A stretch of DNA of 32,000 nucleotides from Acidothermus cellulolyticus 11B (GTDB taxonomy: Bacteria > Actinomycetota > Actinomycetes > Acidothermales > Acidothermaceae), in NCBI RefSeq assembly GCF_000015025.1, contig NC_008578.1, forward strand, positions 120,001 to 152,000, written 5' to 3'. Each line of letters opens with the position of its first letter. Position 1 is the first letter of the stretch. This document shows, one piece after another, positions 1 to 32,000 of this stretch. The notes beneath the pieces were generated by a model. The model did not search any database and was not told where the DNA came from. It saw only the letters and a list, made by a program, of their open reading frames with translations. Made by a program: the position numbers and the translations under genes.

Positions 1-187
1 AGGGTGGAAGACCCGGGGTGAAGGAATCGTCCACCAGGAGTCCCCAGACATCGCCGTACGAAACCCGCCCGACGAGTTCTTCGATGTCGACCCCTCGGTA
101 GCGCAGAGAGCCCCCATTTCTATCCGGTTCGGCGATTTGGGTCTCGAACGCGACAACTCCTTCTAGCCCCGGAACGAAGTCAGACAT
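1..187 (-). CDS. citA: Citrate synthase (CitA type), N-terminal 62 codons; gene continues past the window start
   Basis: A reverse-strand ATG (cat at 185-187) opens a frame that runs off the window edge. It translates as MSDFVPGLEGVVAFETQIAEPDRNGGSLRYRGVDIEELVGRVSYGDVWGLLVDDSFTPGLPP. From memory this matches the N-terminus of actinobacterial CitA (FVPGL.GVVAF.TEIAEPD..GG.LRYRGVDIE.LV). It is absent from the ORF track because it is short and edge-truncated. Confidence 0.7.
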   Translation of the reverse strand, partial: MSDFVPGLEGVVAFETQIAEPDRNGGSLRYRGVDIEELVGRVSYGDVWGLLVDDSFTPGLPP

Positions 188-427
188 TGGTTCTACTCCT
201 GCCTCGCGCAGCCGCCGGATCGTGGACCCCTTCATTCTCCCGCTAACCTGCCCTTGACAGCGCCGGGGTCCCGCGGTCGGGGGCTGCGGGACAAAGCGAC
301 GGTCATCACCCTTCCGGCGTCCGTCCTGCCGTCGGCCGCGGGAGCTAGGGACCGGCTGGCTGACCGATACCTGCCCGGCAGGCGGAACCGCGCTCCGGCG
401 TCCGACACCGATGCCCGAGGAGAGCCG

Positions 428-1102
428 ATGCGACACGGCACACACACCGGGTCGAACCCTTATGCCGAGGCTTACGTCGAGGTCACTGCCGGCGGTCTTG
501 CCGAGACCGACCTGGCAGCCGATCCGATCGAGCAGTTCCGGCGCTGGCTCGCCGATGCGATCCGATACAACCTGCCGGAACCCACCGCGATGGTCGTCGC
601 GACCGCGGACGCCGACGGCCGGCCGAGCAGCCGCCACGTCTTGCTCAAGAGCGTGGACGACGGCTTTGTCTTCTTCACCAACTACCGGTCCCGGAAAGGA
701 CGGGACCTTTCGGAAAATCCCTCGGCAAGTCTGTGTTTTCCGTGGTTTGCCATCGGACGGCAAGTCGTGGTCTTAGGCACTGTGACGAAAGTCACCCGCG
801 AGGAAACTGAGGAATACTTCGCGAGTCGGCCTCGGGACTCACAGTGTGGCGCATGGTCCAGTGAGAATCAGTCGTCGGTTGTTCCGTCGCGCGCCTGGCT
901 TGATGAGCGATACGCAGAAGTTGCTCAGCGGTTTGCCGGCGTCGAACACATCCCACCGCCGCCATTCTGGGGTGGTTTCCGCGTGATACCCGAGACGGTG
1001 GAGTTCTGGCAGGCCCGGCCGGCCCGCATGCATGATCGATTGCGTTATCGGCGGACAGCGGATGGCGAACGACCGTGGATCATCGAACGGCTCTCGCCGT
1101 AG
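428..1102 (+). CDS. pdxH: Pyridoxamine/pyridoxine 5'-phosphate oxidase
   Basis: This is the internal ATG at 428 of ORF 254..1102, preceded by GAGGAGA, giving 224 aa. PdxH-like blocks are present: DPIEQFRRWLADA, GRPSSRHVLLKSVDD.GFVFFTNYRSRKG, and FWQARPARMHDRLRY at the C-terminus. The upstream 58 codons are Arg/Pro/Ala-rich and look non-coding. Confidence 0.9.
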   Translation: MRHGTHTGSNPYAEAYVEVTAGGLAETDLAADPIEQFRRWLADAIRYNLPEPTAMVVATADADGRPSSRHVLLKSVDDGFVFFTNYRSRKGRDLSENPSASLCFPWFAIGRQVVVLGTVTKVTREETEEYFASRPRDSQCGAWSSENQSSVVPSRAWLDERYAEVAQRFAGVEHIPPPPFWGGFRVIPETVEFWQARPARMHDRLRYRRTADGERPWIIERLSP

Positions 1103-1301
1103 GCGGAGTTGGCCGACTGCGGGTGTGGGGTTGGTCAGTAGCTGGCCGCTTACCGGGTCGACGAGCGCCTGGGACATCCGCCTCGCAATCGCTCGTGCCG
1201 GGGCTCGTGCCGGGTCGGCCGGCCGCTGGTGTGGGATTGGTGTCCGTGACGGTATCCGCGGCAAGCGTCGTCCGGTTCTTCGGCGGTCGCCTGGTGGATG
1301 G

Positions 1302-2000
1302 TCAACGCGGGCGGATTCTCACCCATGTCGCATCCGCGTGCGCGAGCAGACGGCCATCGCGGTCGAAGATTGCAGAGACGGTGAGAGCAGTCCGTTCGGC
1401 GCGCGCACGGAGTTCTCCCACGATCACCACGTCTTGGTCGACTTCCGGAACGTCGAGGATTCGGGCCCGGATGCGCCCAAGGACCATCGGCCGTCCGGCG
1501 ATGTCCGCGGACCAACCACTGGGACAATCAAGGGCGGCCCAGACGAGTTCGGGTGGTGTTCCTCGGTGTCCGCCACCGGCGACCCGCCAGGTCGTCGCGA
1601 CCCGACCCGGCCCGACGGGACCCGGGCGCAGACGCAGGCCCCTTGGGTTCCGTGGGCCGCACACAAAGCAGGTCGGGAACGGGTGATCCACCGCCCCGGC
1701 GTACCGTGCCTCGGCGGTCCGGGCGGTTCCCCAGTCCACCGGCGCAGGTGCCTCGTCGGGCGGCTCGGCCGCTGCGGCCTCCGCCAGAAGGTCGGTGCCG
1801 TCGAACAGTCGGATCACTTCGTCTTCGATGACGAGGTGCAACGGCTTTCCGACCGGCGTCGGCCGGTTCAACCGCACCTGGCAGGCGCCGGCGCCGGGGT
1901 GCGCGGTGGCCAGGCGTCCGGCGAGGTAGCCGCCGTTCGCGCAACCCGGGGGACCGCAGAACGTCGGGTCGATAGGCGGGAATTCCCGGGTTTCGCTCAT
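1302..2000 (-). CDS. Hotdog-fold (PaaI/thioesterase-superfamily-like) protein
   Basis: 232-aa ORF with an ATG start at 1998-2000. It contains CANGGYLAG and the FPTCFVCGP.NP.GL motif typical of actinobacterial hotdog/thioesterase-like proteins, and has good GC3. The plus-strand ORFs that overlap it are Arg/Pro-rich shadows. Confidence 0.7.
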   Translation of the reverse strand: MSETREFPPIDPTFCGPPGCANGGYLAGRLATAHPGAGACQVRLNRPTPVGKPLHLVIEDEVIRLFDGTDLLAEAAAAEPPDEAPAPVDWGTARTAEARYAGAVDHPFPTCFVCGPRNPRGLRLRPGPVGPGRVATTWRVAGGGHRGTPPELVWAALDCPSGWSADIAGRPMVLGRIRARILDVPEVDQDVVIVGELRARAERTALTVSAIFDRDGRLLAHADATWVRIRPR

Positions 2001-2101
2001 GGATGGTTGCGCCTGCCGTTCACGGACACCGCCGACTCCGACCCGGGCGGGATTGACCGGACATCACCGACCCCCACCGACCGGGCTTGGCTCCCTGCTG
2101 G

Positions 2102-2755
2102 TCAACCAAGAACCTCCGCGGCCAACCGAAGATCGGCGACAAGTCCCTGATACGCCGCCTCCCGGTCGTCCGCGCGCAGGACCGCGGACGGGTGAATGGT
2201 GGCGAGAAAGAACTTGTTTACCCGGACGGCGTCCTCGTGCGGCGGTGCGGGCCATGGCAGCAGCGCGCCTCTGGTCCGATTGACCCGAAAATCCGGCCCA
2301 AACAAGGCCCGTCCGGCCGTAGCGCCGAGGGCGACGATGATGTCCGGATCGACGATGGCCAGTTCGGCGGCAAGCCACGGCCGGCACGCTGTGATTTCCC
2401 GTTGGTCAGGTGTTTGGTGAATGCGCCGCGCGCCCGGCCCGTCCTGACGGAATTTGAAGTGCTTGACCGCATTGGTGACGTAGGCGGCCGCTCGGTCGAT
2501 GCCGACCTCCTCGAGGGCGCGGTCGAGGATATTTCCGGCTGGTCCAACGAAGGGCGCCCCTCGGCGGTCCTCCTGGTCACCGGGTTGTTCGCCAACGAGC
2601 ACGATTCGTGCCGTAGGCGGGCCGCTGCTGAAGACGGTCTGGGTCGCGTTGCGATACAGCGGGCAGCCCTGGCATCCGCGGGCGGCCCTCCGCAGCTCGT
2701 CCAATCCGGCACCGGTCGGCACCCACCGGGCCGCTCCTGGATAGTCAGCTGTCAT
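2102..2755 (-). CDS. udgX: Uracil-DNA glycosylase superfamily protein, UdgX-like (family-4 related, Fe-S)
   Basis: 217 aa with an ATG at 2753-2755. Motifs present: CQGCPLY, GEQPGDQEDRRGAPFVGPAG, YVTNAVKHFKF followed by the ARRIH loop, ACRPWL and HPSAVLR. From memory this aligns closely with M. smegmatis UdgX (GEQPGDKED ... VKHFKF...KRRIH...ACRPWL). Confidence 0.85.
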   Translation of the reverse strand: MTADYPGAARWVPTGAGLDELRRAARGCQGCPLYRNATQTVFSSGPPTARIVLVGEQPGDQEDRRGAPFVGPAGNILDRALEEVGIDRAAAYVTNAVKHFKFRQDGPGARRIHQTPDQREITACRPWLAAELAIVDPDIIVALGATAGRALFGPDFRVNRTRGALLPWPAPPHEDAVRVNKFFLATIHPSAVLRADDREAAYQGLVADLRLAAEVLG

Positions 2756-2920
2756 CTGACGCTCCGCCGCTTGGCACGCGCCGTCCGCCCGCTGCTACGA
2801 CGTCCGCCTTCGATCGCATCGTTCCGGTCGGATAATCCCGCAGTGGTCGTAGGTACGGCAAGCGGGGAGCGTATCGACGACCGTGCGCTCGCGGTCGAGT
2901 GCGTCGCGGTAGGCCTCGGC

Positions 2921-4276
2921 ATGGCCGTGGCTGGCGGGGCCTTCGCCCCTCCAGCGGCAGCCGTCTTCGCCGGGGTCGCGATTGCGCTGCTCATTGTTGG
3001 TCTGGTCCTGCTTCCTACCGCGCGCCTCCTCGTGCGATCGCGGCTGTCGTACGCCGTCCTTGCTTTTGCTGCGTGGTGGACGGCGTCCGGTCTCGCCCAT
3101 CACGACGGCATGGTGGCAATGCGGCTTGCGGCGGGGATGGTCGGGTCGGTTGCGGCGTACGTCGTGGTAGGTGCCTTGACCACGCGGGGCCGGGAGTTGG
3201 TCGCGGCCGGGTTCTTGGGCGGAGCGGCGATCCTCGCCGGGACCGGCTTGATCGACGTGAGCGTCGCGATGGCAGCCGGCCGCGGTCCCTTTGATTCGTG
3301 GCTGCTGACGGACGAGCGGTCCGTGCGACTGGCGGGTCCACTCCACTACCCGGAGGCGTTCGCGCTCTGGCTTAGTTTCTCTTTCCTGGCGGGTGCGCTC
3401 GTGCGGACTCGCCGGGTTCAGCCGCTGGTCTCGCTTTCCCAGGTGGTTGTCGGCTGCGGAATTCTCGCCTCCGAAAGCCGGGGTGCCCTTGTCGCGTTCG
3501 CCGCGGCGCTCATCGTGGCCGGCCGTCGGCTGAGCCGGGCCACGCGGAACGCCGTTGTCGCCCTTGCGGTCTGTGCGCCGTTGGTGCTGGCCGCGCAGCG
3601 GCTCGCGGGCGCGACGGCCGTGCTGTATCCGCTCTCTTTAGCGGCCGCCGTTCTTACGGTGCTCCTCATCGGACGCGGTCTGCTCGTCCGCGGACGTCTC
3701 GATCAGCGACCGGCGAACCGGTGGCGTGATCGTGTCATGGCCGCAGTGCTTCGCTTGCGGTGGCTGATCGGTGGAGTCTGGTTGGTGACCACCTGCGGTC
3801 TGCTTGTGACGCAGCGTCGCTGGGTCGACGGTCTGGATCCGAGTTGGTGGCAGCGACTTCGGGTAGCCAAGGCCGCAATTCACCTGATCAGCGGGCACGT
3901 GTGGAGCGGGCTTGGACCTGATCCCGTTTTCCGTGCGCCGACCGCGACCGGCGTCCCGGGATGGGCGTACTTCACGCACAACGAGTTCTTGGAGATCGCG
4001 CTGAGTCTCGGCATTCCAGGCTTGGTGGCGGTGGTGGCCCTCGCAGCGTGGGTGGCCTGGCGGCTGCGACCGCACCGGATCGGACTCGCTGTGCTGGCAG
4101 CAGTGGTGGTGGCCGGCTTGTTCGATTTCGGGTGGCACTTCCCGGTACTCGGCTGGGTGGCGGCGAGCGTCGCGGCTTGCGAGGTGGGTCAGCGGCGACT
4201 TAGACGGCAACCATTCGGCGTCTGGTGTGCTCGGAACTGTCGTCGTGTTGTGAAATCCTGCACACTGGCGGGGTGA
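2921..4276 (+). CDS. O-antigen ligase/polymerase (Wzy_C) family polytopic membrane protein
   Basis: This is the 3' two-thirds of ORF 2087..4276; the 5' part of that ORF is antisense to udgX. It has 10 or more hydrophobic helices, ASESRGALVAF, and the THNEFLEIALSLGIPGL motif characteristic of O-antigen ligase-like proteins. The start is uncertain: ATG 2921, or in-frame GTG 2843. Confidence 0.75.
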   Translation: MAVAGGAFAPPAAAVFAGVAIALLIVGLVLLPTARLLVRSRLSYAVLAFAAWWTASGLAHHDGMVAMRLAAGMVGSVAAYVVVGALTTRGRELVAAGFLGGAAILAGTGLIDVSVAMAAGRGPFDSWLLTDERSVRLAGPLHYPEAFALWLSFSFLAGALVRTRRVQPLVSLSQVVVGCGILASESRGALVAFAAALIVAGRRLSRATRNAVVALAVCAPLVLAAQRLAGATAVLYPLSLAAAVLTVLLIGRGLLVRGRLDQRPANRWRDRVMAAVLRLRWLIGGVWLVTTCGLLVTQRRWVDGLDPSWWQRLRVAKAAIHLISGHVWSGLGPDPVFRAPTATGVPGWAYFTHNEFLEIALSLGIPGLVAVVALAAWVAWRLRPHRIGLAVLAAVVVAGLFDFGWHFPVLGWVAASVAACEVGQRRLRRQPFGVWCARNCRRVVKSCTLAG

Positions 4277-4608
4277 GATCTGGACCCTCCCCTGCGTGGA
4301 GGCGCTGAGCGGTGGCCAGTCGAGGCACGCCGCGTCGGGAGGACGTCAGACGCTACCCGTGCCCATGGCCAGGGCATGCGCGCCGCGACGTGGTGCCCCA
4401 CGGCGTCGTGCGGAATGACGCTGGCGAGGTCACCCGGCAGCGGTACATGTGCTCGTCCGGAACGACCAAGGCACACACCACCCCTGTGCGGAAGACCACC
4501 GACCGTCTGGACCTCGCTGGTCGACATCCTTTGACGTGTCAACCGTTGACCTGCCCCCCGGCCCGGGAGGAGCATTCCAACTGTCGCTCCGTCTTTACGG
4601 AGGGCGAG

Positions 4609-5049
4609 ATGAGACAACTTGCATGGGCTATGGCCGCACTCCTTCTGACGGGCTTGCTGGCCGCCCCTGCGGACGCCGCTCAGGGCCCGGGGAGCGAACC
4701 CGTCGTCGTCGCCGGGCCCACGACCTGGGTGGATCACGGAACCCGCGTCAACGGGTCATGCGTCAACAGCTCGCCGGTGCTGTCCCTGGCTCCTGGACAG
4801 TACTCGGTGAGTGCGACCGTCACGGGCGCTGACGCCAGCACCTGTTCCGTGACGTGGCAGATCGGTGCGGCGACGACGGTCCGGGCAGCGGACCCCGCTC
4901 GCCCGGCCGGTGGATCCTCGGTCGAGGAACCGGCCAAGGTCGTCGCGGTCCCGCCCGTCACCGCACCGGGTGCGGTCAGTCCGGCGGCGACGTATTCGGG
5001 GTCGGGGTACGAGCGGGCGTGTTGGAGGACGTCGTCGGGTTGGAGCTGA
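4609..5049 (+). CDS. Secreted hypothetical protein, N-terminal part (signal peptide); apparently continues in another frame
   Basis: ATG at 4609 is preceded by GGAGGG. MRQLAWAMAALLLTGLLAAPADA-AQG is a classic Sec signal peptide. GC3 stays high up to about 5005, where the high-GC3 signal moves to the frame of ORF 4854..5387. Confidence 0.6.
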   Translation: MRQLAWAMAALLLTGLLAAPADAAQGPGSEPVVVAGPTTWVDHGTRVNGSCVNSSPVLSLAPGQYSVSATVTGADASTCSVTWQIGAATTVRAADPARPAGGSSVEEPAKVVAVPPVTAPGAVSPAATYSGSGYERACWRTSSGWS

Positions 5050-5387
5050 ACGAGGCGAGGAGCAACATCTCGTTCTCCTACAACGGCTCCTGCGTGACCA
5101 GCGCCTCCGGGTCCGGCTACTGGTGGTGGCGGTCCGGAAGCGGGTGGGAGCCGCCAACCAACAAGGGCTCGTGGATCAGCACAACCTGCAACAACGCGAA
5201 GGTGTGGTCACAGGCGGACTACCGCAACACCGGGTTCTGCCTGGGGTACACCTCCAAGACGCCTTTCCGCGGAGTGACGGTCCAGGGCCGGTATGACGGT
5301 TACCTGTTCGGGTGGGTGGACAACTGGTGGTGGAACGCGTGCCTGCCGTTCAGCTTCCACTCCCAGCTGGTGAGGCTCACCGGGTAG
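5010..5387 (+). CDS. Cys/Trp-rich domain (C-terminal part of the preceding secreted protein after a frameshift, or a separate ORF)
   Basis: From about 5010 the frame of ORF 4854..5387 has high GC3. It encodes ...SNISFSYNGSCVTSASGSGYWWWRSGSGWEPPTNKGSWISTTCNNAKVWSQADYRNTGFCLGY...WVDNWWWNACLPFSF. This is Cys/Trp-rich and looks extracytoplasmic but has no signal peptide of its own. I do not recognise the family. Confidence 0.5.
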   Translation, partial: RAGVLEDVVGLELNEARSNISFSYNGSCVTSASGSGYWWWRSGSGWEPPTNKGSWISTTCNNAKVWSQADYRNTGFCLGYTSKTPFRGVTVQGRYDGYLFGWVDNWWWNACLPFSFHSQLVRLTG

Positions 5388-5393
5388 GCGCTC

Positions 5394-5831
5394 GTGATCA
5401 TCCTGGTCGGCGCCGTCCCGGTGGTCGTACTTGCTGCCCTCATCGTCAGGGCGCGGGTCAGCCCGGGTGCCCGGGAGGCCGTCGTCCGATGGTGCAGGGT
5501 GGCCTGCCTGCCGCTGTGGCTGGTGGGGACGGTGTTCGCGGCGTGGTCCTCGTGGGGCACGTCCTCACCGGGACGGCTTGTCGGTGTGCTGACGATACCG
5601 ACGGCGCTGTGCCTGGCCGGGTCGCTGCTGCCGGCCGGGCGCTTCCACGGCGCTGCTGCGTGGACACTTGTCGGCCTTCTGCTTCTGTTCGTCACGGTGG
5701 CGGGATTCTCGGTCGGCCTGTACTACCTGCCGGCCGCTCTCGTGCTCCTGGCTGCGGCGGCCCTCGGCGGACCCGATGAGGTCATGCGTGGTCGCCCCAG
5801 AGGTTCTCGAGCTCGGCTCAAGGGGGGCTAG
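5394..5831 (+). CDS. Hypothetical integral membrane protein (about 4 TM)
   Basis: GTG start lies 6 nt after the upstream stop, which suggests translational coupling. There are four hydrophobic segments (VGAVPVVVLAALIV, VACLPLWLVGTVFAAW, VLTIPTALCLAGSLL, LVGLLLLFVTVAGFSVGLYYLPAALVLLAAAAL) and GC3 is good. Confidence 0.55.
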   Translation: MIILVGAVPVVVLAALIVRARVSPGAREAVVRWCRVACLPLWLVGTVFAAWSSWGTSSPGRLVGVLTIPTALCLAGSLLPAGRFHGAAAWTLVGLLLLFVTVAGFSVGLYYLPAALVLLAAAALGGPDEVMRGRPRGSRARLKGG

Positions 5832-5890
5832 CGGTCGCAGAGACGCGGCGATGCGAGCGGGTCGGGGGACGCCGAGCGGGCTCGTGCAAT

Positions 5891-6241
5891 GTGTACACCA
5901 TCTTGCCGCCCTGCCGCGGCAATAGAGTGACCGGAGGCCTCCGGGCCTACCTCGACGACGCGCACGACCTGCTTGAGCTGACGCTGCCCCGCCCGGTCCG
6001 CGTCAGCGATCTGAGTGGTGACGGGCCCTTACCGACCTCGGGCACGGTCGTCGTGCTCGTGAACCACGCGAACGTCGACCGGGTCGAACAGGCGAGTTCG
6101 CGCTACCGGGCCGCGGGGATCGAGCTGTGCGCGGTTGACCCCGACGGGCTGGCCACGGAGAGCACCAAGGCGAACCTCGGCACCCATCCGCCAATCTGCT
6201 CAGCTCTCCGACGTCCAAAGACTCGAGTGGCCAGTGGGTAG
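5891..6241 (+). CDS. Hypothetical protein, possibly 3'-truncated next to the IS remnant
   Basis: The central part (LRAYLDDAHDLLELTLPRPVRVSDLSGDGPLPTSGTVVVLVNHANVDRVEQ...) has coding-like GC3. The last roughly 20 codons lose this bias just before the IS remnant. The start is uncertain and I recognise no family. Confidence 0.3.
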   Translation: MYTILPPCRGNRVTGGLRAYLDDAHDLLELTLPRPVRVSDLSGDGPLPTSGTVVVLVNHANVDRVEQASSRYRAAGIELCAVDPDGLATESTKANLGTHPPICSALRRPKTRVASG

Positions 6242-6308
6242 GCAACCCATGCCATGGAAGGCCAGCGAGCGTTAGATAGCGCGCGTTAGCTAGTGGTCCG
6301 TCTCAGTT

Positions 6309-6560
6309 TCAGCTGACCCGTTGGTCGAGTGTGGCTCGGGCGCGTTGGACCTTGGTGAAGATGGACTCGGCGGTGGCGGTCCACACGTAGGGCTTCGGGT
6401 CGTCGTTGTGGGCGGCGAGGTAGCTCTCGATGCTGGCGATCAGGTCCGGGACGCTGCCCCTGTCCGCCCGGTAGCTCAGGTGGAGTTGAGCCACCCAGCG
6501 GGGGCTTGGCCAGTACCGAGCCTCTCGCGAAATGGCTGGGCGTGGGAGTGCCGGCAGGTG
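6309..6560 (-). pseudogene. IS630-family (DDE) transposase, C-terminal remnant only
   Basis: The tail of ORF 6309..6644 (RGSVPDLIASIESYLAAHNDDPKPYVWTATAESIFTKVQRARATLDQ) matches the conserved C-terminus of IS630-type transposases (..SV.DL...I..YL..HN..PKPF.WT..A..I..KV.R....L). The catalytic N-terminal two-thirds is missing, and a lower-GC patch at 6568-6620 flanks it. Confidence 0.65.
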
Positions 6561-6706
6561 TGTGAGGTGAATTATCAACAACTGAGCACGCCAAACGCCG
6601 AATGATGTTGGCAAATCCGGAGGACATCGCGTGGTAGAAGCCACGAGATAGCGGGAATGTCCACCACACTGAGCGTGGATTGATCCGAGGAAGGACGTGC
6701 GACGCC

Positions 6707-7102
6707 ATGTTGGTCATCGGGCTTTTGATCGCAGCAGCGGCCGCGGCGTTCGGCGCTGTCGTCACCGTTGAGGACTGGGGCGGTTCGACGTACGCCGTTC
6801 GCGGCTTTGGGCATCACCTCGCGAATCTCACGCTGGCTGAGATCTTCCTTGCCGGGGTGATACTCTGCGGGATATTTTTCTTCGGATTGTGGCTGTCGAG
6901 TCTGTCGTCGACGCTGCACCGGCGGCGATCACTGCGGCGCCGGGCCGAGATGCGGTCGTTGCGTGAGCAGTACGAAGAGGTCGTCGCGGAGCGGGATCGG
7001 CTGGCCCGGGAGCTCGAGGCGCAGCGTGGCCGGACCTCGGACGCCGCGGCGTACCCGCGGGAACCGCAAGTCGAGCGGGACGACGCCCACCGGCTTGGTT
7101 GA
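6707..7102 (+). CDS. LapA-domain-like membrane protein with C-terminal coiled coil
   Basis: ATG at 6707 is preceded by GAGGAAGGA. It has two TM segments (LVIGLLIAAAAAAFGAVV; IFLAGVILCGIFFFGLWL) followed by a charged helical tail (RRRAEMRSLREQYEEVVAERDRLARELEAQRG). Confidence 0.6.
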   Translation: MLVIGLLIAAAAAAFGAVVTVEDWGGSTYAVRGFGHHLANLTLAEIFLAGVILCGIFFFGLWLSSLSSTLHRRRSLRRRAEMRSLREQYEEVVAERDRLARELEAQRGRTSDAAAYPREPQVERDDAHRLG

Positions 7103-7131
7103 CGATCCGCCGACCAGGCGGGCCCCGCAGC

Positions 7132-7437
7132 TCACGGATTCGCGGCGGTTCGCAGCGTACTGATCGCTGTGCTGGGAGGCAGCGCCTGCCGAACCGGGGC
7201 ATCTGCCGTTGCTCGGTCCGGCCGGTCGGCGGGTTCGCTCATCCCTGCCACCGACGCACTTGCGTCGGCCGCTGCAGGATTCAGGGTTGACGCGTTCCGT
7301 TGCGGCCCAGCGGTTCGATCAGCGGTCACCCAACGCTCAAACCGCTCGAGCGCCGCCATCAACGCGAAGAACGCCAGAGGAAGGCCGAGGAGCGTGCCCG
7401 CCAGCACAGCGAGTACGTGGCCGAGCCCAGCGAGCAT
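7132..7437 (-). CDS. Small hypothetical membrane protein
   Basis: ATG start with an N-terminal hydrophobic helix ([29 protein letters not shown]). GC3 is good for the first 35 or so codons and weaker afterwards. It lies divergent from the MCP gene. Confidence 0.3.
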
Positions 7438-7601
7438 CCGCGCACCTTCTCCCGCTTCGTCGTCGTGTCAGCTACTTCGACGTCACGAAGAATGACCTGA
7501 ATGGCGACGTTCGAAACGTTACTCGCCTGCACGCTTACTTTTTTCGGCGGCGCGCCGAAACAGGAGACGAGTGCGCGGCTCGTCGCGCGGAACGGAGAGG
7601 C

Positions 7602-8795
7602 ATGCCCCCAAGACGTCATATGGTCCAGACCAGTCGAGCTCAGCTCCTCGACTGGCAGCGCCGATTGCCGCTTCCGGTGAAGTTTGGGCTCGCGTTTGCC
7701 GGCGCCACCCTGCCGTTTCTCATCGGACTGGCCGTGATCGCCATGTGGGCGGACGCCAGTCCGGAACACGTTCGGGACACGGCGTTCGTCACCCTCGGCG
7801 TTGGCGCCGCGGCAGCGGCAGTCGCGAGCTGGCGGTTGAGCCGGGCGGTCGTGGTCCCGATGCGACGGGCGATCGACGTGCTCCGGGAAGCCGCCGCGGG
7901 CAACTTGACCCGTCGGCTGCCCGGCGTCCGCCGGCGTGACGAGTTCGGAGCGATGGCCCGCGCACTGAACACCATGCTGGACGCCGCTGCGGACGCGTTC
8001 TTTGCGGTCACCACGGGCATTCGCCTGTTGGCGCAGACATCGGGCCGGCTCGCGCAGACGGCGACCAAGCTGGCCGACTCAGCGGATCGCGCGTCGGATC
8101 AGTCGACTCTTGTCTCCTATGCGGCCGACCAAGTCAGTTCGAACGTGGTGGGAGTGGCCGGCAGCTCCGAACAGATGGCCGCGGCGATCCGCGACATCGC
8201 GGACAACGCGAGCCGGGCCGCGGCGGTGGCAGCGGAGGCGGCTGCAACCGCGGAGCGGGCGGACAGCACGGTTGCCAAGCTGGGTGAGAGTTCGGCGGAG
8301 ATCGGCAACATCCTCAAGGTAATCACGTCGATCGCGCGCCAGACACACCTCCTCGCGTTGAATGCCACGATTGAGGCAGCGCGCGCCGGCGAGGCTGGGC
8401 GAGGCTTTGCCGTGGTCGCTGCCGAGGTGAAGGATCTTGCCGATGCGACCGCGCGAGCCACCGACGACATCGCTCAAATGATCAAGACTATCCAGGACGA
8501 CGCCGCCGAGGCGGTTACGATGATCAGGCAGATCAGCGCGGTGGTCGACCGAATCAACGACTTTCAGTCCACGATTGCCGGGGCGGTCGAGGAGCAGACC
8601 GCATCGAGCAATGAAATGACCCGCGCGATCGCTGGTGCCGCCGCGGCATCCGAGGACATCGCGGGCAGCATCGTCGGCGTCGCGGCGGCTGCGTTGGCGA
8701 CCGCCAGCGGGGTCGGCGACACCCGGCTCGCATCGGCGGATCTGGCTCACACCGCTAACCAGCTCGAAGGCGTGGTCCGCCGGTTCCGCTACTAG
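7602..8795 (+). CDS. Methyl-accepting chemotaxis protein (2 TM, HAMP and MA signalling domain, no sensor domain)
   Basis: This is the internal ATG 7602 of ORF 7209..8795, preceded by GGAGAGG. It has two TM helices separated by about 10 residues, a HAMP region ([21 protein letters not shown]...[15 protein letters not shown]) and the highly conserved MCP hairpin tip ([37 protein letters not shown]). Confidence 0.9.
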
Positions 8796-8823
8796 TCCGG
8801 GAACGGCTAGTCCGGGGAACCGG
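8792..8823. repeat. Tandem duplication spanning the MCP stop codon
   Basis: ctagtccgggaacgg (8792-8806) is followed directly by ctagtccggggaaccgg (8807-8823). The first unit contains the MCP TAG stop (8793-8795). Confidence 0.7.
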
Positions 8824-9059
8824 CGAGCGTCGCCGCCTGCGCTTACCGTGGATCGGTGTGATCGCCGGTGGCTCTACCTGGATCGCCGACCGTCGCCGCC
8901 TGTGGTCGGCGTCGGTTGTGTGCGTGACCGGCTGCCGGTCCGTTGCGATCGGCGCTTGAGGGCACCGGTGGCCTCCCGCTCTCCGAGGGGGCGCTGCGGC
9001 TCCGCGACTGTCCGTCGTCGTGGTGCTCGCCTGTCGCGCCCACACCGCGTATCCTGCTC

Positions 9060-9075
9060 AAAGGTCTAGACCTAT
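9060..9075. promoter_or_regulatory. DasR/NagR-type (GntR-HutC) dre-like operator candidate
   Basis: AGGTCTAGACCT (9062-9073) is a perfect 12-bp palindrome. Its core GGTCTAGACC equals the core of the Streptomyces dre consensus ACTGGTCTAGACCACT. It lies about 48 nt upstream of the GH3/NagZ-like start codon. Confidence 0.5.
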
Positions 9076-9120
9076 CTCGGTCCTGCTCTGTCGGTGGCCA
9101 GCGGCGAGGCGGAGGTACCC

Positions 9121-10589
9121 ATGGACGTCGTTCAGCTCGTCAATAGCTGCCTGTTGCCCGGCTTTGCCGGTGGTGACCAGTTACCGGACTGGGTACGCCG
9201 GGCGCTCGACCAGGGACTCGCCGGCGTGGCGATTTACGGGCACAACCTCGTGGACGACGGGTCGGTCGCCCGCATTGCGCAGGCCGTTCACAACACCGCG
9301 CCGGATGCACTGGTTGCCCTCGACGAAGAAGGCGGCGACGTCACCCGACTCGAATATCGGACGGGTAGCTCCTACCCGGGCAATTTGGCGCTCGGCGTGG
9401 TGGACGACCTCGAACTGACGGCACGTGTCGCGGCGGCGATCGCAGCGGATCTCGTTGCCGCAGGAGTGAATTACAACCTGGCGCCGGCCGTCGACGTGAA
9501 TAGCGATCCGCGAAATCCAGTCATCGGCGTCCGGTCGTTCGGCGCTGATCCCGACAAGGTGGCGGCGCACGGTGCGACGTTCATCACCGCCATGCAGTCT
9601 CGGGGAATTGCAACCGCAGCGAAGCATTTTCCGGGACACGGCGCCACCGTTGCCGATTCGCACCACACGCTGCCAGTGATCGACGTCGATGAACCGACCT
9701 TTCGACGGCGGGATTTGCCGCCGTTCGTCGCGGCGATCCAAGCCGGCGCAGCGAGCATCATGACGTCACACGTTGTCTTTACCGCGCTCGACGCTGATCT
9801 CCCGGCCACTCTCAGTCCACGCCTGCTGCGCGGCCTGCTTCGCAGTGAACTCGGCTATTCCGGCGTCGTCGTGACCGATGCGCTCGACATGCGAGCCGTC
9901 GCCGATACGTGGGGAATAGCCGGTGCGGCGGTTCGTGCGCTTGCTGCGGGTGCGGACCTGCTTCTTGTCGGCGCTGTGGACGGCGAGCGCTACTGCGCCG
10001 AGATTCACGCTGCGGTAACCGACGCGATTGCGGCTGGTGATCTGACCGTGGAGACGTTGGAGGCAGCCGCCGCGCGCATCCGAGCGCTGCGGGAATTCGC
10101 AGCTGTTCGTCGCGGAGATTCTCGTCGTGCGGATGGCCGTGGCGGGCGTGACAGCGGCCTTCTCGCTGCACGACGCGCCCTCCAGGTGCGCGGCGACGTG
10201 CACATTGCGGAACCAGCTGTCGTCGTCGAGTTACGGGCTGCCGCCAATCCTGCCGTGGGTGAGGCGTATTGGAGTCTTGCTGACGCCCTCGACAGATTTG
10301 GCCTCCTTGCGGAACGCATCGCTGTTCATGACGGAAGTCCGCATGCGGACGAGATAGCGGCCCGCGCCCAGGGACGTCCGCGGTGGTCGTCGCGGTCCGC
10401 GACGCCTATCGGAGTGCGTGGCAGCGCGACTGGGTGCGCGCTTTTTTCGGCGGGCGTCCGGACGCTGTACTGGTGGCCGTCGGAATGCCGAATGATGCGG
10501 AACTCTCTAACGGGCGTGTCCTGCTTACCTTCGGCGCAGGCCTGGTGAATATGACGGCGGCGGCGGAGGTCATCGCCGGCCGGCGATGA
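9121..10589 (+). CDS. nagZ: GH3 beta-N-acetylhexosaminidase (NagZ-like), interrupted by an apparent frameshift near 10359-10383
   Basis: ATG at 9121 follows GGAGG. GH3 NagZ motifs are present: LDEEGGDV, NLAPAVDV, KHFPGHG, VVVTDALDM. After ...ARAQGRP the frame yields nonsense up to 10548. ORF 10383..10589 in a different frame (VVVAVRDAYRSAWQRDWV...LLTFGAGLVNMTAAAEVIAGRR) looks like the genuine C-terminus. Confidence 0.85.
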
Positions 10590-10599
10590 CCTCCGCCGC
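10560..10599. terminator. 40-bp perfect palindrome between convergent genes (bidirectional terminator-like hairpin)
   Basis: gcggcggaggtcatcgccgg|ccggcgatgacctccgccgc is perfectly self-complementary. It overlaps the last codons and TGA (10587-10589) of the GH3 gene and ends 10 nt before the stop of the convergent GH16 gene. There is no U-tract. Confidence 0.6.
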
Positions 10600-10608
10600 G
10601 GTTCAGCC

Positions 10609-12018
10609 TCAAGGCGCGAAGGTGAACCAGTTCACGTTGACGAAGTCCTGGCCGGAGCCGGTGACGAACTTGAGGAAGACGGTATGCACACCGGTCGTTC
10701 CACTGATGTTTGCCGGTACGGTCCGCCAACTCTGCCAGCCTCCGGTATTGGCGATGGCAAAACTGCCGATAGCGGGGTTGTTCAGACTGTCGAGATGGAC
10801 TTCGACGAGACCGCTCACTCCAGCGGCGGACCCCGATGCGACGCGGGCCTTGAATTGAGTGAGCGGCGTGGAACCGAAGTCGACATTGTTGTACTGCAGC
10901 CAGTCGCCGTTGCCGATCCAGCCGACGTCCAGGCCGCCGCCGGTGTCCGAGCAGGGTTCGGTCTGCGTACCCGATTGGGCCGCGTAATTCTCCGCCTGGA
11001 TGGTCGACGTCGCGGACACCGTGCCGCCACCACCGCCGCCACCACCACCGCCGGTCTGGTACACCGCAACCCAGTCGATGCTCATGCCCGCGCCCGATGT
11101 GGTTGCGGCCGTCGGGGTCGTGCATCCGCAGACACCGTTGGGGAAACCGCCGCCCATCGCGACGTCAAAGATGAGGAAGAAGCCGTGGTCGATCGCATTC
11201 TGCCAGGTCGTTGGGTCCATCTGACTTTCGTTGATGGTGTAATTCAGATTTCCGTCGACGTAAAACCGCAACTGCTCGGCGCTTGTGTTCCGTCGGTCGA
11301 CAATCACCGCGTACGTGTGATAGCCGGTCTGACAGCCGCTGCACGCGACGAGCCCGCTCCCCAAACCCGATGTCTCGTTGCACGGTCCGCCCGGATTGAC
11401 CCCGCAGTGCAGGGTCTGTGCGACCTGCGATCGGGCATTGACGTCCTCCATGATGTCCAGCTCGCCGATGCTCGGCCAGTTCGTCGCGCCAACGGGACGG
11501 GCGGCTGCACCGAGGGCCCAGAAGGCGGGCCAGTACCCGAGTCCGCTCGCCGGGTTTGGTTGTTGCAACGACGCGATGATCTCCAGTTGGCCGCCGGGTG
11601 GCGCAGCGAAGTCTGTCCGTTGCGTCTCGATCCGTCCGGAGGTCCAGCTGCCGTTGGCGTTGCGAATCGGCTTGATCACCAGATGGCCATTGCCGTCCTG
11701 GTAGACGTTGGCGGTTGAGTTGGTCATCGTCTCGACTTCACCGGTTCCCCAATTCGGTGCGCCGCCCGGATACCCGGTTCCGGTGTCATACAGCCAGTTC
11801 GCGGTGTTGACCCCGCTGCCTGCCGGTCCGGTGAAGTCGTCGCTGAAGACCGTCGTCCACCCCGATGGCGGCGACGGTACAGCTGCTTGCGCCGGCTTGG
11901 ATACCGGCAGGAGAAGCGCCGCCGCCGGCAGCGCTGCGATCAGTGTCCGCCCGAGCGACCACAAGGATCGCCGCGACTTCCCCCGTTTCTCCCGCTTTGC
12001 GAAGGTCTTGCGGTGCAT
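10609..12018 (-). CDS. Secreted GH16 beta-glucanase (laminarinase/lichenase type) with Gly10 linker and C-terminal CBM6
   Basis: 469 aa. It has a signal peptide (…ALPAAALLLPVSKPAQA-A), the GH16 catalytic motif GELDIMED (E-x-D-x-x-E) and a GGGGGGGGGG linker (codons at 11023-11052). The C-terminal part is CBM6-like: IQAENYAAQSG...GGLDVGWIGNGDWLQYNNVDFG...VNVNWFTF. Confidence 0.9.
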   Translation of the reverse strand: MHRKTFAKREKRGKSRRSLWSLGRTLIAALPAAALLLPVSKPAQAAVPSPPSGWTTVFSDDFTGPAGSGVNTANWLYDTGTGYPGGAPNWGTGEVETMTNSTANVYQDGNGHLVIKPIRNANGSWTSGRIETQRTDFAAPPGGQLEIIASLQQPNPASGLGYWPAFWALGAAARPVGATNWPSIGELDIMEDVNARSQVAQTLHCGVNPGGPCNETSGLGSGLVACSGCQTGYHTYAVIVDRRNTSAEQLRFYVDGNLNYTINESQMDPTTWQNAIDHGFFLIFDVAMGGGFPNGVCGCTTPTAATTSGAGMSIDWVAVYQTGGGGGGGGGGTVSATSTIQAENYAAQSGTQTEPCSDTGGGLDVGWIGNGDWLQYNNVDFGSTPLTQFKARVASGSAAGVSGLVEVHLDSLNNPAIGSFAIANTGGWQSWRTVPANISGTTGVHTVFLKFVTGSGQDFVNVNWFTFAP

Positions 12019-12056
12019 GATGCCTCCGATGGTGAGAGAAACTTCTTCCGCCCTCT

Positions 12057-12074
12057 TGTGAGAGCGCTCTCACA
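12057..12074. promoter_or_regulatory. 18-bp perfect palindrome, LacI-family-type operator candidate upstream of the GH16 gene
   Basis: TGTGAGAGCGCTCTCACA is identical to its reverse complement. It sits 39-56 nt upstream of the GH16 ATG. It has a central GCGC like the CebR/CelR box, but the arms are GAGA rather than GGGA. Confidence 0.55.
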
Positions 12075-12350
12075 GAGATTAGGCTCCCTGTCGGCCGAAG
12101 GGAAGAGGGGAGAAGGATGAATTGGTCGGAGCGCCTGTTCCGGGAGCGGCCCGGAGGCACGTCGGGGGTACCCCGCTGGCGTGGCTGGACCCGCCGTGGC
12201 CGTCGCTCCGGTTCCCTACATGCGCATTGCGCCGGCGTGGGGGCCTGCTGTGCACGCGGCCCGCGGTCGGAAGGGGCGGACAGAGGCAACGTATCTGGTC
12301 AGCGCCATGCGCCACTGGCGGCCGCGCACCGCCCCCTATGCTCAAGCCGG

Positions 12351-12364
12351 TGGGAACGTTCCGC
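12351..12364. promoter_or_regulatory. CebR/CelR-like box (distal) upstream of cebE
   Basis: TGGGAACGTTCCGC contains the perfect 10-bp palindrome GGAACGTTCC. It resembles the 14-bp cellulase/cellobiose operator TGGGAGCGCTCCCA. Confidence 0.5.
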
Positions 12365-12471
12365 CGGACGCTCTTCGCAAAACGGACAGGAAAAAGTCTC
12401 GAATTGGCAACGATTTCCCCGGACGGGGTTGACATCGGGCGCACGACGCGGCGATGCTCACCTCGTCAGGG

Positions 12472-12485
12472 TGGGAACGTGACCA
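12472..12485. promoter_or_regulatory. CebR/CelR-like box (proximal) upstream of cebE
   Basis: TGGGAACGTGACCA is self-complementary at 10 of 14 positions and shares the TGGGAACGT half-site with the box at 12351. It lies 28 nt upstream of the cebE ATG, downstream of a TTGACA hexamer at 12429-12434. Confidence 0.4.
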
Positions 12486-12512
12486 CACCTACGGTCTTCC
12501 TCAGGAGGCTCT

Positions 12513-13901
12513 ATGTTCATGACACACAGGCGGACACGCCTGGCACTCGGGGTTGCAGCAGTCGCAGCCCTGGCTCTCGCCGGTTGTTCCTCCGGCAAAT
12601 CGACCAAGTCCGCAGCGTCAGGTTCGCCATCGAGCGCGGGCTCATCCAGCCCGGCGGCGAGTGCGTCAGCCAGCGCATCCGCCAGCGGTGCTTGGAACTG
12701 CGGTGACGGCGGTCAGAAGATCACCCTCAAGATCGGACTCTTCGGAAACTTCGCGTACAAGACGGCAGGTCTGTACGACCAGTACCAGAAGCTCTGCCCG
12801 AACATCACGATTCAGGAAGACGACATCGAGCAGAGCTCTGACTACTGGAACAAACTCAAGACCAACCTCGCCGCCGGCTCTGGTCTGGACGACATCCAGG
12901 CGATTGAGGTCGGTTTCGTCGCCCAGGTGACGGCGAACTACGCCGACAAGTTCGTCGACTTCAACACTGTTCCGAATGCCGACAAGATCAAGTCGACGTT
13001 CTTCCCCTGGAAGTGGCAGATGGCGACCTCAACGGACGGCAAGACCGTCGGTCTGGGTACCGACGCTGGTCCGGAGGCGATGTGCTACCGCCACGACCTG
13101 CTTCAGCAGGCTGGTATGGACGCCGACCGCGACAAGCTCGCTCAGGACTGGGCGACCTGGGACGACTTCATCAAGTTCGGTGAGCAGTACAAGCAGAAGA
13201 CCGGTAAGGCGTTTATCGACTCCACCGGCAGCATCTTTAACGCCGCGGTGTACCAGAGCTCCGAGGCCTACGACAACGCGCAAGGCCAGCCGGACGTGGC
13301 GAACTCCCCGGGTGTGAAGGCCGCGTGGGACCTCGCTGTGAAGGCGGCTCAGGCGGGAATCACTGCAAAGATCAACCAGTGGACGCCGGAGTGGAACCAG
13401 TCGTTCGCCAGCGGCCGGTTCGCGACCATCTCCTGCCCGGCGTGGATGCTCGCCTACATCACCTCCCAGGCCGGTGACGCCGGTAAGGGCAAGTGGGACG
13501 TGACGTCGCTGCCCGGCGGTTCGGCCAACTGGGGTGGTTCGTGGCTCGGTGTGCCGAAGGGTGGCCCGCACGAGCAGGCCGCGATCGCCCTCGCCGAGTG
13601 GCTGACTGCGCCGCAGCAGCAGCTCACCATGTGGAACTCGCAGGGCTTCTGGCCGTCCTCGCAGGTCGCGGCGCAGGACCCGTCGGTGCAGAACAAGACC
13701 AACGAGTACTTCAACAACGCGCCGATCGGCCAAATCTTCGGCAAGGCTGCGTCTGAGCTGAAGATGCCGCCCATCGGTCCATACGACACCGACATTCAGA
13801 GCGCCCTCGACACCGAGCTCGGCAACATCGACCAGAACCACAAGGATCCGACGAAGGCGTGGAACGACGCCCTTGCGAAGATCAAGCAGATTACGGGCTG
13901 A
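12513..13901 (+). CDS. cebE: ABC sugar (cellobiose/cello-oligosaccharide type) substrate-binding lipoprotein
   Basis: ATG follows AGGAGG. There is a lipobox (LALAGC-SSG) and a Ser/Ala-rich tether, then a family-1 solute-binding protein body. It is the first gene of a binding protein, two permeases and GH1 beta-glucosidase operon. Confidence 0.9.
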   Translation: MFMTHRRTRLALGVAAVAALALAGCSSGKSTKSAASGSPSSAGSSSPAASASASASASGAWNCGDGGQKITLKIGLFGNFAYKTAGLYDQYQKLCPNITIQEDDIEQSSDYWNKLKTNLAAGSGLDDIQAIEVGFVAQVTANYADKFVDFNTVPNADKIKSTFFPWKWQMATSTDGKTVGLGTDAGPEAMCYRHDLLQQAGMDADRDKLAQDWATWDDFIKFGEQYKQKTGKAFIDSTGSIFNAAVYQSSEAYDNAQGQPDVANSPGVKAAWDLAVKAAQAGITAKINQWTPEWNQSFASGRFATISCPAWMLAYITSQAGDAGKGKWDVTSLPGGSANWGGSWLGVPKGGPHEQAAIALAEWLTAPQQQLTMWNSQGFWPSSQVAAQDPSVQNKTNEYFNNAPIGQIFGKAASELKMPPIGPYDTDIQSALDTELGNIDQNHKDPTKAWNDALAKIKQITG

Positions 13902-13927
13902 GCCCTACTGACGGTGTCCTAAGGCAC

Positions 13928-13966
13928 GCCTGCCGGCTGGGCAAGCGACTTGCCCAGCCGGCAGGC
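13928..13966 (+). other. Intercistronic hairpin after cebE (18-bp perfect stem, 3-nt loop)
   Basis: gcctgccggctgggcaag-cga-cttgcccagccggcaggc lies between the cebE stop (13901) and the cebF start (14026). No U-tract follows. Confidence 0.6.
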
Positions 13967-14025
13967 TTCCCACCAGAATTCCGAACAACAAGAAATTCAG
14001 CACACGGACCAAGGAGACGGCGCCA

Positions 14026-14988
14026 ATGACGGCCGTGCACGAGACTCACTCAATTTCTACTGTGCCGACCTCCTCTCCACGCCGCCGTCTTCGTCCACGG
14101 ATCGCCCTGATCGGGTCGAAGGCCGCCTACGTCTATGTAGCGCCGTTCTTCATCCTCTTTGCTGTCTTCGGCTTGTACCCACTGATCTACACCGGGTGGG
14201 TCTCGCTGCACGACGTCAGCCTGCTCAACATCAACAAGATGACGTGGGTGGGCTTCAAGAATTACACGTCTCTCTGGCACAACCACTTCTTCCTGAACGC
14301 GCTCGGCAACACCATCACCATTGGCATCATTTCCGCCGTTCCGCAATTGCTGGCCGCATTGGGCATTGCGCACTTGCTGAATTACCGCATGCGGGGATCC
14401 CTGATGTTCCGCATCGCAATGCTCATGCCTTACGCAACCTCGGTCGTCGCCACGACGCTCATCTTCAGCCAGCTCTTTGCCCGTGACACCGGGTTCATCA
14501 ACTGGTTCCTCGGCCTCTTTGGCGTCAGTCCCATTAACTGGAACAACGGCCCGAAATATCTCTCCCAGCTTGCGGTCTCGACGATGGTCATGTGGCGGTG
14601 GACGGGATACAACGCTTTGATCTATCTCGCCGGCATGCAGGCCATTCCATACGAGCTGTATGAAGCGGCCGCCATCGACGGAGCCAACCGGTGGCAGCAA
14701 TTCATGAAGATCACAATTCCGTCGCTGCGGCCGACGATCCTCTTCACCGTTGTGGTCTCCACGATCGGGTCGATGCAGTTGTTCGCCGAACCGTACCTGT
14801 TCAGCAACAACACCAACGGTGGCGGCAGCGGTCAGTACCAGACGCTGACGCTCTTCCTCTACCAGCAAGGCTGGCAGTACAACCACCTCGGTTATGCCGC
14901 AGCCGTGGCGTGGACGATGCTGGCAATCATCGTCGTCCTCGTCCTTATCAATGCGGGCTTGACCAACCTGCGGGCGCGGAAAGGTTAG
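14026..14988 (+). CDS. cebF: ABC sugar transporter permease (MalF/CebF type)
   Basis: ATG follows AAGGAGA. 320 aa with 6 TM and an EAA-loop region (YEAAAIDGANRWQQFMKITIPSLRP). Confidence 0.9.
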   Translation: MTAVHETHSISTVPTSSPRRRLRPRIALIGSKAAYVYVAPFFILFAVFGLYPLIYTGWVSLHDVSLLNINKMTWVGFKNYTSLWHNHFFLNALGNTITIGIISAVPQLLAALGIAHLLNYRMRGSLMFRIAMLMPYATSVVATTLIFSQLFARDTGFINWFLGLFGVSPINWNNGPKYLSQLAVSTMVMWRWTGYNALIYLAGMQAIPYELYEAAAIDGANRWQQFMKITIPSLRPTILFTVVVSTIGSMQLFAEPYLFSNNTNGGGSGQYQTLTLFLYQQGWQYNHLGYAAAVAWTMLAIIVVLVLINAGLTNLRARKG

Positions 14989-14993
14989 AGGCG

Positions 14994-15881
14994 ATGGCAA
15001 CCGTCGAACAAACCATTCGTACCGCGCCGGCGCGGCGCTCGCGGCGGCGCTCACGAGCCGGTCGGCAGCTGACCGCCGGGCCTTTCACCTACATCGTGCT
15101 GACCATCGTGACGGTGATTTCGGTCTTTCCGCTGTACTACACGATGGTGATCGGCTCGCACACCAATGCCGAGATGGCGCAAACCCCGCCGCCGTTCACC
15201 GTCAATACCTCGCTCTTCGACAACATGCGTGGAGCGCTCAAGCAGCAGCCGCTCTTCCGCGACATCTTCAACTCCATCATCGTGTCCGGATTCATCACCC
15301 TCGGAACAGTCGCTTTCTGTACCCTGAGCGGTTTCGCCTTTGCGAAACTCCGTTTTCGCGGCAACAAGCTCTTGTTCGCACTGACCATCGGGACGACGCT
15401 TATTCCCCCGCAGCTCGGCGTCATTCCGCTCTACATCTACATGTCCAAGTTTCACCTCACCCACCACTTGGCTGCTGTAATCTTGCCGAACCTGGTCAGC
15501 GCATTCGGCGTGTTCTTCATGCGCCAGTACCTTGTGACGGCGATGCCGACGGAGCTGCTTGAAGCAGGGTGGGTGGACGGAGCGTCGACATTTCGCATTT
15601 TCCGCTCCGTCGTTGTGCCGATCGCGCGTCCTGCCATGGCGGTTCTCGGAATGATCACATTTCTCTTTGCCTGGAACGACTTCTTCTGGCCGATGATCGC
15701 GCTGACCACGCGGAATGCAACCGTTCAGGTCGGTTTGGCGGGTCTGGGTCAGGGTTACGTACCGCAGCAGGCGATCATCATGGCAGGCACCATGCTCTGC
15801 ACCTTCCCGCTGCTCATCGTTTTCGTGTTACTCGGCAGGCAGATTGTTGGAGGCATCATGCAAGGAGCGGTCAAGGGATGA
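14994..15881 (+). CDS. cebG: ABC sugar transporter permease (MalG/CebG type)
   Basis: This is the internal ATG 14994 of ORF 14691..15881, 6 nt after the cebF stop. It has an EAA loop (LEAGWVDGASTFRIFRSVVVPIARP) and 6 TM. Confidence 0.9.
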   Translation: MATVEQTIRTAPARRSRRRSRAGRQLTAGPFTYIVLTIVTVISVFPLYYTMVIGSHTNAEMAQTPPPFTVNTSLFDNMRGALKQQPLFRDIFNSIIVSGFITLGTVAFCTLSGFAFAKLRFRGNKLLFALTIGTTLIPPQLGVIPLYIYMSKFHLTHHLAAVILPNLVSAFGVFFMRQYLVTAMPTELLEAGWVDGASTFRIFRSVVVPIARPAMAVLGMITFLFAWNDFFWPMIALTTRNATVQVGLAGLGQGYVPQQAIIMAGTMLCTFPLLIVFVLLGRQIVGGIMQGAVKG

Positions 15882-17314
15882 CACAAATCGAAGAGCGCGA
15901 TCAGGTCGAGAGTCGGCCCACGCTACGGTTCCCTGACCGCTTTGTGTGGGGTGTGGCGACGTCCGCCTACCAAATCGAAGGCGCCGTTGCTGAGGACGGG
16001 CGCGGTCCGTCGATTTGGGATACGTTCAGCCACACGCCGGGAAAGGTGGTCGGCGGCGATACCGGAGATGTCGCCGCCGACCACTACCACCGTTACGTCG
16101 GCGACGTCCGGTTGATGGCGGACCTCGGGGTCACGTCCTACCGGTTCTCGGTGGCGTGGCCGCGTATCCTGCCCAGCGGCTCCGGTGCGGTCAATCGAGC
16201 CGGACTCGATTTCTACTCCCGTCTGGTCGATGAGCTGCTGAACCACGGCATCACGCCTGCACTGACGCTTTACCACTGGGACCTCCCGCAGGCGTTGCAA
16301 GACCAGGGCGGGTGGACGAATCGTGCAACTGCACAGCGATTCGCTGAATATGCGGTCGTCGTCGCCCGCGAATTGGGTGATCGGGTGAATTTCTGGATTA
16401 CTCTCAACGAGCCGTGGTGCGCGGCGTTCCTCGGTTACGGGGCGGGCGTTCATGCACCCGGACACACCGACAGTGCGGAAGCCTTGACGGCGGCGCATCA
16501 CCTGCTCCTTGCGCACGGCCTGGCAGTCCAGGCCCTGGGCTCGGTTCTGCCGCCGGATTGCCAGATGGCGATCACGTTGAATCCAGCGGTCGCGCGACCG
16601 GCGAGCCTCGCCGAGGAAGATGTGGCCGCCGCCCGGAAGGTCGACGGATTACAGAATCGGCTCTGGCTGGATCCGCTGTTTCACGGCACCTATCCGCAGG
16701 ATGTGGTGAATTTCACGTCAAAAGTCACCGACTGGTCGTTCGTCCGTGACAACGACCTCGCAGTGATTGCGACCCCCTTCGACATTCTGGGGGTCAATTA
16801 CTATAACCCGGTCATCGTCGGTCACTATGCCGGCTCCGGATCGAGGGGACGCGACGGCCACGGTCAGGGAACCGGTGAGACCTGGCCCGGGTGCCCCGAT
16901 ATTCAGTTTCCCGAGTGGCCGTTCCGGCGGACCGCGATGGGCTGGCCCATTGACCCCTCCGGACTCTACGAACTCCTCATTCGGCTGAACCGCGACTATC
17001 CACGGCCGATCATGATTACTGAGAATGGCGCCGCGTTCGATGATGTCGTCACGGACAACAATCGGGTGCGGGATCCGGCACGGGCGGCGTACATCCAGGA
17101 ACATCTTGCCGCCCTCCACCAAGCGATTGCCGACGGCGTGGACGTTCGCGGTTATTACCTCTGGTCATTGATCGACAACTTTGAATGGGCGTACGGATAC
17201 TCACGCCGGTTCGGCATCGTTTATGTCGATTTCGAGACTCAGGAGCGGATCATCAAGGACAGTGGGTATTTCTACTCGCTGGTCGCACGGACGAACACGA
17301 TCGCGGCGCCCTGA
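15878..17314 (+). CDS. bglC: GH1 beta-glucosidase
   Basis: ATG at 15878 overlaps the cebG stop (ATGA). GH1 signatures are present: FVWGVATSAYQIEGA, acid/base TLNEP, nucleophile ITENGAA, and DNFEWAYGY. Confidence 0.95.
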   Translation: MTQIEERDQVESRPTLRFPDRFVWGVATSAYQIEGAVAEDGRGPSIWDTFSHTPGKVVGGDTGDVAADHYHRYVGDVRLMADLGVTSYRFSVAWPRILPSGSGAVNRAGLDFYSRLVDELLNHGITPALTLYHWDLPQALQDQGGWTNRATAQRFAEYAVVVARELGDRVNFWITLNEPWCAAFLGYGAGVHAPGHTDSAEALTAAHHLLLAHGLAVQALGSVLPPDCQMAITLNPAVARPASLAEEDVAAARKVDGLQNRLWLDPLFHGTYPQDVVNFTSKVTDWSFVRDNDLAVIATPFDILGVNYYNPVIVGHYAGSGSRGRDGHGQGTGETWPGCPDIQFPEWPFRRTAMGWPIDPSGLYELLIRLNRDYPRPIMITENGAAFDDVVTDNNRVRDPARAAYIQEHLAALHQAIADGVDVRGYYLWSLIDNFEWAYGYSRRFGIVYVDFETQERIIKDSGYFYSLVARTNTIAAP

Positions 17315-17397
17315 GGGGATATTTCGCTCAGGCGGTATCGCCACTTCCCGAGGACATATCACCGCTCCCTGAGAGGCATCGCCCTGAGGGATATCGC
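17310..17397. repeat. Five degenerate tandem repeats of about 16-17 bp (consensus about CCYGAGGnnATATCGCC) starting on the bglC stop codon
   Basis: The units are cctgaggggatatttcg, ctcaggcggtatcgcc, cccgaggacatatcaccg, ccctgagaggcatcgcc and cctgagggatatcgcc. Unit 1 contains the bglC TGA (17312-17314). Confidence 0.7.
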
Positions 17398-17756
17398 CGT
17401 GTCTCGCTGGGACGTCGCGGCACTCCGGGAGACGGTGGGTTCCATGAGGGGACGACCCGATCGATGAGACGACGAGCCGCCGCGGGCGACGAGCACGATC
17501 GCTGATCCCTGACACGGCGCGCCGCGCGTCGTGACGGTCCGTGTGCGGGTAGCGGTGCGGGCGCCGGGTTGGGGAAGGTGGCGACGACCGCAGTGACAGT
17601 CCGTGCACGGGTGACGGCTGTGCGGATGACGGCTGCACATGCCGGTCAGCTAACCGCTCGCCGGAAAATGACCTGCTGATGCCCGGGTACGTACGGCGGT
17701 GCACCCGACGCACGGACCGTTCGCCGGAAACTGACCCGCCGGCGCACGGGTGGCGG

Positions 17757-18788
17757 CTAGCTCGATTCGCGGATGATCAGCTCCGTCGGCACGATCAGTG
17801 ACGCCGGGCGGGTGCCCGGATTCCGCAGTTGGGTGAGGAGAAGCCGCGCCAACGACCTTCCGATCTCCTCCATCGGCTGACGCACCGACGTCAGTTGCGG
17901 TTCGGCAAGGCGCGCCGCGTGCGAGTCGTCAAAACCGACCACCGCCACGTCGTCCGGAATCTTGCGTCCCGCAGCCCGCAAGGCGCGGATCGCCCCGATC
18001 GCCATGAGGTCGCTCGCGGCAAAGACCGCGTCTAAATCCGGAACGCGAGCAAGCAACTCACGCATGGCACGCTCGCCGCTCTCCTCGGAGAAGTCACCGT
18101 GCGCAACCAAGCGGCGCCAGCTGCGCCGTGCCGGAGCCGGCAGCGCCTCCCGGAATCCTTCGAGTCGGTCCACACCAACCGGCATGTCTTCCGGGCCGGC
18201 GATCGTCGTGATACGGCGGCGGCCCCGTTCAAGGAGGTGTGCAACCGCGGCAGAAGCGCCACCCCGGTTGTCCGCGTCGACATACGGGACGTTGACCCCG
18301 GGGAAGGGCCGGCCGGAGAGCACCATCGGCGTCTCGGTGGTCGCCAGCACCTGCAGCAACGGGTCCTGCCGGTGAAGGGACATCAGAATGAACCCGTCAG
18401 CGTGACGGTTCCGGATGTACCGCTCGATCCGCGATCGATCACCACCCGCGCTCAGCAGGACAAAGGCAAATTCTGTATTCGCCAGTTCCTCGTTGATTCC
18501 GCGTATGGTCCCTGCGAAGAAGGGTTCAGAGAAAACGCGGGTCTCCGGCTCGGAAACCACGAGCGCAATCGTGTCGGTACGCTGCGTGACGAGTGATCGA
18601 GCGGCGCGATTCGGAACATAGCCGAGGGCCTCGATAGCCCGCTCCACGGCGCGTCGCGCCTCGGGCGACACCCGCGGGGAACCCGTCAACACCCTGGAGA
18701 CCGTCGTCTTCGAGACCCCCGCGGCAGCGGCTACCGCCCAGACCGTTGGGCGACGACCAGCCGCCCGCTCTGCTCGCGCCGAGGTCAT
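17757..18788 (-). CDS. cebR: LacI-family transcriptional regulator (CebR/CelR-like)
   Basis: 343 aa, with the ATG preceded by AGGAAGGA. It has an N-terminal HTH (VWAVAAAAGVSKTTVSRVLTG...YVPNRAARSLV) and a periplasmic-binding-protein-like sugar-binding core. It lies next to cebEFG-bglC and divergent from the GH6 gene, with a CebR-type box between them. Confidence 0.85.
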   Translation of the reverse strand: MTSARAERAAGRRPTVWAVAAAAGVSKTTVSRVLTGSPRVSPEARRAVERAIEALGYVPNRAARSLVTQRTDTIALVVSEPETRVFSEPFFAGTIRGINEELANTEFAFVLLSAGGDRSRIERYIRNRHADGFILMSLHRQDPLLQVLATTETPMVLSGRPFPGVNVPYVDADNRGGASAAVAHLLERGRRRITTIAGPEDMPVGVDRLEGFREALPAPARRSWRRLVAHGDFSEESGERAMRELLARVPDLDAVFAASDLMAIGAIRALRAAGRKIPDDVAVVGFDDSHAARLAEPQLTSVRQPMEEIGRSLARLLLTQLRNPGTRPASLIVPTELIIRESS

Positions 18789-18946
18789 GAACGATGTTCC
18801 TTCCTACCATCAGTGTGTCTCAGGGTAACGCTAAGTGGTCAATCCACCGGAAGAAATCATGCCTCTATCAGGTCGAATGATTCCATTCGGTGCAACGCCT
18901 CCAGGGTCTTGACACTGCGAGCCCTCTCCGCCGACACTACCGAGTG

Positions 18947-18960
18947 TGGGACCGTTCCCA
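18947..18960. promoter_or_regulatory. CebR/CelR-type 14-bp operator in the cebR-GH6 divergent region
   Basis: TGGGACCGTTCCCA has perfect TGGGA/TCCCA arms and is self-complementary at 12 of 14 positions. It closely matches the actinobacterial cellulase operator TGGGAGCGCTCCCA. A TTGACA hexamer lies at 18909-18914. Confidence 0.6.
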
Positions 18961-19081
18961 CCACTGTAACGGTGATCCACCGGCGAGGCGAGCCGCCGTC
19001 CGGGCTAGTCAAGCGGTAAAACGCCGTACGTCGTGCCGACATCGCGGCCATTCACGAACCACCGAGACGAAGGGCAAAACG

Positions 19082-20491
19082 ATGGGAACGTACCCAATCC
19101 GGTCAGTGTCCGGCGGTGTCGCGCTCGCCGCCTGCGCCGTCCTCACGATGACCACTGCGGCGGCTGCAACACCGATCCATGATGCCTCATCGCCGCACAC
19201 CATTCCGCCGCACGCACGGCTCTATACCCCTCCGCCAGACAAAGGTGCGATCAAGCAAATCACCGACCTGCTGAAGGCGCGCGACGTCCGCGACGCCCGC
19301 CTGATTGCGGAAATGATTTCCACTCCGCAGGCGGTCTGGTTCACCGGCGGCACGCCCGATCAGGTACGCCGCGACGTCCATCGGGTCGTCACCAAGGCGG
19401 CGGCGCATCACGCCATTCCCGTCCTCGTTGCGTACAACATTCCATTCCGCGACTGCTCGCAATATTCCGCCGGCGGCGCGGTGGACACGGCCGCGTACGA
19501 AGCATGGATCGACGGATTCGCTGCTGGAATCGGCGACAAAAGAGCCATCGTGCTCCTCGAGCCGGACAGCCTGGGCATCATTCCGTACAACACGGATATC
19601 AACGGAAACGCCGAGTGGTGCAAACCGGATCTCAGCGGTACGGGATTGACGCCCGACGAGGCGAACCAAGCACGCTACGACCAGCTGAACTACGCAGTCG
19701 ACGCACTCGAGGCGCACCGCAATGTGAGCGTCTACCTCGACGGCACGCACAGCGGATGGCTCGGGGTCGGAGATATTGCGCAGCGGCTCGTCCGAGCCGG
19801 TGTGCAACGGGCACAGGGCTTTTTCGTCAACGTGTCCAATTACCAGACGACCGAGCGGCAAATCAAATACGGCACCTGGATTTCCGAGTGCATCGCCTTT
19901 GCGAACGATCCGGAGGAAGGCGGCTGGCGACTCGGACACTACAGCTGGTGCGCCAGCCAGTACTACCCGGCGAATCCGAACGACTTCAGCACGTGGGTTC
20001 AGACCGACCAGTGGTATGCGAGCAATTTAGGAACGGCGGTTCCGACGACGCACTTCGTCATCGACACCAGCCGTAACGGGCGCGGACCGAACGACATGAC
20101 GGCGTACGCCGCCGCGCCGTACAACCAACCGGCCAGCGTCATTTCGGCGCTCCAAGGCGGTAGCTGGTGCAATCCGCCGGGCCGGGGACTTGGGTTGCGG
20201 CCCACGGTGAATACCGGCGTACCGCTGCTCGATGCCTACCTCTGGGTGAAGATTCCCGGCGAATCGGATGGGCAGTGCGATGCTGCCGGCGGCGCCCGGG
20301 CCTGGGACTACTCGGCGTACACCGAACCGGGTTGGCCGACCGATCCCAGCCAGCAGGCGCTCTTCGACCCGCTCTGGGGCTTGTACGACCCGCCCGCCGG
20401 GCAGTGGTTCCCGCAGCAGGCCCTTCAGCTTGCGCAGCTCGCTGTCCCGCCGTTGCAGCCGCAGTGGCCCGTCCCGCCGGTGCATCACTGA
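19082..20491 (+). CDS. Secreted GH6 cellulase (endoglucanase/cellobiohydrolase family 6), catalytic domain only
   Basis: This is the internal ATG 19082 of ORF 18890..20491. It has a signal-like N-terminus (GGVALAACAVLTMTTAAAA). GH6 blocks are present: VLVAYNIPFRDCSQYSAGG, IVLLEPDSLG, YLDGTHSGWLG, GFFVNVSNY, YLWVKIPGESDG. No CBM is apparent. Confidence 0.9.
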   Translation: MGTYPIRSVSGGVALAACAVLTMTTAAAATPIHDASSPHTIPPHARLYTPPPDKGAIKQITDLLKARDVRDARLIAEMISTPQAVWFTGGTPDQVRRDVHRVVTKAAAHHAIPVLVAYNIPFRDCSQYSAGGAVDTAAYEAWIDGFAAGIGDKRAIVLLEPDSLGIIPYNTDINGNAEWCKPDLSGTGLTPDEANQARYDQLNYAVDALEAHRNVSVYLDGTHSGWLGVGDIAQRLVRAGVQRAQGFFVNVSNYQTTERQIKYGTWISECIAFANDPEEGGWRLGHYSWCASQYYPANPNDFSTWVQTDQWYASNLGTAVPTTHFVIDTSRNGRGPNDMTAYAAAPYNQPASVISALQGGSWCNPPGRGLGLRPTVNTGVPLLDAYLWVKIPGESDGQCDAAGGARAWDYSAYTEPGWPTDPSQQALFDPLWGLYDPPAGQWFPQQALQLAQLAVPPLQPQWPVPPVHH

Positions 20492-20554
20492 GGGGCCCTG
20501 CCACGGACATGAACCTTCGGCGAACAACGTGACGATGGGAGGTGTTGGCAAGAG

Positions 20555-21232
20555 TCAATCGCCGTACGCCGCAGACCCGGCCCACAGCAGACCTCGCTCT
20601 ACGATGCGCCGGGTCTGCGGCACCAGAAGATCCTCGGGGGAATGGCCGAGAGTGCAGACGAAAACCTTTCCCTTCTGAAAGCGACGTGTCCACACCACCG
20701 GCATGACCGCGCCTGCAGTATCCGGCGCGCCGTGCCCGCCATTGAAAGTTGTTGTTGCGTGTACCCGCAGGGTCGGGTCGACGTGGCAGAAGTACTGCTC
20801 GGTGTGCACATCGAACCCGTCGACACCGCTAACGATCGGGTGATCGCCGGTGATGTCGACGCGATAGTCGACGAAATCTCCTGGATGCGCGACGAAATGA
20901 CCGCCCACCATGAACTGATAGCGGTACGCAGCGTCGAAGGTCGCAAGCACGCCACCGTGCCATCCCGCGAATCCTGCGCCCCGGGTGACCGCGCCCACCA
21001 ATCCGTCTTCCTGGTCCGGCGTTAGAGCGCCGCCGGTCCAGCACTGCACGATGAGCGAGAAAGATCGCAGCAGCTCGGTGTCCGCATACACCTCGAGGTC
21101 CTCGCGCACGAGGACGTCGAAGCCGTGTTCGCGGAGGCAGGGAAGGAAGAGGTCGGTGCAGGCCGCCGGTTGGTGTCCTTCCCATCCGCCGCGGACCACC
21201 AAGGCCCGCTGGGTGCCATTCGTCGTATCCAT
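20555..21232 (-). CDS. ThuA-domain (trehalose-utilisation-like) protein
   Basis: 225 aa. RALVVRGGWEGHQP..., GFAGWHGG and the C-terminal VFVCTLGHS fit the ThuA family layout. Confidence 0.8.
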   Translation of the reverse strand: MDTTNGTQRALVVRGGWEGHQPAACTDLFLPCLREHGFDVLVREDLEVYADTELLRSFSLIVQCWTGGALTPDQEDGLVGAVTRGAGFAGWHGGVLATFDAAYRYQFMVGGHFVAHPGDFVDYRVDITGDHPIVSGVDGFDVHTEQYFCHVDPTLRVHATTTFNGGHGAPDTAGAVMPVVWTRRFQKGKVFVCTLGHSPEDLLVPQTRRIVERGLLWAGSAAYGD

Positions 21233-21373
21233 GACGATACGTAGTCTGCCGTGAGCAGCGGCTCGAGGACGGGCGTACCGGTCCGCAGGTGGACGCCGTG
21301 TCTACGGGCCGGGGATGAAGGGTCGTACGGGCCGGACAGCCCGGGCGCAGTGTCCCGGGTACCTACGCCGCGG

Positions 21374-21407
21374 GCGGGCCCGCTAACCGGGCGGGCCCGC
21401 TAGCCGG
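21374..21407. repeat. 17-bp tandem duplication (1 mismatch) spanning the PRTase stop codon
   Basis: gcgggcccgctaaccgg (21374-21390) is followed by gcgggcccgctagccgg (21391-21407). The second unit contains the minus-strand stop (cta at 21400-21402). Confidence 0.8.
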
Positions 21408-22074
21408 CCGGGGCTGAATCCAGAAGCGCCCGCACGTCGTCGTCCTCAGGGGCGCGGAAGTCGCGGTACCAGCGACCGACACCGAAGAAATTCACCGGCG
21501 TGGCAAGACAGATGAAACGATCGGCAGCGTCGGCCAACCGCTCTGGTGCATCGACCGGCGCGACCGGTACCGCGACGATCACACTCCGTGCGTGGCGGGC
21601 GCGGGCAGCCTCGCATGCGACACGAGCGGTCGAACCGGTTGCCAACCCGTCATCGACGATGATCGCTGTATGCCCGGTGAGGTCCAGTGGCGGCCGGTCG
21701 CCGCGGAACACTCGCGCACGCCGCTCAAGTTCAGCCCACTCGGCGCGTTCCACCGCATCGATGGTCGATGCGTCGAGCCCGGTGAGGCGGATGACCTCCG
21801 GATCCAGGACACGCAGGCCGCCTTCGGCGATCGCGCCGAACGCTAATTCCGGGTGCCAGGGGACACCCAGTTTGCGCACCAGGAGAACGTCCAGGGGAGC
21901 GTTGAGCGCCCGTGCGACTTCGTGGGCGACGACGACGCCGCCGCGGGGCAGTCCGCAGACCACCATCCGTTCCGCAGGCGTGTCGCCAAGCAGTGCAACA
22001 AGCCGAGCCGCGAGCTTCCTGCCCGCCTCGGTCCGGTCAGCGAAGACGATGTCGTCTGCTGAATGGTCGCTCAT
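21400..22074 (-). CDS. Phosphoribosyltransferase-family protein
   Basis: Start is the ATG at 22072-22074 (MSDHSADDIVFADRTEAGRKLA...). It has the PRTase PRPP-binding loop AIIVDDGLATGST and the CGLPRGGVVVA motif. Confidence 0.8.
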   Translation of the reverse strand: MSDHSADDIVFADRTEAGRKLAARLVALLGDTPAERMVVCGLPRGGVVVAHEVARALNAPLDVLLVRKLGVPWHPELAFGAIAEGGLRVLDPEVIRLTGLDASTIDAVERAEWAELERRARVFRGDRPPLDLTGHTAIIVDDGLATGSTARVACEAARARHARSVIVAVPVAPVDAPERLADAADRFICLATPVNFFGVGRWYRDFRAPEDDDVRALLDSAPAG

Positions 22075-22162
22075 CGCGGTGAACCTCCCGCGGAGCACTT
22101 TCGTGTCCGGTGAACGTGGAGTCAGTATTCCCCATCCAGCGGCGCGGGCCAGACTGGAACGT

Positions 22163-23176
22163 ATGCGCGCGTGGGTGGTTCACCGGCCGCGTCGCTACGA
22201 CCCGGCGGCGTGGCGCACTGAGCATCCGCTCGTTCGCACCGAAAAGCCCGACCCGCTTCCCGGCCCTCATGAGATCCGCATTCGGGTCAGCGCGTGCGGC
22301 GTATGCCGGACGGACCTCCACCTGGCCGAAGGCGATCTCCCGCCGCGGCGGCCCGACACGCTACCCGGGCACGAGATTGTCGGCACTGTCGACATGGTCG
22401 GCACCGAGTGTCAACGCTTCGCAGCGGGAGATCGCGTCGGCATCGCGTGGTTGCGCTACACCTGCGGCGAATGCCGGTGGTGCCTGCGCCATCGGGAGAA
22501 CCTCTGCCCGTCGGCCCGATTCACCGGCTGGGACGCCGACGGCGGTTACGCTGAGTTCGCTGTTGTCGACGAGCGGTTTGCCTACCGAATCCCGGACACC
22601 TTCGACGACGAACACGCCGCACCGCTCCTCTGCGCGGGCATCATCGGCTTTCGTGCTCTCCGCCTGGCGGACTGCCCTCCCGGCGGACGCCTCGGCATTT
22701 ACGGCTTTGGGGCTTCGGCGCACCTGGCCGCACAGGTTGCCCGGCATCAAGGGGCTGACATTTACGTCTTCACTCGCTCGGCGCACGGAAAGGAGCTGGC
22801 CCGCGAACTCGGGGCGTCCTTCGTCGGAGACCCCAACACGCCGCCGCCGCAACCGTTGGACGCTGCGGTAATCTTCGCGCCGTCCGGCGACATTGTTCCT
22901 GCGGCACTGGCTGCACTGGACCGGGGCGGCACCGTCGCCATTGCGGGTATTCACCTCACGGCGATACCGCAACTGGACTATGTCGACGCGCTCTTCGGTG
23001 AGCGGGTGTTGCGCTCCGTCACTGCGAACACTCGGGCGGACGGTGAAGAGTTTCTCCGGATCGCGGCCGAAGCCAAGGTTGTCGTGGCAACGTCGCCGTA
23101 TCCGTTCGACGCTGCTGACCGTGCGCTCACCGATCTGGCCGCCGGCCGGGTCCGCGGGGCCGCCGTTCTCTGTTGA
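22163..23176 (+). CDS. Zinc-dependent alcohol dehydrogenase (MDR family)
   Basis: This is the internal ATG 22163 of ORF 21500..23176; the upstream part of that ORF is antisense to the PRTase gene. It has CGVCRTDLH, GHEIVG, the structural-Zn cluster CGECRWCLRHRENLC, and the nucleotide-binding loop GIYGFGASAH. Confidence 0.9.
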   Translation: MRAWVVHRPRRYDPAAWRTEHPLVRTEKPDPLPGPHEIRIRVSACGVCRTDLHLAEGDLPPRRPDTLPGHEIVGTVDMVGTECQRFAAGDRVGIAWLRYTCGECRWCLRHRENLCPSARFTGWDADGGYAEFAVVDERFAYRIPDTFDDEHAAPLLCAGIIGFRALRLADCPPGGRLGIYGFGASAHLAAQVARHQGADIYVFTRSAHGKELARELGASFVGDPNTPPPQPLDAAVIFAPSGDIVPAALAALDRGGTVAIAGIHLTAIPQLDYVDALFGERVLRSVTANTRADGEEFLRIAAEAKVVVATSPYPFDAADRALTDLAAGRVRGAAVLC

Positions 23177-23240
23177 CCTTCAGGGGAACGCGGCCCGGGG
23201 AGAACGCAAGGGTGACGTCTGTATTCAACGCCCGCGGGGC

Positions 23241-23320
23241 ACTGACGGATCGGCCTGCGCGCCGGCGGTTATCAGCGGATCGGCCTGCGCGCCCCGATGA
23301 ATCATCGGATCGGGCCGACT
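23241..23320. repeat. Tandem repeat with 30-bp period, about 2.7 units
   Basis: cggatcggcctgcgcgcc occurs identically at 23246-23263 and 23276-23293. A decayed third copy (cggatcgggccg) lies at 23306-23317, so the spacing is exactly 30 bp. The repeat sits in the ADH-GDE intergenic region. Confidence 0.8.
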
Positions 23321-23387
23321 ACTATTCGACATTCGGGCGCGGCTAACGAAGCCGCGCCGATCGTTGCCGAGACCCGATGAGGACGCC

Positions 23388-25589
23388 GTGACCGAGCTCC
23401 CTGCGCTTGAAGAGATCGAGGGCGCCGAGGTTCCGCTGACCGATGGCGCGGCGGCGGGGATGGTCACCCTCGTTGAAGGGGTGACATTCTGCATTTGCGG
23501 CCGGTCCGGGGACATTCACGGTGCGCAGCAGGGACTGTTTTTCCGCGACACCCGTTTCATCAGCCGCTTCGAATTGATCGTCGACGGTCAGCATGTCGAG
23601 CCGCTGGCCACCTACCGTCCGTGGCCGTATGCCGGGACTTTCATCGCCCGCCGGCCGCCGCGGTCGGCAAACGTGGACAGCACACTGCTTGTCATCCGCC
23701 GCCGGTATGTCGGCAATGGGATGCGCGAAGACGTCACGATCCGGAATTTGGGCAGGGAGACGGCCGGCGTCCTGCTCAATCTTGAGGTGGACAGCGATTT
23801 CGCCGGTTTGTTCGAGGTGAAGGAGGGCACCGTCCGGGTCCGTGAGAGCATCCAGCGCGAGGTCCGCGGCAACGCGCTCTGGCTGGGATTCCGTCGAGGC
23901 GGGGAGACCCGGGCCGTCGTCGTGACGGCGGATCCTCCGGGAACCGCTCTCTTCGGCACCACGGCCTCAGCGACGACCGGCAGTATCGGCTGGCAACTCG
24001 TCGTCCACCCTCATCAGGAGACGACCGTCAGCATCCAGGTGACCGTCGAGGTTGACGGGGTCGAGGTGCCGCCCCGGTATCGGCTGGGTGAGCCGGTTGA
24101 GGCCAGTCAGCCCGCCACGAAACTGGCCGCCTGGCGATCAGTCACTCCGTCGGTCCAGACCCCCGATGAGCGCCTTGCCACCCTGCTGAAGAAGAGTGCG
24201 GAAGACCTCGGCGTGCTCCGCATCTTCGATCCCGACCATCCCGACCGGGCAATTGTGGCTGCGGGCGCTCCGTGGTTCATGGCGATTTTCGGCCGGGACT
24301 CGCTCATCACGAGCTGGATGGTTCTTCCCCTCGATCCGAGCCTCGCGCTGGGCACCCTCCAGACCCTTGCCGAATTGCAAGGAAAGAAGGTTGACCCGCT
24401 GTCGGAGGAGGAACCAGGCCGTATCCTGCACGAAGTCCGGTCCGCCATGGACGTCGACCTTGCACTCGGCGGGAGCAACATCTATTACGGCAGCGTTGAC
24501 GCGACGCCCCTCTTCGTCATGCTGCTCGGTGAATTGCGCCGGTGGGGGCTGGCCCGCCAAGACGTGGACGCCCTGCTCCCCTATGCCGATCGAGCGCTCG
24601 AATGGATTACGACATACGGCGACAAGGACGGCGATGGATTTGTCGAGTACCAGCGGGCCACCGACCGGGGTCTGGTCAACCAGGGTTGGAAAGATTCCGC
24701 TGACTCCATTACGTTCGCCTCCGGTATCCCGGCGCGGCCGCCGATTGCGTTGGCGGAAGTGCAGGGTTATGTCTACGCCGCCTACCTTGCGCGCTCTCAT
24801 TTCGCGCGGGAACTCGGGCAGCGCGACGTTGCCGAACATTGGGCGGCGAAGGCGATGGAATTGAAACGCCGGTTCAACGAGGAATTCTGGATTTCCGACC
24901 GCGGCTACTACGCGATCGCGCTGGACGCCGACAAGAAGCCGGTCGACGCCCTCGCGTCTAACATGGGGCACTGTCTGTGGACGGGAATCATCGACGAGGA
25001 GAAGGCCCCGTCGGTCGCGGCCCATCTCCTCGGTCCGGACATGTTCACCGGATTCGGCGTCCGCACACTCGCGTCGTCCATGGCGGCGTACAACCCGATG
25101 AGCTACCACAACGGTTCGGTCTGGCCGCATGACAATGCGATCGTTGCGGCGGGTCTGATGCGATACGGCTTCGTCGCCGAAGCACAGCGGATCGCCCTCG
25201 GATTGATCGACGCATCGGCGGCGTTCGGCGGCCGGCTTCCGGAGCTCTTCTGCGGCTTCGACCGCTCGGAATTCGCCGTTCCCATCCCATACCCCGCCTC
25301 GTGCTCCCCGCAGGCATGGGCGGCCGCGGCGCCGTTCTATCTGCTGCGGACCCTGTTGCGTTTCGATCCGTGGGTGCCGTTCGGCCAGGTGTGGTGCGCA
25401 CCCGCTGTCCCATCGCGCATGGTGCCGCTCCGGGTCGAGCGATTGCACGTCGCCGGCTCGACGGTCAGCGTCGACGTGACCGCAGACGGAGCGACGGTCA
25501 CGGGGCTGCCCGACGGGGTCGAGCTGATCGTGCAAGCACGGCCGCCGCTCACGGCCTCGTCGGTTCCACCGCTCGATGGCGGCGCCTGA
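23388..25589 (+). CDS. Amylo-alpha-1,6-glucosidase / glycogen-debranching-enzyme-like protein (GDE_N_bis plus GDE_C type)
   Basis: The ORF spans 23364..25589. GTG 23388 is preceded by GAGGA, and ATG 23460 is an alternative start. The N-terminal LVEGVTFCICGRSGDI, then GAPWFMAIFGRDSLITSWM, GRILHEV, YGSVDATPLF, EYQRATDRGLVNQGWKDS and YHNGSVWPHDNA are typical of the bacterial/archaeal GDE_C family. Confidence 0.85.
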   Translation: MTELPALEEIEGAEVPLTDGAAAGMVTLVEGVTFCICGRSGDIHGAQQGLFFRDTRFISRFELIVDGQHVEPLATYRPWPYAGTFIARRPPRSANVDSTLLVIRRRYVGNGMREDVTIRNLGRETAGVLLNLEVDSDFAGLFEVKEGTVRVRESIQREVRGNALWLGFRRGGETRAVVVTADPPGTALFGTTASATTGSIGWQLVVHPHQETTVSIQVTVEVDGVEVPPRYRLGEPVEASQPATKLAAWRSVTPSVQTPDERLATLLKKSAEDLGVLRIFDPDHPDRAIVAAGAPWFMAIFGRDSLITSWMVLPLDPSLALGTLQTLAELQGKKVDPLSEEEPGRILHEVRSAMDVDLALGGSNIYYGSVDATPLFVMLLGELRRWGLARQDVDALLPYADRALEWITTYGDKDGDGFVEYQRATDRGLVNQGWKDSADSITFASGIPARPPIALAEVQGYVYAAYLARSHFARELGQRDVAEHWAAKAMELKRRFNEEFWISDRGYYAIALDADKKPVDALASNMGHCLWTGIIDEEKAPSVAAHLLGPDMFTGFGVRTLASSMAAYNPMSYHNGSVWPHDNAIVAAGLMRYGFVAEAQRIALGLIDASAAFGGRLPELFCGFDRSEFAVPIPYPASCSPQAWAAAAPFYLLRTLLRFDPWVPFGQVWCAPAVPSRMVPLRVERLHVAGSTVSVDVTADGATVTGLPDGVELIVQARPPLTASSVPPLDGGA

Positions 25590-25681
25590 GCGCGGCGGCT
25601 GTCGATCGCTCGATCATCGCGGGAGTGTGGACCACCCCAGCTTGGCTTGATCATCTCCGGTCTCTCGCGTGATCGGCTGAT

Positions 25682-25711
25682 TTGACACCGGATATTGCGG
25701 TTTCGTAACTT
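25682..25711 (+). promoter_or_regulatory. Candidate sigma-70/HrdB-type promoter for the GT4 gene
   Basis: TTGACA (25682-25687), an 18-nt spacer, then TAACTT (25706-25711), inside the only AT-richer patch of this intergenic region. This implies a leader of roughly 155 nt before ATG 25875. Confidence 0.4.
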
Positions 25712-25874
25712 TTCTGCCGGGTAATCAGGCTGATGGATTCGGCGAGAGCGTCCGGCGCCGGCATCCGCCTTGATCTTTGAATCGTTAGTGCTGGACATGG
25801 CGCACCGACCCCGGTGTCGGCGCATCGCCGGCTCCGCATGCTCGTCGCCGTTCGGTAGCGAGAAAGGGGGCGCT

Positions 25875-27008
25875 ATGAGCGCAGTGGTGTCTGCTGTTCG
25901 TCCGGCGGAACCGGTCCAACCGGCACGCCGCAGCCTGCACATCGCGATGGTCGCGCCTCCCTACTTCCATATCCCCCCGTCCGGGTACGGCGGCGTCGAG
26001 CAGGTCGTCGCCGATCTGGTCGATGGTCTCGTCGAGCGGGGTCACCAGGTCACCCTGATCGCCGCCGGTGAAGCACGGACCAAGGCGACCCGATTCATCC
26101 CGACCTTCCCCGAGCCGCTCTCCGATCAGCTTGGTCTGCCGACCCCTGAAGTGCTGCACGCGGCACGGGTTGCCCGCGCGCTTGAGGGTCTCGACGTCGA
26201 TCTTGTTCATGATCACACGCTGGCGGGACCGTTGCTCGCCCGCGGGCGACTCGCACCCACCATCGTCACCGTTCACGGCCCGGTGTCCGGCGATCTCGGA
26301 GTGCTCTACGAGGCGTTAGGTGACACGATCAAACTGGTCGGCATTTCCGAGGCGCAGCGCGCGGCCGCACCGGCCTTGCCGTGGGTGGGCACGGTCTACA
26401 ACGCGATCCGCGTGGAGACCTTCCCCTTCCGGGCGGAGAAGGAGAATTTCGCACTGTTCATCGGGCGGTTCCATCCCGAGAAGGCTCCACACCTGGCCAT
26501 CGACGCGGCGCGAGCGGCAGGCCTGCCGATCGTGCTTGCCGGTAAGTGCGCTGAGCCGATAGAGAAGGCGTACTTCGAGGAGTACGTCCGCCCACGCCTC
26601 GGGCCCGATGTCACGCTCTACGGCGTGGCGGACGCGCACGCCAAGCGTGAGCTGTTCTCAGCTGCGTGCTGCCTGCTCTTCCCCATCTGCTGGGAGGAAC
26701 CCTTCGGCCTCGTCATGATCGAGGCGATGGCCTGCGGTACGCCCGTGGTCGCACTGCGTCGCGGTTCCGTCCCCGAGATCGTGGTGGACGGCCGCACCGG
26801 TGTGGTGGTGGACACGCCGGAGGAGCTGCCGGATGCGATCCACCGGGCCCGTCGGCTCGATCCGCGGGATTGCCGCGCTCACGTTGAACACGAATTCAGC
26901 GTGGCGCGGATGGCTGCCGGCTACGAGGCCGTGTACGAGCGGGTGCTCTCGGCCATTGCCGAGCCGAGTGCGGACGGGCAGCTTCACCTCTCCGCGGGGA
27001 CGGCGTAG
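25875..27008 (+). CDS. GT4-family (GT-B fold, retaining) glycosyltransferase
   Basis: This is the internal ATG 25875 of ORF 25770..27008, preceded by GAAAGGGGG. It has an N-terminal IAMVAPPYFHIPPSGYGGVEQVV and the C-terminal E-x7-E region (EEPFGLVMIEAMACGTPVVALRRGSVPEIV). Confidence 0.9.
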   Translation: MSAVVSAVRPAEPVQPARRSLHIAMVAPPYFHIPPSGYGGVEQVVADLVDGLVERGHQVTLIAAGEARTKATRFIPTFPEPLSDQLGLPTPEVLHAARVARALEGLDVDLVHDHTLAGPLLARGRLAPTIVTVHGPVSGDLGVLYEALGDTIKLVGISEAQRAAAPALPWVGTVYNAIRVETFPFRAEKENFALFIGRFHPEKAPHLAIDAARAAGLPIVLAGKCAEPIEKAYFEEYVRPRLGPDVTLYGVADAHAKRELFSAACCLLFPICWEEPFGLVMIEAMACGTPVVALRRGSVPEIVVDGRTGVVVDTPEELPDAIHRARRLDPRDCRAHVEHEFSVARMAAGYEAVYERVLSAIAEPSADGQLHLSAGTA

Positions 27009-27709
27009 ACGACGACGTTGTCGACGTAGTGGCCGGTCTTCCGGTCGAAGGGTCCGCCGCACGTGACGAGCACGAGCCGCGGAGTTGTCGCCTGGTCGAA
27101 AACCGAGGCGGGAAGGGCGGTCTTTCGGTAGACGCGGCGTCCGACAACGCGATACGTGAACGTGCCGCGGTCCGTTTGCACAAGGACGGCCGACCCCATG
27201 GGAAGCCGGTCCAGGTAGAAGAGCGCGCCGGGTCCCGCTTCGGCGGTGTCGACGTGGCCATCGAGGACGACCGTGCCTTCCTCCCCCGGGGCAGCACCCT
27301 GGCGCCACCAACCGACGACGCGAGGATCCGCCGGTACGCCGAGTGTTCCGTCGGGAAGTATGCCGACGGGCTGGACCGGGGCGCTGACCTTCAGTGCCGG
27401 GATTTCGAGCCGAAGGACGTGCGGTCGCGGGGCCGTGGCGGGCGTGGGGGTGGCCGTGGGCGTGCTGTATCCGAGGCCTGACGCGCTGCCGGCAGTGGCA
27501 GGGTTTGGTGTCCCGGCGGCCCACGGTGGCTGGTTCCCGGACGGCGGTCCGCCGGGGACGATACCCGCCGGACGCGGCGTGATGTAGCCGGATTGCGTTG
27601 CCGCCCACCCGGAACCGGCGAGCAGAACAAGGCCGGCAGCGGCGGCAAGAATCTCCCAGCGCAACCACCACCGGTGGCTGCGCTGGGAGCTGGATGAGTT
27701 GCCACCCAC
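26984..27709 (-). CDS. Sortase (class F/E-like), N-terminally membrane anchored
   Basis: GTG start. It has a TM anchor (WWLRWEILAAAAGLVLLAGSGW), LEIPALKVSAPV, the catalytic His context VVLDGHVD, and the catalytic Cys in LVLVTCGGPFD. The 3' end overlaps the convergent GT4 gene by 25 bp. Confidence 0.85.
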   Translation of the reverse strand: MGGNSSSSQRSHRWWLRWEILAAAAGLVLLAGSGWAATQSGYITPRPAGIVPGGPPSGNQPPWAAGTPNPATAGSASGLGYSTPTATPTPATAPRPHVLRLEIPALKVSAPVQPVGILPDGTLGVPADPRVVGWWRQGAAPGEEGTVVLDGHVDTAEAGPGALFYLDRLPMGSAVLVQTDRGTFTYRVVGRRVYRKTALPASVFDQATTPRLVLVTCGGPFDRKTGHYVDNVVVYAVPAER

Positions 27710-27836
27710 GGCCGGCTCTTCGGTGCGTTTGTTCGCTGCTGCGCAGCCGAACGGCCACGTCGTTTATGGGAACGCGCTTTGTGGCACTGAGCGAGCGCCA
27801 GCGACGGGCGGTCGGACAGCGGCTTCGGTGTTGCGA

Positions 27837-28394
27837 CTAGTGGGTTGACCGGCGGGCGCGGAACGCGAAACCACCGGCGCTCGCAAGCAAGGCGGCACCG
27901 CCTAGCGCCGCCAGCGTGGTGACCAACCAGGTGTTGTGCCGCTGGTCAGCTTGGCCGCCGGTGCCGGCGGTGACCCCGGAGGGCGCAAAGCTGATCAACG
28001 CAAAGGCACTCTCCGTCGGGTTGGGCGTCGGCTGAGCAACGGTGATCATGCAGGGTTGCGTGGCGCTGCAGGTGACATTGTTCTGCCCAAAGGGCCCCTT
28101 GGTCACGGTGATGCTGGCTGATACCGCTCCGTTGGCGTTCGACGTTGTGCTCACCACGCCGTTGAGGTTGCAATCAGCCTGCGAGGTGGAGGCCCCTTTC
28201 GCGGCGCATTCGGTGACAACTAACGGTTCGTTCGGTGAGAATCCGGTGCCGGTGACCTTCACGGTCTGACCGGAAGCGAGGCCCGTACTCGGTGAGACTG
28301 TGATCGACGGACTGGCAGCCGATGCAGGCGCCGACAACAGGATGACCGCTGCCGCTGGGGCAACGAGGGCACTGAGCGCGCCGAAACGTTTCAT
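27837..28394 (-). CDS. Secreted neocarzinostatin-fold domain protein with C-terminal sorting-signal-like anchor
   Basis: ATG at 28392-28394 is preceded by GGGAGG. It has a signal peptide (MKRFGALSALVAPAAAVILLSAPASA). The domain ITVSPSTGLASGQTVKVTGTGF...ECA...DCN...NGAVSASITV...CSATQPCMITV...ALISFA parallels the apo-neocarzinostatin fold. The C-terminus is a hydrophobic helix followed by RARRSTH. Confidence 0.8.
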   Translation of the reverse strand: MKRFGALSALVAPAAAVILLSAPASAASPSITVSPSTGLASGQTVKVTGTGFSPNEPLVVTECAAKGASTSQADCNLNGVVSTTSNANGAVSASITVTKGPFGQNNVTCSATQPCMITVAQPTPNPTESAFALISFAPSGVTAGTGGQADQRHNTWLVTTLAALGGAALLASAGGFAFRARRSTH

Positions 28395-28561
28395 GTCGCA
28401 CCTCCCGAGAGGAACACGGTGATCCGTACGTTCTGCCACAGAGCAGATGGATCTTGCGCTGACGGGAGGAATTGTTCCACTCGGGAAGATCGTGTAACAG
28501 ACGTCCGGCGGTAGAAGGCTCGCTCACCGCGCGCCGTGATCCGTGAACGATCCCGTTGTCG

Positions 28562-29173
28562 TTACGCCGCACTCCACGCGGCGCGCAGCCTCGTCGTCCC
28601 CTCCAAAGCGACGAGGGTGACCGACGTCGTGATGCCGATTCCTGCGCTCACGAGCACCGGAATGTCCCGCGCAAGGAGCGCATATCCGAGCCAGCAGAGC
28701 TGGGAACCGCTGCGCAGCAACCATGTCGTCACCGAAACGCCGGAGATTACACCGGACCGGTAGGTGCCGAGGGATTCGTACACCTGCGGCAAGCTGGAGA
28801 ACAAGCCAATACTGAAGCCGAGGTAACCGACCAGCTCCGCCGGTAAGGCCCACGACAACGCGAGCACGGCACTTGCGGCTGCGATCATGCGGAGCATGCG
28901 GCTGCGCCGGGACAATCGGGCGGGCACCAGGATGGTGACGATCGACGCGCCGGTGATGAGCAGTGCGTTGCCGGGAACCTGCGGAAGTGAGGCGGTTCGC
29001 AGCCCGTAGCTCAGCCAGGCCAGTCCGCTGGTGGTCATGATCCCCCAGGTGAAGGCGGAGACGCCTCCGCGGCCCGGATGGCGAATCACCCGGGCGATCT
29101 GTGGAATCACCATGACGACGCCGAACAGTGAACCGAAGTAGCCGAGGGCGAAGGCCAGCTCGTGCTTGGTCAC
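28562..29173 (-). CDS. Internally duplicated PQ-loop (SWEET/SemiSWEET-superfamily) 7-TM membrane protein
   Basis: GTG start is preceded by GAGGAG; 203 aa. There are two PQ motifs at helix-1 positions (VIPQIARV at residues 24-25; SLPQVYES at residues 129-130). Each is followed by a Trp-containing helix (LAWLSYGL, LCWLGYALL). Seven hydrophobic segments are arranged 3+1+3. Confidence 0.7.
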   Translation of the reverse strand: MTKHELAFALGYFGSLFGVVMVIPQIARVIRHPGRGGVSAFTWGIMTTSGLAWLSYGLRTASLPQVPGNALLITGASIVTILVPARLSRRSRMLRMIAAASAVLALSWALPAELVGYLGFSIGLFSSLPQVYESLGTYRSGVISGVSVTTWLLRSGSQLCWLGYALLARDIPVLVSAGIGITTSVTLVALEGTTRLRAAWSAA

Positions 29174-29201
29174 GGATCACTCCTCGGTTCGCAACGTGAT
29201 T

Positions 29202-29213
29202 GTAACGATACAG
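29202..29213. promoter_or_regulatory. LacI-type operator candidate in the divergent PQ-loop / LacI intergenic region
   Basis: TGTAACGATACA is self-complementary at 10 of 12 positions with a central CG. It is flanked by the inverted repeat CGATAC-n7-GTATCG (29206-29224). Confidence 0.4.
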
Positions 29214-29276
29214 CAAGCGTATCGACATGGCGCGGACGGTTCTCCAGCTGCTGCGGCCACCATCGTGCTCGGTACC

Positions 29277-30323
29277 GTGGCGGTCGTGGAACGGCGTCCA
29301 ACTCTCGACACGGTTGCGCAGGCGTGCGGCGTTTCTCGGATGACGGTCTCCAACGTGTTCAATCGGCCTGACCAGGTGGCGGCCGAGACCCGGGAGCGGG
29401 TCCTCCGCGCGGCGCAGGCGCTGGGTTACATCGGACCCAATCCGACCGGCCGGTCGCTACGGCACGGTCGGACGCAGACGATCGGCGTCCTGCTCACCGA
29501 GCGCCTGCCGTATGCGTTCACCGATCCGGGATTGCTGCAATTCCTGCAGGGCGTCGCGACCGAGCTCGCAACCTGGGGACACGCGCTGCTTTTGCTTCCC
29601 ACTCAAGAAGGACCGGAAGCCGGCTCGGTGGCCGGCACAGCGCTTGTTGACGGCTTTCTCATCGTCCTGGCGGGGGCTTCCGACCCGGCGGTCACCCAGG
29701 TGCTGCGCCGTGGGCTGCCGGCGGTGAGTTGGGGTCAGCCGCGACTGCCGGGCGTCCCGCGCATCGGCATTGATAACACGCGGGCCGCCGCCGAGGTCGC
29801 CCGGCACCTCCACGATCTCGGCCATCGTCGGGTCGGTGTGATCAGCTTCGGCGCTGGGCGACAGCTCCGCGCGGTTCACCAGACGATGCGGCAGCGCGTC
29901 ACCGGCTTCAGCGCGGTTTTCGCTGCCGATCCGCAGGCCGTCGTGCAGGTGGTGCACGCCACGGCGAACACCCGCTCGGCTGGCTCGGAAGCGGCGCGAG
30001 ATCTCCTGGCCGCTGAACCTCGACCGACGGCAATCTTCGCCGTGACCGACGTCCTTGCTCTAGGGGCTCTTGACGAGGCGATGCGGCAACGGATCGCCGT
30101 CCCAGCCGAGCTCTCGGTTGCTGGTTTTGATGACATTCCGGAGGCTGCTCGGGCCGTGCCCCCGCTGACCACGTTCTCGCAGGCCCTTGCGGAACAGGGA
30201 CGCGCGGCGGCGCGGATGCTCTTGGACCGGATCGCGGGACGTGCCGGCTCGGTGCCGGCGTTGGAAACGCGGTTGGTTGTCCGGGGCAGCACGGCACCTG
30301 CCTCGGTCCTTGTCGAGGCGTGA
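29277..30323 (+). CDS. LacI-family transcriptional regulator
   Basis: This is the 3' part of ORF 29166..30323. Likely GTG starts are 29277 or 29286, just before the HTH (RPTLDTVAQACGVSRMTVSNVFNRP...YIGPNPTGRSL). A sugar-binding core follows (VTDVLALGAL, SVAGFDDIPEA). Confidence 0.85.
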   Translation: MAVVERRPTLDTVAQACGVSRMTVSNVFNRPDQVAAETRERVLRAAQALGYIGPNPTGRSLRHGRTQTIGVLLTERLPYAFTDPGLLQFLQGVATELATWGHALLLLPTQEGPEAGSVAGTALVDGFLIVLAGASDPAVTQVLRRGLPAVSWGQPRLPGVPRIGIDNTRAAAEVARHLHDLGHRRVGVISFGAGRQLRAVHQTMRQRVTGFSAVFAADPQAVVQVVHATANTRSAGSEAARDLLAAEPRPTAIFAVTDVLALGALDEAMRQRIAVPAELSVAGFDDIPEAARAVPPLTTFSQALAEQGRAAARMLLDRIAGRAGSVPALETRLVVRGSTAPASVLVEA

Positions 30324-30558
30324 CACGCGGGGGAGGTGTGTTTCTTCGCCCGTTGCCTGTGGGTACCCGCGGCGGCTGCGCTCTCGGATGTGGAGATCTG
30401 GCCCGCCAGGGCGTGACAGCTGCGCGTCCGGCCGGTTTCGCTCGAACGTCGCAGCCCCGTGGACCGTTATAGCTGTTGCAGCGCTTGGGCGATCAGAGCG
30501 TTGCAGTCCGGGAGGTGCCGCGGCACCGACGCGCAGGTCGGCATGAAAGGACCGTTTA

Positions 30559-31704
30559 GTGGGCAGCAAACCCGATGCACGGATTGAGCGCCGAAGCCTC
30601 CGTGTTCCGCTTTCTGTTTCGGACAGCCGGCCGGAGCGTGCCGCATATGCCCTGCTCCCGCTGCGCGCGTTCCTCGGCTTCACCTTCTGTTACGCCGGCC
30701 TGCAGAAGCTCGCGAATCCCGCGTTCTTCAATGCCCGCAGTCCCATCTCGATTCAGGCCCAATTTCTGGGAGCGGTGCGGCGCAGCCCGATTCACGCCCT
30801 GCTTCAGCCGTTGTCGTCGCACGCTTGGGCGATCGGGGTTCTCATGGCGCTCGGCGAGTTGGCGGTCGGTTTAGGCACGCTGGCCGGACTCTTCACCCGG
30901 ATCGCCGCGCTCGGCGGTGCCGTGATTTCGTTCAGTCTTTTCCTCACCGTAAGCTTTCACAGCAATCCGTGGTACACCGGCTCCGACATCGTCTTCTTCT
31001 TCGCCTGGTTGCCGCTTCTCGTGGCGGGTGGCGGGCCGTTCTCTCTTGATGCCTGGGTTGACCGCGCGGTGCAACGACGAGCATCGAGCCGCGCGCGTGC
31101 GGATGTTCCGCCTGATGAGATGCGTCGCCGGCTGGTTGGCTCGCTTGCTGTTCTCCTCGGTGCGTTCGGTATGGCACTGGCCGGCTTGACGGCGGGTATC
31201 GGTCGTCTGCTCTACACGCCAGCAACGTCGGGCGCTACCTCCGCGCTTCCGGGCGGCGGTTCGCCCGGCCTGGCCCGGCCGTCCCCGTCCGGCGGAACCG
31301 CCGCCGGCGGGACTCCGTCCGGCGGTGCGGCGTCAGGAAATCCGTCCCCTGCCGGTGGGCCGTCCGCCGGTGCGTCGTCTCCCGGAGCCTCGTCGGGCGG
31401 AGTGCGGATCGGTCCGGCGAGTGCCGTGCCGATCGGCGGTGCGGCAAGCTTCCAGGATCCGGCGACCGGCGATCCGGCGATCGTCGTCCGCCCGAGCGCC
31501 GGTGTTTTTCACGCATTCGACGCGGTATGTCCGCATGCCGGATGCACCGTCGGTTACGACCCGTCGAGCGCGGTGCTGGTGTGTCCCTGCCACGGATCAC
31601 GGTTCAATGCCACGAGCGGCGCGGTGCTCAACGGTCCGGCGCCGACGGGACTGACACCGATCAAGATCCGTGAAGGCTCGGACGGACAACTCTATGTTGA
31701 CTGA
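30559..31704 (+). CDS. DoxX-family membrane domain fused to a C-terminal Rieske [2Fe-2S] domain
   Basis: 381 aa, with an uncertain GTG start. It has four DoxX-like TM helices (LRAFLGFTFCYAGLQKL...), then RRR plus a fifth TM, then a Pro/Gly/Ser/Ala-rich linker. The Rieske motif is CPHAGC-x12-CPCHGS (C-x-H-x15-C-x-x-H). Confidence 0.85.
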   Translation: MGSKPDARIERRSLRVPLSVSDSRPERAAYALLPLRAFLGFTFCYAGLQKLANPAFFNARSPISIQAQFLGAVRRSPIHALLQPLSSHAWAIGVLMALGELAVGLGTLAGLFTRIAALGGAVISFSLFLTVSFHSNPWYTGSDIVFFFAWLPLLVAGGGPFSLDAWVDRAVQRRASSRARADVPPDEMRRRLVGSLAVLLGAFGMALAGLTAGIGRLLYTPATSGATSALPGGGSPGLARPSPSGGTAAGGTPSGGAASGNPSPAGGPSAGASSPGASSGGVRIGPASAVPIGGAASFQDPATGDPAIVVRPSAGVFHAFDAVCPHAGCTVGYDPSSAVLVCPCHGSRFNATSGAVLNGPAPTGLTPIKIREGSDGQLYVD

Positions 31705-31866
31705 CCCGGAATCGGACGGCGGCAGCGATGCAGCCGAACATAACGTGTCGGGATCTGGGGCAATATAGAAAAGCGGATCTTCCGAACGTGTGGATTGCAT
31801 CCGCGAGATCGAGAGGGCGGAGGGCAGGGACGATGGTCGGCACACCGAGGGTCACCATGAGTCCGC

Positions 31867-32000
31867 GTGGTGCAAGGAGTCGGGCTGAGGGTCGGGCCAA
31901 GGCAGGGATCGGGCTGCGCAGCCTGTCGCTAGTCGCGGCAGGACTTTTGCTTGCTGCCTGCAGCAGCTCCCACAAGGCGACCACCGCGCAGACGCCTGCG
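31867..32000 (+). CDS. Putative lipoprotein, N-terminus only (runs off the window end)
   Basis: ATG 31867 (in-frame alternative 31843) gives MSPRGARSRAEGRAKAGIGLRSLSLVAAGLLLAAC-SSSHK. This is a positively charged n-region, a hydrophobic core and a lipobox (LAAC). Confidence 0.5.

Follow-up and report, generated by a model that had tools for sequence, protein, structure and literature searches.

The 32,000-nucleotide stretch of DNA analysed here (the window; Acidothermus cellulolyticus 11B, NC_008578.1, positions 120,001–152,000) lies in a genome of 2.44 Mb and carries a sortase gene together with a co-directional gene for a surface protein. Both are encoded on the (−) strand with the surface-protein gene upstream; the gap between them is 127 bp, and no terminator-like site was found between the two genes on their strand. 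The two open reading frames, 27837–28394 and 26984–27709, lie where an earlier note on this DNA had placed them. The features of the locus are:

27837..28394, (−): precursor of a neocarzinostatin-fold surface protein, putative sortase substrate, 185 aa (ORF, translation, Shine-Dalgarno sequence, Pfam PF00960)
28317..28394, (−): Sec-type signal peptide, residues 1–26, predicted cut after A-S-A (by eye from the translation)
27987..28304, (−): neocarzinostatin-type Ig-like domain, residues 31–136, with both Cys pairs (Pfam, PDB matches)
27954..27983, (−): putative sorting motif P138-S-G-V-T-A-G144-T-G-G, a GVDTG-type variant in which Ala precedes the invariant Gly (NF058571, column counts of 45 tails)
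27861..27929, (−): C-terminal hydrophobic helix, W156–F178 (translation, hydropathy screen)
27840..27860, (−): basic tail R-A-R-R-S-T-H, residues 179–185 (translation)
26984..27709, (−): class F-like sortase, 241 aa (Pfam Sortase, NF033748, AlphaFold2 model)
27254..27256, (−): codon of catalytic His152, in G-H-V-D (conserved in all 72 class F-like sortases compared)
27059..27061, (−): codon of catalytic Cys217, in T-C-G-G (likewise conserved in all 72)
31728..32000, (+): start of a paralogous neocarzinostatin-fold lipoprotein that continues past the window end (L005, 1114–1824; Pfam PF00960)

The surface-protein gene starts at the ATG at 28394, 6 nt behind a Shine-Dalgarno sequence (GGGAGG), and public data contain a 185-aa protein 98% identical to its product. 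The earlier description of a signal peptide and a single neocarzinostatin-fold domain is borne out: the domain matches Pfam Neocarzinostatin over the full profile (residues 31–136, 59 bits against a cut-off of 25, profile positions 1–110 of 110) as well as apo-neocarzinostatin (E 7e-8) and the C-1027 apoprotein (E 1.7e-5) in the PDB, while the signal peptide, with A-S-A followed by A at the cut after residue 26, was recognised by eye. The hydrophobic helix and basic tail described with them are both present in the translation.

The paralogous lipoprotein gene, 3.3 kb upstream on the opposite strand, encodes a lipobox (L-A-A-C) and no C-terminal signal. Its product is 57% identical to the window protein over 108 residues, and the alignment stops where the sorting tail starts; the two proteins thus present a natural exchange of anchors on one fold, lipoprotein anchor versus sorting tail. 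A general synteny of sortases with the neocarzinostatin fold was considered and rejected, as 10 of the 12 relatives found are lipoproteins or tail-less fragments. Synteny of this sortase clade with such proteins, raised previously, holds within the genus Acidothermus but not beyond it, where the conserved unit is the sortase plus the tail. A role as enediyne carrier was also rejected. The protein scores 85.8 bits with the enediyne chromoprotein equivalog NF040680, just under the cut-off of 86, and the genome has only three ketosynthase-domain matches, in frames of at most 459 aa, with no large enediyne polyketide synthase or other large ketosynthase-containing gene.

The sortase consists of an N-terminal membrane helix (residues ~10–37), a Pro/Ala-rich linker and a catalytic domain (~98–238), and matches Pfam Sortase PF04203 with 80.4 bits against a cut-off of 26.6 (profile positions 1–124 of 125). 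Its AlphaFold2 model has a pLDDT of 81, exceeding 90 across most of the catalytic domain, and the top PDB matches to the model are sortase folds, the nearest at 16–22% identity. Assignment to class F, a class that the earlier note mentions, stands in part: the class F model NF033748 is the best family by a clear margin (126.8 bits, or 127.7 in the genome search, as compared with 33.2 for class D, 27.3 for GN and 26.8 for class E), but its curated cut-off of 166 bits is missed. An orthologue with 73% identity from a metagenome-assembled genome (MAG) is named 'class F sortase' by NCBI.

The C-terminal tail and its motif

The canonical pentapeptide had been reported absent from the surface protein, and indeed neither L-P-x-T-G nor L-A-x-T-G precedes the helix. 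The LPXTG_anchor model TIGR01167 gives 14.4–14.6 bits, below its cut-off of 15.9, and covers only the helix and basic tail (profile positions 11–32). The possibility of a missed canonical substrate was rejected after a strict six-frame scan for L-[PA]-x-T-[GASN] followed by a helix and a basic tail, which yielded one credible protein, carrying L-P-M-T-G. What the window protein does carry, about 11 residues outside the helix, is P138-S-G-V-T-A-G144-T-G-G (residues 138–147). The best family for this tail is NCBIfam NF058571, 'GVDTG sorting domain' (GVDTG_CTERM), a sorting tail already modelled in NCBIfam release 20; the match (21.4–21.5 bits, E 2e-4, profile positions 5–43 of 44) falls short of the curated cut-off of 29 bits.

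Tails were collected from related loci in other genomes. At 39 of the 70 loci with a recognisable sortase ORF, a co-directional upstream ORF passed a first screen, which required a helix and a basic tail at the C-terminus; after the distance window was slightly widened and three spurious ORFs were dropped, 43 tails were aligned, to which the two tails of the Acidothermus genome were added to give a set of 45. The 43 foreign proteins share P-x-G-V-x-[A/T]-G-x-G-G, and the column counts over all 45 tails are P 25, G 26, V 32, A 29 or T 11, G 45, G 42 and G 38. The column of G144 is therefore invariant, while the residue behind it (145) varies (S 13, T 7, G 6, A 6, D 4, E 4, L 3). An Arg in the basic tail is nearly invariant, and 35–47 residues follow the invariant Gly, 41 of them in the window protein. 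At E ≤ 1, NF058571 matches 37 of the 45 tails, both Acidothermus tails included. The passenger domains are unrelated to one another (DUF4397 in 7, DUF4142 in 7, CHRD in 3, DUF4331 in 2, DUF305 in 2, besides CshA, Big_9 and cadherin-like domains), as expected of a sorting signal.

A conserved motif ahead of the C-terminal helix, which the earlier note had asked for in related gene pairs, is accordingly found in all 45 sortase-adjacent tails whatever the passenger domain. Of the two options in that note, recognition of a non-canonical motif by the sortase is the one favoured, but the register proposed there, x-A-x-T-G (read as T-A-G-T-G), does not fit: it would make the invariant G144 the free position and put the Thr position on residue 145, which varies. 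By analogy with L-P-x-T-G, G140-V-T-A-G144 would be the better match, and the conserved Pro138, part of the string F-A-P-S-G singled out earlier, belongs to the same extended motif.

The motif alone, without helix and basic tail, is weak evidence, since strings rich in Gly, Ala, Ser and Thr abound in proteomes of high GC content. A loose regular expression written for it matched 96 times when all six frames of the genome were scanned, with 29 matches close to an ORF end and almost all in junk frames; it was dropped as unspecific and HMMs were used instead. The resemblance nevertheless goes beyond chance: an HMM built solely from the 43 foreign tails, run against all six frames of the genome (27,893 ORFs), placed the window protein second (E 8.9e-6), behind the protein encoded upstream of the genome's other class F sortase (E 3.8e-6).

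Distribution of the sortase-tail pairs

The enzyme-signal pair recurs in many actinobacteria. Across 121 genomes of the same class, a tail match is accompanied by a class F sortase in 45 of 46 cases, as against 28 of the 75 genomes in which no tail was matched. Of the 69 tail matches, 51 have a class F sortase match no more than 2 kb away, with 47 of these tails upstream on the same strand, and 28 of the 31 matches above the cut-off adjoin a sortase. With six genomes flagged as unpublished removed, the corresponding values are 41 of 42 and 26 of 73 genomes, 50 of 64 matches within 2 kb, and 27 of 27 above the cut-off. On the other side, 31 of the 70 related loci have no upstream ORF that passes the first anchor screen, which counts against reading the two genes as a dedicated pair; contig ends truncate some of these loci, and many belong to Streptomyces, with the cargo further off or not found.

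The sortase tree falls into two clades (SH-aLRT 98), and the register of the tails follows them. In the clade of the window sortase (clade 2), Pro stands at −6 in 23 of 24 paired tails, which read P-x-x-V-x-A-G-[S/T]-G-G; in the clade of the second Acidothermus sortase (clade 1), Pro at −7 and G-G are found in 13 of 13 non-Streptomyces tails. Clade-2 tails enter NF058571 at profile positions 4–6, lacking the P-x-G-G start present in clade 1, and none of ten reaches its cut-off. On NF033748, the six scored clade-2 members obtain 107–136 bits and clade-1 members 187–208 bits. At their curated cut-offs, the two models recover too little of an entire sister clade, for enzymes and tails alike.

Both clades are represented in the Acidothermus genome. 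Of its three sortases, two are of class F type, each with a single neighbouring cargo gene: the pair in the window, and a CHRD protein with its own sister-clade sortase at 360.5 kb of the genome. The tail of the CHRD protein reads P-x-G-G-x-x-T-G-x-G-G, a shifted register. A six-frame NF058571 search of the genome returned this tail and not that of the window protein, probably because the initial filter of the search passed over the latter, to which hmmscan gives 21.4 bits. Both pairs are kept in an Acidothermus MAG (G092; P0002, P0014), where the tail retains the P, G, V, A, G, G and G of the motif while the spacer behind it has diverged. Since the second class F sortase has its own CHRD cargo with a shifted register, each Acidothermus class F enzyme probably serves one private substrate.

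Proposed function and alternatives

The analysis shows three things: conservation of the motif, its tight linkage to a sortase family in both position and genome content, and a sortase with intact catalytic His and Cys. The neocarzinostatin-fold gene and the sortase gene probably form a dedicated pair of the kind that combines a class F sortase with a GVDTG-type sorting signal, and the window pair is a further member of a kind already catalogued in NCBIfam. We propose a model whereby the neocarzinostatin-fold protein would be exported by Sec and retained in the membrane through the helix and basic tail at its C-terminus, leaving the signal P138-x-G-V-x-A-G144-x-G-G about 11 residues outside the helix, within reach of the membrane-anchored sortase encoded downstream. 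Cys217 would then attack the bond before the invariant Gly144, between A143 and G144, by analogy with the cleavage of L-P-x-T-G between Thr and Gly. The resulting acyl-enzyme would be resolved by the amine of a cell-wall precursor, placing the folded domain covalently on peptidoglycan.

The outcome may instead lie outside peptidoglycan, with the sortase processing the tail but releasing the domain by hydrolysis or transferring it to a protein lysine, a lipid or a secondary wall polymer; we consider this rather unlikely. It draws on the active site: the catalytic Arg that other sortases have behind the Cys has no invariant counterpart after Cys217 across 72 class F-like sortases, in which Asp154, Lys196, Tyr228 and Asn231 are invariant instead, so that the chemistry, judged from these alignments, may differ from that of other sortases. 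A profile-profile alignment with the genome's class E sortase ended before the Cys, and the sole sequence-level PDB match, 2KW8, ended just after it. The PDB contains no class F sortase structure, the folds nearest to the model being those at 16–22% identity, and the layout of one enzyme and one cargo is closer to pilin-type or specialised sortases than to housekeeping ones. A quadruple knockout of the class F sortases of Actinoplanes missouriensis had no phenotype, which suits such an outcome and counts against a dedicated pair. Against it stands the architecture of the tail, in which motif, spacer, helix and basic tail, with 35–47 residues after the Gly, are those of a wall-sorting signal; moreover, neither a pilin-like lysine motif nor a second subunit gene was seen beside the pair.

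The earlier note had also allowed for a plain membrane tail anchor beside a sortase by coincidence. The missing canonical pentapeptide, the two NCBIfam scores below their cut-offs and the lipoprotein nature of most passenger-domain relatives, which have no link to a sortase, would all suit such an anchor, but it is highly improbable in view of the motif shared by 45 tails with unrelated passengers, the proximity to class F sortases of 51 of 69 tail matches, and the ranking in which the genome's top two matches to the foreign-tail HMM are exactly its two sortase neighbours. Equally remote is the reading that the tail falls to the class E housekeeping sortase encoded close to the origin (14.4–17.8 kb of the genome, L001), with the adjacent class F enzyme otherwise employed: the second residue of the motif may be Ala for class E sortases (LAXTG) and the one class E-type sortase of this genome has few canonical substrates (L-P-M-T-G, L-P-F-T-G and possibly T-A-H-T-G), but the tails adjoin and co-occur with class F rather than class E enzymes, their register follows the class F clade, and in the window tail the canonical positions of Leu and Pro are occupied by other residues.

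The dedicated pair, our preferred reading, can be extended to a broader one, which we put forward tentatively and hold possible though short of probable: class F-type sortases would be private one-cargo enzymes with co-evolving recognition codes, the two Acidothermus pairs being orthogonal and working without the canonical catalytic Arg. If true, they would constitute a naturally occurring set of thermostable transpeptidase-tag pairs, each orthogonal to the others, and answer the question of the role of class F sortases. The Acidothermus locus offers a compact case for testing, as a thermophile with a small genome and distinguishable motif registers makes specificity swaps straightforward.

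Relation to known systems

Reviews of 2021 and 2024 and an mBio paper of 2026 (PMC13251363) still describe the natural substrates and role of class F sortases as unknown, in agreement with the earlier note's remark that the substrates are poorly defined. We found no experiment in the literature on a GVDTG-type signal or on any sortase of the window clade, and a full-text search for 'GVDTG' returned only unrelated papers. Searches for substrates that demand LPXTG-like pentapeptides miss the neighbours of class F sortases, as the authors of PMC13251363 state for their own organism.

The closest systems are the NF058571 proteins encoded beside NF033748 sortases, which share with the window a secreted passenger, a Gly-rich x-[T/A]-G-x-G-G motif, a spacer, a helix and a basic tail, encoded directly upstream of the enzyme. 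They differ in that the window proteins score under both cut-offs (21.4 against 29 bits and 126.8 against 166 bits) and the sortase belongs to a sister clade. The same layout is found, from the published description, at SrtF1/AMIS_11010 and SrtF4/AMIS_36440 of A. missouriensis, where the neighbours of srtF1 and srtF4 have a signal peptide, a helix and a basic tail, lack any known pentapeptide and 'may encode substrates' (PMC13251363); no motif was defined there. CwpG, a protein of the same organism with a neocarzinostatin-like domain, is a candidate sortase substrate (PMC13251363) that has a pentapeptide of canonical type and is not encoded beside a sortase, in both respects unlike the window protein.

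SrtF of Propionibacterium (Cutibacterium) acnes, the only characterised class F sortase, is of the same nominal class as the window enzyme and likewise a membrane-anchored Cys transpeptidase. Its reported specificity for LPXTG, like that of class A, counts against a dedicated pair. It is reported as the sole housekeeping sortase of its organism, whereas the window sortase is one of three and has beside it a single cargo without LPXTG. SrtE1 of Streptomyces coelicolor (class E, PDB 5CUW) resembles the window pair in being actinobacterial and in having a small residue in place of the motif Pro, and its structure is among the solved folds closest to the sortase model, at ~22% identity. Class E sortases have the canonical Arg after the Cys, in contrast to the window clade with no conserved Arg there, and Acidothermus has its own class E-type sortase elsewhere in the genome. 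The apoproteins of enediyne chromoproteins (PDB 1J5H, 1HZK, 2MCM, 1ACX, 1AKP) have the fold family and both Cys pairs in common with the window protein; they are free secreted carriers of a chromophore, whereas the window protein is predicted to be tethered to the envelope.

The sortase and its neighbouring gene

Three sortases are encoded in this genome (2.44 Mb, one contig, 67% G+C), and the one in the window lies 127 bp downstream of a putative substrate gene on the same strand.

27837-28394, (-) strand: neocarzinostatin-fold protein gene, the putative substrate (ORF, 185 aa)
26984-27709, (-) strand: class F-like sortase gene (ORF, 241 aa)
26996-27418: catalytic domain of that sortase

The substrate ATG is preceded at 6 nt by a GGGAGG ribosome-binding site, and a search of the (-) strand between the two genes found no terminator-like site. 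A GT4 glycosyltransferase ORF (25770-27008, (+) strand) converges on the sortase ORF with an overlap of 25 bp (26984-27008), leaving no space for terminators. The upstream protein begins with a Sec-type signal peptide, predicted by eye, matches the Pfam neocarzinostatin family at full length over residues 31-136 (59 bits) and ends in a hydrophobic stretch (W156-F178) followed by R-A-R-R-S-T-H. ORF reading and Pfam matches agree in all particulars with the earlier note, which had described two ORFs, domain, helix and tail.

The downstream protein matches Pfam Sortase at 80.4 bits. Classification by HMM, as the earlier note proposed, gave class F (NF033748) as the best NCBIfam family at 126.8 bits, short of the curated cut-off of 166, with classes D, E and GN at 33 bits or less. 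In its AlphaFold2 model (mean pLDDT 81, >90 over most of the catalytic domain) a disordered linker joins an N-terminal helix to a beta-barrel. Among solved structures, sortases of classes C, E and A come closest in fold, with 16-22% identity, and no class F structure was found in the PDB copy searched. The catalytic pair, His152 and Cys217, is intact, and P126, G151, H152, D154, K196, C217, G218, G219, Y228, N231 and V233 are invariant in 72 class F-like sortases.

A common motif in the tails and its linkage to class F sortases

The earlier note also proposed a search for a motif preceding the C-terminal helix in the neighbours of related sortases. Eighty loci carrying relatives of the window sortase were fetched from one-genome-per-species contigs; 70 had a recognisable sortase ORF, and 39 of these a co-directional upstream ORF that passed a first screen, which required a helix and a basic tail at the C-terminus. 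With the distance window slightly widened and three spurious ORFs removed, 43 foreign tails were aligned with two from this genome, revealing one common pattern around a Gly present in 45/45 (Gly144 in the window protein) and followed by 35-47 residues.

Composition of the 45 aligned tails, positions counted from the invariant Gly
-6: Pro 25/45; 17 more one column earlier
-4: Gly 26/45
-3: Val 32/45
-2: free
-1: Ala 29/45 or Thr 11/45
+1: free
+2: Gly 42/45
+3: Gly 38/45
+5: Ala 28/45

The window protein reads P138-S-G-V-T-A-G144-T-G-G-Q-A. The T-A-G-T-G string of the earlier note is two residues out of register: its 'x' would fall on the invariant Gly and its 'T' on a variable residue. An orthologue in an Acidothermus MAG (81% identical) keeps all conserved motif positions and differs only at the free ones, and its spacer after the motif has diverged. 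The tail behaves as a sorting signal would, rather than a protein family: its passengers are otherwise unrelated (DUF4397, DUF4142, CHRD, DUF4331, DUF305, CshA repeats, Ig-like, cadherin-like and, here, the neocarzinostatin fold).

NCBIfam release 20 already holds a model of such a signal, NF058571, 'GVDTG sorting domain-containing protein', with E <= 1 for 37 of the 45 tails. The window tail scores 21.4-21.5 bits (E 2e-4), below the cut-off of 29, and that of a CHRD protein, the other candidate in this genome, 25.3 bits. Among 121 genomes sampled across the class, 46 had a tail match (NF058571, E <= 1e-3) and 73 a class F sortase match (E <= 1e-15), the sortase being present in 45/46 genomes with the tail versus 28/75 without it. 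Fifty-one of 69 tail matches had a class F sortase match on their contig at a distance of 2 kb or less, 47 of them lying upstream on the same strand and four divergent; several of the others were located at contig ends. Over the cut-off, 28/31 adjoined a sortase. Six genomes flagged as unpublished (G006, G014, G023, G029, G035, G042) are counted here; without them the figures are 41/42 versus 26/73, 50/64 near a sortase and 27/27 over the cut-off. Because related genomes are not independent, the survey is reported as counts with no statistical test. Finally, all 27,893 six-frame ORFs of this genome were searched with an HMM built from the 43 foreign tails only. It gave its two best scores (E 3.8e-6 and 8.9e-6) to the upstream neighbours of the two class F-type sortases and third place to a canonical L-P-F-T-G protein, aligned via helix and tail.

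Two pairs, two registers and the fate of the tail

The class E-type sortase occupies its usual origin-proximal neighbourhood, and the few canonical substrates, with L-P-M-T-G, L-P-F-T-G and perhaps T-A-H-T-G, are candidates for it. The L-P-M-T-G protein and its neighbour (T-A-H-T-G-G, helix, R-R-R) lie at genome 1042279-1044593(-), and the L-P-F-T-G protein, small and Pro/Ser-rich with a Tat-like N-terminus, at 2164530-2165069(-). The remaining sortase forms a second pair.

L002 1492-3051 (fetched locus, genome 360.5-362.0 kb): second class F sortase (NF033748 190 bits, over the cut-off) with upstream CHRD protein

The CHRD-domain protein, directly upstream, ends V-P-S-G-G-A-A-T-G-G-G-S, helix, R-R-R-D, and this pair is the same system in the other motif register. 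A tree of the 45 sortase domains with a paired tail (quick search, midpoint root) separates two clades with an SH-aLRT of 98. In the window's clade (24 rows), 23/24 tails have Pro at -6 and V-x-A-G; the other clade (21 rows), which includes the second Acidothermus sortase, has Pro at -7 and a P-x-G-G start in 13/13 non-Streptomyces rows, together with a Streptomyces subgroup having R-G-V-x-A-G-x-G-G. In Streptomyces loci L054, L056, L061, L066, L078, L080 and L084 the tail-bearing gene does not directly adjoin the sortase but lies upstream at a distance of about 1 kb, and the tails (R-G-V-x-A-G-x-G-G-[S/T]-x-x-G-F-D-x-K-E) score only 16-18 bits with NF058571.

Six sortases of the window's clade score 107-136 bits with NF033748 and four of the other 187-208. 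With NF058571, 0/10 tails of the window's clade reach 29 bits, their matches beginning at profile position 4-6, versus 2/10 of the other clade, with five more at 27.8-28.9 and starts at position 1-2. The split into two clades accounts for the sub-threshold scores of the window pair, which belongs to a sister branch under-called by the curated models. Both pairs are kept in the same-genus Acidothermus MAG.

The C-terminal signal is conserved and has the architecture of wall-sorting signals, it is tightly linked to the window's sortase family by position and genome content, and its register co-varies with sortase clade. The most likely course of events, drawn by analogy from sortases already characterised, would be that helix and tail hold back the exported precursor, that the neighbouring membrane-anchored sortase binds the extended motif and cuts before Gly144 via a Cys217 thioester, and that the domain is handed to a peptidoglycan precursor as putative acceptor. 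In other sortase classes, the catalytic Arg is located after the Cys. No Arg is invariant there among the 72 class F-like sortases (relatives from loci L006-L085), which have invariant Asp154, Lys196, Tyr228 and Asn231 instead; for this reason we allow a modest chance, roughly one in five, that the window sortase processes the tail with another outcome. The adjacency and co-variation data make it very improbable either that the protein is a plain tail anchor beside a sortase by coincidence, an option in the earlier note, or that the class E enzyme handles the tail.

The neocarzinostatin fold and known systems

The passenger resembles in sequence the PDB entries for apo-neocarzinostatin, C-1027 apoprotein, macromomycin, actinoxanthin and apokedarcidin, keeps both Cys pairs and narrowly misses the NCBI enediyne-chromoprotein equivalog (85.8 versus 86 bits). 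A ketosynthase-domain search of the genome gave only three matches, every frame 459 aa or less, and the genome therefore lacks an enediyne synthase; an enediyne-carrier role in this organism is unlikely. Most relatives at 52-60% identity are lipoproteins that have a linker rich in Ser, Thr, Ala and Pro and lack the C-terminal tail, and a paralogue of this form is encoded nearby.

31728-32000, (+) strand, continuing past the window end in L005 1114-1824: paralogous neocarzinostatin-fold lipoprotein, lipobox L-A-A-C

Its start lies 3.3 kb upstream of the substrate gene start on the opposite strand; its Ser/Ala-rich linker is about 100 residues long, and it lacks a C-terminal signal. Since its match to the window protein (57% identity over 108 residues) stops exactly at the start of the sorting tail, this genome would encode one fold with two kinds of envelope tether, as lipoprotein and sortase-linked protein, in a natural anchor exchange. 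The sortase-linked version appears to be confined to Acidothermus. A precedent for a wall-anchored version is CwpG, a neocarzinostatin-like-domain protein among the canonical sortase substrate candidates of Actinoplanes missouriensis (PMC13251363).

The roles of class F sortases are called unknown in reviews and in that 2026 mBio study, where the neighbours of A. missouriensis srtF1 and srtF4, which encode a signal peptide, helix and basic tail without a pentapeptide, 'may encode substrates', a point left there without follow-up (PMC13251363). Our literature search found no paper mentioning a GVDTG-type signal. In the NF058571 register the pentapeptide is G140-V-T-A-G144, which parallels L-P-x-T-G: the third position free, the fourth small or hydroxyl, the fifth an invariant Gly. 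The sortase-substrate system is real and biologically interesting. The class F/GVDTG system is not new as a kind, enzyme class and signal both being modelled in a curated database; new in this locus are the neocarzinostatin fold as a further passenger, evidence that a sister clade exists, enzyme and tail alike, below both curated thresholds, two distinguishable sortase-substrate pairs within one small thermophile genome, and lipoprotein and sortase anchors as alternatives on one fold.

Follow-up and report, generated by a model that had tools for sequence, protein, structure and literature searches.

A seven-helix SWEET-fold protein of Acidothermus cellulolyticus paired with a divergent LacI-family regulator and a conserved operator

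In bacteria, SWEET-family proteins nearly always take the three-helix SemiSWEET form, and the physiological substrate is known for few of them. In SemiSWEET structures a Trp/Asn pair builds the sugar pocket. The SWEET/SemiSWEET transporter family is TCDB 2.A.123, and PF04193 and PF03083 belong to one Pfam clan. Operators of LacI-family regulators are typically 14-bp dyads with a central CG. Seven-helix bacterial SWEETs have already been described by Jia et al. 2017 (PMC5742349); these fused SWEET-family proteins of six to seven helices resemble the protein analysed here but were described in terms of architecture alone, without a regulator, operator or substrate. IpsA (Cg2910/Rv3575c), a LacI-type regulator known from Corynebacterium and Mycobacterium, responds to myo-inositol and controls ino1 (PMC3899939). 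Neither a repressor or operon for SemiSWEETs nor a PQ-loop gene paired with LacI in actinobacteria was found in the literature searched. Here we describe such a pair in a 32-kb window, i.e. the whole stretch of 32,000 nucleotides of the Acidothermus cellulolyticus 11B chromosome that was analysed. The cassette is a real and coherent pair of a putative repressor and a putative facilitator. It is new to description but lies within a known transporter family and is not a new kind of system.

The seven-helix protein and its two repeats

The predicted transporter gene occupies positions 28562-29173 of the minus strand, stop codon included, and encodes a 203-aa PQ-loop membrane protein with seven helices and the SWEET fold, recognised from the ORF, Pfam, NCBIfam, AlphaFold2, Foldseek and homologues. 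The start is a GTG codon (29173-29171), consistent with the N-termini of homologues, and a Shine-Dalgarno-like GAGGAG can be read from the sequence 6 nt 5' of it (29180-29185, minus strand). In a 5.8-billion-protein library, 24 cluster representatives share 38-95% identity with this protein. Relatives with 38-100% identity are encoded by 78 metagenome loci, obtained by searching metagenome contigs with a 10-sequence sub-alignment; a single-protein search of genome contigs gave one locus. Conservation was followed in a clade alignment of 25 members and in a wider alignment of 67 (A2: the window protein and 66 relatives).

The initial annotation had proposed two homologous halves, and this is upheld by profile-to-profile comparison with hhalign (probability 97%, E 1.6e-11, 28% identity over 71 columns). 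Repeat 1 (residues 1-88; 28910-29173, minus strand) comprises helices 1-3 with P24-Q25, Trp53, Asn69 and the invariant PQxPGN motif (residues 64-69), and is recognised by invariant columns and a match to the structure 5uhs. It is followed by linker helix 4 of the AlphaFold2 model (residues 89-109; 28847-28909, minus strand), with an Arg-rich cytoplasmic loop (R86-R95) before it. Repeat 2 (residues 110-203; 28565-28846, minus strand) comprises helices 5-7 with P129-Q130, Trp161, Tyr164, Asp170, Ala177 and Glu191, and is recognised by conservation, by matches to 4x5m and 4qnc and by homology to repeat 1. The residues singled out at the outset (P24-Q25, W53, N69, P129-Q130 and W161) are all invariant across the 25 members of the clade, and so is Y56. 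In the wider seven-helix family (67) Q25, Q130 and W161 remain invariant, while the other five of these eight are conserved in at least 90% and the prolines of the PQ motifs in at least 94%. Glu191 in helix 7 and Arg28 and Arg92 at helix ends are invariant in the clade as well.

Three of the four Trp and Asn residues of the SemiSWEET sugar pocket are thus kept (W53, N69 and W161), and the pocket is asymmetric because the Asn of repeat 2 is replaced by Ala177. Position 177 is Ala in 24/25 clade members, which bears out the asymmetry of the halves at the Asn position that had been noticed earlier; in the wider family it is Ser, Asn, Ala or Thr. Since this second Asn is conserved in eukaryotic SWEETs, a conventional sugar may not bind.

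Family profiles place the protein among PQ-loop transporters. The whole protein scores 33.3 bits against the Pfam PQ-loop model (PF04193, cut-off 22). When the halves are scored separately, as the initial annotation had suggested, half 1 passes on its own with 22.7 bits and half 2 stays below the cut-off with 18.0 bits (E 0.0025). Yet the best match to solved SemiSWEETs comes from half 2 (E. coli 4x5m, E 1.4e-8; Leptospira 4qnc, E 4.7e-8), and residues 9-75 of half 1 match the Leptospira SemiSWEET mutant entry 5uhs (E 1e-7). The SemiSWEET structures that are matched do not differ between the halves, and the scores are similar. In the 5uhs match W53 and N69 align with the SemiSWEET Trp and Asn, and the Trp of repeat 2 is likewise aligned to a pocket residue. 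The family profile finds eight SemiSWEET structure sequences with E-values from 8e-19 to 1e-12 and aligns with AtSWEET13 collinearly across both repeats (E 2.7e-7). The SWEET-specific model MtN3_slv (PF03083) gives 18.5 bits, under its cut-off of 23.7. Three NCBIfam SemiSWEET models match with E-values from 3e-14 to 6e-9, and the protein scores far under the cut-offs of all three subfamily models. Membership in one of them, the 196-position profile NF037967 'SemiSWEET_1', which aligns over residues 11-188, was considered and rejected (53.4 bits, curated cut-off 200). The best E-value between the A2 alignment (67 members) and NF037967 is 2e-18. With 53 bits against 200, and no relative beyond E 2e-18, the protein belongs to a different subfamily.

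The AlphaFold2 model is confident (mean pLDDT 90.0, pTM 0.83) and has helices at residues 3-31, 40-60 and 65-82, then 89-109, then 112-140, 148-168 and 171-202, i.e. a 3+1+3 arrangement. The top six Foldseek matches are all chains of plant SWEETs (AtSWEET13 and OsSWEET2b; TM 0.76-0.80, rmsd about 3.1-3.5 A, over the full length), followed by cystinosin (TM 0.53-0.68) and then the KDEL receptor (TM 0.49-0.59). Profiles, the internal-repeat test, the model and Foldseek agree on the seven segments and the SWEET architecture first proposed from the sequence, and SWEET fold, repeat homology and family membership hold for the 203-aa protein. Read from the sequence, eleven Lys/Arg residues lie in loops 1-2, 3-4 and 5-6 and the C-terminal tail and three on the other face; this distribution predicts the N-terminus outside and the C-terminus inside, as in SWEETs.

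With eukaryotic SWEETs (AtSWEET13, 5XPD; OsSWEET2b, 5CTG/5CTH) the protein shares the 3+1+3 arrangement on one chain, the predicted N-out/C-in orientation, the PQ prolines of helices 1 and 5, a Trp in each of helices 2 and 6, and the Asn of helix 3. It differs from them in having only 14-17% identity, a score under the MtN3_slv cut-off, Ala in place of the helix 7 Asn, and a length of about 200 aa without a cytosolic C-tail. Bacterial SemiSWEETs (4QNC, 4X5M, Thermodesulfovibrio 4RNG, Bradyrhizobium 9KAX) have in common with it the PQ motif and the positions of the Trp/Asn pocket and of the Tyr/Asp gate, and each repeat matches them with E-values from 1e-8 (clade profile) down to 8e-19 (wider family profile). 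However, a SemiSWEET is a three-helix protein of about 90 aa that must dimerise, whereas here two diverged repeats and a linker are fused, which gives the protein a built-in asymmetric pocket.

Could the protein transport a solute other than a carbohydrate, perhaps coupled to protons and in the manner of cystinosin or PQLC2, which carry amino acids or cationic compounds? Such a reading would fit the fact that the protein is matched by Pfam's generic PQ-loop model but not by MtN3_slv, the loss of one pocket Asn, the invariant Glu191 in helix 7 together with Arg28 and Arg92 at the helix ends, and the place of cystinosin as the next-best Foldseek group. We consider it very unlikely, however, because the similarity to SWEET structures is clearly higher and W53 and N69 in repeat 1 and W161 in repeat 2 fall exactly on SemiSWEET sugar-pocket residues. 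Moreover, the significant sequence matches among solved structures are all SemiSWEETs or SWEET, with no cystinosin, PQLC or KDEL-receptor chain, and searches of solved structures found no sequence match to cystinosin/PQLC2 chains. The partner regulator, too, belongs to the LacI family, which senses sugars, polyols and nucleosides. Readings of the protein as PnuC-, MPC- or KDEL-receptor-like were also tried and rejected; they have no sequence support, and their structural support is weaker or absent.

High-GC DNA yields many spurious ORFs, and KDEL receptors share the PQ-loop fold, so one may ask whether the ORF is non-functional or due to chance, or whether its product has a receptor-like, non-transport role. 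Against this stand the conservation in the 24 cluster representatives and 78 metagenome loci, the invariance of the transport-motif residues, the lack of any sequence match to KDEL receptors, a GC3 of 0.82, as is usual for the real genes of this window, and the dedicated conserved operator described below. Taken with this evidence, a chance ORF or a non-transport protein is hardly credible.

The divergent LacI-family regulator and its operator

The neighbouring gene (29277-30323, plus strand) encodes an IpsA-like LacI-family regulator of about 345-348 aa, recognised from its Pfam domains, its divergently placed orthologues and its relative of known structure, PDB 3H5T. It has a LacI helix-turn-helix followed by Peripla_BP_3/1 domains (PF00356, 49.9 bits; PF13377, 111 bits; PF00532, 66 bits). 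In the 385-aa ORF that begins with TTG at 29166, the helix-turn-helix begins only at residue 46, whereas orthologues begin 6-10 residues before it. This ORF is therefore over-extended, and translation probably begins at GTG 29277 or GTG 29286 and not at TTG 29166. With this correction the intergenic region measures 103-112 bp.

LacI orthologues with 48-80% identity adjoin the transporter gene divergently in nearly every close relative. Comparative genomics thus shows the pairing of the two genes, which had been proposed from this locus, to be kept across related loci: the divergent orthologue is present at L001, L005, L008, L011, L013 and L014 and at most of the 78 metagenome loci. It was found wherever there is sufficient upstream DNA, save in L002-L004, which are of one lineage, and in L077, the most distant member, whose short contig has neither LacI nor the motif. 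Carriers of the cassette include a Pseudonocardiales MAG (JAVHVL01) and a Jatrophihabitans MAG (GCA_035261645.1). The recognition helix of the regulator, GVSRMTVSNAYNRPDQ, is near-identical among the orthologues.

A conserved operator lies between the two genes. The predicted site is CTGTATCGTTACAA on the coding strand of the transporter gene (29200-29213, minus strand), a cross-locus motif that precedes the transporter start by 27-40 nt and the LacI start by about 64 nt. It came from the comparison of loci; the short dyad had been missed by an inverted-repeat search. The family consensus is CTGTATCG(T/A)TACAG, and the copy in the window is one mismatch away from it. At one mismatch or better the operator is present in 66/67 distinct upstream regions; its orientation towards the transporter gene never varies, and 439,795 bases (about 440 kb) of flanking background contain no match. 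No further copy was found in the 32-kb window, in which the site is single. In a form suitable for genome scanning, the pattern is CTGTATCGWTACAG.

The initial annotation had assigned control to the palindrome TGTAACGATACA (29201-29212). This palindrome is the core of the 14-bp motif and hence of the site that is shared by related upstream regions and absent from the background, but it is imperfect (10/12 positions symmetric) and is only a 12-bp part of the operator. The candidate operator is palindromic with a central CG, as in LacI/GalR family operators. In 42/67 related loci a clear second site lies 14-16 or 24-26 nt away. A possible degenerate counterpart in the window, CCATGTCGATACGC (29217-29230, minus strand; 9/14 matches), can be read from the sequence 17 nt upstream of the main site; it is weak and not callable by itself. 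In L002-L004, where LacI is not adjacent, the operator is still with the transporter gene, which indicates that the transporter gene is the regulated target. Note that a scan of 28400-30500 detected no sigma-70-type promoter, so the overlap of operator and promoter is suggested by distances only.

Regulation, direction of transport and substrate

Taken as a whole, the cassette is probably a repressor-controlled SWEET-fold facilitator, a two-gene self-contained unit. Two triple-helix bundles, arisen by an old internal duplication or fusion, are joined by the inversion-linker helix 4. Since both are on one polypeptide, a single chain would make the pore for which a SemiSWEET needs a dimer. Most likely the protein would be a uniporter, a facilitator that needs no energy input and moves a small, neutral carbohydrate or polyol by alternating access, with the PQ prolines as hinges and a pocket lined by Trp53, Asn69 and Trp161. 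A dimer of the IpsA-like regulator may bind the 14-bp operator CTGTATCGTTACAa (29200-29213), just upstream of the ribosome-binding site of the transporter gene, and repress this gene and probably its own as well. Repression would be lifted when the regulator binds a small-molecule effector, which is presumably either the compound that is transported or a metabolite close to it. What we infer in this picture is transport itself, the uniport mechanism, that the regulator represses and does not activate, and the kind of substrate.

The neighbouring genes give no substrate, because across about 60 different contexts no catabolic gene is consistently linked to the cassette. Among 86 downstream proteins and 52 proteins beyond LacI, no family has more than 7 members. 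An alpha-glucoside substrate, suggested by GH13 alpha-glucosidase-like and MFS genes, was rejected, as these genes occur in one sub-lineage, are convergent and lack the operator; an alpha-galactoside, suggested by GH36, was rejected as confined to a single lineage.

The same fold and repressor switch could serve export, as a safety valve or homeostatic efflux for a sugar or polyol whose accumulation in the cytoplasm lifts repression, such as a compatible solute or an intermediate of biosynthesis, e.g. inositol. Regulator-plus-efflux pairs usually lack linked catabolic genes, as the cassette does, whereas such a lack is unusual in sugar utilisation loci. Plant SWEETs act as effluxers. Furthermore, IpsA, the closest characterised regulator, senses an endogenously made metabolite (PMC3899939). 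On the other hand, LacI-family regulators mostly govern uptake and catabolism, and catabolic genes at other places in the genome could be under this operator too. Uniporters have no direction of their own, and the sequence does not tell the two roles apart. We regard a dedicated exporter as possible, although rather unlikely.

The best solved relative of the regulator is IpsA/Cg2910 (PDB 3H5T; E 1e-49, 38% identity), with 172.9 bits against 136.6 for the next solved relative. The DNA-binding region is much closer to IpsA than the overall 38% (...SRxTVSNAYNRPxQ...GYxGPDP...IGVLLTExLxYAFxD). Both operators are dyads with a central ATCGAT in common (CTTGATCGATCAAG and CTGTATCGATACAG), those of IpsA having been mapped experimentally (PMC3899939); the outer bases are not alike. 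As the overall identity is only 38%, effector specificity is not assumed to transfer. IpsA is an activator as well as a repressor (PMC3899939), which makes the sign of regulation in the cassette uncertain. A PQ-loop gene is absent from the listed direct IpsA targets, and ipsA is described as a neighbour of znuACB and otsAB in many genomes of Corynebacteriales, a description in which no PQ-loop gene appears. No ino1 gene was found in the window or the related loci. By analogy with IpsA, the cassette might be a facilitator for myo-inositol, or a related cyclitol or polyol, under an IpsA-type inositol sensor, a reading that we find doubtful. If this is true, it would be an independently evolved full-length bacterial SWEET tied to inositol homeostasis (precursors of mycothiol and phosphatidylinositol) in non-mycolate actinomycetes, and the first SWEET-fold protein from bacteria for which a regulator, an operator and a non-sugar-like substrate are all defined.

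Prevalence, origin and meaning of the fused form

The initial annotation had held that the fused form is reported only sporadically in prokaryotes, which understates its frequency. An exhaustive profile search gave 369 cluster representatives at E<=1e-10, and of the 150 best matching ones 123 have at least 185 aa. The form is common in metagenomes and was described earlier (Jia et al. 2017, PMC5742349). Sequence comparison places the protein closer to the SemiSWEETs of bacteria than to SWEETs, which suggests that fusion or duplication took place within bacteria, independently of the eukaryotic one.

In the literature searched there is no bacterial SWEET-family protein with a known regulator, and this clade brings a dedicated sensor together with a sharp operator. 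The regulator offers a practical way to the substrate, via the ligands that free it from the 14-bp site. Once the inducer is known, the repressor-operator pair may become a compact inducible switch for high-GC actinomycetes. A single-chain, naturally asymmetric SWEET-fold protein of 203 aa is also attractive for structural and mechanistic work. Finally, the clade is a bacterial case of the 3+1+3 fusion that lies behind eukaryotic SWEETs, and it bears on whether this architecture arose more than once.

Transporter sequence, repeats and predicted structure

The putative transporter gene (28562–29173, − strand) encodes a 203-aa PQ-loop protein, has a GTG start and carries GAGGAG 6 bases 5′ of that codon. 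In a clade alignment of this protein with 24 database relatives (38–95% identity, all 203–242 aa), residues P24, Q25, W53, Y56, P64, Q65, P67, G68, N69, P129, Q130, W161 and E191 are invariant. Residue 177, the second-half counterpart of N69, is Ala in 24 of 25 sequences. Every residue named in the initial annotation is in the place given there. Database proteins P0008, P0010, P0011 and P0022 have N-terminal extensions of 20–40 residues (…CCIVTxLYRYR…), which are gene-calling artefacts, i.e. translated operator DNA 5′ of the true start.

The two halves, described initially as homologous, are homologous to each other as judged by profile comparison (hhalign probability 97%, E 1.6e-11, 28% identity, 71 columns). 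The whole protein reaches 33.3 bits with the Pfam PQ-loop model (cut-off 22). When the halves are scored separately, half 1 passes with 22.7 bits and half 2 falls below with 18.0 bits; MtN3_slv scores 18.5 bits, below its cut-off of 23.7. The family profile found only SemiSWEETs and one SWEET among all PDB sequences: half 2 matched the E. coli and Leptospira SemiSWEETs (1.4e-8 and 4.7e-8), half 1 matched a SemiSWEET (1e-7), and AtSWEET13 was aligned collinearly over residues 6–180. With a wider 67-sequence profile, eight SemiSWEET structure sequences gave E of 8e-19 to 1e-12 and AtSWEET13 gave 2.7e-7. The gate residues known from the Leptospira SemiSWEET, Tyr and the Asp ahead of the loop Pro, are conserved here as Y56/Y164 and D170–P172.

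AlphaFold2, run on the 25-sequence alignment (mean pLDDT 90.0, pTM 0.83), predicts seven helices (3–31, 40–60, 65–82, 89–109, 112–140, 148–168 and 171–202), in agreement with the 3+1+3 arrangement proposed earlier. The six best Foldseek matches in the PDB are chains of the plant SWEETs AtSWEET13 or OsSWEET2b, over the full length (query-normalised TM 0.76–0.80, rmsd about 3.1–3.5 Å), followed by cystinosin (TM 0.53–0.68) and the KDEL receptor (0.49–0.59). There are eleven Lys/Arg residues in loops 1–2, 3–4, 5–6 and the C-tail versus three on the opposite side, by the predicted helix limits, so the N-terminus would be outside and the C-terminus inside, which is the SWEET topology. None of these results reduces the protein to a single PQ-loop repeat, gives it another topology or places it in a known non-transport family. 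The observation in the initial annotation is confirmed and its interpretation supported, except for the claim that the fused form is rare.

When 1.84 billion cluster representatives were searched exhaustively with a profile, 2033 matched at E ≤ 1e-3, 369 at E ≤ 1e-10 and 37 at E ≤ 1e-30. Of the top 150 matches, 123 have a length of 185 aa or more and the majority span both repeats; the fused form is thus no rarity. Bacterial SWEETs with 6–7 helices were reported earlier, and fusion was argued to be possible in prokaryotes (Jia et al. 2017, PMC5742349). The named members of the family are actinomycete MAGs; the double-length ‘SemiSWEET_1’ model of NCBI is not satisfied by the 203-aa protein.

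The LacI regulator and its candidate operator

The divergent LacI-family ORF (+ strand) has a mechanical start at TTG 29166 and ends at 30323. The Pfam LacI HTH does not begin until ORF residue 46, and in orthologues 6–10 residues precede it, so the true start is most likely GTG 29277 or 29286, which leaves an intergenic region of 103–112 bp. GC3 is 0.82 for the transporter ORF and 0.75 for the LacI ORF, typical of real genes in the window (66% G+C). The pairing pointed out initially recurs: in seven of the contigs of eight distinct relatives, a LacI-family gene is divergent from the transporter gene. Proteins encoded by these genes are 48–75% identical to the LacI of the window and among themselves, and the recognition region is nearly invariant among the paired regulators (GVSRMTVSNAYNRPDQ).

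Some of the N-terminal ‘extensions’ of database transporters (…IVTALYRYR…) are a conserved DNA element in translation, and CTGTATCGTTACAG is present in every upstream region lined up from the first relatives’ contigs. A metagenome scan added 78 loci. Among all loci with 140 nt or more of upstream sequence, CTGTATCG(T/A)TACAG occurs at ≤1 mismatch in 66 of 67 distinct upstream sequences (exactly in 38), and its orientation to the transporter gene never varies. At the same stringency the 439,795 flanking bases have no match. The palindrome of the initial annotation thus gains support as a candidate regulatory site. Two copies are found in 42 of the 67 sequences, with starts 14–16 nt (31 distinct loci) or 24–26 nt (10 distinct loci) apart, for example in related loci L014 (5018–5055) and L008 (about 2301–2339). 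Of the two, the proximal copy is frequently CTGTATCGATACAG, a perfect palindrome, or differs from it by a central CC/CA. The window copy, CTGTATCGTTACAA at 29200–29213 (−), is the sole one in 32 kb; with a 9/14 remnant at 29217–29230, the window has one good site only.

In the lineage L002–L004 (JGI metagenome contigs, about 4843–6630), the adjacent LacI gene is a 32% paralogue, tandem rather than divergent, with a different recognition helix, and the operator is still found 5′ of the transporter gene. The operator thus goes with the transporter gene, and its cognate regulator is able to act in trans; in this lineage that regulator must be encoded elsewhere or have been replaced. Neither LacI nor operator was found in L009, a distant relative (25% identity), or on the short contig of L077, the most distant metagenome member (38% identity).

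NCBIfam gave only generic hits for the regulator (RbsR, CytR and GntR models), all far below cut-offs. Its best solved-structure match is PDB 3H5T (172.9 bits, E 1e-49), followed by 5YSZ (136.6 bits). The 3H5T structure is that of IpsA (Cg2910) from Corynebacterium glutamicum. This LacI-type regulator is a dimer; it switches ino1 on and represses further genes, and myo-inositol causes it to dissociate from DNA (PMC3899939). Across 332 residues the window regulator is 38% identical to IpsA, with far higher identity in its DNA-binding region and in the first strand of the effector domain. Mapped IpsA sites in the ino1 promoter (…CTTGATCGATCAAG…; oligonucleotide table), in which the six central bases are the crucial ones (PMC3899939), have the central ATCGAT in common with the cassette operator, whereas the outer bases differ. 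We read the similarity to 3H5T and the common ATCGAT as placing the regulator in an IpsA-like branch. This resemblance is not evidence for inositol as its effector, and we consider it improbable that the cassette is an inositol/cyclitol facilitator under an IpsA-type sensor.

Gene context and substrate

Neighbours of the cassette in the window are a sortase, a neocarzinostatin-family secreted protein, a GT4 glycosyltransferase, a debranching-enzyme-like protein and a DoxX-Rieske fusion, and none of them recurs beside related cassettes. The sortase gene (26984–27709, −) adjoins that of the 200-aa neocarzinostatin-family protein (27837–28439, −), whose C-terminus, a hydrophobic segment with an RARR tail, is sorting-signal-like; no obvious LPXTG or LAXTG motif was seen in this protein. 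Directly 3′ of the LacI gene, the fusion (30559–31704, +) joins a DoxX/DoxD membrane domain, a long Pro/Gly/Ser/Ala-rich linker and a C-terminal Rieske [2Fe-2S] domain; the window-wide motif scan found no operator copy 5′ of it. YphA proteins are members of the DoxX family. In C. glutamicum IpsA represses cg0534, a gene for a YphA-family membrane protein (PMC3899939). A glycogen-debranching-enzyme-like/MGH1-like glycoside hydrolase (23364–25589, +) precedes the GT4 gene (25770–27008, +). A GlgC-like nucleotidyltransferase and a GT4 lie within a few genes of the cassette in L005 and L013, and core-genome synteny seems a better reading of this proximity than a functional link.

A separate beta-glucan/cellobiose-type cluster (10609–21232) encodes a CBM6 protein (10609–12018, −), a sugar-binding protein (12513–13901), an ABC permease (14026–14988), a GH1 beta-glucosidase (15569–17314), a second LacI-family regulator (17757–18788, −), a GH6 cellulase-family protein (18890–20491) and a ThuA-family protein (20555–21232, −). 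Because the CTGTATCGWTACAG operator is absent from this cluster, the two LacI systems of the window look independent of each other.

The two closest genes on either side of the cassette were surveyed (86 and 52 non-redundant proteins): no recurrent neighbour family named a substrate, and no Pfam family had more than seven members. Seven GH13 alpha-glucosidase-like genes and MFS genes are confined to one sub-lineage, convergent with the transporter gene, and no operator was found near them. In this sub-lineage (L057, L065, L070, L071, L078 and L085 have the convergent GH13 downstream), the GH13 is oligo-1,6-glucosidase/trehalose-6-phosphate-hydrolase-like (about 320–330 bits to treC models, below cut-off), and the MFS gene is often between cassette and GH13 gene. 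A GH36 gene occurs in one lineage only. The cassette would therefore be a free-standing sensor-plus-facilitator unit, compatible either with import of a compound that is broken down elsewhere or with controlled release of a metabolite from inside the cell.

Proposed mechanism and significance

In SemiSWEET and SWEET structures the triple-helix bundles rock about the PQ prolines and the pocket opens to alternate sides with no energy coupling. By homology, the two bundles of the transporter would rock about its PQ prolines and a central pocket would face each side in turn without energy coupling. The pocket would be built from W53, N69 and W161, asymmetric because the second Asn is Ala177. The operator is 27–40 nt from the transporter start codon, and the proximal site of two-site loci 27–37 nt. 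A LacI dimer may sit on the operator, and given this short distance it would probably block the promoter or transcription start site. The divergent LacI gene, 64 nt away, could be autoregulated as well.

The transporter family is nearer to SemiSWEETs than to plant SWEETs in sequence and is a SWEET in structure. This suggests, short of proof, that the 3+1+3 layout arose independently in bacteria. Within the fused form the LacI-paired clade is a minor branch, corresponding roughly to the 37 matches at E ≤ 1e-30, and it comes from metagenomes of soil, peat and rhizosphere. What is new in detail is the specific clade, together with its IpsA-like partner and the operator; the family of transporters, the fused layout and LacI-type control were known before. 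In the literature searched, no SemiSWEET or bacterial SWEET was found with a described regulator or operator. The cassette gives clean, testable access to the substrate of a full-length SWEET from bacteria, and the protein is small enough to be a good candidate for structural studies.
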